Part shown: piece after piece, positions 1 to 64,000 of the stretch
How the letters are laid out: the number at the start of each line of letters is the position of its first letter
Position numbering within the stretch: position 1 is the first letter of the stretch
Virus record (IMG/VR): IMGVR_UViG_3300013014_000020
Location: 51,295-115,294 of that record
Strand: one strand, 5' to 3'
Length of the DNA: 64,000 nucleotides
Source: a virus
Notes under the pieces: generated by a model
What the model was told of the DNA's origin: nothing
The model's database searches: none
Seen by the model: only the letters and a program-made list of their open reading frames with translations
Position numbers and translations under genes: made by a program

Positions 1-3000
1 TTTTCTTTAATAAAAAGAGTTTTAAGTTCTTCACAAACATTACGAATATCTTCTTCCATTAATGTGTTTTTCTTAACAAGTTCTGTCATTAAACTTTCAA
101 CAAATGGTTGGTATTTTGCATCATCAGTGAAAATATTTGACATACATAGATAGAATCTTTCGTCTTCTACGGTGTCAAATTCTAGTCTTAATATTGGTAC
201 AAAACTATAATCTTCTGTTACTACCTCTTCATCTAAAACCTTATTTAATGTAAGTCCACTAAGATATTCATCTAATCTATAACCTATATTAGTTTGATAG
301 TTTTCTGCAACTAACTCAAATGGTGTTGGATTTGGTGATGGTGTTGGTGGTTGTAAATTATAAACAACATATTTACCGGTATCTAACTTAAAACCATCAA
401 CTTTATGATTAACTAAATCTAATTTTCTAAAGGTTTGTACATAATTTTCTTGGTATTTTGTAATTTCATTTTGTGGTCCTATAAGTGCCTCATTTAATTC
501 ATCTAATCTTTCTGTTATTATATCAATTAATTTATTTTTAAGTTGTCTAATTGCTGAATCTGGATATCCATTTGTACTCTTTTTAACTTTTAAAATAATT
601 GGGTTTTTATCGTCTTTTACATCATTTCTAGCTTGTCTAATAATGTTTTCAACGTCATCTTCAACTTTTGTTGGTTTTCCAAAAATTTCAGTTAATACTT
701 TATCAGGATCATATTGTGCTAAAGTTCCTGAAAAATATTTTACATTTTTATATAGGTATTGTATAAAGCCATAGTTTGTAACATTGTTTACAGTTTTTAA
801 CTGATCAAAAATTGTTATAAAATAATTTTTAGTGTTATCTGATAATTCTTTAAAGATGTCGGTGTATTCTATTTCACCTTCCTCATACTCACCATTATCA
901 AATGATATTGTACTCAAAATTTTACCAATAGTTGAACCGCCATTGTTATTAATAATGTCTGGTACATCAGCACTAGTTGTTTGAATTGGTGGTGGTGGTG
1001 TTTCCTTAACCGAAAGTAGTTTCTTTGCAAAGTCTTCGTCGTTCTTTTTTCCACTTTGATCTGTCGCAACAGCTCTATCATCATATATTTCAGTATTAGC
1101 ATAAAAATTAAATGATAATGCATTTTGTAATTGTGCGACAGGTTCCGCTAACCCGTGTCCACCAATAAAATCAAAACTCAATGAAACTTTAGCAATCATT
1201 GGTTGCACCCCAATTCCTTCTGGGTTAATATCATATATTAATGGGTCATAAGTTATTTGTAGTTGTGTTGGTACTATTTTAGTGTGATAAAAATCACCAA
1301 CTCTCAATACTAATATTGGTGGTGTTCCAAATGATGTATTCCTTGCGTCGTTATATTTTGGTTTACCGTCTGGACCAATTACCGGTATTGTTTCACCCGG
1401 TCTAACACATTGATTAAGAAATGTTAATCTAGAATTTAAACCTTCTGGTGTTGTTGAGTGGAACGCCGGATGGAAATACTTTATCTTGTCTTGGATGCTT
1501 GCAAGAACCATTGGTTGATCTTCTTTTATTAAATCAAAATAATCGCATTCAGAAAATAAAAATCTTAATACTTTTTTAGAAATACCTTCTTTTAATTTTT
1601 TTGCAGGATCAATTGGTCTTGTCGTCACGGGTGTTACAACAACATCTTCGATTGGTGGGTCACCACAATTATTTTCACAATCCGTTAAGCCGCTAAACGG
1701 TGCTGTTGGGTCATCAGTTTCAATACAAATACCATTTACACACTTATATCTTTTATTTACCTGTGGTGTTATTGGTATCGGTGACGGTGACGGTGTTGGG
1801 GGTATCGGTGAAGGTGCTGGTGTTGGGGGTGGTTTTGGTTTTGTAACCGAAATTTTATTAATACCGACTCTACGACAAACCATAGCTGGAACACTATACC
1901 ATTGAGAATTGTTTGTAACAGCATTTAAATTAACATCTTTAATATTGTTAGTACAATTAACACCTTTTCCGGCACCATTATTTGTTTGTGGTATTATATA
2001 CTGTTCACCACTTGCAGTATATTTAAATTTAACTTTACCTTGACTTTGTAATGTAGCCATTGTGTCATTACCAAGTTTTTGTTTTAAAAACCATTTTTTT
2101 ACAGAATCATTTCTTCTTTGTGATAAATTATTATTATACCCAACTGAAGCTGGGGCTGACGCTGATCCTTGTAATTCTAAAACTACGGTACCACCTTGAT
2201 CTATAATTATTTCTTTAAGTTTTGGTAAAAGTTCATCTTTAATTTTTTTAAAGTTGCCAATAATTACTTGGTCAAAAAATGGTATTACTTCTGCTCTTGT
2301 GAATACATCACCACCACTACTTACTTTTAAAGGTGCTGAACTTGTATTATAGACAGTTTTTCTTCCTAAATAAACATCGTACCAATATTGATAATCTTGA
2401 CTATTAGGTACTGTTGTTTCCCAGCTTCCAGATCCAAATGGATAATCATTGTCAAAATAAAAGGCATATCCTTCCCATTCTGTTAATTCGGTATTGGTGA
2501 TTTCTTGTTCTTTATTCGGTACAGCATTTGTGTTTGATGTGCTATTACTATTGTTTTCTGAAACGTTAACAGCATTACCTGTATTGGCAATAATAGGATT
2601 GTCACCACCACCAGAAGACGCATCAATTTGTGGTTCTGGATTTACTGGTATTTCATCTAACACACCATATTTTTCTTCGTCTGTAAGTCTTGGGTCTGCT
2701 AATAATTTTTGATATTCATAAAGTTGATTAACAGGAATTGTATTAAATTTAGCGGCTAAATCATATAAATCATATTTCACACAACCAGCAAAAAATGAAT
2801 CCATAATAGAGTCAACTTGTTCTGGTGAAAACTTATCTAATTGTTTTCTAATAATTGTGTTCATCATAGACGGATGATCAACAACAATTTTCCAAGCTAT
2901 TGAACCGGTTCTTGTCGTGTTTTTATATGTATGTATTGGTTCTGGTCTACCAAGGAACGATGTTGGGTTCCAGTTAGCTGTTGATGAATCACTAAAAGTT

Positions 3001-5000
3001 AAATCGTATGGTGGGAACCACATAATTCTTCCTCCGTTTGGTCCTCTTTCACACACTGGTAAATCATCATATGTAAAACCTGGTTGACTTGATGTCCTCC
3101 AAGCAAGATTTTCCAAAGAAAACATATATTTTTTAACTTTTTGATCAAATATATTTGTTGATCCAGGATTTCTTAATGGCGCAATGTTTAAATTATATGT
3201 GTTATCTAACACTGAATAGTCAAATTTTCTACCGGCAATTGTAATACCATCTGTTTTTTGTAAATCACCATAAGTAAAATACGGTGTATCCTTTTGGAAA
3301 ACTCTACAATATTCTCTTCCAACTTCCGAACCTTCAATTCCTATTGTTTCTGAATCGGTTACACTATCATAATAAGCAATTACTTGTGAACCTTTCGTCA
3401 TTTCTTTGTATCCATCATTAAAGACTTTGGATACTTGATTAATTGCATTTCCTACGTGTTGTAATCTTTTTGCACCAGTAACATTATCGGCAGCATTAAT
3501 TAATCTTTGTGTATTATCTAAAATGGAACCACCTTTAAATTCAAAACCGGTTGATTCTGTATCTGCGTTAAATTCTCCTTTAACTGCGTCAAATTGTTTA
3601 TCTTGTGGTTGTACTGGGTCACCGCCAGGTGCAACCTTGAATCCTAAGTTATCTTTATATTTTGGTGAAACCCAAGTAAATTGTCCTGTTATTCCACCTT
3701 GGTTTGAATATGATTTTCCGGCTAAACCAAATTTAATTTTATCTTCATTTCCTTCGTAAAGTTTACCTAAACTATCAGGACCATAAACTAGACTTGGTTG
3801 TTGATTTCCAAATCTATCAGTAGGAATTTCATTTGCGGGTGAATTTATTGTTGATGGATCGGCTTGACTACTACCAACGTAATACCCACTACCACCGTCC
3901 TCTGTGTTTCCACCTAAAAGATTATTAATAGCATCTGTAACGCCAAGTATTAATCCTTTATCATAATTTGGTCTATAGATGTTATACTGAATACTTCTAA
4001 ATAATACAGATTTTTGTCCGTAACCGGTATTCTCTAAAAATAAAACCGAAGGGTTTTTGTAATTTGGTAATAACGAACCTAATGCACCACCAGTTAAATT
4101 ATTTACAACGTTAAGAGCTCCTTGTGTTTGATCATTTTGACCTTGTAATGGTTTTGTAAAATAATCACCAGGAATCAATGATACTGGAAAATAAGTACCG
4201 CTTAGTCTGTTTGCAAAAGAAACGGCGGCTAATAACGGATTTTGCGGAATTGTAATTTTCCAATTTTTATTAATTAGTGGTTGTTGACCGCTTGCAACAA
4301 GTGACGCTTCAAATGGATCTTGTAATGAATCTAAATTTACAATACTATTAATTGTATTGTTAACCTCATCTGCAATTCTTTTTTCAAAAGCTTCTTTTAA
4401 TTTTTTCGCACCAATTTGTGCTAGTAATGAATCTTGTGATAGTGGTCCTGGTGTTCCCGTTGGATTTGAAGATGATAATATTTCAAAAGGACTATATATT
4501 GAATATAAAAAATTAATTGGTACTGATTGAAATACACTACCATTAGATGTTGCATATGGTGAAAAGTATTGTAAGTTATTAAAATTATCAGTAATAATTA
4601 CTAAATCTTTATAACCACTTTCTGGTCCATAAACATTTTTTATGTATGCCGAATCAATATAAAATTCATTAACTAAATCTATTTCTGCGTTGTCTTGTCC
4701 GTATTCACCTTGATTTGGTGTTACTGGTAATGGCTCACCATCAGTTGATATAATATTGTTATAACCACCTTCTGGTCCATATTCATTTAATGTATAAAGT
4801 TGGTTTGCTTGTACTGTAGTCCCAATTAAATCATTCGGCGAATTAATGACTGAACTATCATTCATTGGTGATACTTCGTAATTTACATTTCCAGATGGTG
4901 GGCTATAAGCCCCTGGGACATTATAGGGTGTTAAATTCCTGCCCATTAGGATATTCCTAAATGTAGCTGTTGAATTAAACGATAATGAACTTTCAGACAT
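1..5000 (-). CDS. Large baseplate / tail-tube initiator-like structural protein with inserted OmpA-like domain (3' end runs off the window)
   Basis: Missing from the ORF track, apparently because no stop falls inside the window. ATG at 5000 (MSESSLSFNSTATF...). Segments read by hand: WFPPYDLTFSDSS..NWNPTSFLGRPEPIHTY and FGTPPILVLRVGDFYHTKIVP (tube-initiator-like); LQGSASAPASVGYNNNLSQRRNDSV...CRRV (OmpA-C-like, confirmed in frame with the ATG). Lies directly downstream of the tape measure. Confidence 0.75.
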   Translation of the reverse strand, partial: MSESSLSFNSTATFRNILMGRNLTPYNVPGAYSPPSGNVNYEVSPMNDSSVINSPNDLIGTTVQANQLYTLNEYGPEGGYNNIISTDGEPLPVTPNQGEYGQDNAEIDLVNEFYIDSAYIKNVYGPESGYKDLVIITDNFNNLQYFSPYATSNGSVFQSVPINFLYSIYSPFEILSSSNPTGTPGPLSQDSLLAQIGAKKLKEAFEKRIADEVNNTINSIVNLDSLQDPFEASLVASGQQPLINKNWKITIPQNPLLAAVSFANRLSGTYFPVSLIPGDYFTKPLQGQNDQTQGALNVVNNLTGGALGSLLPNYKNPSVLFLENTGYGQKSVLFRSIQYNIYRPNYDKGLILGVTDAINNLLGGNTEDGGSGYYVGSSQADPSTINSPANEIPTDRFGNQQPSLVYGPDSLGKLYEGNEDKIKFGLAGKSYSNQGGITGQFTWVSPKYKDNLGFKVAPGGDPVQPQDKQFDAVKGEFNADTESTGFEFKGGSILDNTQRLINAADNVTGAKRLQHVGNAINQVSKVFNDGYKEMTKGSQVIAYYDSVTDSETIGIEGSEVGREYCRVFQKDTPYFTYGDLQKTDGITIAGRKFDYSVLDNTYNLNIAPLRNPGSTNIFDQKVKKYMFSLENLAWRTSSQPGFTYDDLPVCERGPNGGRIMWFPPYDLTFSDSSTANWNPTSFLGRPEPIHTYKNTTRTGSIAWKIVVDHPSMMNTIIRKQLDKFSPEQVDSIMDSFFAGCVKYDLYDLAAKFNTIPVNQLYEYQKLLADPRLTDEEKYGVLDEIPVNPEPQIDASSGGGDNPIIANTGNAVNVSENNSNSTSNTNAVPNKEQEITNTELTEWEGYAFYFDNDYPFGSGSWETTVPNSQDYQYWYDVYLGRKTVYNTSSAPLKVSSGGDVFTRAEVIPFFDQVIIGNFKKIKDELLPKLKEIIIDQGGTVVLELQGSASAPASVGYNNNLSQRRNDSVKKWFLKQKLGNDTMATLQSQGKVKFKYTASGEQYIIPQTNNGAGKGVNCTNNIKDVNLNAVTNNSQWYSVPAMVCRRVGINKISVTKPKPPPTPAPSPIPPTPSPSPIPITPQVNKRYKCVNGICIETDDPTAPFSGLTDCENNCGDPPIEDVVVTPVTTRPIDPAKKLKEGISKKVLRFLFSECDYFDLIKEDQPMVLASIQDKIKYFHPAFHSTTPEGLNSRLTFLNQCVRPGETIPVIGPDGKPKYNDARNTSFGTPPILVLRVGDFYHTKIVPTQLQITYDPLIYDINPEGIGVQPMIAKVSLSFDFIGGHGLAEPVAQLQNALSFNFYANTEIYDDRAVATDQSGKKNDEDFAKKLLSVKETPPPPIQTTSADVPDIINNNGGSTIGKILSTISFDNGEYEEGEIEYTDIFKELSDNTKNYFITIFDQLKTVNNVTNYGFIQYLYKNVKYFSGTLAQYDPDKVLTEIFGKPTKVEDDVENIIRQARNDVKDDKNPIILKVKKSTNGYPDSAIRQLKNKLIDIITERLDELNEALIGPQNEITKYQENYVQTFRKLDLVNHKVDGFKLDTGKYVVYNLQPPTPSPNPTPFELVAENYQTNIGYRLDEYLSGLTLNKVLDEEVVTEDYSFVPILRLEFDTVEDERFYLCMSNIFTDDAKYQPFVESLMTELVKKNTLMEEDIRNVCEELKTLFIKE

Positions 5001-5060
5001 TAATTTTAATTTTATTTATAAATAGATTATAAATAATTTTTTTGAAATGTAATTAAGAGT

Positions 5061-7091
5061 TTATTGTGGTTTGTACCAGGCTGGTATTAAATTATTATTG
5101 GTTTGGATGTCATTAATCTTTTTAATAAACTCAGCCATTTTACTTGGGTCTTTGTAATATTCAGTGATAGCATTACTCATTAAAGTTGTTAATGCGTCAT
5201 TTCTTATTGCAGGATCCATTGTAACATTAATATCAATCTTATTTGTTAAATCAATTTTAGACTCTGCTGGTTTGTTTTGAGTGCTTGATGGTGTTGTGTT
5301 GTTCACAACGCTATTTGAACTAACCGCATTATTCGAATTGTTTATTGCGGTATTGCTTACACTACTTGTAGATTTTGTATTTTCTTTTCTGAATAATGTT
5401 TCTAATTCTGGTGAATTAGTTTTAAAATCTGTACCCATTTGTTCAAAAAATTGGTCACTTGTAATTGTACTATAAGCTTTACCTAATGTTTCAAGTGTTG
5501 ATGATGCCAAATCTTTTAAGTCTTCGACACTACTCACATTTTTTATTTTCTTATACAGAGTTTCAACTTCAGTTGTTACTCCAGCAACTCTATCACCAAT
5601 AACACCTAATCCAACTCTTATGTTTTCAGATTCCCTATATTCATCTTTTACGATTCCTTTTGGTGATTCTGGAGCTTCAAATCCAGCTTTTCTAACACCA
5701 GTTGTTATTGCCTCATATCCAGTTTGCATTAATGAAGTTGTTGCAGCTCCAAAACCCATAGCAGTCAATGTTGCTGATATTTTAGCGTCAATTGATTGTA
5801 AAGAAGAAAGTTGGTCAATTGCAAGTTCCTCCATAGATTTTCCTTGTAATTCTTGAGATTCTTTTAAAGATTGTATTTCGTTAACTTGTAAATCTGTAAC
5901 TTCTTTCATTACATATTCTCCAGTCCATTTATCTTTTTTACCAGTTTTTTCGTCTACCACAAATTGTTTAACCTTAACTTCAGCAATACCTTGTTTATTA
6001 ATTTGAGCCATAGTTGCAATCATTTCCCTATCTTCTTTTGATGTTCCAGGTGAAAATTTGATTTGTTTCATTTTATAATCTAAATTTGCGGCATTTAAAG
6101 ACATTTTTGCTAGTTCACCACTCGTCATACCTAAAGCTTCTGCAACTTCTCTTAATCTTCTTTTTTCTCCGGGCATAATTTGAAACTCACCCAGATTTTT
6201 ATTAAAACTTACAAAATCTTTTGACATTTTTACAATTTGATTTTGTAGTTCAGTTGGGTCATTTGCCGATAAATCCATTAACTTTAGTGGGTCTGTTAAA
6301 GCACTTGTTTGAACACCTAATCTTTGTAGAGAGGCTGCCATTTCTATTGCACTTTCTGGGTTAAAGGCTTTTTCTGTAATTTCAAACATTTTACCCATAT
6401 CTATTCCGAGTTTAGATGCTTGAACTGACATTTTAGCAAGTCCTTTAACACCACCATCAAAATTATATAAATTCATTACGCCGATATTTTTTGTTACTTT
6501 GTCGGCAACATCCCTCACAATAGCACCAGATTCTTTTGCTACTTTTGTTACATCCATCATTTTGTCGGCAACACCACTTAAATTAACACCAACACCTCTA
6601 AATGATGATGCTAAGTCTTTCGCACTAACACCGGTTACTTTAGCGGTTGCTGCTAGTTCTGCCATTCGTTCGTCACTAATTGATATGTTAGTACCAAACA
6701 CAGAAGATAAATCAATATATTGTTTTTGAACTTCACCAATTGATAAACCTAGTTCAGCAAACTTTGGGGCACTGTCTGCAATTAATTTTCTAAACTCATC
6801 TGCTTTTTTTGAACCGGTACCTAAGGCTTCATTAATTTTTGCACTTTCTTGATCCAAAAATTTTAATCTAGCTAGATTGCCTTCTAATGATAATAAATCA
6901 GTAATACTACCCTTAATTGTTTGCATTACGGAACCTACTGTATCTGCAACACCTAAAACACCATTTTTAGCGGCTGTTGTTAATAAGTCTGAATATTTGG
7001 TAGCATTTTGTAAAGTTGCGGTATTGTTAGCTTCGACTTGGGCTAATTCCAAATCGGCTTTACTTGTTTTGGCGCTTTCATCAAACATCAT
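5061..7091 (-). CDS. Tape measure-like protein
   Basis: 676 aa, helical, Ala/Lys/Leu-rich; canonical position after tube and chaperone. Confidence 0.7.
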   Translation of the reverse strand: MMFDESAKTSKADLELAQVEANNTATLQNATKYSDLLTTAAKNGVLGVADTVGSVMQTIKGSITDLLSLEGNLARLKFLDQESAKINEALGTGSKKADEFRKLIADSAPKFAELGLSIGEVQKQYIDLSSVFGTNISISDERMAELAATAKVTGVSAKDLASSFRGVGVNLSGVADKMMDVTKVAKESGAIVRDVADKVTKNIGVMNLYNFDGGVKGLAKMSVQASKLGIDMGKMFEITEKAFNPESAIEMAASLQRLGVQTSALTDPLKLMDLSANDPTELQNQIVKMSKDFVSFNKNLGEFQIMPGEKRRLREVAEALGMTSGELAKMSLNAANLDYKMKQIKFSPGTSKEDREMIATMAQINKQGIAEVKVKQFVVDEKTGKKDKWTGEYVMKEVTDLQVNEIQSLKESQELQGKSMEELAIDQLSSLQSIDAKISATLTAMGFGAATTSLMQTGYEAITTGVRKAGFEAPESPKGIVKDEYRESENIRVGLGVIGDRVAGVTTEVETLYKKIKNVSSVEDLKDLASSTLETLGKAYSTITSDQFFEQMGTDFKTNSPELETLFRKENTKSTSSVSNTAINNSNNAVSSNSVVNNTTPSSTQNKPAESKIDLTNKIDINVTMDPAIRNDALTTLMSNAITEYYKDPSKMAEFIKKINDIQTNNNLIPAWYKPQ

Positions 7092-7117
7092 TGGATTCTA
7101 GTTTATTGATAAATACT

Positions 7118-7274
7118 TTATTGTTGATTTTGTTCTGAAATTTTATCAATAACATACCTTCTGAAATATGTTGGCATAATCAGATAGTCACTATAAGAAA
7201 GTTTTAACATTCTAGCTAAATAAATGTATTCGTCAATAAGTCTTAACTTATATTGAGAAGAAAGGCCGAAAAAA
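7118..7274 (-). CDS. Short gp51/gpT-like extension ORF, probably expressed by frameshift from 7248..8018
   Basis: Open +1 frame FFGLSSQYKLRLIDEYIYLARMLKLSYSDYLIMPTYFRRYVIDKISEQNQQ*, overlapping the upstream ORF end at GTTTTTTC. Confidence 0.55.
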
Positions 7275-8018
7275 CTCCACCCCAAAAGCAATAGATACTA
7301 CTGCTCTTTCTCCAGACGGGGCTATAACTTCTTTTGATAGATCAAGTCTAGGTTCGTTTTCAAACATAAAGTTTCTAATATACTTGGAATCAGAAATAGG
7401 CATTGATTCAACAAATTTTGCAATATCACCTTTGTTTGCTTTTCCGTCCAATTCAACAATAAGTTTATTAAGTCTTAATGTAACTGTTGGTTGGATTCTT
7501 CCTTGTGGGTATGACTCTAATGTTCTTTCTATTTCTAGATAATCCCTCATATTTAAAGGTTTTAATTTGACCGTTGATTTACTCCTTGGTAAGGTAACAG
7601 TAAATGTACCGTCACTATCTGGGTTTACTGGATTTTTTTTAATATTTAATTCATCAAGAACAATTGTAGCATCAAATAATTTTCCGGTTTGTGGATCTGG
7701 AACTGAAACGACATATTCTGGTCCAAAAGATGTATTTCTTAAAAAAAGTAATATTGCCTCCAAATCACCGTCTAATAATTCTTCTGGTCTTAAATCTGGT
7801 TCATATAATTTATTTCTTAATAAAGGTAATATTAATGTTTCTTTAATGGATTTATTGCCGTCCATATTAACCAATATGTTTTCATCAGCAGCCGTTAGAT
7901 ATCCAACCTTAACACTTTTCTTTTTATTTGGATAGAAGATTCCTCCAGACGGTAGCGGTACTACATCGTGTGGTAAATTAAAATTCATTTGTCCATAATC
8001 ATTAACATTAGTTTCCAT
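7248..8018 (-). CDS. T4 gp26-like baseplate hub / tail assembly chaperone
   Basis: VPLPSGG..YP, LTAADENIL, GDLEAILLFLR..SFG, TLP.SK..VKLKPL; located between tube and tape measure. Confidence 0.75.
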   Translation of the reverse strand: METNVNDYGQMNFNLPHDVVPLPSGGIFYPNKKKSVKVGYLTAADENILVNMDGNKSIKETLILPLLRNKLYEPDLRPEELLDGDLEAILLFLRNTSFGPEYVVSVPDPQTGKLFDATIVLDELNIKKNPVNPDSDGTFTVTLPRSKSTVKLKPLNMRDYLEIERTLESYPQGRIQPTVTLRLNKLIVELDGKANKGDIAKFVESMPISDSKYIRNFMFENEPRLDLSKEVIAPSGERAVVSIAFGVEFFRPFFSI

Positions 8019-8063
8019 ATTCTTTTTTATTATAAAAATATCTTACTTATGTTTTTTGTAAAT

Positions 8064-8098
8064 AAAAAACCCACATAACAAAAAATTATGCGGGTTTT
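8064..8098. terminator. Putative intrinsic terminator after the tail tube gene
   Basis: AAAAAACCCACATAA...TTATGCGGGTTTT imperfect inverted repeat with A/T tails. Confidence 0.55.
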
Positions 8099-8117
8099 AA
8101 ATATCATTTGGAGTAAA

Positions 8118-8606
8118 TTAGTATACTAAAATACAACGGTCCATACGAAGTGTTGCCGAAATATCAGCAATTGCATCCTGTGAATAAGATAAAGAACCAA
8201 AGTTCAAGTCTGTCATAAATGTACCTTCTAAAATCCATTTTTCAACAACTACCCCAGTTGGGTCTAACATTTCTAAATCAACATTCTTTTTGTATCCAGC
8301 GGCATAACCCATACGACCGGTAACTGATTCAGCACATAGACGCATCCATTCCATTAATGCTTGTGATGCAGACGGTCCGATTGGGTCTCTAAATTTAACA
8401 GTAATTGGATCCCAGTTAAATCTACCAGCAACATAAGTTGATGTGTTTAAAAATTGAATTTCAGTTGAACCTACTTTAATTGATGGTCTTGATGCGCTTT
8501 CAACGAACCACTCGTTAATTCCTAAACTTGAAGGAAACCTAACGATAAACCTGTTCTGCCTTTTTGGTTCATACGGAACTGGCATTTTCATTAATAAATC
8601 AGCCAT
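8118..8606 (-). CDS. Tail tube protein (T4 gp19-like)
   Basis: EPKRQNRF, YVAGRFNWDPITVKF.D, W, LEMLDPTG.VVEKW.L.G.F, L.Y motifs; downstream of the sheath. Confidence 0.92.
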   Translation of the reverse strand: MADLLMKMPVPYEPKRQNRFIVRFPSSLGINEWFVESASRPSIKVGSTEIQFLNTSTYVAGRFNWDPITVKFRDPIGPSASQALMEWMRLCAESVTGRMGYAAGYKKNVDLEMLDPTGVVVEKWILEGTFMTDLNFGSLSYSQDAIADISATLRMDRCILVY

Positions 8607-8747
8607 AATTATTTAATTTTTTTTAATTGTTTATTTTCTTTATTTGATAAATATATCTTTATGAAAAATTTTTCTATTTACTTTGACTTTTTTTCAAATT
8701 ATATATTCTATTATAAATACTACTTTAATAATTAATATATTAGTTTA

Positions 8748-9581
8748 TTAATATTCTTTCTTTTCTCCTCCTGCTGTTAAATAAGTCTTTAATATATTAT
8801 CTTTTTTTTTATCAAAATGTTTTTTCATAGATTCTACATTTCTTACATCATCATCTGAAAATCCAATAAATGGTGTGAAGTAATTACTAATCTTATTTTT
8901 CATCATAGCTTTTGTTTGCAAATTCCTTGAAGTTAGTTTTACATAATCAACAAACTCTTCCATAGCATTTATTTTTGCTTGCTCAGGATTAGTTGCCGAA
9001 CCTTCACCAAATGAAACTGGGTAAAATCTACACATATCAAGATAAGACTTTATTAATTGATCTTTTGTTAATTTATCTTCATCCGCCAAATTTCTATATT
9101 TTAAGAGGTTTTTTGCTAATAGATTAGAATTAAGACCATGCATATTTTTCTTTATTAAATTATATACCCCTTGTTTTAATATACTTGGTGTATGACCTCT
9201 TGCTGTTACAATTGAAAATATTGAACCGTTATTAACTGCTTCTATAAAATCAGACCAAGCGGGCCCAGTAGGTGCTTTCATTGCGTCTTCCAAGAATTTT
9301 TTGTCCCCAGTAACTCTAAAATCTCTAAAAGGGTCTTCATCAAAGCCCACAATAGTATGTCCCTCATATCCAAAATCTTCATTTCCAATTAAAGTTCTAT
9401 ATTCAGCAAAATCTTCGGTCGACATACCAACAGATTTGTTGTTATTATCTTTCAAATAAATTTTTGTTGGCATATACATTAGGTTATCATCCCAGTCAAA
9501 AGCATAGTATTTCATAACTGGTGTATGAGCATCATCAATAATTTCATTGATTATTTGTCTAACTAAATTTTTGTAATTCAT
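8748..9581 (-). CDS. HAD-superfamily phosphatase-like protein (probable start 9581)
   Basis: FDWDDNL (DxD), IVTARG, K and GFSDDD motifs. The ORF-track start at 9629 overlaps a terminator, and a TATTTAT motif precedes ATG 9581. Confidence 0.6.
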   Translation of the reverse strand: MNYKNLVRQIINEIIDDAHTPVMKYYAFDWDDNLMYMPTKIYLKDNNNKSVGMSTEDFAEYRTLIGNEDFGYEGHTIVGFDEDPFRDFRVTGDKKFLEDAMKAPTGPAWSDFIEAVNNGSIFSIVTARGHTPSILKQGVYNLIKKNMHGLNSNLLAKNLLKYRNLADEDKLTKDQLIKSYLDMCRFYPVSFGEGSATNPEQAKINAMEEFVDYVKLTSRNLQTKAMMKNKISNYFTPFIGFSDDDVRNVESMKKHFDKKKDNILKTYLTAGGEKKEY

Positions 9582-9603
9582 ATTAATAAATATTACATAA
9601 AAT

Positions 9604-9632
9604 AAAAAATGGGGATCAATGACCCCCACTTT
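9604..9632 (-). terminator. Intrinsic terminator after the sheath gene
   Basis: Minus strand TGGGGGTC-ATT-GATCCCCA followed by TTTTTT. Confidence 0.75.
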
Positions 9633-9650
9633 ATAATAATCTTTAATTGA

Positions 9651-12600
9651 TTATACATCATCAAACGACGCACCAGTTGGTGTAATGTAGAATGTAATAT
9701 CAATAAATTCTAAAGATTTTGTAGGTTTAATATAGATTTTACCAACCATTTGGTTTTTATCTAAGTCTTCGGTATCATTTGATACTGTTACTCGGAAATC
9801 ATATAAACCTCTATCTCTTCTTATTGAATCTAAAATTGGGTTAACCGCATTCAAGAAGTCTTGTCTTACTTGTTGGTCATTTTGGTCAAACAACAATCTT
9901 ACAGAAACAGCAGAAATTAATTTTCTTGCTTGTAATAACAATCTTCTTACGTTGATTCTATCAAGGGCTGATTCTCTTACTTGAAGTGTTTTATTACCCC
10001 AAATTACAGTACCTACGTCAGCAAATGTTGCGATTGGGTTAATTCTACCAAGATAAAGAACGTCTCTATCTTCTTGTGTTAACTTCTTACGAGCTTTAAT
10101 TGAATTTACAATACCACGAGTATAACCCGCTGCCGCAAACCAAGGGAATGCAATATTATCAGTAAGTGCCAAGTTTCTTGTAACTTCAGCAGTTGCTGGA
10201 ATATAGATTTGTGTATTGTTTACACTATCTCTTGTTAACACCCAAGGATAATATGTTGCAGTATAGTTAGAGTCAATACCTGTTTCTTCTAACAAATCAA
10301 CAGCTTCTTGTGGGTAGATAAAGTTATCACCTTCAGTTGTTGTTGCAACAAACATATTGTAATCCGGCATTGTTGTAATATAAAGTGAATCCGCTCTTTC
10401 ATTTTCAACCATATCGATTGTTGTTTCAACAAGATTACTATTGTTATACAAATCAATACCTGGTGTTGTTAATATATTGATATTTACAGCTTCTGGGTTG
10501 GCAAATGTTCTAATACCTAATAAGTAAGCGTAGTAATCTGTATTACCATATTCAACACTTCCATCACCGATTGCAATTTGTTTAAACAATCCATTTCCTT
10601 TACCTTTAGGGTATCTTAAAGATGAACAAGCACCATTTAAGAATCCTGTTCTACCTAAAGTATATTTATCAGCATTTGTTCTGTATTCTCTATAGATATC
10701 CCAACCATCAAATCCACCATAAACCATTACTGTGAATTTTCTAGCGTTTAATCTGTAGTAAGGATCAGTTGGGTCCGTAGGTTCCGAAGAAAACGTAGCG
10801 TCACCAACTTCAAAAGCTGAAGTACCACTTGAAGCAAAAGCTCCGGAAATTGTAATACCACTTGCAAGTTCGTCCATATGGAAACCTTTAGTTTTGAAAT
10901 CCCACTCAAATGGTTCACCAGAACATAAGTTAAATGGTTTTCTTTTTCCTTTATATTGGAAGAAATCTGTATCGACACCCCAGTAAGAACCTAAACCTAA
11001 GTATGTTCTTCTAACGTTGTCTCCACCACTTGTGAACGCATCATCACCACCATTGGATAAACCAAAAGGAGGGTTAAATACTAATTCACCTGGTAAGAAA
11101 TATTTAGTTTTATAAACTGGGAATGGTGATCTTCCACCTGGATATTCTCTGAATGTATAACCTTCAAAACCACAAGGGATTGAATCTATTGGTGCGTCTT
11201 CATTAATTTCAACAAGGACGTATCTAGACTTTAATTCATATTCACCATCTAATGTACCAATTTTTTTAGCAATAAAGTTATTTTCTTGTGGGTTCATTGA
11301 ACAGTTAGTGAATTTTTCCAATACAACTGGGTTAGAATCACTATCAAAATAATCTCTAATTAAAACTGTAAACGTTTCATTGTTAAATGATAAGTCAGCT
11401 AATGAAATTTTCACTTCGGTGTTTGCACTATTACCGTCCGAAATTGTATAGAATTTAAATAAGTTATAAACCTTTGTACCTCTTAATTCTGATACAACCC
11501 AAGGTGTGCTTGGTGATTGGAATTTTTCTAAAAAGTAACCAATACTATTTAAGTCATTACTTTGAGCACCTTCACTAGTAACTAATTCAGCACTTAAACC
11601 TCTTATATAACCTTTGCTCCACGCATAATTAAGTAAATTTAAATACGATTCTTCGACCATTAATGGAACTTGAGTTCTTGGTTTTTCAAAATTACCACGA
11701 CCAAATACTTTATTAATGTTTTTAGCATCACTATTAGATAATGAAACTTCAAAATCAAATTCTTTACCGTCGTAGTTAGTAATACCAACACTAAATGGTA
11801 AAAATGGATTTTTAAGTACACCACTATACTGACCAGTCATATCTATTGTAACATCTGTAATACCAGTAACTTCATAGATTGGATTTGTTCCATCTGAATA
11901 AGGTGAATTACCTCTTGATCTCAATGTTGTTACAACTAAATCATCGTATTCAGTAAATGAACTTCCAGTGTAATAATAAATCACACCCACAACAGAACCT
12001 GTAAAACACACATTTGGTATTGGTGGTACTGTTGTTGTAGTTGTTACTGGTAAAATTGGGTCGCAAATAAATTGTATAGTAATTGTAACATCATTAGGAT
12101 CTAATTCGATAGGATCACTAGATACTAAATTACTTACTGAACCAGTACCAGCTAATCTTTGATAATCGTCGTTAGGGAAACTAACAATAGTACAACCACT
12201 AACCTCACCGGCTTCAATTGTTACAGAATCACTAATTAATATTGGTAACCCACTTGTAACGTTTATTGTTGTATCAAATGATAATGTTACATCATTTGTA
12301 ACTGGTAGTGTTGAAGATAAACAAAATTGAACGACAATTGAACCTGGTGCAACACTTACAACTAAATTATAAGGACCAAAATTTCCAGTCGTTGTTGTCG
12401 TTGTTATCATATACGGAATGAATGGATTTTGTAAACTTGTATATGTGTTTGTTTGAACAAGGTTATCAACCGATGAAAAGAATGAAAACCCTGAATATAA
12501 ACTATTTCCAGCATTTTGAAACAATGCATAATACCAAGAATCGTTTTGTGGTGAAGTTGGGTCTGAATTTTCAAAAACAACATTATCAACCGCAAATACA

Positions 12601-13307
12601 TTTGTTTCCGCAGTGTAACCACCACCATATAAAGTATTATAATCTGCTTGTGGTATTGAACCAAAATATCTTATAAAATTATTTTGTGCGGCAGTTGGAT
12701 TACTACTATTAATAACATCAGAAATTAATGCGTTAATTTGTGTTTGTAGTGTTGATAAATCACCATCAAATTCTTCATACGAAGAAGTTAGAATGTTTTG
12801 GATGTCGCTTGGGAAACTTGTTAAGTAACTAACAGCTCCTGTGTTTAGAGTACACGCACTAAATTCTACGGTAAATGGTAATTCTTTTTTAATCACACAA
12901 GCTGGTTCACATAAAACGGTACCAGCACTTAAACACCAATAATCTAATGTTTTAGAGTCCAAGTTTGCTTTAGTTAAAATAGACCAAGAAGGCCCAGCGT
13001 CATATCCAGATAATCCTAAAATTCTGGTAACAAACAATTGATTTGATTGTTGTAAATACGCTTTAGCGATATAAGCAGATTCATACTTTGGAATCTGTGT
13101 GTTTACGAATTTATCTGGTGATGTTCCACCAAAATAAGATTGGAATTCGTCGTAGTTTCTTACAAAAATTGGTTCAAATGCCGGACCTTTAATTGTTTCT
13201 CCGACTATCCCTAGAGTTGTAACACCAACGCTTTGAGCAACAAAACTCAAATCAACTTCTGATGTATAAACTCCTGGTGATACAAAAACTTTACTGTTAG
13301 TAGCCAT
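9651..13307 (-). CDS. Tail sheath protein (T4 gp18-like) with insertion domain
   Basis: FVSPGVYTSEVDLS, G.TIKGPAFEP, YYPWV, PWFAAAGYTRG, INPIATF..VG.VIWGNKTL, DRINVRRL, IYIKPTKSLEFI. Confidence 0.97.
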   Translation of the reverse strand: MATNSKVFVSPGVYTSEVDLSFVAQSVGVTTLGIVGETIKGPAFEPIFVRNYDEFQSYFGGTSPDKFVNTQIPKYESAYIAKAYLQQSNQLFVTRILGLSGYDAGPSWSILTKANLDSKTLDYWCLSAGTVLCEPACVIKKELPFTVEFSACTLNTGAVSYLTSFPSDIQNILTSSYEEFDGDLSTLQTQINALISDVINSSNPTAAQNNFIRYFGSIPQADYNTLYGGGYTAETNVFAVDNVVFENSDPTSPQNDSWYYALFQNAGNSLYSGFSFFSSVDNLVQTNTYTSLQNPFIPYMITTTTTTGNFGPYNLVVSVAPGSIVVQFCLSSTLPVTNDVTLSFDTTINVTSGLPILISDSVTIEAGEVSGCTIVSFPNDDYQRLAGTGSVSNLVSSDPIELDPNDVTITIQFICDPILPVTTTTTVPPIPNVCFTGSVVGVIYYYTGSSFTEYDDLVVTTLRSRGNSPYSDGTNPIYEVTGITDVTIDMTGQYSGVLKNPFLPFSVGITNYDGKEFDFEVSLSNSDAKNINKVFGRGNFEKPRTQVPLMVEESYLNLLNYAWSKGYIRGLSAELVTSEGAQSNDLNSIGYFLEKFQSPSTPWVVSELRGTKVYNLFKFYTISDGNSANTEVKISLADLSFNNETFTVLIRDYFDSDSNPVVLEKFTNCSMNPQENNFIAKKIGTLDGEYELKSRYVLVEINEDAPIDSIPCGFEGYTFREYPGGRSPFPVYKTKYFLPGELVFNPPFGLSNGGDDAFTSGGDNVRRTYLGLGSYWGVDTDFFQYKGKRKPFNLCSGEPFEWDFKTKGFHMDELASGITISGAFASSGTSAFEVGDATFSSEPTDPTDPYYRLNARKFTVMVYGGFDGWDIYREYRTNADKYTLGRTGFLNGACSSLRYPKGKGNGLFKQIAIGDGSVEYGNTDYYAYLLGIRTFANPEAVNINILTTPGIDLYNNSNLVETTIDMVENERADSLYITTMPDYNMFVATTTEGDNFIYPQEAVDLLEETGIDSNYTATYYPWVLTRDSVNNTQIYIPATAEVTRNLALTDNIAFPWFAAAGYTRGIVNSIKARKKLTQEDRDVLYLGRINPIATFADVGTVIWGNKTLQVRESALDRINVRRLLLQARKLISAVSVRLLFDQNDQQVRQDFLNAVNPILDSIRRDRGLYDFRVTVSNDTEDLDKNQMVGKIYIKPTKSLEFIDITFYITPTGASFDDV

Positions 13308-13339
13308 TGTCTTTATTTAATTTATTCATTTATTTTAAT

Positions 13340-13346
13340 ATAAATA
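13340..13346 (-). promoter_or_regulatory. TATTTAT putative late-promoter motif upstream of the sheath (representative minus-strand copy)
   Basis: Reads ATAAATA on the plus strand; also at 5018, 7109, 8647, 9586, 15155, 25810, 29114, 31723, 32317, 36087, 40486, 40889, 43496, 54352 and 57273. Confidence 0.6.
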
Positions 13347-13402
13347 TTAACGTTTTAAGCAAAAACTTTACTTATTATAAACTATTTATATTTTGGTATG
13401 AT

Positions 13403-13424
13403 TTTTTTCTACCTTTTTTCTACC
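13403..13424 (+). repeat. Perfect tandem 11-bp direct repeat TTTTTTCTACC x2 (putative operator)
   Basis: Copies at 13403-13413 and 13414-13424, ending 1 bp before the ATG of the small RHH gene. Confidence 0.6.
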
Positions 13425-13425
13425 T

Positions 13426-13590
13426 ATGTCAGAACAACTAAAAAAGATAAAAAATTTAAAGATTGATAAAGACGTTCACGATGTCTTAAAAAAATATTGT
13501 GATAAAAGGGGACTTAAAATGTATAAATTTTTAGAAGGTCTTATTTTGGAAAAATGTAAAGAAAAAAAAGATATATACGGTGAAGATTAA
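13426..13590 (+). CDS. Small ribbon-helix-helix (CopG/Arc-like) DNA-binding protein, 54 aa
   Basis: Not in the ORF track. MSEQLKKIKNLKIDKDVHDVLKKYCDKRGLKMYKFLEGLILEKCKEKKDIYGED*, with an alternating strand KNLKI, helix, G-turn, helix pattern. Confidence 0.7.
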   Translation: MSEQLKKIKNLKIDKDVHDVLKKYCDKRGLKMYKFLEGLILEKCKEKKDIYGED

Positions 13591-14624
13591 TTAAGAGACT
13601 CAACGTATACTAAACTAGCCACTTGTGTTGCGTCTAGTCTAACAATCTGAAATAAAATTGTATCATTTGTGTTAATTTGTATTTCAGTTAAATCATTTCC
13701 GTAGTAATCCCCATTTATATAAACTTGGAATGAACTAATGTTATTTGATTGGGTTAAGTTCATTTTAAATGTATAATTAAATAATTCCTCAACCTCATCA
13801 GTTGTTACTGGAAATACAACATCATAAACCGTTGGTTCTGGTGGTTGTGCTCTTTTTTGTCTTCTTTTTTTATACGGAGTTTCGGTTTCAAACAACTGGA
13901 ATGACCTAGTAATAGCAGGGCTAACCTCAAATTGGTCTTCATCTATTAAAAACCCCATCATTGTAAATTCATACTTTTGTATATAGTATTTTCTTTTTTC
14001 CAAATCCATAACCGACTCATCCGTTATGTTATTCATTTTAATTGGTATGTAATGTCCTTTAATTGTTTGATACGATTGAAGTGATGAAAATTTTTCAATA
14101 ACAATTTGATTAAATTTATTAACCTCACGCATTCTATTACAGATAATAGCAACAGTATAAGTTATATCAACTGGGACTGGTTGTGGTATTTTATAAATGT
14201 CATAACCATTTTTATTTCCATCCCAAGTTGGTACCTTAGCATAAAAATATAATCTCCTATTAGGTATTGTGTAAACTATCGATGGGTTATTACCATATTT
14301 AACTTCTGGTGTTCTAATTACAGTTATAAATGGCGGTTCGGTATTTTTGTCAATATTTTGAAAGTCCCAAGTTTCAACAAACTGTGACCAATTTTGTGTT
14401 GTTATTAAAATATCTATCATTGGTATTGTTTTACCTTCGACAACACACTTTAATTCATCACGAACAAAATCTAAAAATCCACGATCTAAATCTGCGTGTA
14501 ATAAACTTTTAGGTAAAAACGTTCCATCCGCCTCTATCATATCACGAAGTTCTCTTCTTCGTGGTAAAAGAGTTTTAGATTCAGTTAACGGAATGTATTT
14601 TTTTATTTTTTTTGGTAATGCCAT
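13587..14624 (-). CDS. Tail completion / sheath stabiliser (T4 gp15-like)
   Basis: PVPVDITYTVAI..N...N.F motif; position between neck gene and sheath. Confidence 0.6.
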   Translation of the reverse strand: MALPKKIKKYIPLTESKTLLPRRRELRDMIEADGTFLPKSLLHADLDRGFLDFVRDELKCVVEGKTIPMIDILITTQNWSQFVETWDFQNIDKNTEPPFITVIRTPEVKYGNNPSIVYTIPNRRLYFYAKVPTWDGNKNGYDIYKIPQPVPVDITYTVAIICNRMREVNKFNQIVIEKFSSLQSYQTIKGHYIPIKMNNITDESVMDLEKRKYYIQKYEFTMMGFLIDEDQFEVSPAITRSFQLFETETPYKKRRQKRAQPPEPTVYDVVFPVTTDEVEELFNYTFKMNLTQSNNISSFQVYINGDYYGNDLTEIQINTNDTILFQIVRLDATQVASLVYVESLN

Positions 14625-14626
14625 TA

Positions 14627-15139
14627 TTATAACGCTCTAAATTCATTAGGTCCGACTGGTGCCGCAACAATAGTTTTATAAAAAGGACGATAGCCTTTAT
14701 ATGTGTGTTTAAAATCAGACACTACCCTACCGTCATTAACAACAGTGTAATACCTTACAAAATTTTCTGTATCGTAATAACCAACGTAATCTCCAAGATC
14801 AATATCTATCCCAAGCTCCTCAAGTGTTTTTAAATAAACTGATATTGTTATGTTTCCTGGCTCAAGTTGTACGTTCTTGGTAGAACCAACATTTTTATTT
14901 TCTGGTGTCGCAATTTGCACAAACGCACTAAATTCTATTGGTGCTAAAAACTTAATACCGTCTGACACTGTTTCACCATAAACATCATCAGTTTTTGTTT
15001 TTGTTTTATCTACTCTGTAAAGAACACAAGTAAAGTTCATATCACCAATTAACCATTCTTGACCCATCTCAATTTCAAGATTAAAGTCGTTATCACCAAA
15101 AAATTTACCAAGTCTTGTTATTGGAACTCTATTATCCAT
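14627..15139 (-). CDS. Neck / head-closure protein (T4 gp14-like)
   Basis: LYRVD..KT..DDVYGE and I..GDY motifs; synteny with gp15-like gene and sheath. Confidence 0.6.
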   Translation of the reverse strand: MDNRVPITRLGKFFGDNDFNLEIEMGQEWLIGDMNFTCVLYRVDKTKTKTDDVYGETVSDGIKFLAPIEFSAFVQIATPENKNVGSTKNVQLEPGNITISVYLKTLEELGIDIDLGDYVGYYDTENFVRYYTVVNDGRVVSDFKHTYKGYRPFYKTIVAAPVGPNEFRAL

Positions 15140-15198
15140 AATTGTTATTTATTGATAAATATTGTTTTTATTATTATTTTTATTTATAACTTGGAATT

Positions 15199-16959
15199 TT
15201 GGAATTACAAAAACAATTAATAGAACATAAAGCACTCGATTTGTTGGATTCATATAGTGGAGCCAACAATCATATTCTTTATATGAAAACAAAAAAGGAC
15301 ACTAATAAAAAGTTTTATCCTACAAGAACACAAGCTGAATATGTTGTAACGTATTTTGATACAAAACCTAAAGTTGCTCGTAAGTGGGTTGAGTTAGATC
15401 CTTATTTTGCTAAAAAGTTTGCACAAGAAAGGTCTTTACTTGAAACTCCAGAAAAAATTTACATTGAAAAGTTATTAGTTGAAAAAGATAAATCTTATCA
15501 TATCTGGGGTAAATTTTTTGAAAGGGATGGTTTGTCCGAATTTTGGGTTCCTAAGTCGTCTTTAATTAAATCACAAACGGTAGATGAGGTTAACATTGAT
15601 TACTCTAAATATGATCATAGACCACCACTATCACATCAAAAAGAAGCAATAGAAAAACTTGTTGGTTCTAAACGATTTATATTGGCCGATGATATGGGTC
15701 TTGGTAAGACAACATCTACAATTATTGCGGCTCTTGAGACTGGTGCAAAGAAAATATTAATAGTATGTCCTGCATCACTTAAAATAAACTGGGAAAGAGA
15801 AATTGCAAATTATTCAGATAGAGTTTGTTATATTGCTGAAGGTAAAAAATTCTCAACTGAAGCCGATTTTGTTATTGTTAATTACGACATATTAAAAAAT
15901 TTCCACAACAAGGAAGATAAAGAAAATTCTTTATTATTACAATCAAAATTTGAACTTGTAATTTTAGATGAGGCACATATGGTCTCAAATGCTCAAGCGC
16001 AAAGAACAAAACTTATAAACGATTTTACAAAAAACATTAAAAGAGTTTGGTTGCTTACCGGAACGCCAATGACATCAAGACCTATTAATTACTATAATCT
16101 ATTAAACATAATTGAAAGTCCTGTTGCTCAAAACTGGATGGCTTATGCAATTCGTTATTGTCAGGGATTTCAGTTTAGAGCTGGTAATAGAAAAGTTTGG
16201 AACGTAACTGGGGCGTCAAACCTAGAAGAGTTAAGGGATAGAACATCAAAACAAATTTTAAGAAGATTAAAAGAAAATGTTTTAGATTTACCGGACAAGA
16301 TTATTACACCAGTGTATTTAAGAACCTCATCAAAAGAATACAAAGACCTAATGGGTGAGTATTACGAATGGTTAGAAAATAGAAAAGATGAATCATCTTC
16401 ACTTACAGTCCAGTTTTCAAAATTAATGAAAGTAAGAAAAGTAATTGCAAATGAAAAAGTAAAAGACACAATTGAGTTTGTGCAAAACATTGTAGACCAA
16501 GGAAAAAAAGTAATTATTTTTACAAACTTTACTGACACACTACAACTAATCCATAATCATTTTGGGAAAGAATCTGTATATCTGGACGGTAGTTGTAACA
16601 AAACACAAAGACAATATGCCGTGGATCAGTTTCAAGAAAATGAAAAAGTAAAAGTCTTTGTTGGAAATTTAAAAGCGGCAGGTGTTGGTCTTACATTAAC
16701 AGCGGCTGAAGTTGTGATAATGAATGACCTATCATTTGTACCAGCGGAACACGCACAAGCAGAAGACAGGGCATACAGATATGGTCAAAAAAACAACGTC
16801 CTTGTTTATTATCCAATATTTGAAAATACAATAGAAGGCGTTATCTATGATATATTAAATAAGAAGAAGAAAGTGATTGGCACCGTAATGGGGGATGAAC
16901 TACAAGAATCTGGTGATGTTGTAGAAGAAATACTACACCTAATAAATAAAAGAAATTAA
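15199..16959 (+). CDS. SNF2-family (SMARCAL1/HARP-like) helicase
   Basis: LADDMGLGKT, CPASL..NW..E, DEAH, LTGTP, LRRLK, GVGLTL, QAEDRAYRYGQ. Confidence 0.93.
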   Translation: MELQKQLIEHKALDLLDSYSGANNHILYMKTKKDTNKKFYPTRTQAEYVVTYFDTKPKVARKWVELDPYFAKKFAQERSLLETPEKIYIEKLLVEKDKSYHIWGKFFERDGLSEFWVPKSSLIKSQTVDEVNIDYSKYDHRPPLSHQKEAIEKLVGSKRFILADDMGLGKTTSTIIAALETGAKKILIVCPASLKINWEREIANYSDRVCYIAEGKKFSTEADFVIVNYDILKNFHNKEDKENSLLLQSKFELVILDEAHMVSNAQAQRTKLINDFTKNIKRVWLLTGTPMTSRPINYYNLLNIIESPVAQNWMAYAIRYCQGFQFRAGNRKVWNVTGASNLEELRDRTSKQILRRLKENVLDLPDKIITPVYLRTSSKEYKDLMGEYYEWLENRKDESSSLTVQFSKLMKVRKVIANEKVKDTIEFVQNIVDQGKKVIIFTNFTDTLQLIHNHFGKESVYLDGSCNKTQRQYAVDQFQENEKVKVFVGNLKAAGVGLTLTAAEVVIMNDLSFVPAEHAQAEDRAYRYGQKNNVLVYYPIFENTIEGVIYDILNKKKKVIGTVMGDELQESGDVVEEILHLINKRN

Positions 16960-16963
16960 CCAA

Positions 16964-16988
16964 ATCCCACCCAAAAGTGGGGTTTTTT
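16964..16988 (+). terminator. Intrinsic terminator after the helicase
   Basis: CCCAC-CCAAAA-GTGGG followed by GTTTTTT. Confidence 0.7.
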
Positions 16989-16999
16989 ATTTTATAATG

Positions 17000-17006
17000 T
17001 ATTTAT
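17000..17006 (+). promoter_or_regulatory. TATTTAT putative late-promoter motif (representative plus-strand copy)
   Basis: About 20 structural-type genes carry this motif shortly upstream of the start; other plus-strand copies at 19119, 36127 and 57293. Confidence 0.6.
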
Positions 17007-17011
17007 AGTTA

Positions 17012-19108
17012 ATGAAAGTTAAGGTAAAACATATAAAATGTGATATGTCCGAAAAAGACAGAAAGTTAGCAAACGATTTTATAAAATTTCTACAAAAAAA
17101 ATATCCATTAAAAGAAGAAATTACAATTATTTTTACTGGTGAAAGATTTGGCACAATGACATCTGGAAGTAGAACTAAAGATTCTGAACTTAAAATATTA
17201 ACTAAAGGAAGAATGAATAGAGATATTTTTAGAACTTTAGCTCACGAATGGATACACGAATGGCAAATGAATGTAAAAGGAAAAAAACCAACTAACGATG
17301 GTATTGGTGGGCCACTAGAAGATGAAGCAAATGCTGAAGCTGGTTCTCTATTAAAGAAATTTGAAAAAAATTTTCCAGAAAAAGAAGAAATGATGTATGA
17401 AGGTATAAATAAAAAAATTAATTTATTAAAAGAAAATATTTTAATCACTGAAAAAGAAAACATCAAAAAAGAATTTCTTTTAGAGATGAAAAAGATTGGT
17501 ATTGAAAAATTACCGTATTCGTATTCGGCATTAAAACAATTTGTTGATCCAGAAACAATGAACATACATTATAACAAACATTATAAAGGTTATGTTAAAA
17601 AATTAAATGACGCTCTTTCTAAAAAAAATTATAAAGATGTTGATTTAGAAGATATTATAAAATCTATTGGTAAGTACGATACAAAAGTTAGAAACAACGC
17701 TGGTGGTGCTTTTAATCACGCTTTATTTTGGAAAATGTTATCACCAAAAAAACAAATACCAAAAGGTGAAATTTTTGAAAAGATTACCAAACAATATGGT
17801 AATATTAAAAAAATGAAAGACGAGTTTAATGAAGTTGCTAAAGAAAGATTCGGTTCTGGTTGGGTTTGGCTTATTTTAACAAAAACAAATAGACTAAAAA
17901 TTATGTCAACACCAAATCAAGATAACCCTTTAATGAACATTGTTAAAGATGGTGGATACCCATTACTTGGTCTTGATCTTTGGGAGCACGCTTATTATTT
18001 AAGATACAGAAACAAAAGAGATGAGTATATTAAAAAATTCTGGAATCACATAAATTGGGAATTTGTTAATGAGCTCTATGTTGGGAAATCTAAAAAAAAA
18101 TTAAATGAATCTTATTTAAAAGTTTTATTAGAGAGCGAAGAATTTGAACCGGATATTAAACGTGCGATGAATCGTGAATTACAAAAAATTAGATTAATTC
18201 CATTAGACGCTGAAGCCGCAGAAGTTGCAATCAATAACATAATAACAACAGAAATTGATGAACGTGGTTTAAAATTTGATAGGTCAATAGTTGGTTTAAT
18301 GTCTTTAGATTTAAACAATACTTCCGAAAGAACTAGATTTAGATTTAATAATTATTATCAAAGATTCATTAGAAGTAGGTCAAGGGGTCTTGATTTTGAG
18401 GCGTTAATTTCTGGTTTATTAGGTGGCAATATTTCTTCTGGGTTAAATACCCCTTATGATATTATTACGTCAGATAATTTAAAAATCTCTTGTAAAATTG
18501 TTAGAGACACAAGTGAATCACCAGTATTAAAAGGTGTGAAAGCTTCGTTAAGTAATTATATTAATTCATACACGGGTAGTGATGAAAATAAAAACCTATT
18601 ACAAAGTATTGAGTCTGAACCAAATGTAATTGCAAAATTAATTAATAGTGAAAATCAGGATATGAGAAATGTTGCTGAAGATTTAATTAGTTATTTATTA
18701 GTAGATATTGACGGCATGTTACTTGGTGTACCAAAAAATGATTATGAAATATCATTATATTATTACGATAAAAACGCACTTAAAAATATTCTTAAATTAC
18801 CTGGAATGACAACCGCACCAAAATCAAAGGGTTCTCAACAAATAAGGTTCTCAACAAAAATACTTAAATTAACAAATTCTGAAGTTACACCATTAAGGGG
18901 TTCTATTAAATTTCCAGATATAACTATGGAAGAATACTCAAAATTTTTATTAGGTGATGATAAAACAAAAGAAGTTCTTGATTTATTTAATAATTTAGGT
19001 CAAAAATATGGTGTAGGTAAATTAGGTGATAATATACCACAGGACGTTATTAAAAATCTTTCTAGAAATGAAAGATTTAAGATAGATATGAGAAGAATAC
19101 TAAAATAA
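17012..19108 (+). CDS. sod: Three-domain fusion: HExxH metallopeptidase-like + Mn/Fe superoxide dismutase + putative PD-(D/E)xK nuclease-like domain
   Basis: TLAHEWIHEWQ...EDEANA; LPYSY.AL, TMNIHYNKH..Y, NNAGGAFNHALFW, FGSGW.W, NQDNP, DLWEHAYY; C-terminal GLDFEALISG...PYD...ISCK. The SOD call is strong; the flanking domain calls are weaker. Confidence 0.85.
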   Translation: MKVKVKHIKCDMSEKDRKLANDFIKFLQKKYPLKEEITIIFTGERFGTMTSGSRTKDSELKILTKGRMNRDIFRTLAHEWIHEWQMNVKGKKPTNDGIGGPLEDEANAEAGSLLKKFEKNFPEKEEMMYEGINKKINLLKENILITEKENIKKEFLLEMKKIGIEKLPYSYSALKQFVDPETMNIHYNKHYKGYVKKLNDALSKKNYKDVDLEDIIKSIGKYDTKVRNNAGGAFNHALFWKMLSPKKQIPKGEIFEKITKQYGNIKKMKDEFNEVAKERFGSGWVWLILTKTNRLKIMSTPNQDNPLMNIVKDGGYPLLGLDLWEHAYYLRYRNKRDEYIKKFWNHINWEFVNELYVGKSKKKLNESYLKVLLESEEFEPDIKRAMNRELQKIRLIPLDAEAAEVAINNIITTEIDERGLKFDRSIVGLMSLDLNNTSERTRFRFNNYYQRFIRSRSRGLDFEALISGLLGGNISSGLNTPYDIITSDNLKISCKIVRDTSESPVLKGVKASLSNYINSYTGSDENKNLLQSIESEPNVIAKLINSENQDMRNVAEDLISYLLVDIDGMLLGVPKNDYEISLYYYDKNALKNILKLPGMTTAPKSKGSQQIRFSTKILKLTNSEVTPLRGSIKFPDITMEEYSKFLLGDDKTKEVLDLFNNLGQKYGVGKLGDNIPQDVIKNLSRNERFKIDMRRILK

Positions 19109-19138
19109 TTTATTATGATATTTATATAAAAAAACTGT

Positions 19139-20266
19139 ATGGCAATTATTGACGAACCAGAAAGAAGTAAGTTGTACACAAAAGTAAGACATTTACTTGG
19201 TGCACCATTAAGATCCGTTGAATTAGAGGACGAACAAATGGATACATTGCTTGAATTTTCAATTGATGAGTATTCGCAATATGTTCAAGATTGGTTAATA
19301 GAATCACAATGGACAGCACTTCACAATCTTAATTTAGATACACAATCATTAACAAAAGCTTTTACAACTAGAAGTTTAGATTATGAAACTAGGTATACAT
19401 ATGCCTACTCTAAAATCGTAGGACTACAAGCCGGTGGTGATTCTGTATTGAAAAAGGATTATATACAATTAGTACCTAAACAACAAATTTATGAAATTCC
19501 TGCTGGTCGTGAATTAAATGAATTGTTATGGTATTCTCCACCAGAATTAAATAATATGGTATTTGACCCATGGTCTTTTGGTTCTTTAGGTGTTGGCGGT
19601 GGTCTTGGAGGCGGTGGAGGTCTAGCTCAGATGGGTAATATGGGTGGTAGTTATTTTATGATGCCAGCCTTTGATATGTTACTTAGAATGCAAGAAATTA
19701 ATATACAAAGAAGAATTATTGCCGGTGAATTAACATATCGTGTAACAGCATTACCTGAAGGTAAAAAAGCAGTTCATTTAATGAATACACCTGGTGGTAA
19801 ATTCGACTTTGGTAATTCAACTTTAATGAGAGGTAGAGTTTGGTATTGGTATTACGATGATGGTGGTGATAGAGATAACTGTTTGGCAAAAAATCCAGAT
19901 ATAATAAGACTACCATCCGATGTTCCATTTGACAAAATAAATTGGTTAGAGTTAAATAATCCGGCCCAAGTTTGGGTTAGAAGATGGTTTATTGCTTATT
20001 GTAAGGAAACATTATCTAGGGTTCGTGGTAAATTTAGCGGGAACTTAAAAACAGGTGAAGGTGGTGATCTTACGATGGATTATACATCACTTGCAACTGA
20101 AGCTAAAGATGAAAAGACAAAACTTATTGACGAACTTATTGGTGCCGAAGGTAGACTTACTAGGTTAAAACCAGAAAAAGTTATGGAGAGAGAAGCATTA
20201 CTTGCTGAAAACTTAAATAAACAGCTCAAGTTTAGAGCAATGCCTAGACAAATTTATGTGATATGA
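19139..20266 (+). CDS. Neck / head-tail adaptor protein (T4 gp13-like)
   Basis: LGAPLRSVELEDEQM N-terminal motif; WVRRW..A..KE.L..VRGKF C-terminal motif. Confidence 0.8.
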   Translation: MAIIDEPERSKLYTKVRHLLGAPLRSVELEDEQMDTLLEFSIDEYSQYVQDWLIESQWTALHNLNLDTQSLTKAFTTRSLDYETRYTYAYSKIVGLQAGGDSVLKKDYIQLVPKQQIYEIPAGRELNELLWYSPPELNNMVFDPWSFGSLGVGGGLGGGGGLAQMGNMGGSYFMMPAFDMLLRMQEINIQRRIIAGELTYRVTALPEGKKAVHLMNTPGGKFDFGNSTLMRGRVWYWYYDDGGDRDNCLAKNPDIIRLPSDVPFDKINWLELNNPAQVWVRRWFIAYCKETLSRVRGKFSGNLKTGEGGDLTMDYTSLATEAKDEKTKLIDELIGAEGRLTRLKPEKVMEREALLAENLNKQLKFRAMPRQIYVI

Positions 20267-20634
20267 TAAGAATAGAAAATATAACACCAAGAAAAAATAT
20301 TGTAAAATACCAAACACATATTCCTATTGAAATACCAAACGAAGTTGTGGTACCAGAAGTTACTGATAAAATCATTTCAGACTCAATTTATAAAATAGGT
20401 AAAGAATCTTTATTAATTGTAAAAGACGTTGAGCAATCTGAAGTTACTTTAAATTCCGAAACAAGTTCTAAAATCACAATAAAATCTTTGTCTAGCGTTA
20501 TAGTAAAGACTGATGTTGGTCAAATTGATGAAGAGTGGGACGAACTCCTTTTAGAAAAAGGAGCTTGTGTTCGATTTAAATTTGTTGATGGTAACTGGTA
20601 TATCTTATCAAGTGACGGCTTAAAGATTAGTTAG
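20263..20634 (+). CDS. Hypothetical protein, probably structural
   Basis: ATGA overlap with the neck gene; beta-rich C-terminus ending W.ILSS. Confidence 0.6.
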   Translation: MIRIENITPRKNIVKYQTHIPIEIPNEVVVPEVTDKIISDSIYKIGKESLLIVKDVEQSEVTLNSETSSKITIKSLSSVIVKTDVGQIDEEWDELLLEKGACVRFKFVDGNWYILSSDGLKIS

Positions 20635-23564
20635 ATATAATCTTCCCACCCATCTTCAGCTAACTCGTAAATATAATTTGGGTCAACACCAACATTTTCC
20701 CAAAATATAACTTCACCCTTTTCCATATCAATTAGGTCTTTTTGTATATCATCCTGATCCTTTTCTTCAAACGGAACACCATTAATTAATATACATTGGT
20801 CTTTTGTAAAGAACGGTCTATCTTCTGGGTTTTTAACTAAAAGCCCATCTCTTACTTCTTCTTTAAAAACAACAAGTAATGGCTCTACTCGTTTATTAAA
20901 AGTTGCAATTGCTCTTTGGATATTATACTCACCGGTTAAACCTGGGTTACTTTCTAATTCTTGGGGGTTAATTCTGTAACAATTAAGTTGTATTACAGAT
21001 TCTGTACTAGCAAGTTTATATGCAACATCGGTTGGTACACCGGTATTAGCTTCTTTATTTTTAGAATTACTACGTACCCAGTTATCGTCTGACCAAGACT
21101 TTTCCCAACCATTCTCAAGTAGAAACTTTTCTTTTTCTTTATACGAACCTTTAAATACTGTAGAGTCGGAGAAAAATAATTTTACTTGTTCGTCATTCCA
21201 TCCGGCTTTTGGTCTATTAACTTTTTGTACATCTCCGTGTGATGCTTTTGTTCCATTATTAACATAATAAATAACATCACCAAGATTAACATTTAAACCC
21301 TCATTAATCGCAAGTTCCATATGGGCTTGTCTTGACATTAAAGCACCTGCTTTTGTTTTGGTTTTACTTCTTTTAATGTAATCATCAATTGATTGTTTAA
21401 TCTTTGCTTTACTTGCAATGTCCATTAAAGGAATTTTTTGATCAAATATTCTTTGTACATATTCGTAGTACCACTCAACAAACCCTTGACCATCACCATT
21501 AAGTAATAATTTAACACCTTTGTCTAAAAATAACTCAATATACTTTGGCATCTTTTTAGATTTAATACTATTACCTGTAAGTTTAACTTTTCCGTTGTGT
21601 TCTAATGTTGCATAGTTTTTACGTGCTAGGTTAATACAAGAATCCCAAGTACCGTCACAATCAAGTCCCATTGTACCACGCATAAACCGGTCGTTAAATT
21701 CGGCCACATCAGCATCATAACCAGTATACTCTTTTCCTTCTTTCACTAACCAATTTAATCCACGACCAACATACTTCCTATCATCAACACCACCATCTGG
21801 CAACGAAAAGTTCATACCGTCCGTATCACATACAAGTGGGGTGTAACCTCGTTTCACAAAGAATTTTAACATTTGTCTTAAATATTGACGACCGGTACAA
21901 GTGATTTTTTCTCCCATATCCATATCGCCCCAGGGAAATACTTGTGGAGCCGAAAGAGCACCAAATAATGAGTTAATAAAAATCTTAATCGGTAACTGTT
22001 TTGTATCAAATGATTTGGCCTTCTTTTTATCTATTGATTTATACTCTGATGCCAAGTTCTTATACATAATACGACTATCCCTAAAATAAGATAATAACCC
22101 TTTCATTACACCTGTAATATCTGATTCCGGAAACACATCGTGTGTTAATTGGATTGAAGGATAAAGTGATGAGTAATCAAGTTTTAATACGTTCCTTGAA
22201 AATCCTGTTTTAAGTAAACGTGATAACCCACCAACAAAGTTTCTTTTTTCTTTTTTTGCTGGAATTGCAAGTCCATTCTTATAGGACCAAGCAAGCATTA
22301 CAAGTTTCCAGATTGTTGCGGTCCCCATTGTTGATACTCTTTCATAAGTTGTTGGAAGAAGTGATGCAAGAAGAAAAGATCCCTGGTTAAACTCTTCGTC
22401 AACAAGTAATGTTTCTTCTAAGTCATCGTCAAGGTAACGCTCCACAATATCATCACCAGTTGTTTGAATATAAATGTCAGTTCTTCTTTCACATACCTCA
22501 TCAATTTTTTCACTGACACCAACTTTCTTATATTTACCATTTTCTATATTTAACCAGTATAAGTTTTTTTCCTTATACAAAGAACCAATTTTATCGTGGT
22601 CAATATAAACCCGGTCGGCCGCTTCACCGTCAATAAATTTTGTAATATATTTAAGACCGGCCTCTTTAATGGATGAATTAATTGCTTGAGCCCTACGAAC
22701 TGAATGGATAATATCAATAATGTTATAACCCCACATTTGAGTTTGAGTGAATTTCTCAACCTCATTACCAAGTTTTAACATAGAATCTTTTTGTGTTATT
22801 GATCTTTCTCCGTGAAGAGACTTGGCAATCTTTTTAATGTCAAGGTGTAACATTTTACATCTTTCATAAATCCAAAACCAGTCAAAGTTTGCCGAGTTAT
22901 AACCTGAAATGATTGAGGGTTTTATTTCGTCTATAATTTTAAAAAATTCTACAAGACCTCGTCTTTCTTCATCTTCATTTGAACACTCAATTACTTTTTT
23001 GTAACCTGTATTTGTTTTAATCCCAATCATAAAGATACGACCATCCTTTGGTTCTAAAGAGGTCGTCTCAAGGTCAAATACAAGTCTTGTAATATCATTG
23101 TATTCATCAAATCCTTTAAATAATCTTTTTTCTTTTGATATTAAAAATTGTTCCGTTGGGGTTAGCATTAGAAATTTATCTTTTGCTTTTTCACCCCAAG
23201 GGTCTATTCCGCCGTCTTTAAAAAATTGTGATAGAGCTCTATACCCTTTTAGTGATTTAACAAGAAACGTTAAACCATTTTCCAATTGCTCATTACCATC
23301 GGTTCTTAATTTCTCAATTACGATACCGTATTTAGACATTGCTTCTTTTTGTAACGCCTTGGATCCTTGATAAAAATTAAGACCACGTAAGTCACCGACC
23401 CATGCAAATGCAATTAGACTATCTCTAACGATTGATTTTCCTTTTCCTGGTACTTCTTTGATTTTATAAATGTGGTCTTTTTGATAGTCAAATTCTATCG
23501 CCACAATGTGTTCATCTGGATCATTCCCTTCCAGAAAGGATTTAATTTCCTCTGCTGTAATCAT
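20631..23564 (-). CDS. polB: Family B DNA polymerase with 3'-5' exonuclease
   Basis: FDLETT (ExoI), GYNS..FD (ExoII), Y..DD (ExoIII), LDYSSLYPS (A), K..INSLFG (B), DTDG (C), KNY. Confidence 0.96.
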   Translation of the reverse strand: MITAEEIKSFLEGNDPDEHIVAIEFDYQKDHIYKIKEVPGKGKSIVRDSLIAFAWVGDLRGLNFYQGSKALQKEAMSKYGIVIEKLRTDGNEQLENGLTFLVKSLKGYRALSQFFKDGGIDPWGEKAKDKFLMLTPTEQFLISKEKRLFKGFDEYNDITRLVFDLETTSLEPKDGRIFMIGIKTNTGYKKVIECSNEDEERRGLVEFFKIIDEIKPSIISGYNSANFDWFWIYERCKMLHLDIKKIAKSLHGERSITQKDSMLKLGNEVEKFTQTQMWGYNIIDIIHSVRRAQAINSSIKEAGLKYITKFIDGEAADRVYIDHDKIGSLYKEKNLYWLNIENGKYKKVGVSEKIDEVCERRTDIYIQTTGDDIVERYLDDDLEETLLVDEEFNQGSFLLASLLPTTYERVSTMGTATIWKLVMLAWSYKNGLAIPAKKEKRNFVGGLSRLLKTGFSRNVLKLDYSSLYPSIQLTHDVFPESDITGVMKGLLSYFRDSRIMYKNLASEYKSIDKKKAKSFDTKQLPIKIFINSLFGALSAPQVFPWGDMDMGEKITCTGRQYLRQMLKFFVKRGYTPLVCDTDGMNFSLPDGGVDDRKYVGRGLNWLVKEGKEYTGYDADVAEFNDRFMRGTMGLDCDGTWDSCINLARKNYATLEHNGKVKLTGNSIKSKKMPKYIELFLDKGVKLLLNGDGQGFVEWYYEYVQRIFDQKIPLMDIASKAKIKQSIDDYIKRSKTKTKAGALMSRQAHMELAINEGLNVNLGDVIYYVNNGTKASHGDVQKVNRPKAGWNDEQVKLFFSDSTVFKGSYKEKEKFLLENGWEKSWSDDNWVRSNSKNKEANTGVPTDVAYKLASTESVIQLNCYRINPQELESNPGLTGEYNIQRAIATFNKRVEPLLVVFKEEVRDGLLVKNPEDRPFFTKDQCILINGVPFEEKDQDDIQKDLIDMEKGEVIFWENVGVDPNYIYELAEDGWEDYI

Positions 23565-23627
23565 AAATATATTTTTTTGAGCGGTTTATTTGCTTTCGTA
23601 GTTTACGAAATTTACCTTACCTCAATA

Positions 23628-23656
23628 AATATATTGATTTAACCAACTAATGTCAA
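23628..23656 (-). promoter_or_regulatory. Sigma70-type promoter for polB
   Basis: Minus strand TTGACA (23656-23651), 17 bp, TATATT (23633-23628). Confidence 0.7.
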
Positions 23657-23658
23657 AT

Positions 23659-23692
23659 AAAAAACCCTCCTTTATTTTGGGGGGAGGGTTTT
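23659..23692 (-). terminator. Intrinsic terminator ending the fibre island transcript
   Basis: Minus strand AAAACCCTCC...GGAGGGTTTTTT. Confidence 0.75.
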
Positions 23693-23698
23693 AATTTA

Positions 23699-23881
23699 TT
23701 AATTTAATAATAATGTGTGTAATTCTTCTTCGGTCCAAGTTTCTTTAAATGCAACTTCTTTAAGGATTGGTCCTTGTTCAGTTCTAAATCTAATTCCTCT
23801 TGGTACTTGCCTAATTGCAATTACCTTGTGTTCACCAATTGTTTTTGGTTCTTCATACTTAAATAATAATTTAATTTCCAT
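23699..23881 (-). CDS. Small hypothetical protein (possible fibre-associated chaperone)
   Basis: 60 aa ORF between the fibre gene and the terminator, co-oriented. Confidence 0.5.
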   Translation of the reverse strand: MEIKLLFKYEEPKTIGEHKVIAIRQVPRGIRFRTEQGPILKEVAFKETWTEEELHTLLLN

Positions 23882-23901
23882 TTTTATTTTTGATTTATTG
23901 T

Positions 23902-25797
23902 TTATACAATATTTAACACACCACCATTATTCCAAACTGTTCCTGAAGCAAGGCCTGCTGAACTTGTTGGTAAATTACTCAAATGTAGACAGTTCATATG
24001 TGCCGTATTTGCCGCTGTTGTTGTAATACCATTACCAATAATAAAAGAACAATCGTGCGATACTGTATTTCCGGACCCACCAAGAATACCAGAGTGAGAA
24101 TTTGTTATAGTGTTTTGAATACCACCAACAACAAGTGAATAACATCCACTTGATACGTTACAAGCGCCACCACCAATAAACGAACAACCACAATTTGTCA
24201 TATTACCAAAACCACCACCTATTGTTGAGTAAACTCCACTACTAGTGTTGGTTCCACCACCACCTATTGTTGATCTATCACCAAAAGCACGATTAAAATA
24301 ACCACCACTAACAGTTGATGTATCACCACTTGATGTGTTTTGACAACCACCACCAATTACAGAATAATCACCTAATGCTAGGTTACCGTTAGTACCGGAT
24401 GATGAACCACCACCACCAACTGTTGAGTAATTACCGCTTGCGGTATTACAACGACCACCAAGAATTGATGACGCAAAACCTATTGAGGTGTTACAAGTAC
24501 CACCAACAACAACTGATTCGGGCGAATCCGTAACATTACACCCACCACCACCAATAAATGATGCGGGTCCGTTTGCTGTGTTTACATAACCACCACTTAC
24601 TGTTGATAAATAATTACTTGATGTGTTAAACGCACCTCCACCAATAAATGATGCGGGTCCGTTTGCTGTGTTTCCGTAACCACCACTTATAGTTGAACTT
24701 TCGCCGATTGTTGTGTTTCCTAAACCACCACCAATAAAAGAAAATTCTGAAGTTACAACATCATCTAAATCAAAGGTTAAATTATTTGTTGGTGATGAAC
24801 CACCAATAGTATTACCAGAAACTAAAACTTGTTCTCCTTGTTCATATCTTACACCTGTATTTATGATTATAATGTTACTAACAACACCACTACTAACATC
24901 AAAACTAAATTGTAAGTTTGAACCATAACCAACTAAACTAGTTGGATTAACTGTATATGTGTTATCTGTGATTCCAGATAAACTACCAGAATTAAAACTA
25001 ATTGAGGTTACAAAACCACCATAATTTGTATTTCCTAATCCACCTCCTATTGTTGAAAATTCACCTAGTATAACGTTTTCACATCCACCACCATTAAATG
25101 TGTAGTAATTTCCTGATGTGTTACACTCACCACCACTTATTGTTGCTCCGCCCGTTGCGCCACCACTTAATATTGTTGTATTAGAAAGCCCACCACCAAT
25201 TGTATCAAATTGGTTTTCGGAAAGATTATTACGACCTCCACTTACGGTTGATTGATAACCAGATGATGTGTTAAACGCTCCACCACTTACGGTTGAGTAA
25301 TAACCACTTGATGTGTTACGATAACCACCACTTACGGTTGAATGATAACCACTTGATGTATTTCTACGTCCCCCACTTACTGTTGAATAACACGCACTTG
25401 ATGTATTTTCAAGACCACCTCCTACGGTTGAAGAATTACCACTTGATGTGTTATTAATACCTCCACTTACTGTTGAACCATAACAACTTGATGTGTTAAG
25501 ATAACCACCACTTACGGTTGAATGATAACCACTTGATGTATTTCTACGTCCCCCACTTACGGTTGAGTAATTACATCCGGCAGTATTTAAAAGTCCTCCA
25601 CTTACCACGGAGTAATCACCAATTGCTGAACCACTTACATTTACTAATTGTACGGAACTACTTCCAGAACCAACTTCATATAGTTGTGTTGATCCAGTAA
25701 TATTTGATGTCCCCGTAACAATTAAATTCCCATTAATTGTTATATCACCACCTATGGTTTGTCCCGATAAGTTATTTACTATGTATTTTATTGCCAT
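23902..25797 (-). CDS. Fibre/adhesin-like protein with 15-aa STVSGGxxNTSSGxx beta-solenoid repeats
   Basis: Many GG-N repeats; one inserted Gly-rich domain; C-terminal NLPTSSAGLASGTVW cap shared with the 47192 and 50540 ORFs. Confidence 0.75.
   Translation of the reverse strand: MAIKYIVNNLSGQTIGGDITINGNLIVTGTSNITGSTQLYEVGSGSSSVQLVNVSGSAIGDYSVVSGGLLNTAGCNYSTVSGGRRNTSSGYHSTVSGGYLNTSSCYGSTVSGGINNTSSGNSSTVGGGLENTSSACYSTVSGGRRNTSSGYHSTVSGGYRNTSSGYYSTVSGGAFNTSSGYQSTVSGGRNNLSENQFDTIGGGLSNTTILSGGATGGATISGGECNTSGNYYTFNGGGCENVILGEFSTIGGGLGNTNYGGFVTSISFNSGSLSGITDNTYTVNPTSLVGYGSNLQFSFDVSSGVVSNIIIINTGVRYEQGEQVLVSGNTIGGSSPTNNLTFDLDDVVTSEFSFIGGGLGNTTIGESSTISGGYGNTANGPASFIGGGAFNTSSNYLSTVSGGYVNTANGPASFIGGGGCNVTDSPESVVVGGTCNTSIGFASSILGGRCNTASGNYSTVGGGGSSSGTNGNLALGDYSVIGGGCQNTSSGDTSTVSGGYFNRAFGDRSTIGGGGTNTSSGVYSTIGGGFGNMTNCGCSFIGGGACNVSSGCYSLVVGGIQNTITNSHSGILGGSGNTVSHDCSFIIGNGITTTAANTAHMNCLHLSNLPTSSAGLASGTVWNNGGVLNIV
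25321..25560. repeat. 45-bp-period coding repeats with an identical 60-bp duplication
   Basis: 25321-25380 is identical to 25501-25560 (offset 180 = 4 x 45). Confidence 0.9.
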
Positions 25798-25818
25798 TTT
25801 ATCTTTTTAATAAATAGT

Positions 25819-26445
25819 TTATTTTTGAAAAAATTTCTCAATTCTTTTACTTAATCTAACTCTTGGGTCATTTATTGTTCTACCAACATCTTCATATTTT
25901 AACACAAACCCAAAACTTAAAAAAACTCTTCTTGAATTGAATTCATTTGTCCAATGTTTATACAGAGAAGCTTCAAACCCATATAAATCAGATTCTTGTA
26001 TTTTAACCGACTCTTTATCCACATAAAAATCATAATCTTCTGACAACACACTGATGTTACATTTATAATTAACATACCCATCTATTGATGCGTCATAGTG
26101 AGGATTTATTTTTCCTCCTTTATTCATATCAACGGATTGTAAAAAAACATTATCTTTTGGAAAATTAAACTCTTCTGTTATCCTATCTATTATTTTATAA
26201 ATAAAATTAGGTAATGGTTCTTTTGAAACATCTGAAATTGATTGAAATTTTGTAATGTAACTAGTTAAAGGAGTGTTAGAAATATCAAACATATAAGATT
26301 TACCATTTAATGATTTGGATAACTCTGTAAGGTGATGATTACTATCATTCCCGGTATGGTTAATAGATTCAATCCAATTAACTATCTGATTTGACTCATC
26401 ATTTGTGATGAATTTTTTTATTATTTTATAATTTTCAGATTCCAT
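25819..26445 (-). CDS. 2OG-Fe(II) oxygenase (prolyl-hydroxylase-like fold)
   Basis: GG.INPHYD (HxD), H in LYKHW, distal R in SRRVFLSF. Confidence 0.75.
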   Translation of the reverse strand: MESENYKIIKKFITNDESNQIVNWIESINHTGNDSNHHLTELSKSLNGKSYMFDISNTPLTSYITKFQSISDVSKEPLPNFIYKIIDRITEEFNFPKDNVFLQSVDMNKGGKINPHYDASIDGYVNYKCNISVLSEDYDFYVDKESVKIQESDLYGFEASLYKHWTNEFNSRRVFLSFGFVLKYEDVGRTINDPRVRLSKRIEKFFQK

Positions 26446-26669
26446 TTATTAAGAAATTCTTTTGGACCAATTTCTAATTCCATAATAGATAAGTTTTTCT
26501 TAGCGTAAATAGAGTTCATTTTTTCCTCAGATCCTGCCATGGTACAAAACCAATGTGTTGCAGGTTCTTCACCTGTTGATGAACAAGGTATTTTCATAAC
26601 ATTTTTATTTATCCAACCTTCTCTTACTTGTTCTACCTTATCGTTTTCAGTTAAAATATTTATTCTCAT
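26421..26669 (-). CDS. Hypothetical protein
   Basis: 82 aa; P.S.TGEEPATHW.C motif; co-oriented within the operon. Confidence 0.6.
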   Translation of the reverse strand: MRINILTENDKVEQVREGWINKNVMKIPCSSTGEEPATHWFCTMAGSEEKMNSIYAKKNLSIMELEIGPKEFLNKWNLKIIK

Positions 26670-26695
26670 ATTTTTTATTTTTTAGTCATTTTAAT

Positions 26696-27979
26696 TTATG
26701 CTGGTGTTGTTGTTGTTCTTTCCCCATACGCAACTATACCCGATACTGTATTTACAATTGTAAACTTATAAATATACAATGTATTTCTAGCACCATTAGT
26801 CCATGATTTAGTCCATATTTGAGGAACTCCATCTATTTTAAACCCTGTTATTTTCCAAGTATTTCCCGATATATCAGCATTTGACGCAATTATCTTTATA
26901 GATGTCGAACAACCATCAGGTAAATCAAAATTTGTTAAATTAACTATCCAATCCGATGTTGCATCAACCCCAAAATGAACAAATGTTGTTCCAATAGAAC
27001 AATCATAATTTACAGTACCAGATGGTGATGGTAAATTTGTTATCGCTCCTGTTATGTTTGGAGAATATATTGATCCTGTTATAGTTAATCTATCTGCATT
27101 TATAAATTGAAAATAATCAATAGAGTTAGTATTAGTCCCCGTAAGAGATGAATTTGGTTTATCATAGATGGTATTAATAATTGAATAAATACCCGCAACG
27201 CTAATGGGTGCAACATTATTACCTGCCTGAACAAGAACTTGACTATTAAGCAAAGTTAAAGTTGTTGCGGAATTAGTAATAGTTATAGCATTTCCACCTA
27301 AAGCTGTTACAATACAATCAACTATAGCTAGATTACCCGCGCTAGCGGAAGGTGTAACAACACTATTACATCCTTTTACAATGACTTGTGCTGAAGCATT
27401 ACTTACGGATATACCAACATTTTTATTTCCGTTAATGATTATAGTACCCGAACCTGAAATTTGAATACCGGATATACATTGCATTTCCGAGTTAATAATC
27501 TCTACATAACCACTAGAAGATTTAGTAACTTGAGTATCAACGGTACAGTTGCTTATATAAGCTTGAGCCGTTCCACTAATAACAAGGTTAGTCATCTTCA
27601 AACCCGAAATACGGGAGCCAGAACCTAATGTGCCGATAGTTAAAGTTCCATATAATAAAGTATTAGCACCTGTAAGTTCAGATGTTTGAATTGTAGTATT
27701 ACCATCTGCTACAGTAATGTTTTCATTATAACCGCCTGGATGAACAATAATTGTTTTTCTATTACCAGCAACCAAAGTTAATGCCTTAGTAATAGTTGCA
27801 ACGGGATTAAGTAAACTGCCATCGCCTGTAGTGTCGTTTCCATCTATTTGACTTACGTGTATCTCATATTGAAAATTTGACGAAACATTATAATATGTTG
27901 TTGCCGATATAGTATTCGTGGTTAAATCACCATTTATGGTTTGTCCCGATACGTTATTTACAATATATTTTGTTGCCAT
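26696..27979 (-). CDS. Fibre/tailspike-like protein with DUF1565/pectin-lyase-like beta-helix
   Basis: HVS..DGNDTTGDGS..NP.ATITKAL...VHPG.Y.E motif; N-terminus shared with the 23902 ORF. Confidence 0.7.
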   Translation of the reverse strand: MATKYIVNNVSGQTINGDLTTNTISATTYYNVSSNFQYEIHVSQIDGNDTTGDGSLLNPVATITKALTLVAGNRKTIIVHPGGYNENITVADGNTTIQTSELTGANTLLYGTLTIGTLGSGSRISGLKMTNLVISGTAQAYISNCTVDTQVTKSSSGYVEIINSEMQCISGIQISGSGTIIINGNKNVGISVSNASAQVIVKGCNSVVTPSASAGNLAIVDCIVTALGGNAITITNSATTLTLLNSQVLVQAGNNVAPISVAGIYSIINTIYDKPNSSLTGTNTNSIDYFQFINADRLTITGSIYSPNITGAITNLPSPSGTVNYDCSIGTTFVHFGVDATSDWIVNLTNFDLPDGCSTSIKIIASNADISGNTWKITGFKIDGVPQIWTKSWTNGARNTLYIYKFTIVNTVSGIVAYGERTTTTPA

Positions 27980-27997
27980 TTTATTTTTTTAATTTAT

Positions 27998-29074
27998 TTA
28001 GTCAATTGGTAATCCGGACATATACCCAACAGTAATATCACTCCACCCTATACCAAATTCATGCTTCATAACTTTATCTACAACGACATATGATTCAAAT
28101 TGTGTTGTACCGGTACTAACATCAGAATTAATAAAAATACCACTTAAAAAATATACATCATTTGTAGTGTTTCCGGTTACTTGACTTGGTAAATTTGCAA
28201 TAATATAATCATAAGCAGAATCCCTGATAGTTTCCGTGGCAAATATCATTTGTTTATTATAAACCTCTTCAGTAGTTCCTGTGAATCCACTTAAAGTAGA
28301 TTTAAATGGCCATAAAATATCGGTCAATTTCCAAAAAGAATAATTTTCATTATTAAAAGGTGCGTTATTTTGATTTGGAGGTGAACTTAGTTGATTTACA
28401 ACTTGGTCAATTGCTCCCGCAACGGCACCACAGGTATTATCGGTTAAACTATTTGCCTTACCCCTTCTTAACATTCTACCTGAACGACCGTCTTCAGTAA
28501 CACCAATGTGTGGCGTACTTGTTACAAACAAGGTTCCACCAAGAGTTGTTGCTACGTGACTTGCAAATGCCCCAAATCCAACACTACCAACAAATGGATA
28601 ACCTGCCAATCCACCGGACATAAACGGCCCTAAAAACGAATTAATACTGGTTGGCCATCCACCGATATTTCCGGGTAAATATGCTGCATCAACGTCATCA
28701 GAACAAATACCTTCAGCTAAAACAATATCAGTTGATGGTATTCCTTCATTTGTAATATATTCTGTTGTGTATGTTCCCCATACTTCAGATAATACCGCTC
28801 CTGAGAATGGTTGGTATCCTCCGTCAACAGTAACAGTTCTTACTGTTTGAGTATATGCACTCTGACCTTCTAACGGTGCTGGTACAATTATTTCGTATGT
28901 TCTATCATATAATGGAACGTCTAATTCGTATGTTCCATAAGGATAACCCGAAATATTATTAAATGGTATTGTTTGAGTACCTAAGTCAACGGTTCCACCA
29001 GTTGTGGGTAAAAAAGTAACATTTGTCGTAAGTCCCGATAAATTTGTACTTGTTATTCTAATTCCTTGTATCAT
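27998..29074 (-). CDS. LCIB/LCIC-type (beta-class-like) carbonic anhydrase domain fused to an N-terminal virion-decoration module
   Basis: ICSDD, GPF.SGGLAGYPF.G..GFGAFASHV, PHIGV..DG..G...R.G, CGA; candidate Zn ligands Cys/His/Cys. Confidence 0.8.
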   Translation of the reverse strand: MIQGIRITSTNLSGLTTNVTFLPTTGGTVDLGTQTIPFNNISGYPYGTYELDVPLYDRTYEIIVPAPLEGQSAYTQTVRTVTVDGGYQPFSGAVLSEVWGTYTTEYITNEGIPSTDIVLAEGICSDDVDAAYLPGNIGGWPTSINSFLGPFMSGGLAGYPFVGSVGFGAFASHVATTLGGTLFVTSTPHIGVTEDGRSGRMLRRGKANSLTDNTCGAVAGAIDQVVNQLSSPPNQNNAPFNNENYSFWKLTDILWPFKSTLSGFTGTTEEVYNKQMIFATETIRDSAYDYIIANLPSQVTGNTTNDVYFLSGIFINSDVSTGTTQFESYVVVDKVMKHEFGIGWSDITVGYMSGLPID

Positions 29075-29136
29075 TTTTTTTGTTTTTTTTGTTTTTTTTG
29101 TTTATTTTTTATAATAAATATTGTGTTATTTATTTT

Positions 29137-31710
29137 TTATATTACTAACCCATAATTTAAATCGTCTTCAGGTATATCTAAAACAACAATATCGTTAATA
29201 TAAACTATTAATCCATAATTCAAATCATTTTCTGGTATGTCTAATGCGTTTAATCCACCTAAACAAGGAGCTTCGGTTAATGTTTCTATTGTTAGAACAT
29301 CTGATTCATCATAATATGATAATCTATCATCTCCATTTTTATTTTTGAATACATTAACTGTTGTGATATCATATAACATACCTGTACTTAAACAAGTACC
29401 GACAATTTCGGCATTAACAATATTCCATTGAAATGAATCACCTATTTCATTACTACGGAAATTATCAGGTATAGTGTTATTATAGAAATATTCACCAATA
29501 GTATTATTGTAAAAATTATTCCCAATTCTATTTCCTTGAGAAGTATTTATTCCAAAACCAAATCCATCTTGAATTTCATTACTACTAAAATAAGACCCTA
29601 TTGTGTTATATGTGAATGAACCATAAAAATCATTAAATGTAAAATGGTTACCAATTATATTTGAATATGTGCCGCCACTAAGATTGTTGCTCAAAAAATT
29701 ATAACCTACATTATTAAATTTAAAATCATCAAATATTTCATTAGCTTTAAAATCTGTTTTAACTTGGTTATCTGTAAAATCACCTTGAATATCATTTCCT
29801 TTAAAGTTATTCATAATTTGGTTACTTTCAAAAGTAAGACCTAAATTATCATCTTCACCAATTGTGTTTGTGTTAAAACCATTTAATATTGAATTTTTTC
29901 TAAAATCAAAATAAATGGTATTAGTGTTAAAATCATTTAAAATGTTGTTATATTGAAAATTAAGTTTAATTATATTACCTTGAAATTCGTTTCCAATTCT
30001 ATTACCCCTAAAATCATATTCCCCGATAATTGAACTGTCTCCAATTGTATTACCATTAAAAACGTGTTCAATAGTATTTTCATAGAACTCTGAATATATG
30101 GTGTTATTATTATATCCGTTTCCAATTAAATTACGATTAAATTGTGAATAACTTTGATTACCATTATACCCATTACCAATATCATTATTATAGAAGTCAT
30201 CATAAATTTTATTATTATTGAACTGATTTCCTATTTCATTATTTTGAAAATCATCAGAAGTATAAACGTTATCCCTAAAATCATTTCCAATATTGTTTCT
30301 ATAAAAAGACCCTCCTAGTAAAGTGTTACTATAAAAATCACTACCAATTCTATTATTATTAAAATTTGCGGTGATATAGTTGTTGTTAAAGTTTTCACCA
30401 ATTATATTACCGTCAAAATCATCGTTTGTTGAGTTGTTATAAAAACTATCACCAATTTGATTATTATCACAATCATCATTAAATGTGTTATTATAAGAAC
30501 CGTTACCGATGGTGTTGTTTCTAAATGAACCACCTAATAATACATTATTTGCAAGTAAAAAATTTCCAGTACCAAATTCTAAATGTAGATTAGAATAGTT
30601 ACCAATATAATTATTAACCGCTCCACTATTATCAATAACATCTCCAAATGTTGTGTATTCAAAAACTTGGTCTTGTCTTACATTGGGTTGGTAATAACTC
30701 ATTATACCATCATCATTTCCATAATAATAAATTGAGTCAGTGGTTACACTTATTGTTACACCTGATATAATTGCTAAAGAATTGCTTACAACAGATAAAA
30801 CTTCAAAAAATGAAGGATTTAAATTTTGTACTGAAACAATGTCTCCTGTTGAGAAATTTGAGGTAAATGTTGTACCCGTGTTACCATATAACACGGCAGT
30901 TGTTCCTGTTAAACCACTTATCCCAACAAGACCACTTAATGGTTGATTTTCGTAATATGAATATCCACGATATCTTTTAAATAAAATACTTCTGTTGTCA
31001 TAATCAGTTCTATTATTAAAGTTATCAATTCTTTCAGTGATTCTACCTTTTGCAGGACTGCCGGTTACTTCAGTTGTATTCCAAGTTATGTCGTATGTTA
31101 TTTTGTCTTGAGGGTATAATGTAGAATATACGGTAGGTGAAAACCCTGTTGTAGATATCGCCAATAATAAAATTGGTTCTGTTGTTCCTGTTTTATAGTT
31201 ACCCGTTGTAATTGGATTTTTTACATTATTGTAGTTTGGTTGGTCATAACAAGTTTGATAATCAGTCATCAAGTAATATCTACCAGGTATTAATATACCA
31301 TTACCAGCATCGGCAACAAGTTGTGAATATGTTCCACCAGTTACAAATACATCTGTTGATCCTGTGTATAAACCGCTAATTGATAAAGAACCATTTTGTC
31401 TATTAAGTGTTATTGTACCATTAGAATATGTCCCGCCAGTCACATAAAAATCTGTACCACCAGTATATAAACCGCTAATTGATAAAGAACCATTTTGTCT
31501 ATTAAGTGTTATTGTACCATTAGAGTATGTACCACCAGTTACAAAGTTGTCTGATACACCACTTAATACATAATTTTTAAATTGTACTATTGGTGTTTGT
31601 TTTGTTTCACCAGTTATACTACCCAAGTAATTTACAATTGGGATAATGTCGTTTGTTGTATAACCTGAATTACCTAAGTATGGTAACTGTGAAATTTTCT
31701 TATCTGCCAT
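29137..31710 (-). CDS. Fibre-like protein with VTGGTY repeats and an Asn-rich NxIGNxFxxN beta-solenoid
   Basis: MADKKISQLP start; 33-aa duplication (99-bp offset, 31371 vs 31470); long NxIG repeat region; duplicated LDIPExDLNYGL tail. Confidence 0.7.
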   Translation of the reverse strand: MADKKISQLPYLGNSGYTTNDIIPIVNYLGSITGETKQTPIVQFKNYVLSGVSDNFVTGGTYSNGTITLNRQNGSLSISGLYTGGTDFYVTGGTYSNGTITLNRQNGSLSISGLYTGSTDVFVTGGTYSQLVADAGNGILIPGRYYLMTDYQTCYDQPNYNNVKNPITTGNYKTGTTEPILLLAISTTGFSPTVYSTLYPQDKITYDITWNTTEVTGSPAKGRITERIDNFNNRTDYDNRSILFKRYRGYSYYENQPLSGLVGISGLTGTTAVLYGNTGTTFTSNFSTGDIVSVQNLNPSFFEVLSVVSNSLAIISGVTISVTTDSIYYYGNDDGIMSYYQPNVRQDQVFEYTTFGDVIDNSGAVNNYIGNYSNLHLEFGTGNFLLANNVLLGGSFRNNTIGNGSYNNTFNDDCDNNQIGDSFYNNSTNDDFDGNIIGENFNNNYITANFNNNRIGSDFYSNTLLGGSFYRNNIGNDFRDNVYTSDDFQNNEIGNQFNNNKIYDDFYNNDIGNGYNGNQSYSQFNRNLIGNGYNNNTIYSEFYENTIEHVFNGNTIGDSSIIGEYDFRGNRIGNEFQGNIIKLNFQYNNILNDFNTNTIYFDFRKNSILNGFNTNTIGEDDNLGLTFESNQIMNNFKGNDIQGDFTDNQVKTDFKANEIFDDFKFNNVGYNFLSNNLSGGTYSNIIGNHFTFNDFYGSFTYNTIGSYFSSNEIQDGFGFGINTSQGNRIGNNFYNNTIGEYFYNNTIPDNFRSNEIGDSFQWNIVNAEIVGTCLSTGMLYDITTVNVFKNKNGDDRLSYYDESDVLTIETLTEAPCLGGLNALDIPENDLNYGLIVYINDIVVLDIPEDDLNYGLVI

Positions 31711-31756
31711 TTTTTTTATATTATAAATAGTTTTATTTTTTTTAAATTCATTACTT

Positions 31757-32302
31757 TTAGTAAATTATTTTATCATTATTTTCTGTGTTTAATACATCTC
31801 CATTTTCTGTTAATACATTGAATGTTTCAGGAATTGGTACGGGTTGTACACATATTGTTGTTGTGGTTCCTATAATAACTGGACTTGTATTACAACAAGG
31901 AAATTCACTAACATAACAATTATTATATTCTAACGAATCACCAATAAAACTTTCTTGTATATTAATATATAGTTTGTCTCTTAAAGGTAATATTAAAACA
32001 CCATCATCATTTCTAAATAAAAATTGTCCTTCATATCTACCAACTTTTCTTGTGTCTGTATTTGAAAACTGATAATAAACATAATATTCTGGTTCGGCAT
32101 TTGGGTCCAACATTTCTTTTGCGACAAATCCTGCTGGTCTTGTGATAATCTTTGGTATTCCAGTATCAATATCTACCATTGAAAAGAATATCGCAGATTC
32201 TTCAATAAGACTTGTCATTTTATTAAAATCACTTCTGCCATCTTTAACCACGGCCATCTTTAATAAAGGAAGAGTTGCGTTTTTCTTAATAAAGAATTCC
32301 AT
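31757..32302 (-). CDS. BppU-like / baseplate-associated structural protein
   Basis: F.IK.N.TLP.L, Y.F...DT...G.YEG.F pattern; C-terminal LTENG..L.TE motif. Confidence 0.5.
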   Translation of the reverse strand: MEFFIKKNATLPLLKMAVVKDGRSDFNKMTSLIEESAIFFSMVDIDTGIPKIITRPAGFVAKEMLDPNAEPEYYVYYQFSNTDTRKVGRYEGQFLFRNDDGVLILPLRDKLYINIQESFIGDSLEYNNCYVSEFPCCNTSPVIIGTTTTICVQPVPIPETFNVLTENGDVLNTENNDKIIY

Positions 32303-32329
32303 TTATAGTTTTTACTATAAATATACCAA

Positions 32330-34000
32330 TCAACATTCTTTTCTTAATTCTGCACTATAAAAATCAAAACGGTTGTGCTCAGTTGGTGTGATAAGTAACA
32401 GTCCAGGTTTTAGATTACTTTTGACTGTTTCTTGGAAATTATAAGACATAAGTGTTTGTTCATATGGAAAATCAAATTTATTTTTTAAATAACATTTGTA
32501 GTTTCCTTCTTTTGACATAAGGATTGGCCAATTAGAAAGATAAATTTGTCCGCTAGCATATGGTACGCCTTCATATGATTTTATATTATTAAAAAGTAAA
32601 CAAGGAGCCTCTGGATCATAACCTTGCACTGGTAAGTTAGGTTTTTCTGGCCAGTGGTTTTGTCTAAACTCTTGTGGTACATTATACCAGGACCATTGTG
32701 TTTGATGTGAACCAAAAAATTCTGTAAAGTTCATTTTAAGAAAATCAAATTCTTCTGTCTTTAATATGTTTAGAGTTTTTGAAAAAAGGTTTTCTACATA
32801 TCGGTTAAACCCATTTTTACAAGTACCAGAATTTTTATTCACAAATAGCATATCATCCTCAAAGAAAAAATAATAACCCAAATCTTCTTCTTTGTTAAAA
32901 TGTTCGGCAATAAATTGTCTTCCACCGGTTATCCCAATATTATCTTTTTTAATGTGGTCAAAACCATATCTTAAACAAAGTTCATTATATTTTGGTGTTG
33001 TATTTAAATCCGTTGAATTATTTAATAAAAATTTCTTCGTTCCGTTAATAAAATTTGGGTCATAAAATAACATACTTTTTATTAGCGACTCAAACTGTGA
33101 TGGTGAGTTAAAACTTATAACATATAAGCCAACACCATTAGAATTTATGTTTGATTTTATAATTTTGTTTTTTTTATTTTTAATTACAAATGTATTATTT
33201 TTTACATCTTCAAAAAATTTATACATCAAACCATTTGATTCTATTTCACAATAATCAATCATTGATGGATAAAGATAAGTCATAATTGTAAAAATACTTT
33301 CTTCGGTTCCCATCAAATTTTTATTTAATGTGTCTATTAATAATTGGTAGTATAAAACATTTAAGTCAGCAATTTTTTGTTTTGTTCCACCAAAAAACCC
33401 ACCTCTTGAGACAAACTCTGTTTTTGTTTTTGCGTAGTCACACATTTTTTTATAATCAAATCCGTGCACTTCGTTTTCCGCTTCATAAGGAAAGACAACA
33501 AACATAAATTTATCAAATAAACTTTCTATTTTATCTAATACATTATCACGAGTAAAATACCCCAAATTAACCGTGTTAGTTAATCCGGCGTCTATCCAGT
33601 AAAGTTTTTCAGAATTAAAAGGATCCAAAATAGATGCGTCGTGTAGTAAAAACATTTTGGACATTACAAGTGGATTGTAATATTCTAATCTTGCTTGTGT
33701 TGATTCTTTTAACCAACCAGAAAGATTATACCAATTTTCATTTGTCCTTATTTTTTGAATTTTATCAAAGTATTCGTTATTTCTAAACCAAGATAAATTC
33801 CTATTAATAAATTTTGTATTGTTTGGGTTTCTATACTTGAATACAAATTCCTCTAATTGTTTATCACCAAAAATAATTAAGTTACAATCTATTTGTAATA
33901 ACTCTTTAAATTTTTCTAAATAATAATCAAAAGATCTATTCCACCCTTCATTTAGGTTACCCCTACCAATATCCCATAAACCTGTAACTAATGTTATCAT
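32330..34000 (-). CDS. HtrL/YibB(WlaTC)-like glycosyltransferase fused to a GT-A domain
   Basis: TLVTGLWDIGR, Y...MSK..L..A....PF....YWIDAG, GGFFGG, GTEE; second domain with FFEDD. Confidence 0.7.
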   Translation of the reverse strand: MITLVTGLWDIGRGNLNEGWNRSFDYYLEKFKELLQIDCNLIIFGDKQLEEFVFKYRNPNNTKFINRNLSWFRNNEYFDKIQKIRTNENWYNLSGWLKESTQARLEYYNPLVMSKMFLLHDASILDPFNSEKLYWIDAGLTNTVNLGYFTRDNVLDKIESLFDKFMFVVFPYEAENEVHGFDYKKMCDYAKTKTEFVSRGGFFGGTKQKIADLNVLYYQLLIDTLNKNLMGTEESIFTIMTYLYPSMIDYCEIESNGLMYKFFEDVKNNTFVIKNKKNKIIKSNINSNGVGLYVISFNSPSQFESLIKSMLFYDPNFINGTKKFLLNNSTDLNTTPKYNELCLRYGFDHIKKDNIGITGGRQFIAEHFNKEEDLGYYFFFEDDMLFVNKNSGTCKNGFNRYVENLFSKTLNILKTEEFDFLKMNFTEFFGSHQTQWSWYNVPQEFRQNHWPEKPNLPVQGYDPEAPCLLFNNIKSYEGVPYASGQIYLSNWPILMSKEGNYKCYLKNKFDFPYEQTLMSYNFQETVKSNLKPGLLLITPTEHNRFDFYSAELRKEC

Positions 34001-35241
34001 AAATCACCAACTAGTCTATCACACCAACCTTTTGATTTTGAATGTGGCCATACAACCCAATACTTCGGTTTTTCTTTTGCGTTAAACTCCCTCCATATTT
34101 TTCCATAACCGTCGGCATCTGTTTTTATTCTTTTGATTTCTTCTTCTTGTGCGTCCATACGATAAATTGTTTCATCTTTATCGTTATGAAATGCAACAAC
34201 TAAAAAATCATAATCGTCTTCTGGTATTTTATCTAATGGGACATCAATACAATGTTTAAATATTCTTAAAAAACTTTCTTTCCATTCTTCTTCGTTTTTA
34301 TAATCATATGGGTTTGGTGGATAATTTTTATCTATTGTATATTGTTGTACGGATCTTTTCTCAAAAAGAACACCAGAATATTTTTCGTAATCACCAACTG
34401 TCCTCACATTTCCAAAACCATATTTTAATTCACCATCATATTTTTCACCATCAACCCCCAAAACTTTTCTGTTTTTACTATGTGAACTTTCATTTTTCTT
34501 ATACCATACACTATCATCATCCCACTGTTTTGTTCTACCTTTTCTTGTGTATTCGTGATAAATAACAATTTTATGTGGATGGAATAAATCATATCCGTGC
34601 GTGTAAGCACGAACAGCAATTGATATTTCTTCTCCGTGAAAATAATATTCCGGATCATGCTGAACCTCAACTGAAAATTCACCTAACGTGAAACAAAAAT
34701 GCGCCGAATAAAATCTTGCTGGGATTGGTTTTTGCAACTCTTGCCATCCTGGTATTACTTCTGGTAAAAAGAAAACAACACCTTCTGGTGTAAATCTATC
34801 AAAGACCATTCTCCACGGCTCTTTAACTCTTCCTTGTGGGTCATTTTCTGGGTCAAAAGAAGAAACATATCCTGTTAATAATGGTTTTTTATATCCATCT
34901 TCTTGCAATTCCTTTAACATTTTAATTAAAGTTTCATCCCAATTAGGTTCAAAACGCATATGAGAATCTAATTGTAACGTGTATGTTTCACCACTATATA
35001 ATTGTTGGACTTGATGTCTTGCCCAACAAACACCGGTTGATTCTGTGTACGGTATATTTAAAATTCTAAAACGATTATCATTTTCATATTCAATTAAATC
35101 ATCAAACTTATCATCTGAATGAAATTGTCTAGCAATACCTAATCTTAAATTTTCTGGGTATTTTGCCTTATCCAACATATCTTTAATTGTTGGTATAAGT
35201 TGGGGGTCTCTATAAGACGCGATTTGTATAAATATTGTCAT
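33997..35241 (-). CDS. GT60-like polypeptide/hydroxyproline alpha-GlcNAc transferase (Gnt1-like)
   Basis: IFIQIASYRD, GVCWAR..Q.LY.GE.Y.LQLDSHMRF...WD, P.L..Y, F.GEE, H.Y.R, G..RT..DYE..SG. Confidence 0.85.
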   Translation of the reverse strand: MTIFIQIASYRDPQLIPTIKDMLDKAKYPENLRLGIARQFHSDDKFDDLIEYENDNRFRILNIPYTESTGVCWARHQVQQLYSGETYTLQLDSHMRFEPNWDETLIKMLKELQEDGYKKPLLTGYVSSFDPENDPQGRVKEPWRMVFDRFTPEGVVFFLPEVIPGWQELQKPIPARFYSAHFCFTLGEFSVEVQHDPEYYFHGEEISIAVRAYTHGYDLFHPHKIVIYHEYTRKGRTKQWDDDSVWYKKNESSHSKNRKVLGVDGEKYDGELKYGFGNVRTVGDYEKYSGVLFEKRSVQQYTIDKNYPPNPYDYKNEEEWKESFLRIFKHCIDVPLDKIPEDDYDFLVVAFHNDKDETIYRMDAQEEEIKRIKTDADGYGKIWREFNAKEKPKYWVVWPHSKSKGWCDRLVGDL

Positions 35242-35257
35242 AATTAGTTAAAAATAA

Positions 35258-35476
35258 CTAACACTGATAAAAATTAAATATTTCACAATTGTTTGAATCA
35301 ATAAGTTTTACAAGTAACGAACCCACGTTATTTAATGGTTGTGGGACATCAAAGATATATGTGGAAATATACGTACCTCCAGAAACTAAATAACAATAAG
35401 TGTTTGTAATATCACAAACATACACATCGTAAGGGGGGTTTCCTGTAACACCGGATATTGTTATTTGGTTTGTCAT
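35258..35476 (-). CDS. Small Cys-containing beta-sandwich decoration-like protein
   Basis: 72 aa; ITISG.TG.PPY.VYVCD...C and K.IDSNNC. Confidence 0.55.
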   Translation of the reverse strand: MTNQITISGVTGNPPYDVYVCDITNTYCYLVSGGTYISTYIFDVPQPLNNVGSLLVKLIDSNNCEIFNFYQC

Positions 35477-35495
35477 ATTTTATATTTCTAACGAC

Positions 35496-35879
35496 TTAAA
35501 AACTTAACAACTCATACAACAAAGAAAAAGCAATACCAAAAAGAACTCTGGATATCATAACACTAAATAAACACATTAATTGTGTTGAGCAAGGTAAAAA
35601 GATAAAAAAGATTCCCCCAAATATAAAAAAGGTTCTTAATAATTTAAAAAGGTGCCACCCGTCAGTTAAACCAACTAACAATGTTTTTGAAAATAAAAAT
35701 TTACGACCTAACGTTGGGTCTCCGTCTTTATACTTATTTCTCCAAGAAATACTTGGATCCCAAAAAAGTTTATTTTTTAACTTAAAAAAATATGACGAAC
35801 CATAGTGAAACTGCAAGGTGTCCATTACGGCTTCGCACATCCCAGCGATTATAAAAAATAAAAAACCTAAATATATCAT
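35496..35879 (-). CDS. Membrane protein
   Basis: Three hydrophobic segments; A.MDTL..H, W.P..SW.NKY and TDGWH motifs. Confidence 0.65.
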   Translation of the reverse strand: MIYLGFLFFIIAGMCEAVMDTLQFHYGSSYFFKLKNKLFWDPSISWRNKYKDGDPTLGRKFLFSKTLLVGLTDGWHLFKLLRTFFIFGGIFFIFLPCSTQLMCLFSVMISRVLFGIAFSLLYELLSF

Positions 35880-36073
35880 TTTGATTCTTTAATAAAATTT
35901 ATATACCAAACAATAGAGGCGATAAGTCCTCCATAACAAGTAATAAAAACCATAATTTTTAAATATAGGTTATCCAAATAACCATCCATTAACCAAGATG
36001 GGTATAAAACTGACCCAACTAAAAATAAAATGATTAATAACCAAGAAGAAACGTGTAATTTAAAATTTTTCAT
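35876..36073 (-). CDS. Small two-TM membrane protein
   Basis: Two hydrophobic stretches; ATGA overlap with the next gene; preceded by TATTTAT. Confidence 0.55.
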   Translation of the reverse strand: MKNFKLHVSSWLLIILFLVGSVLYPSWLMDGYLDNLYLKIMVFITCYGGLIASIVWYINFIKESK

Positions 36074-36137
36074 AACCTTTTATTTAATAAATATCACATT
36101 AGTTAATAACCAACAAATTTAAAAAGTATTTATTATT

Positions 36138-36686
36138 ATGGATAATAAATTAAAAAATCTAAAATTAGATTTGTTGTTAAAAGAATTAAAACTTTTGGAT
36201 TTGGAAAGGGAGTATGTTGATGAGTTTACAAAACATTACAGACCAATTTTTATGCAGGAATTAACTAAAAACGGTTACAAGGCACAAGTAGTGTCTGGAG
36301 AAACTTTAAATACATCAATTAAAAAAGAAAATAAAATTAATGCTGATGAGAATGAATTAAAAACTATAAAAAATATTTTTAGAAAAATTGCTAAGGTATC
36401 TCATCCAGACAAAACTAAAAATATTTATAAAAATAAATTATATGATGAAGCTCAAATTGCTTACGATAAAAATAATTTATTAGTCCTTTATAAAGTAGCA
36501 AAAAAACTAAATATTGATATTGAGTTAAATGTTAGTAATTTACTACTTATAGAAAAAATAATTAGTGATGAAAAAAAGGAATTGTCGTCCGTTGAAACAT
36601 CCTTTTTATGGATATGGGCTAACACAGAATCACAAGAAAAAAAAGACGAATTAATAAACCAATTTATAAAAAAACACGGGGAATAG
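36138..36686 (+). CDS. J-domain (DnaJ-like) protein
   Basis: LKTIKNIFRKIAKVSHPDK (HPD motif) followed by Y..A..AY. Confidence 0.75.
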   Translation: MDNKLKNLKLDLLLKELKLLDLEREYVDEFTKHYRPIFMQELTKNGYKAQVVSGETLNTSIKKENKINADENELKTIKNIFRKIAKVSHPDKTKNIYKNKLYDEAQIAYDKNNLLVLYKVAKKLNIDIELNVSNLLLIEKIISDEKKELSSVETSFLWIWANTESQEKKDELINQFIKKHGE

Positions 36687-36688
36687 TT

Positions 36689-37873
36689 ATGAAAATAGGA
36701 ATAACACTTGGACTTAAAGATAATCAAGAATCTATATGGACAAACGGAATAAAACAAAACGTTTTGATGTTAACACATCTTTTAAAAAACTCAGAAAAAA
36801 ATTATGATGTCTGTATTTTAAACTCTATGAATATAGATCTTACAGAAAAACCTTCATATCTTGATGGAGTTGATATTCACTACTTTAACGATAAGTTCTT
36901 AGAGATGGATTTATTAATTGTAATGGGCGCTCAAATATTTGATTACCAACTTGAGACATTTAAAAAATCTGGACCAAACAAAAAAGTAGTTTCATATAAG
37001 TGTGGAAATAATTATGTTATTCATATGGAAAACATATTATTTAAACCGAGTGAAGATAAAAAATTCCAATATGAGAGACAATATGATGAAGTTTGGTATG
37101 TACCACAACAAGATGAAGTAAATTCAGGTCTTTACAAAACATTATATCGTACAAATGCCTTTGCTGTCCCTTTTATTTGGTCAGAAAAATTTTTATTTGA
37201 ATCAGTTAGAGAAATCCATAAAGGATTTAAGGAAGGAAAATACACTAAAGACTGGCAGTATGATGCAACAAAAGAAAAAAAGATTTTGGGTATTATGGAA
37301 CCGAATTTGAATATTGTTAAATTTTGTTTAATTCCAGCGATGATTGCAGAAGAATCATATAGAACTATTGAAGGACGACGACATATTGAAAAACTTAGAA
37401 TTACAAATGCTACCACCGTTTCAAAACATAAGGAATTTATGTCTATAATTCAAACATTTGACTTGTTTAAAGAAGGTAAGATAAGTGCTGAATCACGTTA
37501 TCAAACGGCGTATATGTTGACACAACATTTAGATGTATTGATTTGTCATCAGTTATTAAATCCCCTAAATTACTTATATTTAGATGCCGCTTATTTAGGG
37601 TATCCGGTATTACACAATGCCCCAATGTGTAAAGATTTGGGTTACTATTATGAAGGTTCAGATACGGTTGAGGCATCTAAAATATTAAATTATATTTTAA
37701 CTAAACACGATAAAAACATAGATGAGTACAACGAAAAAAACGATAAAGTATTACAACGATATCATATAGACAATCAAGAAGTGGTTAAAACATACGATAT
37801 GTTAATTGAGAACTTATTTAATGGGGGAAATAAGGATTTAGTATATGACCCAATGACCAATTTATACAAATAA
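36689..37873 (+). CDS. DUF2827-family putative glycosyltransferase
   Basis: SIWTNGI.QN, CGNNY, W..PQ, VPFIWS, EPN..VK..L.P, HQ..NPLNY.Y.D....GYP..HN, LGYYY. Confidence 0.8.
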   Translation: MKIGITLGLKDNQESIWTNGIKQNVLMLTHLLKNSEKNYDVCILNSMNIDLTEKPSYLDGVDIHYFNDKFLEMDLLIVMGAQIFDYQLETFKKSGPNKKVVSYKCGNNYVIHMENILFKPSEDKKFQYERQYDEVWYVPQQDEVNSGLYKTLYRTNAFAVPFIWSEKFLFESVREIHKGFKEGKYTKDWQYDATKEKKILGIMEPNLNIVKFCLIPAMIAEESYRTIEGRRHIEKLRITNATTVSKHKEFMSIIQTFDLFKEGKISAESRYQTAYMLTQHLDVLICHQLLNPLNYLYLDAAYLGYPVLHNAPMCKDLGYYYEGSDTVEASKILNYILTKHDKNIDEYNEKNDKVLQRYHIDNQEVVKTYDMLIENLFNGGNKDLVYDPMTNLYK

Positions 37874-37892
37874 AACAATTTAATATAAATGT

Positions 37893-37925
37893 AAAAAGGG
37901 ACTCTTTCGAGTCCCTTTCTTTTTT
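37893..37925. terminator. Bidirectional intrinsic terminator
   Basis: AAAAAGGGACTC-TTTC-GAGTCCCTTTCTTTTT between convergent genes. Confidence 0.85.
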
Positions 37926-37942
37926 GAAAGTTAATCTAACGA

Positions 37943-40405
37943 TTAATACATACCGTAAACAGCAACTTTATCACCTGTTCTAGGAGCAGAAATAAATGTT
38001 ACTGAAGTTGTTGTAATTGTATAATCACCAGCATCTTGTAATAAACCATTCAAGTAAACTGCTTGTGAACCTGTTCTAAGTTCGTTATTGAATGTGAATT
38101 CAGTAACAACACCATTAGCAGTTTCAACTACACCAGCATTTCTAAAATAGATATTAGCAAAATCATCAGCTAATGACAATTCAGCGCTTTCCGCTCTAAC
38201 TACCTCAGTTGACAAGTTAGCAACGATTTCAGTAAATGAATCAATTTCAGTTACGTCGATGTTAGATATCAAGTAAGAAACTTGAGTTGACAATTCTGTA
38301 GCAATTGAATCTTCAGCGTTTTCAGCTCTTACTATCTCAGAAGATAATGCAGTTTCCAATGATCTGTCAATAAATACTCTGGCAGACGTTTCAGTAAATA
38401 AATCATCCTCTAAACTTGCATCAGCATCTTGACGGTTGCTAATTTCTCTATCTATAGCAAATTCTCTAGTTGAAACTTCAGTAGATAAATCAGCTATGAT
38501 TGAATAATCCGCAACAACTCTTCTACTAACTTGAGTTGATAATTCAGTAGATAAACTCGTATCAGCATCTTGACGTGCGTTAGCTTCAGAAGATAAATCA
38601 GACTCTAAACTTGCATCAGCATATGCACGTGCGTCAGCTTCATTATTGATTTCTAAACCAATTGATGTAACCGCAGATAACAATGCGTTATCGTTCTCTA
38701 AATCAATTCCATTAACGAACTCAACGATTTCAGCAAATTGATCTAAATCAACTTCAGAACCATCAAGAATAGCATCAATACGTCCTTGTTCTACAGATAC
38801 TGCAGACGCTAAAGATTGGTCAGCTGCTAAACGAATAGACGCTTCATTATTGATTGCAGTTCCTCTGTTAGAAACTTCAGTAGATAAATTGTTAGTCAAT
38901 ACTAACTCAGCACTCATTGCTCTTGACTCTTCAGCATTAACGTCAGCGATTCTGTTAGAAACTTCAGTAGATAAATTGTTAGTCAATACTAACTCCGCAC
39001 TCATTGCACGAGACTCTTCAGTATCAACATCAGCGATTCTGTTAGAAACTTCAGTAGACAAATCACCTCTTAATACCGCTTCAGCACTAGTTGCACGTGA
39101 TTCCTCAGCATCAACATCAGCTATTCTGTTAGAGATTTCGGTAGACAAGTTAGCAGTAATAGACGCATCAGCAGAAACTCTATCAGATTCTTCGTTTCCT
39201 ATAGAGGTTTCCAATGAAGCATCAGCAGCAGCACGAGCATTCTCTTCAGTATTCACACGTTCTGACAATGAAGTATCAGCAGAATTCATAGTTGAAGTCA
39301 ATTCGGAAACTTCAGCAATTCTTTCTGAAATTTCAGTAGATAATGCAGCATCAACAGATGAATTAGCTATTGATAAGTCAGTTGAAATTTTACCTTCTAA
39401 ACTTGTGTCAGCATTTTCTCTGTTTAACGTTTCAGTTGATAAATCAGACGCTAATGAATTATCACCAGCAATTCTTGCAGATACTTCAGTAGATACAGCA
39501 ACTTCTCTGTTAGCAACTTCAGTTGATAAGTTAGCAGCAACAGAAGCGTCACCAGAAATACGAGCAACTTCTTCTAAAGATACTGCAGCAGTTCTATCAA
39601 CAACTTCAGTTGATAAGTCAGATGCCAAAGATTGGTCAGCAGCAAAACGAGTTGATGCTTCAGCAGATGTTGCGATAGATGCGTTAGTTGCAAGTTCAGT
39701 AATTGCACCATCTAATTCACCATCCATTGATTGGTAAGCAGCAACGATTTCAGTTAATGAATCTAAAGCCGCTGGATCTGTGTTTGAAATAACATAGTTA
39801 ACTTTAGCATTCAATGAAGTTTCAGCAGATTCTGCTCTTGCGATTTCAGAAGATAAATCAGTTTCTAATGAAAGATCAGCCGCGTTCATTGCATTTTCTA
39901 AACTCTCATCACCAACAACTCTTAAAGACGCTTCAGCATCAATGTTGTTTTGTAATGATTGTTCAGCTACCATTGCACGAGATTCTTCAGCATCAACATC
40001 AGCTTCTCTGTTAGCAACTTCAGTAGATAATGCAGTTGCAATTGAATTATCACCAGCAATTCTGTTAGACACTTCAGTAGATACTGCAGCTTCACGGTTT
40101 GTTACTTCTGTAGATAATTTAGTCGCGATTGAGTTATCACCAGCGATTCTGTTAGAAACTTCAGTAGATACTGCTGCTTCACGATTTGCAACTTCTGTAG
40201 ATAAGTTAGAAGTGATTGATTGGTCACCTAAAATACGATTAGATACTTCAGTTGACATTTCTAATGATACGTTAGTATCAATTGATGCAACTGTAGATGT
40301 CAAACCTGAGACATCCGTCATCACTAAACCTGTTGGTGTGGTGATGGTTGCGTTTGTAAGGATTAAGTCCGACTGTCTGTCTAAGACTATTCTAGTATTC
40401 GCCAT
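37943..40405 (-). CDS. Long coiled-coil fibre protein with LSTEVSNR repeats
   Basis: About 29-aa periodicity (87-bp offset duplications near 38870/38957); three LDS/QxxEIV knuckle motifs; C-terminal VYLNGLLQ..DY domain shared with the 40936 ORF. Confidence 0.75.
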   Translation of the reverse strand: MANTRIVLDRQSDLILTNATITTPTGLVMTDVSGLTSTVASIDTNVSLEMSTEVSNRILGDQSITSNLSTEVANREAAVSTEVSNRIAGDNSIATKLSTEVTNREAAVSTEVSNRIAGDNSIATALSTEVANREADVDAEESRAMVAEQSLQNNIDAEASLRVVGDESLENAMNAADLSLETDLSSEIARAESAETSLNAKVNYVISNTDPAALDSLTEIVAAYQSMDGELDGAITELATNASIATSAEASTRFAADQSLASDLSTEVVDRTAAVSLEEVARISGDASVAANLSTEVANREVAVSTEVSARIAGDNSLASDLSTETLNRENADTSLEGKISTDLSIANSSVDAALSTEISERIAEVSELTSTMNSADTSLSERVNTEENARAAADASLETSIGNEESDRVSADASITANLSTEISNRIADVDAEESRATSAEAVLRGDLSTEVSNRIADVDTEESRAMSAELVLTNNLSTEVSNRIADVNAEESRAMSAELVLTNNLSTEVSNRGTAINNEASIRLAADQSLASAVSVEQGRIDAILDGSEVDLDQFAEIVEFVNGIDLENDNALLSAVTSIGLEINNEADARAYADASLESDLSSEANARQDADTSLSTELSTQVSRRVVADYSIIADLSTEVSTREFAIDREISNRQDADASLEDDLFTETSARVFIDRSLETALSSEIVRAENAEDSIATELSTQVSYLISNIDVTEIDSFTEIVANLSTEVVRAESAELSLADDFANIYFRNAGVVETANGVVTEFTFNNELRTGSQAVYLNGLLQDAGDYTITTTSVTFISAPRTGDKVAVYGMY

Positions 40406-40636
40406 AAAATGGGTTTTAAAAAATTATTTATAAAAATGTGTTCTTTTACACCAAAAAACCTTAACACTAGGTTTTAAGTTTGTTGATAAATAGTATACCA
40501 GAATACCTCTTTAAGAAAAGTATTCTTTAATATAAATTTTTTTATGTGGATAAATATTAGATATTAATAATTGTTAGGAAGAACCCTAAACTTGTTTTCA
40601 TATAAATATATTAATAATTCTAAAAAGACTAAAAAA

Positions 40637-40873
40637 TTATAAATTATATAATAAATTTTTTAAATTCTTAATTGAATTGGTATATAAAAGTGGATCACAA
40701 GACCCTCTCTCATTTAAATAATCGTTAACATTTAACATTAAATCCTCTGTTTTATCAAAAACAAAGACCACTCGGTTTTTGCTTTTTTCAACCCTCATTT
40801 TAAAACTTTTTAACCTTAAAAAGGCAGATAAATATAAATCACTTGTTTTGTATTCTAATTCTTGCTCCATCAT
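40637..40873 (-). CDS. DUF5659-like small putative DNA-binding protein
   Basis: Y.TSDLYLSAFL...F.F...Y......K.LK pattern. Confidence 0.6.
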   Translation of the reverse strand: MMEQELEYKTSDLYLSAFLRLKSFKMRVEKSKNRVVFVFDKTEDLMLNVNDYLNERGSCDPLLYTNSIKNLKNLLYNL

Positions 40874-40935
40874 TTTTTATTTACTATTATAAATATGTTA
40901 ATATTTTAGGTTGTGCCAATTTTATAAAAATTTTT

Positions 40936-41721
40936 TTAATAAAATCTATATGAACAAGTAATTTTACTCCAAGAAGTTGGGGCAAGATTAAATGTTATAG
41001 TTTTTCCGTTTATGGTGTAATCATTATTTTCACCAGGATCTTGTAGAAGACCATTTAAATATACGTGATCGCTTCCAGGTTTTGGTAGTGTGCTAAGCTC
41101 AAAAACTTTATTTATTCCGTCAATACCCCCAATCGGATTTTCGTGGTCAATAAAGTTTATTTCACTATAAGTTCTGTAAGTACATAATAATTTACTACCT
41201 ATTTTTGGTGGTTCATTAAATGTTATTGTTTTTCCAACTATTAAATAATCTAATTGTTCACCTTTGTCTTGTAAAAGACCATTATAAAATAAATGTTCTG
41301 AATTTATTTCAGGTGTGAATCTTAATGAAAAAACTTTATTTACACTATCTATGTTTCCAGATATTAATTCTCTATCAATAAACGTGGACGCATTAACTCC
41401 CGGTATTAATAAATTGTCACGTAAATTATTTAAAACCTCTAATTGTGTTGATGATAAAAAAAAGATTTCTTCCCAATCCAAAATATCAAAAGACCAAAAA
41501 TTATTTTTGAGTTTAAAGTACTTTGATCCCCCATTTACACCAACAATCATTCCAGGCCTTCTTCTATCATAAGAAATAAGGTCTAAATCAGATTCTTGGT
41601 CAACATTTCTTAACCCATCTACTCCATACAAAGGATCGGTAACAGCATAGGTATCTAAAGTATCCATTGGCGAAATGAACCCCATAATACCAACACCACC
41701 AATCTTACTAAAATCGGACAT
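40936..41721 (-). CDS. Structural protein with two tandem GxIDGxNKxF...YLNGLLQ...DY.I.G.TITF domains
   Basis: Internal duplication visible in the translation. Confidence 0.65.
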   Translation of the reverse strand: MSDFSKIGGVGIMGFISPMDTLDTYAVTDPLYGVDGLRNVDQESDLDLISYDRRRPGMIVGVNGGSKYFKLKNNFWSFDILDWEEIFFLSSTQLEVLNNLRDNLLIPGVNASTFIDRELISGNIDSVNKVFSLRFTPEINSEHLFYNGLLQDKGEQLDYLIVGKTITFNEPPKIGSKLLCTYRTYSEINFIDHENPIGGIDGINKVFELSTLPKPGSDHVYLNGLLQDPGENNDYTINGKTITFNLAPTSWSKITCSYRFY

Positions 41722-41747
41722 CTACATCAAAAATATACATATATTAT

Positions 41748-43484
41748 TTATTCACATAACCATATATCTACCTCAGCATTTGTTGAGACATATGTTCTAT
41801 ATACTGAATAAATAGTTAAATATCCAAAATTGTCAATTAAAGAAACGTCTGGTTTAGAAATAATTGGAATAACAAATCCGTTACATCCTGAATTACTATT
41901 TCTAAATATTGATGGTTGTGGCATTGATTTAGGTATTAATATATAGATATAACCAATTCCATTTGAAACTGTTAAATTAAGATCTATTGATGTTGTTATA
42001 TCTAATTTTATTAATGTTGATACGTCATTAGTTGTTAAATTTGAGTTTTGTATTTTTCCATAATAAATCACAGGAGCTGGAGGAGGACTTGATGTTGGTG
42101 TTGGTGTGTTTGTTGGTGTAGGAGTATTTGTTGGTGTATTTGTTGGTGTATTTGTTGGTGTATTTGTTGGTGTTGTCGTAGGAGTTGGGGTATTAGTTGG
42201 GGTTGTCGTAGGAGTTGTTGTTGGAGTATTTGTTGGTGTATTTGTTGGTGTTGTCGTAGGAGTTGGGGTATTAGTTGGGGTTGTCGTAGGAGTTGTCGTA
42301 GGAGTTGTTGTTGGAGTAGGTGTATTTGTAGATGTTATTGTAGGTGTTGGAGTATTAGTTGTTGTTGGAGTTGGGGTATTAGTTGGGGTTGTTGTTGGAG
42401 TAGGTGTATTTGTAGATGTTATCGTAGGCGTTATTGTAGGCGTTATTGTAGGTGTTGGAGTATTAGTTGGGGTTGTTGTTGGTGTGTTTGTCGGAGTAGG
42501 GGTATTAGTTGTTGTAGGTGTAGGCGTAGAAGTATTTGTTGGAGTAGGTGTAGGGGTATCTGTAGAAGTTACCGTTGGTGTGCCTGTAGGCGTAGGAGTA
42601 TTTGTAGGAGTAGGTGTAGGCGGGATATTTGAAATTATATTAACTGCATACTCAACATCCAAATCCACATTTAACACGCGAGTATTTTCTAAACAATTTT
42701 GGTCTGATAACATATTAAAGTCATAATCTAAAATGACTTCTGTAAATCCACTTACCGATCCTAAAGGTATTGTAATTTGCTTGGTAACAACCATTCTTTC
42801 ACCATCTAAAGAAACTAATACACAATCATACTCAACAGTACTATCCACATCAAGAGGTATATTATATCTAACAAATGACTGTAATATAACCGAACCTGGA
42901 ACAATATATTGATCAATTAAAACTTGTAAAACTGTTGGGGATGGTGATGCAGTCGGCGTTTGTGTTGGGTTACATTCCGGAGTCTTTGTAGGTGTAGGAG
43001 TATTGGTTGGTGTTTGTGTCGGTGTCGGAGTCTGGGTAGGAGTATTAGACGGTGTAAAGTTTGGAGGCAAAGGCGTTACACACAAATTCCAAGTAGGAGT
43101 TGGTGTTGGCGTAGGTGTCGCTGTTGTTGTTGCTGTCGGAGTGTTTGTTGGTGTAGGAGTCTGTGTAGGTGTTGGCGTATTAGTAGGAGTCTGTGTTGGA
43201 GTTCTTGTAGGTGTTGGAGTTGGTGTTCTTGTAGGTGTATTTGTCGGTGTTGGTGTAGGAGTTGGTCTTGGTACGTTTAAAAAGTTTGTACAACTACCAC
43301 CATCTGTTGATATTGTGTATGTTCCGTAAATTTCTTGTTGTGGTGTTAATAAATCTGGCTGGAAAGTATATGGAAGTATAACAAAACCAATATTTATAGT
43401 GATATTACTATTATCTGGTTTGAATAGTATTTGGGCGCTTTCACCGCTAAAATTAACACTTTGTATTGTAATTATCTGACTCAT
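41748..43484 (-). CDS. Mucin-like Pro/Thr-repeat virion decoration protein
   Basis: Two TPTPT/TNTPT tracts separating three globular modules. The N-module resembles the 27998 N-terminus; the middle module resembles the sheath insertion. Confidence 0.8.
42075..43265 (-). repeat. Pro/Thr low-complexity coding repeats (two tracts, about 42075-42625 and 42950-43265)
   Basis: Codon-level repeats of ACA/ACT and CCA/CCT. Confidence 0.9.
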
Positions 43485-43515
43485 TGTATATTTTTATAAA
43501 TACAATCAAACAGAC

Positions 43516-43719
43516 TTATTTTTTAATTTTAATCATTTTATACCAAGCTCTTTCGTGTATAAAATAAATAAAAGGTTTAATTAATAGTTCACCCAAACCA
43601 ATTAAAGATGAAACCTCTATTGATGCACCAAGTAATAACGCGGTTCCAATTGTTGTTAATGTTGCAAAAAATCTATAAGTCAAAGTTTTTAATATGTGTC
43701 TTTTTAAATCAACCTGCAT
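43516..43719 (-). CDS. DUF2061-family small membrane protein
   Basis: RH..KT..YR...T and K...Y..HER.W motifs. Confidence 0.8.
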   Translation of the reverse strand: MQVDLKRHILKTLTYRFFATLTTIGTALLLGASIEVSSLIGLGELLIKPFIYFIHERAWYKMIKIKK

Positions 43720-43730
43720 ATTATATTAAA

Positions 43731-44549
43731 TCAAAAATAACCCAATTGATCATAGAACCATTGATGTTTTTGTTTTATCCAGTTACATGCTGGCACCCCA
43801 AGGACTTCTTTGTAATCTAATTTTAATGGTTCTATTTTTGATTTAATTGTGTGATCACCATAAATTCCATATACAGAATCATCTTCTTGTGTTATCTGTT
43901 CTACATTATTAAAATCGTGTTCGTAGTATGGTAGTTCTAAATAATTGTAGATTCTTTCCATTTCCTTTTTTGGGTTTGATGTAAAATCCTCAAACTTAAC
44001 AAACAAAACTTTTGTGTTAATACCTTCTTTAAACATTTGGTACAACCTCTCAATAGCAAGACCAACTGGTTGTGATTGAGCCCAAACATCAATTCTTTTT
44101 TCTGTTGTTGTTCCTTGCATTTGCGCGTGGTTTACAACACCAGAATCCATATGTTGACTTTTTCTAAAATTCTTTTCCATTGATGCAAAAATTCCACGTA
44201 AATCCCTTACCATACAAATAATTTTTGGTTCTGGATAAAAAGAATTTAAAAATCCGTAATGAATACCCCAACCTCTACTTTTATCTAAAACGTATGGTTT
44301 GTCTGTTACACCATTAAAAAAACCGGTAACACCTTGATTACAAAAGTTTAAAAACCCTTGTTTCATCAATTCCGAATCTTGTGCTTTAAATTCTGGTGAT
44401 GTAGTGTAATTTGCTCTTGCGGCATATACTAATTCTAAAACACCAGATGTTGGTGTTACATAAAAATCTGGATTTTGACCCATTACATTTTGAAGCAATG
44501 TTGACCCTGCTCTTGGTAATGAGCTTTGAAAAAATATTTTTTGTACCAT
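43731..44549 (-). CDS. Sulfotransferase family protein
   Basis: SLPRAGSTLL (5'-PSB loop), DKSR.W, MVRD...I..S (3'-PB), V.FEDF..NP. Confidence 0.88.
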   Translation of the reverse strand: MVQKIFFQSSLPRAGSTLLQNVMGQNPDFYVTPTSGVLELVYAARANYTTSPEFKAQDSELMKQGFLNFCNQGVTGFFNGVTDKPYVLDKSRGWGIHYGFLNSFYPEPKIICMVRDLRGIFASMEKNFRKSQHMDSGVVNHAQMQGTTTEKRIDVWAQSQPVGLAIERLYQMFKEGINTKVLFVKFEDFTSNPKKEMERIYNYLELPYYEHDFNNVEQITQEDDSVYGIYGDHTIKSKIEPLKLDYKEVLGVPACNWIKQKHQWFYDQLGYF

Positions 44550-44552
44550 AAA

Positions 44553-45437
44553 TTAATTTTTTAGTGATTCGATTATTTCGTTTACATTAAAGATGTTTGT
44601 ATCAAATAAAGGACATTCGTGTATTGTACCATTAAAGCTGTAATCAAATAAATAGCTATCTGGTAACTTAACGGTTGTTGGTAATTCAGCGATAATGTTT
44701 GTGTGTAATGGATAACCAAATACTTTTGGTGATGTTCCAATCCACAATATTGTTGACGGCAGACCCATAGCGGCGGCTGCATGTTGTAAACAAGAATCAA
44801 TTAATAATCTTTTTTGAGCATAAGCTAATAGTGAAAATAATTCCATATTAGACATTGATTCCGTATGAGCTTCTACGTTTTGTAAAATATTAGTTTGATC
44901 CCTACATATTTGGATTATGTGATAATATTGTGAAAAGTGATCAACAATTTTTTGTGCAACATCAAAAGGAATATCTCTTGTCCAAGAATATGGATAAGGT
45001 TGTTCTTGTAATGGACCACCGTTTGTTTGAATAACCATTACAGGTTTATCACGTTTCCATTTATTAAATGCAACTTGTTGTTGTCTTAAATTAAATGAAA
45101 GTGCTGGCATTTCACCATTATATTCTAAACCAAAAAGTTTACACCAATTCATAATTAACGGTAACTTTTTTTGAATGTGGTCTGTTGTAAAATAAGGTTC
45201 GTGTTTAAAAATTAAACTATCTTTATCTTTAATGTAATCATCATAGAAATATGGTGTCATACCAATTCTATATACTCTATCAACAAAATCTAAATTTAAA
45301 AATATTTCTGGATACGCACAAACAATAATTAATTCTCTATCTGGATGATTATTTTTTATACATTTTGCAACAGCAGTTGATAAAACGTGTTTTCCTAAAC
45401 CACCCTCAAGGTGAAAAATACTATATTTTTTTTCCAT
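44553..45437 (-). CDS. GT9 (heptosyltransferase-like) GT-B glycosyltransferase
   Basis: EGGLGK, IDSCLQHAAAA.G.P...LW..T.P..FGY. Confidence 0.75.
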   Translation of the reverse strand: MEKKYSIFHLEGGLGKHVLSTAVAKCIKNNHPDRELIIVCAYPEIFLNLDFVDRVYRIGMTPYFYDDYIKDKDSLIFKHEPYFTTDHIQKKLPLIMNWCKLFGLEYNGEMPALSFNLRQQQVAFNKWKRDKPVMVIQTNGGPLQEQPYPYSWTRDIPFDVAQKIVDHFSQYYHIIQICRDQTNILQNVEAHTESMSNMELFSLLAYAQKRLLIDSCLQHAAAAMGLPSTILWIGTSPKVFGYPLHTNIIAELPTTVKLPDSYLFDYSFNGTIHECPLFDTNIFNVNEIIESLKN

Positions 45438-45456
45438 ACTTTTATTATATAAATTT

Positions 45457-46371
45457 TTAATTATTTGTAAATGCGATTGTTTTATTTATTTCATCTATTA
45501 CCATATCCGGTGTTATTGATAAATGACATTCGTTTTCTCTATCTGTTCCCAAAAATATTGGGCATTTAGTTTTTATGTTTGGGAACATATTAAAACATCC
45601 ATTACAAACATATGGGTTTGTGACTCTAAAACAATCAAATTCATTTTGTCTTTTTGTGAAATTTGAAATCATAACCACCGGAACATCATAAGCCCAGGCA
45701 AGCCAAGAAAGTCCAGACGATAACCCAACAAAAAATCTTGAACTAACAATATGATTAATTGCAACATTTATATCATCGTGTCCGTGAAAATCTTTTACAT
45801 TTTGTAAATTCATTGTGTTTTCATAAGAAACATTATAAACATTATAACCACCATTATGTAATGAATTAACAACTTCTTGCCAACCACTGGTTCCACCATA
45901 ATTCCATTGTGAAATTTCCTTAATCGTTTCTGGACCGATTGTAACTTTATTTGGGTCTACTGTTCTTAATTTTGGAATTACCGGACACTTACCTGGTTTT
46001 GTGTCTTGTGGAAGTCTCATTGTATCTTTAGCAGCATAAAACATCCCGCCTAAAGTGTGTGCCATATTATTTTTATCATACCCAACATCAACTAGTTTAT
46101 CTATTTCTAAAAAACCACTTTCATTTGCATTTATAAATTCATAATCCGGTCTTTTTGATTTTAAAAGATGTGGAAAAAATGTGGTTATCCAAACGTATTT
46201 TGGTTTATGATAATCCATAAATGCATCGATTAATGATGAAAAACAAATTGTATCACCCAAACAGAATGAGTCAAAATGTAATAATAATTCTTTTCCTTCA
46301 AAGTTTTCTAAGTTAGGGTCTCTTTCTTTATAGTTCATCAACTCAGAATTGTCGTAATGTCTTTTAACCAT
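45457..46371 (-). CDS. TibC/AAH-like autotransporter strand-loop-strand O-heptosyltransferase (BAHT family)
   Basis: LGDT, W...GWQEVV..L...GY, FFVGLSSGLSWLAWA..VPVV.IS.FT...EF, CxxC...CP...EC..IT (four-Cys metal motif). Confidence 0.85.
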   Translation of the reverse strand: MVKRHYDNSELMNYKERDPNLENFEGKELLLHFDSFCLGDTICFSSLIDAFMDYHKPKYVWITTFFPHLLKSKRPDYEFINANESGFLEIDKLVDVGYDKNNMAHTLGGMFYAAKDTMRLPQDTKPGKCPVIPKLRTVDPNKVTIGPETIKEISQWNYGGTSGWQEVVNSLHNGGYNVYNVSYENTMNLQNVKDFHGHDDINVAINHIVSSRFFVGLSSGLSWLAWAYDVPVVMISNFTKRQNEFDCFRVTNPYVCNGCFNMFPNIKTKCPIFLGTDRENECHLSITPDMVIDEINKTIAFTNN

Positions 46372-47107
46372 TTTTATATTTTAAAAGTTTAGAGTAATAT
46401 TCAAACCAATATCTTTCTTGCCAAATTGTTCCTTCTTCCAAATAAACTAATGGTTTTTTTTGCCAAGGTTTTTTTACAATGTAGTGTAAAATCTTAATAT
46501 GTTTTGGGAGTCCTGTGTTTTGAAATATTTCTTTTGAATATGTTTTTAAATAATTGTACGATACTGGTATTTCAGTTATATCATCGTAAAAATAATTATT
46601 TATGATGTCCTGGTCAAGATGTTCTGTAATACCATAGATTGTTGTAAGATGTATTAAATCATTTGTAATTTTTTCTGATAAGTACTTTTTTGAGATTACT
46701 AATACACCAGTGTTATATTGATCAATGTATAAGTCTCTAACACCACCGATATCACCATCAAAGTCAATTAGATAATCAATGTTTCCTAAAATAACAACAT
46801 CGGAATCTAAAAATATAATTTTGTTAAATTCAATTAATGAAAAAATTTCGTATTTGGTGTAATCACCAAAAGACATTTGTTTTTCTTTTAGTTTTTCTAT
46901 TTCAGAATATTTTTCGGTGTCAAATCTTTTTATGTGTATATTGTTATAAATTTTTCTTGATGTGACTAAATCTTCTGGTGTTAAATCATTTGTTATGATT
47001 ACAAATGGTAAACTTTCACTAACAACTCTTGGGTTGTTATCAATTAACGATTTTAACATTACCTCAAATCCTATGAGATAATCTTTATTACATACTGTTA
47101 CAAACAT
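46364..47107 (-). CDS. GT8 (glycogenin-like) glycosyltransferase
   Basis: FLDSD, NTGVL, DQD.IN, YN, HY..KKPW. Confidence 0.85.
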   Translation of the reverse strand: MFVTVCNKDYLIGFEVMLKSLIDNNPRVVSESLPFVIITNDLTPEDLVTSRKIYNNIHIKRFDTEKYSEIEKLKEKQMSFGDYTKYEIFSLIEFNKIIFLDSDVVILGNIDYLIDFDGDIGGVRDLYIDQYNTGVLVISKKYLSEKITNDLIHLTTIYGITEHLDQDIINNYFYDDITEIPVSYNYLKTYSKEIFQNTGLPKHIKILHYIVKKPWQKKPLVYLEEGTIWQERYWFEYYSKLLKYKNG

Positions 47108-47142
47108 ACTGGAAATATAAATGAAACCTCATAAAAATAAAG

Positions 47143-47169
47143 AACCCCAACTGTTTTAAAATTGGGGTT
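47143..47169. terminator. Putative terminator hairpin
   Basis: AACCCCAA...TTGGGGTT. Confidence 0.5.
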
Positions 47170-47191
47170 ATTAAAATTTTATAATTTGCTA

Positions 47192-50100
47192 TTATGGAAC
47201 ATATTTTATTCTACACGAATCGGCACCATCGTACCAAATAGATCCAGATGGTAATCCAAAAGAACCAGGAGGTAAATTTACAATACTTAAACAGTTAACA
47301 TATGTTGTGTTTGGACAAGATGTTACAATATTTTGACCAATAATAAATGAACAATCGTGTTGTACTGTATTTAATATACCACCTAATATACCACCGTATC
47401 TTGAGATTATTGCGTTACAAAAACCACCACCAATCACACCCCAACCTAAAGTTGATCCACTTATTGTGTTACATTCTCCCGCACCAATAAAACTATACGC
47501 CGAACTAAAAGTTGTGTTTTTAAAACCACCAACAATCGCACTTTGACAAGATAATGACGTGTTACAACTACCACCACCGATTATTGTATTTTCTTCAGAT
47601 GTAACATTGCACGCACCACCATTTATACTATTTCTATTTGATAATGTTGTATTGTTTCTACCGGCACCTATAAAGGAACTTGAGCCATTTGTGGTGTTAC
47701 ATCTACCGGCGCCAATAAATGAAATTGTGTCAACTGCGGTATTTTCACAGCCACCAACAATAGTTGATCCTGTTGTTACAGCAGTATTTAATAAGCCCCC
47801 ACCAATTGTTGAGTAAAGCCCACTTGAAGTGTTTTGACGGCCACCACCAATAGTTGAACCATAACAACTTGATGTGTTATTATAACCACCACCTACGGTT
47901 GAATAATTACCACTTGATGTATTACACGTACCTCCATTTACAATTGAATAATTACCACTTGATGTGTTTTTAAGCCCACCACTTACGATTGAATAACTTC
48001 CACACGATATGTTGAAATTTCCACCAGCAACAGTTGATACGGCACCACTTGATGTGTTACAATATCCACCACTTACGGTTGAATCATTACCACTTGATGT
48101 GTTACGATAACCACCACTTACGGTTGAATTATCTCCACTTGATGTGTTACATCGTCCACCACTTACGGTTGATTGATAACCACTTGTTGTGTTACAATAT
48201 CCACCACTTATTGTTGAAAAATCAGCACTTGATGTGTTACAATATCCACCACTTATTGTTGAGCAATTTGATTGTATCGTATTATAGTAACCACCACTTA
48301 CGGTTGAGTACTGACCAATAATTGTATTATTTTCACCACCACCGATTGTTGAATCTTGTCCATCAATTAAATGGTCTTCACCACCAGAAATTGTTGAGTA
48401 ATCTGAATTAGTAGTTATTGTACTATTTTCACCACCACCGATTGTTGAGTAACAAGCTGATGCTGTATTACTGTATCCACCACCGATTGTTGAGTAACAA
48501 GCTGACGCTGTATTACTTTCTCCACCACCGATTGTTGAGTAACAAGCTGACGCTAAGTTATCACGACCACCACTCACAGTTGAACATTCACCATAAGCTG
48601 TGTTATTACGACCACCACTAACAGTTGAGTAACGAACTGACGCTAAATTATTACGACCACCACTAACAGTTGAGTATTGTCCAAGTGAACTATTATTACA
48701 ACCCCCACCAACAAATGAATATGTTCCAGATGTTGTATTTATTTGCAATGTAACATCATCAGTAACTGATACACCACCAAAACTAGTCCCATCAAAAAAT
48801 AATGTATCACCATCTACATAATTAGTACCACCATATACAATATTAAGATATGAAAAAGAACCTGTATTAAATGTAAAGTCAAATATTGCACCCGTCCCAT
48901 ATCCAGAAACAGTTGATGTTGGTGCGATACCGTTGTAGGCACCATTAAAAGTTCCACCGGTATATACTGTATTGTAGTAATTACTAACAGTATTTTTTAT
49001 TCCTGATTTATTTCCATAACCACCACTTATTGTTGAAAAATTAGTGTATGATGTATTTTGAAAACCGCCACTAACAAGTGAACAACTACCAAGAGCGTCA
49101 TTTGATGTACCAATTCTTTGTGTTGAGTCTACACCAACACCAACTTCATAAAGTCCAACACCACCATTTATAACATTTCCATCAACATCAATACCTAAAG
49201 TATTTATTGATGTACCAGTTGTTACATTTTGAATATTTAAATAAGGAACATAAACAGTATCGTTTGTTGTTCCAGAAATATTTTGTCCTCCTAAAATAAC
49301 ACTTCTATCTGCGTTAATTGTTGAGTTATTTGAAAATACCATTGAGCAATCACCTAACACTAAGTTTTGATTACCACCAACAATTGCAGAACAATATCCA
49401 GATACGGTATTTCCATAACCACCAGAAATATTACTATTAAAACCAATTGCAGTATTAAACTGACCTCCAGCTATTACTGTACCGTCAGAATAAACTTCAT
49501 TAGATAATCCACCTAATATTGATGCGTATGTTCCGTAGTTTCTATTTTGTGAACCACCGGCTACAACAGAAATGTTTGATACCGTTGTGTTTTCACATCC
49601 ACCACCAACAAATGAACTAGACCCTAAGTTTACGTTCTTACATCCACCAACAACAATAGAAAAGTTTGCGTCTGATGTATTACAACACCCACCAAGAATT
49701 GCGCTACCACAAGAATCAACCGTATTGTATTCTCCACCACCAACAACAGTAAAATCACAATTTGCGATGTTTGAATTACCCCCACCAACAAAAGCTGTTG
49801 TGTCGGCTGCTGTGTTAAATCTACCTCCCGCAACAATTGCAAAATCTCCAGTAGCACTATTCTGTGCTCCGCCGCCAACGGTTGAGCAAGCGTTTATTGC
49901 GACATTTTCAAAACCACCACCGACAGTTGTGTTATAATCAGAAGCTGTGTTTGATTCACCACCACCAATTGCTGAATATTTTCCAGAAGAAGTATTGTTA
50001 CAACCAGCAGTAACAGAAGCATAATTTTGTGATGCAATATTTAAATAACCACCACCAACAAATGTACAACCATCTGAAGTTGTGTTCTTACAGCCCCCAG

Positions 50101-50473
50101 CAATTGTTGAAAGGTCACCATCTGTTGTGTTTAATTCTCCACCACCAATAAAAGATGATGACGCACCAGAAAATGTTACATTTTTATAACCACCAGTGAT
50201 TGAACCAAATGTTCCATTATCTGTATTACAATAACCACCACCGATAAAAGAATAATTCCCAGTTGACGTATTACATCTACCACCAGTAACTACACCCATA
50301 CAACCAGTTGTTGTATTAAAAAAACCACCAACTATTGTTCCGTAGTTTTTATCTGCTGTGTTTGAATACCCACCTAATACTGTTGAATAATTACATCTAG
50401 CTTCATTGTTATTATCACATCTAACTGTAGAGTTTATCCCACCTACCGGGTCATCAATTATAACGTAAGCCAT
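47192..50473 (-). CDS. Fibre/adhesin-like protein with long 15-aa SxIxGGxxN repeat arrays
   Basis: Two repeat blocks separated by a DTVYVP.LNI neck and an inserted domain; paralogous to the 23902 and 50540 ORFs. Confidence 0.75.
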   Translation of the reverse strand: MAYVIIDDPVGGINSTVRCDNNNEARCNYSTVLGGYSNTADKNYGTIVGGFFNTTTGCMGVVTGGRCNTSTGNYSFIGGGYCNTDNGTFGSITGGYKNVTFSGASSSFIGGGELNTTDGDLSTIAGGCKNTTSDGCTFVGGGYLNIASQNYASVTAGCNNTSSGKYSAIGGGESNTASDYNTTVGGGFENVAINACSTVGGGAQNSATGDFAIVAGGRFNTAADTTAFVGGGNSNIANCDFTVVGGGEYNTVDSCGSAILGGCCNTSDANFSIVVGGCKNVNLGSSSFVGGGCENTTVSNISVVAGGSQNRNYGTYASILGGLSNEVYSDGTVIAGGQFNTAIGFNSNISGGYGNTVSGYCSAIVGGNQNLVLGDCSMVFSNNSTINADRSVILGGQNISGTTNDTVYVPYLNIQNVTTGTSINTLGIDVDGNVINGGVGLYEVGVGVDSTQRIGTSNDALGSCSLVSGGFQNTSYTNFSTISGGYGNKSGIKNTVSNYYNTVYTGGTFNGAYNGIAPTSTVSGYGTGAIFDFTFNTGSFSYLNIVYGGTNYVDGDTLFFDGTSFGGVSVTDDVTLQINTTSGTYSFVGGGCNNSSLGQYSTVSGGRNNLASVRYSTVSGGRNNTAYGECSTVSGGRDNLASACYSTIGGGESNTASACYSTIGGGYSNTASACYSTIGGGENSTITTNSDYSTISGGEDHLIDGQDSTIGGGENNTIIGQYSTVSGGYYNTIQSNCSTISGGYCNTSSADFSTISGGYCNTTSGYQSTVSGGRCNTSSGDNSTVSGGYRNTSSGNDSTVSGGYCNTSSGAVSTVAGGNFNISCGSYSIVSGGLKNTSSGNYSIVNGGTCNTSSGNYSTVGGGYNNTSSCYGSTIGGGRQNTSSGLYSTIGGGLLNTAVTTGSTIVGGCENTAVDTISFIGAGRCNTTNGSSSFIGAGRNNTTLSNRNSINGGACNVTSEENTIIGGGSCNTSLSCQSAIVGGFKNTTFSSAYSFIGAGECNTISGSTLGWGVIGGGFCNAIISRYGGILGGILNTVQHDCSFIIGQNIVTSCPNTTYVNCLSIVNLPPGSFGLPSGSIWYDGADSCRIKYVP

Positions 50474-50503
50474 ATTTGTTTTTTTTATTTTTAATTTATG
50501 TTT

Positions 50504-50531
50504 AAACCCCCACTATTAAATGGGGGTTTTT
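50504..50531. terminator. Intrinsic terminator-like hairpin between fibre genes
   Basis: AAACCCCCA...TGGGGGTTTTT. Confidence 0.6.
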
Positions 50532-50539
50532 GTTTTTTA

Positions 50540-53500
50540 TTAAAGTTTAATCCAAAGTTGAGTACCACCACCTGACGCGCTTGTTGTACATCTATAAACA
50601 GTACCACTTGGAAGTGCCGCAACTTCAGTTTCGGTTGGTAAACTTTTTAAAGTAACTCTTGAACAAGTGTTTGGAGATGAAATACCACCACCATTAACTG
50701 TAAAGTTATTTACAAAAGTTGTGAAACATTGATCAGTTGTAATGTTACATCCTAAAATGTGTGTATCACTTAAACAAGCTGTGTTTAATCTACCAACAGC
50801 AGATGAATATGAAGCAAGATTACTAATATTATTTCCACAACCACCACCGATTGTTGAATGAGGAACACTAGTACCAATCACGTTGTTTTCACCACCATTA
50901 ACAACACTACAACAAGAACTATTTGTGTTGTTTCTACCACCAACAATGCTTGAGTGAGACTGTGTTGCACAGTTAAATTGACCACCACCAATTGTTGAAT
51001 AAGATTGGATTAAACAGTTTGACGCTCCGCCACCAATTGTTGACGCGTAGCCTGTTGCAGATATTGAGTTTGAAATACCACCTAAAATACCTGATACCGT
51101 AGATGCCGCGGTATTTGTACTACCTAACACAACAGAACAAGGTCCACTAGCAACGTTTGCCGATCCAGTTCTTAATGTTGAAAGCGAACCTGCACCCGCA
51201 ACAACAATTTGAGCTGGAGTTGATGTTAAACCTGCTGGTAATCCACTCACTGTTGCCACACCGTTTTGTCTATTTAATGTGATTAAACCGTTAGCGTTAT
51301 TATATGTACCACCAGTTACGTAGTAATCATTATTTAAGAAACCAGTTGCTGTAACAATATTTCCGTTATTTAATGATAAATCTAATGTACCGTTAGAGTA
51401 TGTTGCACCAGTTACAAAATTATTTTGTGTTTGGAAACCAATTACAGAAACACTCGGTTGTCCATTATTTTGTCCTAATGTTAATTGTCCTGTTAAAGAA
51501 TTATAAGTACCACCAGTTAAATATGTGTCAGTATCAAAGATACCACTAATTGTTACAGAACCATTTTGTCTATCTAAAGATATTTCACCAGTACCAACAT
51601 TGTAAGTACCTCCAGTTACATAATAATCTGTAAATCCTGTTGCAGTAACTATTGAACCATCACTATTTGTTAATGTTAATGTTTCATTGACTTTTGTCGC
51701 ACCAGTTAATATAACATCGGTATATCCAGTTAAGAATCCAGAAACACTAAATGTATTTCCAGAATTTGTAACAAATGTTGCATCACCAGTTGTTGGGTTA
51801 TAAGTACCACCAGTTACGGTCATATCAGATGCTAACACCGATAAATTAACTTGATAAGCATTACCATCATTTACTAAAGCCTCTAGTTCAAAAGTTCCTG
51901 GGTTCCAAGTAAGACCTGTTAAATAGTAGTCAGTTGTTGATGAACCGATAACAACATTACCAGAGCCATCAACCGCTAAGTTTGAAACTGGCGTTGTCGC
52001 ACCAACTGTTTGAATGTTTAATTGTGGTACATAAACGGTATCGTTTGTTGTTCCCGTAATGTTTTGTCCACCAATAACAGCGGTTCTAACGCCAAGTGCT
52101 ACGTTTTGATAACCACCTAAAATCATTGAGTAAAGGCCGGATGTTGTATTTTCTCTACCACCATTAATTGTTGAATACCAACCAATAGCTCTATTACACC
52201 TACCACCAGTAGCTGTTGCCATATATCCATTAGCAGTATTTAAAAATCCACCACCAATAAATGTGTAAAAACATTTTGAAATATTGCCATAACCACCAAC
52301 TACTGTTGAACACGGATTACATGCCGTATTAAATTGACCACCACCAACAATACTTTTGTCACCAACAGCGGTATTACAAAAACCACCACCAACTACTGAT
52401 TGAGAACCACATGTTTGATTTCCCCAGCCACCGGTAATATTCGACATATAACCGTAAGTTTGATTTAAGTATCCACCACCAACAAAATTGTAACCACCGT
52501 AAGCATTGTTAAAATATCCACCACCAACAGTATCGTATGTGTTGTTAGCACCATTATTTGTACCACCAACAACTGTTGCGGCATATTGTGTTGAGTAATT
52601 TGATGATCCACCAAGTACTGTTGAATTTTGTGCTGAAGCTGCGTTACTTGCATTTTTTCTAACTGTAGATGAAACACCACCACCACCTTGTACTATTACA
52701 GCATCATCAATACCAGAAATACCAACAGTACCGTTTTGTTGTTGTATTGTTAAAGTCGATGTTGATGGAGTATAAAAACCACCAGTAACATATGTATCTG
52801 TATATCCAGTTAAGAAACCAGTAACATTAAATGTTCCACCAGAATTATTTGTAAAAGTTGCAGTACCAGAGTTTAAATCATATGTACCACCAGTCACTCT
52901 TAAATCGCCAGCTAAAATACCTAAATTAACCGTGTATGCACTATAGTTGTTTAGTTCAACTGTTAAGTCGTAAGTACCTTGATTAAATGTAAATCCAGTT
53001 GTAAAATAATCTGTTGCACCAGTTGTAAAACCAGTCACAACAAAAGAACCACCTTGGTTGTCTTCAAATGTCGCAATACCAGTTGAGTTATCATATGTAC
53101 CTCCCGTAACATACGTATCGATAGATGTGAATCCAGTTACTAAAACTGAAGAACCATCTGTATTTGTTAATGTTAAATTACCAGCAGTAAATGTACCACC
53201 AGTTAAATATGTATCAGTATATCCAGTTGTAAAACCAGAAACTTGTACTGTATTTCCAGATGTGTTTATAAATGTTACAACACCAGTATTTGCGTTATAT
53301 GTTCCACCTGTTAAACCTAAGTCAGTTGCTAGAACACCAAGATTAATTGTATCTGTAAAACCATCGTTTCTTCCAATAGTTAAATCAAAATTATTTGTGT
53401 CAAACGTTACACCAGTAAAATATTTATCTTCTAATCCAGGAACAATAACATTACTTCCATTTTTTAAATCAAGTGTTAGAGCACCTGCATTATAATTAAA

Positions 53501-54316
53501 AGTACCGCCAGTCACAAAATTGTCAGTAGTAACAAATCCGCCTTGGACCACGTTACTTCCGTCACTATTTATTAAAGTTAATAAACCAACGTTATTTAAT
53601 GTTGATGCACTTAAATATACATCACTATAGTTACCAATAACAACATTGCCGTTAACATCGACACCTAAATTATTAACAGACGTTGTTACTCCAATTGAAT
53701 CGATATTTAATTTTGGTACATAAACGGTGTCTGCTGATGTCCCTGTTAATCCAGCACCACCAAGAATAACTGATCTTGCGCCGGTTAATACATTTGAGTT
53801 ACCACCAATTGTTGCAGAATAATTACCACTAACATTATTTAACTGTCCGTTCCCAACAAAAGAGTTTACACCTCTTGCAATGTTGTTATCACCACCAGCA
53901 ATTGTCGAACCTGACATTGCTGTGTTATTGTCACCACCAAGAACATTAGATTTTAAATTTATTGCTGTATTATAATAACCACCACCTACAATTGTATAAT
54001 CCGATTGTGCCGTATTAAAAGCGCCGCCATTAACAACTGATGATTTACCGTTTGCAAAGTTATTACAACCACCACCAACACTACTTAAAAGTCCGTTAGC
54101 GCGATTAAGATAACCACCACTTATATTAGAATAATCTCCTTTTGCTGTATTTCCTCTACCACCGGCAACCGTTGCGTATCCGGTATTTCCACTTGTTGTG
54201 TTTGCTCTACCTCCAGAAACGGTAGAATAAAGAGCTGAAGCAGAATTTGTTTGTCCACTTCTAACAGTTGTTGTTAATCCACCTACTGGATCACTAATAA
54301 TAACGTAATTTGACAT
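50540..54316 (-). CDS. Fibre-like protein alternating GGxxN repeat blocks and VTGGTY repeat blocks
   Basis: Three GG-N blocks, two blocks of ~33-aa DxYVTGGTY repeats, TVYVP.LNI necks. Confidence 0.75.
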   Translation of the reverse strand: MSNYVIISDPVGGLTTTVRSGQTNSASALYSTVSGGRANTTSGNTGYATVAGGRGNTAKGDYSNISGGYLNRANGLLSSVGGGCNNFANGKSSVVNGGAFNTAQSDYTIVGGGYYNTAINLKSNVLGGDNNTAMSGSTIAGGDNNIARGVNSFVGNGQLNNVSGNYSATIGGNSNVLTGARSVILGGAGLTGTSADTVYVPKLNIDSIGVTTSVNNLGVDVNGNVVIGNYSDVYLSASTLNNVGLLTLINSDGSNVVQGGFVTTDNFVTGGTFNYNAGALTLDLKNGSNVIVPGLEDKYFTGVTFDTNNFDLTIGRNDGFTDTINLGVLATDLGLTGGTYNANTGVVTFINTSGNTVQVSGFTTGYTDTYLTGGTFTAGNLTLTNTDGSSVLVTGFTSIDTYVTGGTYDNSTGIATFEDNQGGSFVVTGFTTGATDYFTTGFTFNQGTYDLTVELNNYSAYTVNLGILAGDLRVTGGTYDLNSGTATFTNNSGGTFNVTGFLTGYTDTYVTGGFYTPSTSTLTIQQQNGTVGISGIDDAVIVQGGGGVSSTVRKNASNAASAQNSTVLGGSSNYSTQYAATVVGGTNNGANNTYDTVGGGYFNNAYGGYNFVGGGYLNQTYGYMSNITGGWGNQTCGSQSVVGGGFCNTAVGDKSIVGGGQFNTACNPCSTVVGGYGNISKCFYTFIGGGFLNTANGYMATATGGRCNRAIGWYSTINGGRENTTSGLYSMILGGYQNVALGVRTAVIGGQNITGTTNDTVYVPQLNIQTVGATTPVSNLAVDGSGNVVIGSSTTDYYLTGLTWNPGTFELEALVNDGNAYQVNLSVLASDMTVTGGTYNPTTGDATFVTNSGNTFSVSGFLTGYTDVILTGATKVNETLTLTNSDGSIVTATGFTDYYVTGGTYNVGTGEISLDRQNGSVTISGIFDTDTYLTGGTYNSLTGQLTLGQNNGQPSVSVIGFQTQNNFVTGATYSNGTLDLSLNNGNIVTATGFLNNDYYVTGGTYNNANGLITLNRQNGVATVSGLPAGLTSTPAQIVVAGAGSLSTLRTGSANVASGPCSVVLGSTNTAASTVSGILGGISNSISATGYASTIGGGASNCLIQSYSTIGGGQFNCATQSHSSIVGGRNNTNSSCCSVVNGGENNVIGTSVPHSTIGGGCGNNISNLASYSSAVGRLNTACLSDTHILGCNITTDQCFTTFVNNFTVNGGGISSPNTCSRVTLKSLPTETEVAALPSGTVYRCTTSASGGGTQLWIKL

Positions 54317-54429
54317 TATTTATTTTTTTTTTTCGTTTATTTTATTTTTTAATAAATATTAAGGATTATATAAAGTATGGTTTTTTTAAAAAAAAAAATT
54401 AAGAACCAATTTCTGTTGCAAGACAAATT

Positions 54430-57261
54430 TCACCATTTTCTCGAATAAGTCTTCATATCGTTAAAAGATATGTAAGCATGACCACCAATACCCCAAGATT
54501 TCCCCCAACTATTTTTTATTCTAAAAACTTTTTTTGTTAAATCAACACCATTAATAACATAAGCATGACCACCGGCGAATTTACCAGTTAATCTTATGTT
54601 TCCAGACTTATCTGGACTAAACATTCCATTATACCAATTTGTACCAACTACAACTGGACCAACTTTTAAAACTGTGTTTACAAGTGTTGGTAAATCAAAT
54701 GCCCAATAGTAAGATTTTATTTTACCAATTTGTTGTAAATATTTTACAGCACCCCTAACTGATGTACCATTATAATTTTCACCAGGCCATTGATCTAATT
54801 TTTGTGCGTTAAAATAAATTGTACTTGGATTTACAACTGGTGGTATTCCAGATTGTTGAACTGGTCCATCTTCTAACCAGTGAGACCAAGAATAACCAAC
54901 ACATTGTGGTAGCGCTCCTTGATTACCCCACCATCCATTTGCATCCCAAAATCTTTGTGTTAATATTTGTGGTTTTGAAGAAATAGATTGAATTACTTTT
55001 TGATTATTTTTAATTAGATAATTTAAATCTCTTTTATCTTCCACGTATATTCTACCTAGTTCAAATGGAAGTGTTGTTGCACTTGATGGTGTTATTTCAG
55101 TTTCACCACTTATTGTGTATGTAAAATCATTTGTTAAACAAAATTCAGTATCACAATCTGGACAGAACGGGTTAAAAAATCTAAATTTATCTTTTAAGAC
55201 GTTAAAGTTATGTCTTATTTCAGAAGAATCTAAAGGTTGTACATACATTCTAAATTGTGAAATAGCACCATCAAAAGTACCACCAAATTCCTTTTCTAAT
55301 AATATGTTTGTTGTAAGTCCAGATAATGATGTGCCAGATAGAACAGATGTTGGAAACAACTCTGGGTCTTGTATAAAATCACTACTTAAATTTTCACAAG
55401 TTGATGGTACCAAATTTTCGTGAAGCCCTTGCGTACCACCACCCCAAGAAATGTTAAATGGGACACCAACTTGTTTTTCTTTATCTGTTGGTAGTGCTCT
55501 TGGGATAATTTCTTCAAAATCATTTATTGTATAAATTAATTTACCATTAACATAAATTAATAATTTACCTTTTCTATATTTTTCATCTAATAACCAACTA
55601 TCAGTTAATTTAACTGTTTCTATTTGTTCAGATTCTTTTTTACCATTTGAATATGGTGGCGCTATTAAAGTAAAAGTATTGTTTGCTAAACTTTCAAGGT
55701 ATTCTTTTTTTGTAATGTTACCTAATCCACCCAACCATAATAAATCACAATTATCTAAATTTGTATATCGCCTCCAAACAACATCTAATAAAAACCAATG
55801 TTCTTGTTCTATAAACGCTGGATTTTGTTGTTCACAATAAGAATATATTGGTGGCGTACACCATTCTTGAATTGTATAACCGGTAACAAATGTTGTTCCA
55901 GTTCCAGTTACTGTATTTCCAGTTGTAATACATTCACCAGTAAATCTTAAAACTTTTATTCCAATACCTGGATTTTGTGGATCACCACACAACTTAAATG
56001 AAATATTATTTGACATTGAGTCAAGTAATGGGTCTTTTTCACAAGTGTCCTCTACGGATGTAAACCCAGAAGTAGGACAATCCAAACAATCAAGACAAGT
56101 ATCACAAGTTGTACAAGTCGGCGTACATTCAGGAAGTGGTGTATCACAACTTGGCGTTGGACTAGGAAGTGGTGCTGGGGTTGGTGTTGGTTGAATTACA
56201 TCTCCACAATAATGTGTTTGGCATTCCCAACCACAAGATTCACAAGCAAATTGGTTACAACCGCAACCACAAGTTGCCGCACTCATAGGATTACCCTTAC
56301 AAGAACCACAACCATAATTTATATGTGGGTCGTGAATCCCATTTAAAGAACGTGGCGGATAAAGAAATATACACCTACTATTTGTAATATTTAAATTACA
56401 ACAAGCACAAGTTTGTAAACAATTGGCAAGTGGTGTTGTAACTCTTGTATAACCAGTAAAACATTTTGGTGTTCCATCGGCATAGTGATAAAATTTATTT
56501 TCAGCTCTAGTACCCCAATAGAAAAAAGTATTTTTGTTATTTGGGTATAACCCATTTAATGTTGTTTCGTCAGAACTTGGTAGATATTCATTACATAACC
56601 TTGGTTTTAAAATTAACTCAACACTCCAACCTTTGTTCATTCTTTCTGGAAAAATGTCATAATCAAAACCAAACAGTTTATAAAACCCTTGATAAAAACC
56701 ACCATATAATTCGTGATAAATGCCTTCTGTTGCACCAGTCTTACTAACGACTTCATATAATGTTTGAGCGCTAAACGCCTCAAATCGATTTAAATTTGTT
56801 GTATTCCCAGTAACTTGGAAAAGTTTAAGTCTTCTATCATAATACATTCTATCAAACTTAACACTGTCTTCAAATATACCATTTGTAAAATATATTGTCT
56901 GACCACTCATAGTATTAATTAATCCATTATCAATACCGGTAAATCCAATATCACAAGAAGTTGAAGCACTAAAAAAACAAAAATTAGAATTTTCTGGGTT
57001 ATAATAATTTTGTGAAACAAAAATGTTACTTTTATTATAATTTTTATACTTTAAATTAAGTTTTTGTGCTGTTAACGAATCGTTTATATCAAAATAAAAT
57101 GGAAGCTTGTTACCATAAGTTTGTGCAATAATGTAAGGTGAAAATATAACTTCTTCTTTATAGTCCCTTTCATCTGAAGCTAAGGACATATCCATACTAT
57201 CAGATACTAAATCTATATTGATTTTTTTATAAACATATTGATTAATATTCTGTTGCGACAT
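54430..57261 (-). CDS. Large structural protein with Cys-rich insert, LamG/ConA-like region and C-terminal papain-like (C1) peptidase (probable start 57261)
   Basis: GKLLIYVNG and FDGAISQFRMY..PL...EI..NF (LamG-like); QG..PQCVGYS, GGHA and KNSWG..WG..G (C1 Cys-His-Asn). Confidence 0.75.
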   Translation of the reverse strand: MSQQNINQYVYKKINIDLVSDSMDMSLASDERDYKEEVIFSPYIIAQTYGNKLPFYFDINDSLTAQKLNLKYKNYNKSNIFVSQNYYNPENSNFCFFSASTSCDIGFTGIDNGLINTMSGQTIYFTNGIFEDSVKFDRMYYDRRLKLFQVTGNTTNLNRFEAFSAQTLYEVVSKTGATEGIYHELYGGFYQGFYKLFGFDYDIFPERMNKGWSVELILKPRLCNEYLPSSDETTLNGLYPNNKNTFFYWGTRAENKFYHYADGTPKCFTGYTRVTTPLANCLQTCACCNLNITNSRCIFLYPPRSLNGIHDPHINYGCGSCKGNPMSAATCGCGCNQFACESCGWECQTHYCGDVIQPTPTPAPLPSPTPSCDTPLPECTPTCTTCDTCLDCLDCPTSGFTSVEDTCEKDPLLDSMSNNISFKLCGDPQNPGIGIKVLRFTGECITTGNTVTGTGTTFVTGYTIQEWCTPPIYSYCEQQNPAFIEQEHWFLLDVVWRRYTNLDNCDLLWLGGLGNITKKEYLESLANNTFTLIAPPYSNGKKESEQIETVKLTDSWLLDEKYRKGKLLIYVNGKLIYTINDFEEIIPRALPTDKEKQVGVPFNISWGGGTQGLHENLVPSTCENLSSDFIQDPELFPTSVLSGTSLSGLTTNILLEKEFGGTFDGAISQFRMYVQPLDSSEIRHNFNVLKDKFRFFNPFCPDCDTEFCLTNDFTYTISGETEITPSSATTLPFELGRIYVEDKRDLNYLIKNNQKVIQSISSKPQILTQRFWDANGWWGNQGALPQCVGYSWSHWLEDGPVQQSGIPPVVNPSTIYFNAQKLDQWPGENYNGTSVRGAVKYLQQIGKIKSYYWAFDLPTLVNTVLKVGPVVVGTNWYNGMFSPDKSGNIRLTGKFAGGHAYVINGVDLTKKVFRIKNSWGKSWGIGGHAYISFNDMKTYSRKW

Positions 57262-57313
57262 CTTTTTTATTAATAAATACAACAATCCAAAGTATTTATA
57301 TTAAAACTATTTT

Positions 57314-58420
57314 ATGATTGAGCTGAATAAAGAATATTTTAAAAAACCTTATTATTTCTTTTTAAAAGACAAAGGGAGTAAAATTTCATTGTATTATTCG
57401 GTTTCTAGCACGTTAAACGAAGCCAAAGAAAAAGATGAAAAAATTGATATACCTAAAACACAAGAAAAAAAAGTTAAAAATATTGTTGGTAATATTCTTA
57501 AAAGCAACAAAACTTTTAGTGTGTCAAGTATTAGAAACGCTTTTAAAAAAATGTTGGATGACACAAAAAAAGAAGTAAATGAAACAAAACTTCTTGCTAA
57601 AATTTTAGCTAAGGCATTAAATTCTTATATGAAAGAAGGTGATTTAAATTTAGATGAAGATGATGTTATATTTATAAAATCACAATCAAAAGATATATTA
57701 AAAGTTTTACCTTTAGTTGTTTTTCAAATTGTACCAGGATCAACCATTGCAACACCCTTTATTGTTGCTTTAGCGGAAAAAGCTGGTATAAAATTAACCA
57801 GCAAAGTTCCAGAAAAATACAAGAAAAAGGAAGGTGGTGAAATTGATGAACTAGTTGACGCTGATGGTAGTATGTCTAGTTCGCAAATACCAATTTTAGA
57901 CCAAGGACAACATACACAATGGACACAAGATATGAGAGCTGGTTTAAATAGAATGGCCAATGGTAACTTTCCGTTTAAAGCTAGAATTTATTTTGGTGAA
58001 GCAGAAGAAAAACAAGAACCTTTAGATGAAGAAGATTTTGAACATGCTTTTGGTAAACAAGAAATTGATGATGAAAATATAAAAACTTTTAAAGGTTGTA
58101 TTCGAGTTTTCAAAGATTTGGAAATTAAAGACCCATTTGAAAGATATGAAAGATGTATGACTTTTGGTTTTGACCCAGAACTTGATGAAGAAGGAAAACA
58201 GAGAATTGTTGAGTTAAGAAAAGAAAAAATGCGGTATATGATTGACGAACTTTTGCTTAATAAAAAATCAAAAGATAAAGATATTAAAACAAAAGATAGT
58301 GATGATAATTCACCTATTAATAAAATTTTAATGCGGAATTTAGAATCAATAAAAAAATTAGCAGAAAAAGAAGGAATAAGTTTAGATAAACTAATAAAAC
58401 ATCTTAAAGAAAGTGAATAA
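57314..58420 (+). CDS. Hypothetical protein with internal LETM1-like hydrophobic segment
   Basis: Acidic/Lys-rich; segment QSKDILKVLPLVVFQIVPGSTIATPF; preceded by TATTTAT. Confidence 0.6.
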   Translation: MIELNKEYFKKPYYFFLKDKGSKISLYYSVSSTLNEAKEKDEKIDIPKTQEKKVKNIVGNILKSNKTFSVSSIRNAFKKMLDDTKKEVNETKLLAKILAKALNSYMKEGDLNLDEDDVIFIKSQSKDILKVLPLVVFQIVPGSTIATPFIVALAEKAGIKLTSKVPEKYKKKEGGEIDELVDADGSMSSSQIPILDQGQHTQWTQDMRAGLNRMANGNFPFKARIYFGEAEEKQEPLDEEDFEHAFGKQEIDDENIKTFKGCIRVFKDLEIKDPFERYERCMTFGFDPELDEEGKQRIVELRKEKMRYMIDELLLNKKSKDKDIKTKDSDDNSPINKILMRNLESIKKLAEKEGISLDKLIKHLKESE

Positions 58421-58883
58421 AGATTTATACGGGCAACCAATTCAGTTACCAAAAGAAATATCTGAATACTTAGAAACTTGTTTTAATCATGCTACTAATT
58501 CTGATTCAAATACTGAAGGGTATAACAGAAATCAAGAATTAAGAGATACTGGATATGTAACTTATCAACAATTAGGTAGAATTAAAAATTGGTTTGATAA
58601 TTATAGTGGTGACGGAAAAGACGCCCCATATATATTAAATGGTGCTGATTATATGAAAAGTTGGGTTGATAGAACACTTGAGTCAATGAGAAATGGTGAC
58701 GAAATGTCAAAACAAATTAGACAAGACTACCATCCAGAACCTATTGATAATGACCTTGTTGATGATATGGGTTGGTTAGCGGATATGAATAGACCATCAA
58801 AAGAACATAGTAAGTTCCAAGATGATATTAAAATAACAGAAAACCTTAAAAGGATAAACGAAATAATGAAAAAACTACTTTAA
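58413..58883 (+). CDS. Hypothetical protein
   Basis: GTG start overlapping the upstream stop; TYQQL.RIKNWFD; C-terminal ITENLKRINEIM. Confidence 0.65.
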   Translation: MNKDLYGQPIQLPKEISEYLETCFNHATNSDSNTEGYNRNQELRDTGYVTYQQLGRIKNWFDNYSGDGKDAPYILNGADYMKSWVDRTLESMRNGDEMSKQIRQDYHPEPIDNDLVDDMGWLADMNRPSKEHSKFQDDIKITENLKRINEIMKKLL

Positions 58884-59170
58884 TGGCAACTAGTGAAAGA
58901 TTAGATTTTAGTCAACCAATGAATGATCTTGGTATGATTGGTGAAGACCAAAGAAAAAAGTTAATCCCAAAAAATGATTATAAACCAACAAACTCTTATT
59001 CTGCAACCAATAAAGATGCAATCTCTGATGGTGATGAATTTGGTAAAGGAACTGGAACTTTTTTGGATACAACTAACGGTGGATCATCCACAGACGTTTT
59101 TGAAAGAATTAACGAAATAAAAATTAATGAATATCAAAAAGACAAACCATATACTACCCCAACCGCTTAA
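58883..59170 (+). CDS. Hypothetical protein
   Basis: TAATG coupling; DAISDGDE.GKGTG motif. Confidence 0.65.
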   Translation: MATSERLDFSQPMNDLGMIGEDQRKKLIPKNDYKPTNSYSATNKDAISDGDEFGKGTGTFLDTTNGGSSTDVFERINEIKINEYQKDKPYTTPTA

Positions 59171-59550
59171 TGAAACTTTACAATGTATATAATAACCTTA
59201 TTGTTGAGGTAGCATCTATAAATACTATTGTAGATGCTATTAAGAAACGACAACGGGTTATTGTTTACTATGATGGTGACGAACCAGGAGGAAAGGGATT
59301 AAGAATTGTAGAGCCGGTTTGTTATGGTTATAGTAAGGCTGGAAATCCAGTTTTAAGAGCTTGGGATTTAGAAGGTTCTTCACATAGAGCTTATTTAGGT
59401 AAAAAACCATTACCAAGTTGGCGATTGTTTAGAGTTGATAAAATAATTACATTTAAACCAACAACTGAAACTTTTAACGAACCAAGACCAAATTATAATC
59501 CGGCGGGAGATAAAAGTATGACAAGGGTAATAATAAACGCAGTATTTTAA
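59170..59550 (+). CDS. Stand-alone WYL-domain protein
   Basis: AI.KR..V...Y, R.VEP..YG, LRAW, WRLFRVDKI. Confidence 0.8.
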   Translation: MKLYNVYNNLIVEVASINTIVDAIKKRQRVIVYYDGDEPGGKGLRIVEPVCYGYSKAGNPVLRAWDLEGSSHRAYLGKKPLPSWRLFRVDKIITFKPTTETFNEPRPNYNPAGDKSMTRVIINAVF

Positions 59551-59555
59551 ATAAA

Positions 59556-60149
59556 ATGAAATCAGAACAAGATTTAATAAATAAACTTATGATTTCCAAA
59601 AAAATAATGGAAAAACATAATGAAATTGGTAGAGGGTCGGCAACCCAACCAACAAGTTTTAACGCACCACAAGTTGACGAGTTCCAACCAGTAAGTGGAA
59701 ATTACAATATTCCACAAGAATTTTTAGCGGAAAATGATATAAAAATACAAAGTAATGTTTCGCAAGGCACATCAGAAGAAAGAATTAAAAATTCAAAACT
59801 ACCAGACGAAATAAAAAAACTTATGTTAGAACACCCAATTGAACAACCAACATCTTATAACGGTAGTGCAACATTATCTAATGAACTTGTTGAGAAGGCA
59901 TCAAGATTAATGGGTACAAATCAACCACAAACACAAAAATCTACAACACCACAAAAAACACAAACAGTTAACGCTTCAATAAATTATGATGAGGTTAGAA
60001 ATATTGTAAGAGAAACTGTTGAAGATGTGTTAAAAGAAAACGGACTTCTTGTTGAATCAACAACTAGATCTAACGAAGCTTTTAAATTTAGAGTTGGTAA
60101 TCACATATTTGAAGGTAAAGTAACTAATATTAAAAAGATAAGTAAGTAA
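59556..60149 (+). CDS. Hypothetical protein
   Basis: SKLP.EIK..M...PI and F.F.VG..IFEGK motifs; last gene before a terminator. Confidence 0.65.
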   Translation: MKSEQDLINKLMISKKIMEKHNEIGRGSATQPTSFNAPQVDEFQPVSGNYNIPQEFLAENDIKIQSNVSQGTSEERIKNSKLPDEIKKLMLEHPIEQPTSYNGSATLSNELVEKASRLMGTNQPQTQKSTTPQKTQTVNASINYDEVRNIVRETVEDVLKENGLLVESTTRSNEAFKFRVGNHIFEGKVTNIKKISK

Positions 60150-60170
60150 TTAATTTTTACGTATCATTAG

Positions 60171-60197
60171 ACCTCAACATAATTGTTGGGGTTTTTT
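60171..60197 (+). terminator. Intrinsic terminator
   Basis: ACCTCAACA-TAAT-TGTTGGGGT followed by TTTTT. Confidence 0.7.
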
Positions 60198-60206
60198 ATT
60201 TTATGG

Positions 60207-60235
60207 TTGATATTTTAATCAAATATTGGTATATT
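60207..60235 (+). promoter_or_regulatory. Sigma70-type promoter for the GT/exonuclease/dUTPase operon
   Basis: TTGATA (60207-60212), 17 bp, TATATT (60230-60235) with an extended TG; same -10 as the polB promoter. Confidence 0.65.
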
Positions 60236-60254
60236 TTTTCTTATAAAATTAAGT

Positions 60255-61469
60255 ATGGAAAAAATAAATGTATTAGTACTCCCTAGTGACCAATCAGGAG
60301 TTGGAAAATTTAGATCAGTTGACCCCCACGTTAAATTACAAAATATGTATCCAGATGATTTCTATGTGGATATTGACTACGAACCAAAAATAAATGATAT
60401 AAATTATTGGAAAAAATATCAAATCGTCCACTTTCATAGAAGTATTGGGACGGATTATGATAACTGTCCTAATATTGTAAAAATGTTACAATCTATGGGT
60501 ATAATTGTTATTGCAGATATTGACGATTATTGGTTACCAACAAAAGAGCATCCGATACATCAATTAATTATTCAAAATAAGTTACACGAAAAAATAACAG
60601 CAAATCTTAAAGTTGCAGATTATGTTATTACAACAACAGAACTTTTTGCAAACGAAATAAAAAAATACAATAAAAATGTAATTGTATTACCAAATGCCGT
60701 TGACCCACAAGACCCACAATTTAACGAACCAACACCAAAGTCTGATAAAATTAGAATTGGTTGGTTAGGTGGCTCTTCACACTTACACGATTTAAAATTA
60801 CTTGACGGCATGGTTTCTAAACTTTCACAATTTCAAGATAAGCTACAATATTATGTTTGTGGTTTTGATATTCGTGGTACAATAACAGAAATTAACCAAC
60901 AAACTGGACAAAAAACACAGAGAGCAATTAAACCGGAAGAAACTGTTTGGGTTAAATACGAACAAATTTTTACGGACAATTACAAAATTATTACACCAAG
61001 ATATAATGATTATTTAAATACGTTTACTGAAAATGATTATCCTGGTGTTTTAGATGAAAATTATGTAAGAGTATGGACTCGACCCGTAACAAGTTATGCA
61101 AAAAATTATTCTAAATTTGATATTTCGTTGGCACCAATTAAAAACCATATTTTTAACAGAATGAAATCACAACTTAAAGTTATTGAAGCTGGTTTTTATA
61201 AGAAAGCATTAATCGCGTCAAATGTTGGTCCATATACAATTGATTTAAAACACGCACTTAAAAATGGAGGGTTTACTGATGGAAATGCACTACTAGTAAA
61301 TGAAAATAATAATCATAGTGACTGGGCAAAAAATGTTAAAAAATTAGTTGAGAACCCAAATATGATTACGGATCTTGGTGAAAAATTATATGAAACAGTT
61401 AAAGATACCTATGATCTTAATGTTGTTACAAAAAATAGAGCAGAATTTTACAAATCTTTAATTAAATAA
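60255..61469 (+). CDS. GT-B (GT4-like) glycosyltransferase
   Basis: G...R...P, DIDDYW, LPNA, IGW.GGSSH..D, DI.LAP....FN..KS.LK.IEAG, IAS.V.PY. Confidence 0.8.
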   Translation: MEKINVLVLPSDQSGVGKFRSVDPHVKLQNMYPDDFYVDIDYEPKINDINYWKKYQIVHFHRSIGTDYDNCPNIVKMLQSMGIIVIADIDDYWLPTKEHPIHQLIIQNKLHEKITANLKVADYVITTTELFANEIKKYNKNVIVLPNAVDPQDPQFNEPTPKSDKIRIGWLGGSSHLHDLKLLDGMVSKLSQFQDKLQYYVCGFDIRGTITEINQQTGQKTQRAIKPEETVWVKYEQIFTDNYKIITPRYNDYLNTFTENDYPGVLDENYVRVWTRPVTSYAKNYSKFDISLAPIKNHIFNRMKSQLKVIEAGFYKKALIASNVGPYTIDLKHALKNGGFTDGNALLVNENNNHSDWAKNVKKLVENPNMITDLGEKLYETVKDTYDLNVVTKNRAEFYKSLIK

Positions 61470-61472
61470 TTT

Positions 61473-62192
61473 ATGATTAATATACCTATAACCAAGATTT
61501 TATTTTTAGATATTGAAACCGTTGGTGGTTGTCCGGATTTTGAATCTTGTGAAAGATTTAGTCCACAAATTGCAGAACAATTTGACAAATACTTTGATTG
61601 GTTTTTAAAAAGATTCCCTGAAGACAATGCTCTTGGGGAGTCTGAAATTGAATGGAAAAATGAAGTGTTTAAAAAGAGAGCAGCACTTGTTCCGGAGTTT
61701 GCAAAAATTGTTTGTGTATCAGTTGCATTTGTTTTAGATAATGGTGAAACAAAAAAACAATCTTTTGTTGGTGACGATGAAAAAAAATTGTTAAAAGAAG
61801 TAAGAATACTACTTGATCGTTGTGAAAAACTTGGATTTTATCTTTGTGGACACAACTTAAAAAACTTTGATATTCCAATGCTTGCAAAACGCATGATCAT
61901 AAATGGGATTCGTCCATCAAAGATTTTACCGTCATATGATACAAAACCTTGGGAGATTAAAGCGATTGATACAAAAGAAATTTGGCAATACGGCGCATAT
62001 ACATCAATTGGTTCACTAGACTTGTTATGTTCTTGTTTAGATATACCAACACCAAAGGATGGTGAGATTACCGGAGCCAATGTTCATAAAGCATATTGGG
62101 AAGAACAAAAATTAAAAGAAATTGGTGAGTATTGTGAAAAAGATGTTGATGTACTTATTGAGGCAATAATGAAATTAAAAAGTTTAGAGTAA
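61473..62192 (+). CDS. DnaQ-like 3'-5' exonuclease (PolB-exo related)
   Basis: FLDIET, GHN...FD.P, YCEKDV (DEDDy). Confidence 0.85.
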   Translation: MINIPITKILFLDIETVGGCPDFESCERFSPQIAEQFDKYFDWFLKRFPEDNALGESEIEWKNEVFKKRAALVPEFAKIVCVSVAFVLDNGETKKQSFVGDDEKKLLKEVRILLDRCEKLGFYLCGHNLKNFDIPMLAKRMIINGIRPSKILPSYDTKPWEIKAIDTKEIWQYGAYTSIGSLDLLCSCLDIPTPKDGEITGANVHKAYWEEQKLKEIGEYCEKDVDVLIEAIMKLKSLE

Positions 62193-62752
62193 TGGAGAAT
62201 ATAGAAGATTTGTTTGACGACTCAATAGCGGATATTGACTATAATAAAGTATTAAATGAATTTGGGATAGATGTGGAAACACTTGAAAAAGAACTAGGTG
62301 TTCATCAACCAACAATAGATTTAAAATTTTCAAAAGAAAATGGTGAGGTGGCGACACCAGAGTACGCATACCCTTCTGATTCTGGGTTTGATTTATATTC
62401 AACAGAAGAATTAACAATTGAACCGTTTGGAAGAATTTTAGTACCGACCGGATTACGAGTTGATATACCAGAAAATTATGAAATCCAAGTTAGATCAAAA
62501 AGTGGTTTAGCGCTTAAACAAGGATTAATGGTTTTAAATTCACCAGGTACTGTTGACCAAGGATACACCGGTGAAATTAAAGTTATAATTTTTAACACAA
62601 CCAATAGTAGTGTAAAAATACTAAAAGGACAAAAAGTGGCACAAGCTGTTCTGTGTCCTGTTGTTAGTGGTCGATGGGTTAAATTAAAAGAAGTTAAAAA
62701 CGTAGAAGACAAAGATAGGTCTGATAAAGGATTTGGAAGTACAGGAATATGA
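62192..62752 (+). CDS. dut: Trimeric dUTPase
   Basis: SGFDL, RSKSG, PGTVDQGYTGE, AQ, R..KGFGSTG. Confidence 0.95.
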   Translation: MENIEDLFDDSIADIDYNKVLNEFGIDVETLEKELGVHQPTIDLKFSKENGEVATPEYAYPSDSGFDLYSTEELTIEPFGRILVPTGLRVDIPENYEIQVRSKSGLALKQGLMVLNSPGTVDQGYTGEIKVIIFNTTNSSVKILKGQKVAQAVLCPVVSGRWVKLKEVKNVEDKDRSDKGFGSTGI

Positions 62753-64000
62753 TTACAATTGGTTACTCAACAAGACAACATAACCCAACTTTAATAGAGT
62801 ACTATAAAAAAGCTTGTGGTGGAAATAAAAATTTTGAGGTTATTGAAAAAGTTAATAACGGTGAAAAAGGACTTGCACAAGTTTATAATGAAATATTAAA
62901 TGAGGCTCAAAATAATATTGTGGTTTTCTGTCACGACGATATTGAATTTGATACAAATAACTGGGGTGAAAAATTATTAAAACTTTTTAATAAAAATCCA
63001 GAGTTTGGTGTAATTGGAATTGCCGGGACAACAGATTTAATTGATGGTCGTTGGTGGACATTAAAAGAATCAATGACTGGTATTGTGTCTCATAAACACG
63101 AAGGAAAAAAATGGACAAACACATATTCTTCGGACCAGGGAAACAAATTAAAAGAAGTTGTTGTTCTTGATGGATTATTTTTTGCCGTAGATAAAACAAA
63201 AATTGTAAAAACTTTTGACGAATCATTTAGTGGTTTTCATTTTTATGAAATACCTTTTTGTTTTGAAAACTATTTGGGTGGTGTTAAACTTGCCGTTACA
63301 ACTCAAATTAGAGTAACACATATGTCTATTGGCCAAACCAACCAACAATGGGAGGAAAACAAAACTCAGTTTGAGGAAAGATATAAAAATAATTTACCAA
63401 TAAGATTATCAAACAATAAAACTTTGGAAGAAAAGATGATACTTGATATATCTAAAGTTGGTATTGGTATGACAACCTATAAAGCTGAACATAGGATAAA
63501 ACAAAGTGCGTTTACGGTACCAAAATGGATGAAACATTTTGTTATTGTAAATGACGGAACACCGTATGATAATTCATCATATCCGGAACAAGCGTACCTT
63601 ATTCAACACGAAACAAATATGTCTGTTGGTGCTGCAAAAAATACCGCGATGAAATACCTTTTAGAACAAGGATGTGAACATATTTTTTTAATGGAAGATG
63701 ATATCTTAATTAAAGATGAAAAAGTTTTTGAAGAGTATGTTAAACATTCTGTAATTTCTGGAATTAAACATTTGAATTTTGCTCTTCACGGACCAGCAAA
63801 CAAAAAAGGATCAACTGGGTTTACAACATTAGAGGATAGAAAAGATGTTGATGGTGAACCAAACCCAAGAATGATTATACCGTATCCAGAAGGAAATAAA
63901 ATTGTTTTATATCCAAATTGTGTTGGTGCATTTTCATACTACCACAAATCAGTTTTAGATAAAATTGGTTTATTTGATCCAGTATTTAAAAACGCTTGGG
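62749..64000 (+). CDS. Two-domain GT2-like glycosyltransferase (3' end runs off the window)
   Basis: Not in the ORF track. ATG 62749: MITIGYSTR...VYN.....VFCHDDI...GVIGIAG...LDGLF..FHFY; second domain IVNDG...GAAKN...FLMEDD. Confidence 0.8.
   Translation, partial: MITIGYSTRQHNPTLIEYYKKACGGNKNFEVIEKVNNGEKGLAQVYNEILNEAQNNIVVFCHDDIEFDTNNWGEKLLKLFNKNPEFGVIGIAGTTDLIDGRWWTLKESMTGIVSHKHEGKKWTNTYSSDQGNKLKEVVVLDGLFFAVDKTKIVKTFDESFSGFHFYEIPFCFENYLGGVKLAVTTQIRVTHMSIGQTNQQWEENKTQFEERYKNNLPIRLSNNKTLEEKMILDISKVGIGMTTYKAEHRIKQSAFTVPKWMKHFVIVNDGTPYDNSSYPEQAYLIQHETNMSVGAAKNTAMKYLLEQGCEHIFLMEDDILIKDEKVFEEYVKHSVISGIKHLNFALHGPANKKGSTGFTTLEDRKDVDGEPNPRMIIPYPEGNKIVLYPNCVGAFSYYHKSVLDKIGLFDPVFKNAW

Follow-up and report, generated by a model that had tools for sequence, protein, structure and literature searches.

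An LCIB-type carbonic anhydrase domain joined to an interchangeable N-terminal module in an uncultured large lake phage

Why should a large tailed phage keep a carbonic anhydrase gene among its fibre genes, and would the enzyme travel on the particle? The locus that raises this question is a minus-strand open reading frame, 27998..29074 in the ORF list of the window (the whole stretch of 64,000 nucleotides analysed here), which encodes a protein of 358 aa. A first-pass annotation made from the letters alone had read the product as an LCIB-type carbonic anhydrase fused to a virion-decoration module. The window belongs to the 115,294-bp contig of a large tailed phage that encodes a 1218-aa tail sheath, a family-B DNA polymerase and an SNF2 helicase, in addition to a sulfotransferase and many glycosyltransferases; no tRNA genes were found in the phage DNA. 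The deposited phages closest by sheath, Microcystis phage Mel-JY01 and Flavobacterium phage immuto, share 31-34% identity with it and, as far as this one protein can tell, are distant T4-like myophage relatives. DNA of the phage is contained repeatedly in lake-water metagenomes, and the source is an uncultured large lake myophage. A Shine-Dalgarno site precedes only one of 38 genes and the leaders are A-rich; because these features are joined by a G+C content of 31% and by a sheath akin to that of a Flavobacterium phage, there are hints that the host belongs to the Bacteroidota.

The open reading frame as a whole consists of an N-terminal module followed by a carbonic anhydrase domain, and AlphaFold2, given an alignment of 45 rows, modelled it with a mean pLDDT of 90.8 and a pTM of 0.83. 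Residues 87-358 (28001..28816, minus strand) make up the LCIB or theta-type carbonic anhydrase domain, as judged from Pfam, from sequence matches in the PDB and from Foldseek. The Pfam profile LCIB_C_CA (PF18599), whose use the first-pass annotation had proposed as a check, matches aa 103-332 with E 3.9e-27 and 95.4 bits, well above its cut-off of 25, and positions 11-216 of its 223 are covered. All the motifs that had been listed at that stage were located, namely CSDD at aa 124, GGLAGYPF at 154, ASHV at 171, PHIG at 188 and TCGA at 214, together with RRG at 203. Searches of the PDB with phmmer returned 6kfs (E 6.5e-14), PtLCIB4 of Phaeodactylum tricornutum (5b5y, E 2.3e-10) and 9vzj, and Chlamydomonas LCIB was matched weakly (E 0.21). 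The same order emerged when the model was searched with Foldseek: with TM values normalised by target, 6kfs was found at TM 0.80 (E 5e-13) and PtLCIB4 at TM 0.79-0.80 (E up to 9e-12), and CrLCIB/LCIC were more distant at TM 0.68. The superposition that had been called for thus gave an LCIB fold, shared with PtLCIB4, PtLCIB3 and 6kfs along with the Pfam family, although identity in the structural alignment to PtLCIB4 and 6kfs is just 20-22%. Canonical beta-carbonic anhydrases were considered and set aside: apart from LCIB_C_CA no Pfam match, Pro_CA included, was obtained at E<=0.01, and canonical beta-type folds came up in Foldseek only at E 1.7e-3 or worse, with TM values of 0.23-0.49 by target, so kinship with them is at the superfamily level only. 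We conclude firmly that the domain is a genuine member of the LCIB family and that its active site is complete and strongly conserved.

Residues were numbered through an alignment to 5b5y, with the offset set by the PDB entries named S47R and H88A. In this alignment C124 (codon 28703..28705) corresponds to Cys46 of PtLCIB4, H189 of the PHIG motif (28508..28510) to His102 and C215 of the TCGA motif (28430..28432) to Cys126, all codons lying on the minus strand, and these three residues would form a Cys-His-Cys set of zinc ligands through which the protein is expected to bind zinc. The first ligand is followed directly by S125 and D126, the latter two residues past it; R203 of the RRG motif stands before the second Cys ligand; and H173 (28556..28558, minus strand), the equivalent of His88, is a putative catalytic histidine outside the set of zinc ligands. 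The Ser after the first Cys, the Asp, the His88 equivalent and the Arg of PtLCIB4 are thus matched in the phage protein along with the ligands. Nine residues (C124, D126, D127, H173, H189, R203, C215, N316 and D318) show no variation across all 95 unique phage LCIB proteins compared, and the same nine are invariant in 80 bacterial homologues, save for one sequence gapped at N316 and D318 (C124, for instance, is kept in 80/80). S125, the counterpart of the residue replaced by Arg in the S47R mutant of PtLCIB4 (entry 5b60), is Ser in 90 of the 95 phage proteins and Ala in five, and never Arg. CrLCIB itself, as Jin et al. are said to have reported in 2016, has Arg at the position equivalent to Ser47.

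To judge from these alignments, strict purifying selection acts on the catalytic site, and the domain probably interconverts CO2 and bicarbonate. PtLCIB3 and PtLCIB4 are constitutively active (PMC9614477), and the catalytic His and Arg are known to be important in the LCIB family (PMC5876011). CrLCIB and CrLCIC share the same architecture, yet they are inactive in vitro and their counterparts of this His and Arg are disordered (PMC5876011). Since these two proteins keep the same residues, the residues of the phage protein permit activity but are no proof of it. The Chlamydomonas case also bears on a different reading, in which the LCIB dimer has been re-used as a rigid block or decoration, non-catalytic, and zinc has been kept for stability. 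CrLCIB/LCIC, which form a heteromeric complex around the pyrenoid (5k5w, 5b5x) and have the same family and zinc motif as the phage protein, have been proposed as a partly non-catalytic barrier (PMC5876011), and the long stem of the phage clade described below could mean a change of function. A pure scaffold would however be expected to lose some of its non-ligand catalytic residues, whereas D126, H173 and R203 are invariant in all 95 phage proteins, as they are in bacteria, and for this reason we consider structural re-use quite improbable.

A homodimer formed through the enzyme domain, with the active sites beside the interface, is predicted for the phage protein, as in PtLCIB4 and 6kfs. The two-copy prediction reached an ipSAE of 0.87 against 0.00 for the best control, with at least 76% shared contacts and a partner pLDDT of at least 82, a mark that 20 of 30 solved homomers and one of 23 monomers attain; because LCIB dimers have already been solved, the pass may reflect likeness to them. 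The predicted interface is confined to the enzyme domain (residues 115-249, 290, 294 and 323) and takes in neighbours of the active site (125-131, 148-156, 172-173 and 203-207), H173 among them. The N-terminal module stays free in the predicted dimer.

This module, aa 1 to about 76 (28847..29074, minus strand), is an Ig/FN3-like beta-sandwich that we consider a putative attachment handle on the basis of the models and of the relatives that bear it. Six strands (residues 3-7, 16-23, 29-35, 38-42, 47-53 and 58-64) appear between residues 3 and 64, whether the whole protein is modelled or only the module (pLDDT 85.3). It is joined to the enzyme by a connector delimited from alignments (aa 77-102, 28769..28846, minus strand); a helix with the pattern Q..YT..V (aa 71-79), seen in the model, spans the connector and aa 68-76. 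According to the alignments this helix is common to phage LCIB proteins and missing from bacterial ones. The Ig-like module, the helix and an insertion in the NIGQ.P.S...FLGP region, the last two specific to the phage clade, set the phage protein apart from PtLCIB4. Fold searches with the module gave generic sandwiches only, the best at Z 5.9 and tied among usher, T9SS C-terminal-domain and FN3 folds; Foldseek returned nothing at E<=1e-3, and these fold searches linked the module to no known capsid- or tail-binding domain.

A search over 1.84 billion representatives yielded 751 matches, and 149 sequences were examined from the best 150 of these 751. Among the 149 examined clusters, 97 have LCIB and 54 the module, with only two having both, so that the module occurs without LCIB in 52 of them, always starting at aa 1-4. 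About half of these 52 run directly from the module into Pro/Thr/Ser-rich linkers, and one runs into collagen-like repeats. In related IMG/VR loci the module heads LCIB-free proteins of 127, 159, 496, 566, 693, 787 and 910 aa. At one such locus (L056) three module genes stand at the usual position of the LCIB gene, and LCIB was undetected in its 20-kb extent. The module is therefore an interchangeable and separable N-terminal unit, and its modularity is shown by these arrangements. A type IX secretion C-terminal sorting domain was also considered for it and was rejected, given the start at aa 1-4 in 52/52 clusters and fold Z scores of only 4.8-5.7.

The cargo proteins that share the module have few recognisable relatives: a Pfam search of the other module-bearing proteins gave nothing, and most match no structural family in PHROGs, where one of them matches 'virion structural protein' weakly (E 8e-7). 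For the 693-aa protein the feature scores from the ESM Atlas stayed below 0.8, and the likeness to a beta-propeller, at TM 0.44, is a lead only. In the window itself a second copy of the module was located at aa 1-82 (43239..43484) of a Pro/Thr-rich 578-aa ORF (41748..43484), both on the minus strand, by an iterated HMM (E 1.2e-24). The resemblance between the two N-termini over about 65 aa, which had been pointed out at first pass, holds up in this form; pairwise BLASTP detects it weakly, with E 0.004 and 30% identity over 61 aa in a gapped alignment. An HMM built from the N-termini of the LCIB fusions alone did not match the PT-rich ORF of the window, but it matches the orthologue of that ORF in a related locus (L011:1567-2079, E 1e-7). 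Eight further ORFs without LCIB, two of them identical, are matched as well. The link to the PT-rich ORF of the window is transitive through the L011 orthologue and is visible via iterated profiles only. No other ORF in the 115-kb contig bears the module besides the LCIB fusion and the PT-rich ORF. The N-termini of the fibre genes at 23902 and 26696 were also considered as truncated modules and were rejected at profile E values of 0.5-1.5.

The placement of the gene adds to this picture. As the first-pass annotation had remarked, it sits among fibre genes. Its downstream neighbour (26696..27979, minus strand, 427 aa) is tail-protein-like, with a match to the tail protein family phrog_4577 at E 4.2e-7, and further along lies a fibre-like gene (23902..25797, minus strand, 631 aa) with UspA1/YadA-like head repeats that match the trimeric adhesin UspA1 (PDB 3pr7, E 5e-17). 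The upstream neighbour (29137..31710, minus strand, 857 aa) is repeat-rich and fibre-like with no Pfam or PHROG family match, and its adjacency to the LCIB gene is kept in many related loci. PDB sequence searches with the two immediate neighbours, 26696..27979 and 29137..31710, returned nothing. The fusion proved to be widespread when viral databases were searched for it, as had been suggested: homologues of the whole protein number 275 at E<=1e-3, and the 120 matches listed of these 275 share 78-94% identity and have lengths of 340-363 aa, in most cases 358; contigs of 230-320 kb are among those that carry them. IMG/VR holds 56 related loci with 47-95% identity, in which the gene sits within a variable fibre-like cassette between conserved genes and the polymerase.

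LCIB relatives that carry other N-terminal extensions, of 18-144 aa, were found in at least 180 IMG/VR stretches, some of which have tandem LCIB gene pairs, and the genomic context of these LCIB-only relatives was read from the IMG/VR loci. Elsewhere among the phage lineages, the major head gene (phrog_138, E 1e-82) is followed at a distance of 105-114 nt by the LCIB gene; in further cases the latter comes immediately behind the portal gene (phrog_213, E 1e-108) or follows a gene for a collagen-like tail fibre; in 34 loci, with the directly adjacent ones counted in, it is within 1-4.8 kb of a major head gene. Such positions can be read in more than one manner. Structural-module genes may still encode non-structural proteins, which counts against display on the virion. 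The position directly after a portal or major head gene, seen in several lineages, is moreover a common place for internal head proteins, and would suit an enzyme packaged in the head or along the tail that enters the host with the DNA and at once raises the supply of bicarbonate or shifts pH. Known turnover rates suggest that a femtolitre cell would need only a handful of such molecules. We nevertheless regard such a packaged and injected enzyme as unlikely, given that the module is shared in this lineage with long PT-rich mucin-like proteins, which are better suited to the outer surface, that a folded dimer of 80 kDa would not easily pass through a tail channel, and that a cleavable targeting peptide was not noticed in an unsystematic look.

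A quick maximum-likelihood tree (IQ-TREE with SH-aLRT support, unrooted) places 34 of 34 sampled phage LCIB domains in a single clade with a support of 100 and a stem of 1.47. The module fusions form a subclade (support 98) that also holds a 776-aa variant, and all members of the phage clade in the sample come from viral contigs. A bacterial clade and a clade of tandem-domain proteins, eukaryotic where the source is named, are separate from it. A search of species genomes found bacterial homologues in 483 stretches, and freshwater Bacteroidota (Flavobacterium, Runella and Emticicia among them) account for almost all of the top 80, a ranking that is biased towards the bacterial type used as query. 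These proteins are single-domain, of about 250 aa, with the same domain and identical invariant residues; they are without the N-terminal module, the phage-specific helix or the insertion, and they lie on the phage side of the unrooted tree, away from the tandem-domain branch, with a branch of 1.47 between them and the phage domains. On this evidence, and as firmly as such a tree allows, phage LCIB is an old phage-specific clade. An auxiliary metabolic gene recently captured from a host was considered and is made less likely, since the phage domains are not nested in bacteria but form one clade on a long stem; the gene positions beside head, portal and fibre genes also oppose a recent capture, while an intracellular role is still compatible with them.

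An intracellular enzyme that supplies bicarbonate is indeed the main rival to a place on the virion. It would convert CO2 to bicarbonate in the cytoplasm for nucleotide or lipid carboxylations, or act on pH, it would never enter the particle, and the module would have an intracellular partner. Heterotrophs at ambient CO2 need carbonic anhydrase, and the strict purifying selection on the catalytic site speaks for this reading. The existence of single-domain homologues in bacteria, mostly freshwater Bacteroidota among the top matches, implies that the activity is used in cells. The gene is also covered end to end by contigs from four lake metatranscriptome assemblies, which is in keeping with an intracellular role, although this cover is a weak hint only, because the four runs were picked for containing the LCIB gene, expression levels cannot be ranked from contigs, DNA may have been carried over, and a lack of cover elsewhere has no significance. 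A protein destined for the virion moreover spends time in the cytoplasm before it is assembled, and the two roles could go together. Against these points stand the deep single clade on its long stem, with the phage genes being no recent host captures, and the fact that several lineages place the gene by head, portal and fibre genes and not in metabolic islands. A module common to PT-linker, collagen-like and fibre-like proteins is furthermore hard to place inside a cell, and we find a solely intracellular role rather doubtful. This alternative and packaging with injection are both compatible with enzyme activity.

We give an even chance to a late, virion-associated dimeric carbonic anhydrase. 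The C-terminal 270 residues would act as a zinc carbonic anhydrase that forms a homodimer and interconverts CO2 and bicarbonate, and the Ig-like sandwich of about 76 residues would be an interchangeable N-terminal handle. The phage group would put this handle at the very N-terminus of many fibre- or mucin-like proteins, often with a flexible Pro/Thr stalk, and the handle may dock its proteins onto a repeated site of the virion, so that the particle would carry the dimeric enzyme alongside the PT-rich protein. A possible benefit would be CO2, bicarbonate or pH chemistry where the particle meets the host or, straight after entry, within the cell. Late expression, virion attachment and any such benefit are what we infer, attachment in particular from the anchor-linker-cargo build, from the fibre- and mucin-like company that the module keeps and from the repeated occurrence of LCIB genes in morphogenesis modules. 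The case for display is strengthened by the strictly N-terminal module with a linker next to it and by the recurrence, in other lineages, of LCIB genes next to those for the major head protein, the portal and tail fibres. The chemistry of bulk water cannot be altered by the few enzyme molecules that a free particle would bear, which counts against a benefit of display. In a more tentative extension, which we hold possible at less than even chances, the phage group would possess a natural 'plug-in display' in which one module docks mucin-like stalks, collagen-like fibres, possibly propeller-like proteins and a working carbonic anhydrase, giving an enzyme-bearing and possibly glycosylated coat with CO2, bicarbonate and pH chemistry at adsorption or entry.

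The proposed arrangement has its closest parallels in modular phage surface proteins such as Hoc-type Ig decoration proteins and tailspikes that share N-terminal adaptor domains. There, likewise, one small domain occurs on several proteins, with many cargo types across relatives, and flexible linkers and variable fibre-gene cassettes are found here as well. The searches found no sequence kinship or specific fold kinship of the module to the attachment domains of those systems, and its cargo in the present case is a metabolic-type enzyme instead of a receptor-binding or glycan-degrading domain. A TATTTAT heptamer that had been noted at first pass is present 46 nt 5' of the ATG of the LCIB gene (29114..29120, minus strand) and may be a promoter element, albeit a non-specific one. 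It was rejected as a mark of late promoters and lends hardly any support to display: enrichment in the window is mild (66 found against 51 expected) and non-structural genes also have the motif upstream, so it says little.

In reviews, LCIB or theta carbonic anhydrases appear as components of the CO2-concentrating mechanisms of diatoms and green algae. The protein described here differs from PtLCIB4 in being encoded by a phage, in belonging to a phage-only clade and in having no chloroplast or CO2-concentrating context. What stands out is a large clade on viral contigs with an untouched active site, whose genes are found repeatedly in virion-building modules, and which is fused here to an interchangeable handle. 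To our knowledge, the known enzyme activities borne by virions cut glycans or cell walls; a particle-borne carbonic anhydrase, if true, would hence be a previously undescribed kind of virion activity. Were the enzyme on the particle, inorganic-carbon or pH chemistry would become a factor in the infection of lake phages, and the handle could serve as a natural portable display tag for large phages. Were it intracellular instead, phages that infect heterotrophic bacteria would be shown to have a metabolic gene of a novel type. The supposition that such a protein had been undescribed in phages is borne out so far: no paper linking LCIB to phages was found in the literature, and tblastn searches of 50,697 deposited phage records with the whole protein and with the N-module gave no match, so none of these cultured or deposited phages carries it. 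In BFVD, where no LCIB-like viral structure is present, the sole good row is a 75-column match of the module to an uncharacterised 740-aa protein of an uncultured phage.

The N-module, the Ig-like putative attachment handle that heads the LCIB fusion, is not tied to a carbonic anhydrase cargo. In the related locus L056, the place of the LCIB gene is taken by three successive genes (7072-12092; 566, 159 and 693 aa) that each begin with an N-module, and no LCIB gene was detected in this 20-kb locus. This arrangement shows that the cassette following the handle is exchanged while the handle itself stays constant. In fold searches with the N-module model (window 28841..29074) the best matches were tied, and several of them are C-terminal sorting domains from the type IX secretion system of Bacteroidota, with Z 4.8-5.7 and an rmsd of 2.5-2.8 across about 62 residues. 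A role as such a sorting signal is ruled out because the module is N-terminal, though it may share ancestry with these domains.

Two fibre-like genes, 23902..25797 (-) and 26696..27979 (-), have in common an N-terminal motif of about 20 aa (MA.KYIVNN.SGQTI.GD), and the former also contains head repeats of the UspA1/YadA type (E 5e-17). This motif was ruled out as an LCIB N-module (N-module profile E 0.5-1.5), and it suggests a second, putative attachment motif. In metatranscriptome contigs, window position 25796 is fused straight to 27985, and these contigs therefore represent strain variants without the 2.2 kb containing 25819..27979; loci L008 and L010 have the same gene order as these variants.

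The other N-module bearer of the window, the PT-rich ORF (41748..43484, -), is interleaved with a sulfotransferase and a dense run of glycosyltransferase-like genes (32330..47107), among them HtrL-like, GlcNAc transferase PF11397, DUF2827, GT9-like and GT8 genes. Judged by its gene content, this run is compatible with a putative role in modifying virion proteins.

Different arrangements of LCIB genes were found elsewhere among phages. Tandem pairs, reminiscent of the Chlamydomonas LCIB/LCIC pair, occur in other phage lineages (L057:8001-10067, L059, L060, L104, L108, L124 and L125), in which a longer gene of 361-406 aa precedes a shorter gene of 285-314 aa, and the two fall in separate subclades of the maximum-likelihood tree of LCIB domains. 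A 776-aa variant (L053:9653-11983, L054, L061:7635-9965 and L063) falls within the module-fusion subclade of this tree, with a different N-terminus, an LCIB domain that spans roughly aa 104-384, and an additional C-terminal extension of about 390 aa.

Translation initiation in Bacteroidota follows a known pattern, which fits the leaders of the 38 window genes: these are 50% A, and a Shine-Dalgarno-like 4-mer at -20..-4 is present in only one of the 38. These features hint at the host.

Two further large proteins combine recognizable domains with long regions without family match. In the 1218-aa tail sheath (9651..13307, -), recognizable sheath domains are confined to about the last 300 residues, the first ~900 having no family match. 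The 698-aa protein at 17012..19108 (+) contains a complete Fe/Mn superoxide dismutase (aa 165-354) between unmatched flanks of about 160 and 340 residues, and it is kept in most related loci at 53-90% identity.

Follow-up and report, generated by a model that had tools for sequence, protein, structure and literature searches.

A GT60 glycosyltransferase within a larger gene island

The window (64,000 nt, positions 51,295 to 115,294 of IMG/VR record IMGVR_UViG_3300013014_000020) stems from an uncultured lake jumbo phage and carries, at 33997..35241 (-), a gene for a soluble glycosyltransferase of 414 aa that we assigned to family GT60 (PF11397) by profile match and motifs. The ORF covers positions 1-44 and 97-351 of the PF11397 profile with 233.4 bits (E = 7e-69), exceeding the curated threshold (cut-off 21), and its translation contains IASYRD (aa 7-12), DSHMRF (aa 92-97) and HGEE (aa 202-205); the ASYRD, DSHMRF and GEE motifs for which the gene had originally been singled out are thus all present. 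Residues D12, D92, S93, H94, R96, H202, G203, E204 and E205 are invariant among 27 homologues of 60-93% identity. D92-S93-H94 form a conserved DxH-type metal/nucleotide-sugar motif and H202-G203-E204-E205 a (W/H)GxE-type motif, which we take to be equivalent to the motifs of GT27. The catalytic GT-A part with the DSH motif spans aa 1 to ~300; at the C-terminal end, aa ~326-413 make up a conserved beta-rich domain. In a fold comparison, the closest solved structures to this GT-A fold were the mucin-initiating ppGalNAc-Ts (GT27), which agrees with the PF11397 match and with the predicted kinship to these enzymes.

The original prediction had also called the glycosylation eukaryote-style, a description that fits the resemblance but not the lineage: the GT60 family comprises thousands of prokaryotic clusters, and in the kind of phylogeny that had been proposed, here a tree without named protist sequences, the phage enzyme clusters with Bacteroidota homologues. 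Close homologues of the lake jumbo phage group number more than 7000 in metagenomes.

The GT60 gene shares an ATGA stop/start overlap with the gene of an HtrL/YibB-like two-domain protein of 556 aa, a proposed extender (32330..34000 (-); PF09612, 3e-21; TIGR02192, 5e-20). Its N-terminal half is an HtrL domain with an invariant WxDxG motif; the C-terminal half is marked by a strand reading YVITFNSP and by EDDM, an invariant motif of the DxD type (alignment A3). Rather than the two-gene pair first envisaged, of GT60 and a Pro/Thr-rich (P/T) protein, the conserved core consists of GT60 and this HtrL-like protein, within a larger and variable island.

Further members of the island include a DUF2827 protein of 394 aa (36689..37873 (+); PF10933, 5.2e-99), for which we found no match among PDB sequences, and a fibre-like protein of 820 aa (37943..40405 (-)) with LSTEVSNRIAGDNSIA-type repeats and a DUF4183-like C-terminal end, which accompanies DUF2827 in loci L017 and L018. 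A probable fibre-type protein of 261 aa (40936..41721 (-)) weakly matches PHROG families of virion structural proteins and tail fibres (4e-10 to 1e-5); it sits downstream of the P/T protein, an order kept in relatives, where its homologues measure 500-2500 aa. A DUF2061 small membrane protein (67 aa; 43516..43719 (-); PF09834, 8.9e-14) adjoins a sulfotransferase (272 aa; 43731..44549 (-); PF13469, 4e-20; PF00685, 3.9e-11) that has a weak NoeE-like match (1.7e-6). These are followed by a weakly GT9-like protein (294 aa; 44553..45437 (-); PF01075 at 6e-4, below the cut-off), a relative of the TibC/Aah protein O-heptosyltransferases (304 aa; 45457..46371 (-)) and a GT8 glycosyltransferase (247 aa; 46364..47107 (-); PF01501, 3.8e-25). 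The TibC/Aah relative matches TibC (PDB 4RAP) with E = 2.4e-18 over aa 133-297, including GLSSGLSWLAWA, and TIGR04414 with 8.5e-36; considering that its 123.7 bits do not reach the equivalog cut-off of 200 bits, we regard it as a relative and not as a called equivalog.

Threonine/proline tracts on modular proteins

The proposed acceptor, a P/T-rich modular protein of 578 aa (41748..43484 (-)), consists of an N-terminal N71 handle (72 aa), a P/T tract, a middle domain (aa ~183-281), a long P/T/N tract and a C-terminal domain (aa ~471-578). The TPTPT/TNTPT tracts noted earlier are indeed present, at aa 71-133, 147-169 and 287-469; their 282 residues include 142 T, 83 P and 25 N, a composition that cannot arise by chance and that accounts for a GC-skew spike at 42001-44000. 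The tract codons are mixed (ACA/ACT/ACG/ACC for Thr and CCA/CCT/CCG for Pro), and the DNA repeats beneath the tracts are degenerate, with periods of 12-108 nt and 62-94% match. None of the domains matched a Pfam family. In relatives, the N71 handle, the middle domain and the C-terminal domain recur in conserved form and in new arrangements. The linkers proved portable, as had been proposed: the tracts join swappable domains.

Long Thr/Pro-rich repeat tracts occur in 41748..43484, and six large ORFs of the record carry additional ones. The short linkers listed earlier were all found. The ORF ending at 5000 has PPTPSPNPTP (nt 320-350) and KPPPTPAPSPIPPTPSPSPIP (nt 1770-1845), the sheath protein (9651..13307) has TTTTTT (aa 302) and PVTTTTTVPP (aa 420-431), and 54430..57285 has PTPTPAPLPSPTPS (aa 366). 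The sheath identity could be confirmed as well (phrog_23, 1.6e-55). No confirmation was obtained for calling the ORF ending at 5000 a baseplate gene, a weak OmpA match being its only match.

Pure poly-Thr tracts, without proline, occur in the same phage genome and bear on whether the sugar might be attached as in Skp1, where the prolines of the tracts would be hydroxylated before GT60 adds GlcNAc to hydroxyproline, an option that had been raised from the start. The family includes the Hyp-specific Gnt1 (PMC6939170), a metagenomic protein of 2461 aa combines four GT60 domains with a 2OG-Fe(II) oxygenase in one chain, and 25819..26445 was likened to 2OG oxygenases by language-model features (0.96), with an HxD...H...RxS pattern seen by eye. 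However, poly-Thr tracts offer no proline to such a route, and the oxygenase family PF13640, which gave matches in 3 control genomes, gave none in this record or in three relatives with a completeness of at least 97%. The candidate 25819..26445 itself matched no family in Pfam or NCBIfam and has no homologue in these three relatives, which retain GT60. We consider the hydroxyproline route highly improbable, although a hydroxylase for it might be supplied by the host.

Three kinds of N-terminal handle (N71, o72 and o181N) could be distinguished. N71 is a portable module, since a second copy heads a protein of 358 aa (27998..29074 (-)), within the first 65 aa (N71-homologue HMM, 9e-21). The o72 handle stands alone as a protein of 72 aa directly upstream of GT60 (35258..35476 (-)), while in relatives it forms the N-terminus of P/T-rich proteins that reach 1792 aa. 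The o181 protein (181 aa; 31757..32302 (-)), directly downstream of the HtrL-like gene, has a beta-sandwich handle as its first 140 aa; in relatives this handle continues into P/T tracts and distal domains shared with the P/T protein. The best fold matches of this handle are baseplate proteins, though weak (compared with the TP901-1 BppU N-terminal domain and related ones). Handles of the three kinds are common to many large fibre-like proteins, and P/T tracts were found in 63 of 109 handle-bearing proteins versus 32 of 819 other ORFs (58% versus 4%).

Recurrence of the enzyme-tract link in phages and bacteria

Among 80 related phage loci, GT60 and HtrL flank 0-9 variable transferase/methyltransferase genes in 78; the HtrL-like partner was found in 79 of them, versus 32 of 80 bacterial loci. 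The inserts in relatives comprise methyltransferases and GT2/7/10/25/34-type transferases, and cassette content differs between close relatives. In three bacterial genomes all (TP)5 tracts lie directly upstream of GT60, and in a fourth most adjoin it. The association of GT60 with (TP)n proteins is seen again and again, far more often than expected by chance, in phages as well as in unrelated bacteria, across different phyla and with different partner proteins. This genomic linkage makes the prokaryotic/viral GT60 lineage of 33997..35241 a candidate for acting on Thr/Hyp polypeptides.

Variable cassettes of this kind could also serve to remodel the host envelope glycan (LPS core, O-antigen or capsule), for instance against superinfection, with the P/T proteins as unrelated neighbours that carry flexible linkers. 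The GT8, GT9-like, GT25 and HtrL/YibB families are known from LPS/LOS core loci, the cassette varies among close relatives as serotype loci do, and a comparison of jumbo phages read variable glycosyltransferase clusters as diversifiers of host outer polysaccharides (PMC7824862). We nevertheless judge this explanation unlikely: characterised GT60 members and the nearest folds all act on polypeptides, we found no phage-encoded lipid-carrier initiator or flippase, and it would leave unexplained the sole (TP)5 tracts beside GT60 in several bacteria, the tract enrichment in the flanking handle proteins and the TibC-like protein glycosyltransferase in the island.

P/T linkers can act as extended spacers without sugar. 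GT60 might then be nearby through co-inheritance of a hypervariable accessory region and act on another acceptor; the phage loci examined are phylogenetically related to one another, and some carriers have no tract near the enzyme: 33 of the 80 phage loci contain no ORF whose tracts amount to 30 aa or more, and the GT60 neighbourhood of Xanthomonas jumbo phage XacN1 likewise has none. This reading seems very unlikely, however, given that GT60 and tracts are also paired in other phyla and with other partner proteins, where the tracts are the only ones of the genome.

The bacterial P/T neighbours of GT60 are small proteins with twin-arginine-like signals (loci L116, L133 and L145) or VgrG-like proteins (L110, L123 and L125), and are not phage parts. 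Together with the finding that no domain of 41748..43484 matches a virion family, this would suit an enzyme that serves secreted, surface or takeover proteins of host or phage rather than virion parts. We hold such targets to be quite unlikely in the phage, whose P/T proteins have no signal peptides and lie amid sheath, fibre-like and baseplate-like genes; their handles are shared with large fibre-like proteins, the o181 handle has its best, though weak, fold matches among baseplate proteins, and the virions of XacN1 contain glycoproteins (Schiff-positive bands).

Phage DNA glycosyltransferases are well known, and the GT60 module lies near a DNA polymerase gene both in this phage clade and in XacN1. 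Even so, we give almost no credence to glycosylation of phage DNA bases against restriction: members of GT60 are not known to act on DNA, the family goes unmentioned in a recent survey of phage enzymes that glycosylate DNA, the island has no gene for producing a hydroxylated base, and the (TP)n linkage would go unexplained.

Proposed glycosylation of appendage stalks

Since proteins with Thr-Pro repeats are neighbours of GT60 in many phages as well as in unrelated bacteria, we infer that this phage probably sugar-coats its own fibre-like proteins. Specifically, we propose, with a probability of roughly 0.6, that threonines in the P/T stalks of its appendage proteins are O-glycosylated in the cytoplasm. 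The soluble GT60 would start the glycan by attaching one sugar, probably HexNAc donated by a UDP-sugar, to threonines of (Thr-Pro)n and poly-Thr tracts during synthesis in the host cytoplasm; extension by one or more sugars would fall to the translationally coupled HtrL-like protein. Variable enzymes (here DUF2827, GT8, the GT9-like protein and the sulfotransferase; in relatives methyltransferases and GT2/7/10/25/34-type transferases) would elaborate the glycan, and the TibC-like enzyme may separately modify neighbouring repeat fibres. The acceptors would combine an N-terminal handle (N71, o72 or o181N), a P/T stalk and swappable distal domains, with 41748..43484 as the largest in this phage; the sheath and other large proteins may be modified too, on their shorter P/T linkers. 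The handles probably dock the acceptors on the particle, as the weak likeness of the o181 handle to baseplate anchor domains suggests, and the outcome would be glycosylated stalks on virion appendages, with protease protection, stiffening, masking or adhesion as possible benefits.

More tentatively, at somewhat less than even odds, GT60 and the two-domain HtrL-like protein may represent a general, hitherto undescribed prokaryotic system for cytoplasmic mucin-type O-glycosylation specific to (Thr-Pro)n tracts, serving small exported proteins and VgrG-like spikes in bacteria and captured at least twice by jumbo phages from host phyla. The GT60-HtrL slot would then be a serotype-like variable cassette through which baseplate-anchored, handle-docked stalks gain a rapidly diversifying glycan coat, methylated or sulfated in some phages.

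Chloroviruses, mimiviruses and a few mycobacteriophages are established cases of viruses that encode the glycosylation of their own particles; in phages of Gram-negative bacteria such glycosylation has, to our knowledge, hardly been explored. The pair of GT60 and HtrL-like genes is also present in many bacteria. If our proposal is true, a very abundant group of lake jumbo phages builds mucin-like stalks whose glycosylation a soluble enzyme initiates, and prokaryotic GT60 gains a first function; this would bear on protease resistance, recognition avoidance and surface sticking of phage particles, and a simple cytoplasmic enzyme with a (TP)n tag could become a glycoengineering tool for bacteria. 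As cultured carriers exist (XacN1 and Jiulongibacter sediminis), the idea is open to direct test.

Comparison with known systems

Our literature search found no paper describing this GT60/P/T-stalk system. The protist GT60 enzymes, polypeptide alpha-GlcNAc-transferases of a family with retaining transfer from UDP-GlcNAc (the Trypanosoma cruzi mucin Thr enzyme, and Dictyostelium/Toxoplasma Gnt1 acting on Skp1 hydroxyproline), belong to the same Pfam family, as the high score reflects, and the phage enzyme is likewise a soluble GT-A protein with a DxH-type motif, although it has an extra conserved C-terminal beta domain. Cytoplasmic Gnt1 is followed by a two-domain bifunctional extender (PMC6939170), an arrangement that the phage pair of GT60 and two-domain HtrL-like protein resembles; the protist partner, however, is GT2/GT74, and the phages have no conserved prolyl hydroxylase. 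The animal and apicomplexan polypeptide GalNAc-transferases of GT27, which initiate mucin-type O-glycans, share 10-17% identity with the phage GT60 and are Golgi membrane proteins with a ricin-type lectin domain, whereas the phage enzyme is soluble.

Among phages, mycobacteriophages Che8, Corndog and Myrna are described as glycosylating virion proteins with phage-encoded transferases in the host cytoplasm (PMC12363180). They differ in having Gram-positive hosts and in their acceptors, which according to Freeman et al. 2023 (as cited in PMC12363180) are capsid and tail-tube proteins and not the P/T stalks of modular appendage proteins; as far as visible, their enzyme families also differ from those of the GT60 island. 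In the genome of an F1-cluster phage, HtrL/YibB is listed next to the glycosyltransferases. The same module is found in XacN1, in which ORF334-ORF330 comprise an orthologous GT60 (46%) and HtrL-like protein (41%) flanking three genes, near DNA polymerase and baseplate genes. Its GT60 clusters with Pseudomonadota homologues, apart from the clade of this phage, its cassette differs in content (carbamoyltransferase), and its TP tracts, found in several large proteins, are short and not adjacent to the module. Finally, the TibC/Aah autotransporter O-heptosyltransferases are cytoplasmic glycosylators of repeat-rich fibrous proteins, and 45457..46371, though shorter at its N-terminus, matches most of their family profile, including GLxSGLSWLAWA.

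A GT60-like enzyme and a Pro/Thr-rich protein in a jumbo phage

We consider the source of the window (bases 51295-115294 of its IMG/VR record) to be an uncultured jumbo tailed phage, because genes for a sheath and for DNA polymerase are present and because contigs of 250-320 kb are found among the relatives that share its glycosyltransferase, three of these contigs being 97-100% complete. The source record itself is 115 kb long, has ~31% G+C and was judged 39% complete; a megablast search of the region against phage records gave no match. The 414-aa product of 33997..35241(-) contains the three motifs on which its assignment to a GT60-like family had been based (as IASYRD, DSHMRF and HGEE), and the assignment holds: the protein matches Pfam PF11397 at an E-value of 7e-69 and the phage family phrog_24687 over its full length (5e-164). 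We take PF11397 to be equivalent to CAZy GT60. Members of GT60 include Gnt1 and the T. cruzi polypeptide alpha-GlcNAc-transferase (PMC6939170). No PDB relative was detected by sequence or profile, and the AlphaFold model, for which 27 homologues were used, has confident scores (pLDDT 86.1, pTM 0.83); in the alignment of 27 homologues, D92-S-H94 and H202-G-E-E are invariant. The modelled fold starts at residue 3, without a signal or membrane anchor, so the enzyme is predicted to be cytoplasmic. The catalytic part is followed by a beta-rich domain (aa ~326-413), which is also conserved. More than 7000 close homologues exist, all of them unnamed. For the alternative that the enzyme glycosylates DNA we found no support, and GT60 does not feature in a paper on phage enzymes that glycosylate DNA.

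The proposed acceptor, the 578-aa product of 41748..43484(-), carries the expected Pro/Thr-rich (P/T) tracts at aa 71-133, 147-169 and 287-469. The tract residues (n = 282) comprise 142 Thr, 83 Pro and 25 Asn; their codons are mixed and the underlying DNA repeats are degenerate, indicating that tract composition is maintained at the protein level. The three non-repeat domains matched no family in a Pfam scan, and a match of the protein to phrog_15511 was discounted, as it falls within a low-complexity tract. The shorter P/T linkers that had been reported in other ORFs were all found in place. The sheath label given to one of these ORFs, 9651-13307(-), is correct; for the ORF ending at 5000 the linkers are real, but the label “baseplate” has no backing other than a weak OmpA match. 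In the 1218-aa sheath, the sheath-family match is confined to aa 921-1215, and the N-terminal ~900 aa consist of extra domains with poly-Thr linkers between them (aa 302 and 420).

P/T tracts join N-terminal handles to reshuffled domains

Using BLAST and iterated HMMs, we defined three small N-terminal modules, or handles, named N71, o72 and o181N. N71 corresponds to aa 1-72 of the P/T protein and recurs in the first 65 aa of ORF 27998..29074(-) (9e-21); o72, found in ORF 35258..35476(-), has no pairwise similarity to N71. Proteins with these modules share one architecture, in which the handle is followed by a P/T tract and then by distal domains drawn from a common pool; in one related phage locus, for example, o181N is fused to two domains known from the window P/T protein, its middle and its C-terminal one. 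The idea that P/T linkers are portable was thus borne out, in that the tracts connect handles to reshuffled distal domains. Tracts of at least 10 aa occur in 63 of 109 unique handle proteins (63 of the 72 that extend past the handle), as opposed to 32 of 819 other ORFs of at least 150 aa, although the loci are related and these counts overstate independence.

PHROG scans of seven large handle or fibre relatives returned only families of unknown function. A separate, weak pointer to BppU_N (0.84) came from a language-model search and is suggestive, though no proof, of a virion anchor. It is possible that the P/T proteins are glycosylated and yet are not virion parts, and also possible that the tracts are unglycosylated linkers. 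Outside the window, at 5106-6403(+) of the full record, a 73-aa o72 copy stops at exactly the point (5327) at which a 358-aa ORF starts, and this ORF contains three poly-Thr tracts; copy and ORF may be one gene that is frameshift-split or read through.

The enzyme belongs to a larger island with a variable cassette

Both members of the predicted two-gene pair are present, but they form part of a larger island. The start of the adjacent HtrL/YibB-like gene (32330..34000(-), 556 aa) overlaps the GT60 stop as ATGA. Both halves of its product are conserved, and a “YVITFNSP” strand and an invariant EDDM mark the second. Neither sequence nor profile searches turned up a PDB relative, and the isolated C-terminal half had no Pfam match; we regard the halves as putative GT-A domains from their motifs only, since profile-profile comparison showed no relation of this family to GT60. 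The island further includes a DUF2827 gene (36689..37873(+)) and a weak GT9-like ORF (44553..45437(-)), both without a relative in PDB searches, and a GT8 gene (46364..47107(-)). A DUF2061 small membrane protein and a weakly NoeE-like sulfotransferase (43516..44549(-)) directly adjoin each other, which hints at a sulfated glycan; relatives have two further ORFs of ~150 aa at this site. Fibre-like genes are interspersed with these and also surround them. One encodes an 820-aa protein (37943..40405(-)) that consists almost entirely of “LSTEVSNRIAGDNSIA”-type repeats and ends in a DUF4183-like segment; another has weak tail-fibre matches (40936..41721(-)). The former co-occurs with a DnaJ-like ORF and DUF2827 in two phage loci (L017 and L018). 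A relative of the TibC/Aah O-heptosyltransferases (45457..46371(-); PDB 4RAP, 2.4e-18; TIGR04414, 8.5e-36, below the equivalog cut-off) lies one gene away from two further members of the fibre-like set, ORFs of more than 1000 aa each with beta-roll/adhesin-like repeats (47192-50473 and 50540-54316), and together they may form a second, separate protein-glycosylation pair.

Among 131 viral contigs with a GT60 60-94% identical to that of the window, 80 loci were fetched and compared. GT60 was present in all 80, the HtrL-like gene in 79 and the 181-aa gene (o181; 31757..32302(-) in the window) in 67. In 78 loci, GT60 and HtrL flank between zero and nine ORFs of at least 100 aa (mode two), and sampled genes encode methyltransferases (FkbM, CmcI, FtsJ-like) and GT2-, RXYLT1-, GT10-, GT7-, GT25-, PLOD- and GT34-type transferases. 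From this content, the conserved GT60 and HtrL genes appear to frame a variable slot for glycan elaboration. The genes on both sides of this unit are homologues of o72 and o181, often reaching up to 1792 aa with a P/T tract of up to 594 aa.

A cultured relative carries the same module

The Xanthomonas jumbo phage XacN1 encodes orthologues of GT60 (ORF334, 46%) and of the HtrL-like protein (ORF330, 41% over the full length), with two small ORFs and a carbamoyltransferase between them; next to this module are a GT9, the 3313-aa ORF325 and the genes of the baseplate wedge. The XacN1 genome contains 16 TPTPTPT-coding tracts, versus none for the reversed pattern, and these sit in ORF232-237, six paralogous hypothetical genes in tandem, in ORF325 and in ORF384, which encodes 2823 aa (AP018399, 124048-133104, 203370-213311 and 272200-280671, respectively). 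XacN1 virions show at least two Schiff-positive bands, and the authors suggested ORF328 and ORF334 as makers of virion glycoproteins (PMC5852040).

Bacterial GT60 loci recur with Thr-Pro repeats

The GT60 family comprises 4715 representative clusters at an E-value of 1e-3 or better, many with two to four tandem GT60 domains. An HtrL homologue lies within 6 kb of GT60 in 32 of 80 loci from bacterial bins, and 12 of the 80 contain an ORF with a P/T tract of at least 40 aa. These bacterial partners are unlike the phage ones: those of Halieaceae, Alteromonadaceae, Verrucomicrobiota and Jiulongibacter are small proteins with a twin-arginine-like leader followed by (TP)n, while those of Burkholderiales are VgrG-like and carry (TP)n stretches at the C terminus that reach 131 aa. 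Proteins of the first kind stand immediately upstream of HtrL-GT60(-GT60) in marine gammaproteobacteria and a Verrucomicrobia bin (L145 1524-6274, L133 2816-7224, L116 9543-10247), and hold the sole (TP)5 tract in two of these genomes. Four VgrG-like proteins with tails of 40-131 aa (L123 8270-11134, L125 11052-13091, L110 9900-12389, L141 12619-13107; from Ralstonia, Achromobacter, Paraherbaspirillum and Trinickia) have GT60 homologues within a few kb, which do not have the C-terminal domain.

In five whole genomes, we looked for DNA that encodes (TP)5. The genomes had been picked because a tract was near GT60, so the weight of the result comes from the tracts being unique within their genomes. 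The single match in an Alteromonadaceae genome (3.6 Mb) was in an ORF overlapping the start of the HtrL-GT60-GT60 operon, and the single match in Congregibacter (4.2 Mb) was two genes upstream of HtrL-GT60. A Saprospiraceae bin (12.8 Mb) had 45 matches, all of them in the two ORFs immediately upstream of GT60, and six of 11 in a Verrucomicrobia bin were at the GT60 locus; the fifth genome, whose tract is shorter, gave none. This linkage of (TP)n to GT60 is left unexplained if the island remodels host polysaccharide, as are the polypeptide-directed GT60 relatives and the TibC-like gene, and lipid-carrier pathway genes are absent. That reading does fit the LPS-type families and has been made for jumbo phages (PMC7824862), and action on the host lipid A-core would be compatible with the missing lipid-carrier genes. 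Mucin-type glycosylation of P/T proteins by GT60 is, on the genomic evidence, partly supported.

Acceptor residue, origin and comparison with known systems

The original prediction allowed for hydroxyproline as well as Thr. The prolyl hydroxylase family PF13640 was absent from the record and from three near-complete relatives, and had matches in three control genomes. One 208-aa ORF (25819..26445(-)) shows an HxD...H...RxS pattern by eye and an Atlas similarity of 0.96 to 2OG-Fe(II) oxygenase clusters; a hydroxylase role was set aside, as neither Pfam nor NCBIfam gave a match and the three near-complete GT60-bearing relatives lack the ORF. Pure poly-Thr tracts also occur, and with no conserved hydroxylase this makes Thr the more likely acceptor and speaks against hydroxyproline. 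A metagenome protein of 2461 aa (P0007) has four GT60 domains, AhpC/TSA and two 2OG-Fe(II) oxygenase domains, and may be a fused hydroxylase-glycosyltransferase.

A quick, unrooted maximum-likelihood tree of 96 homologues, none of them a protist sequence, placed the window GT60 in a 96%-supported set with phage contigs and Bacteroidota (Saprospiraceae, Leadbetterellaceae, Chitinophagaceae), some low-GC “Saprospiraceae” contigs being probably binned phage; Gemmatimonadota form the next group out. XacN1 GT60 fell in a separate, 100%-supported set with Burkholderiales and a Verrucomicrobia bin. These placements suggest a Bacteroidota host for the window phage, and more than one exchange of GT60 between phages and bacteria. 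As for the “eukaryote-style” system proposed originally, GT60 membership stands, and the tree shows an enzyme apparently of prokaryotic stock, grouping with prokaryotic homologues; on the relation to the protist enzymes it is silent.

Neither GT60 in phages nor a function of prokaryotic GT60 was the subject of any paper found in a literature search for GT60/PF11397 and phage. Virion glycosylation encoded by viruses is itself already known as a class, and the system of GT60 and P/T proteins is best described as a predicted new form of it.
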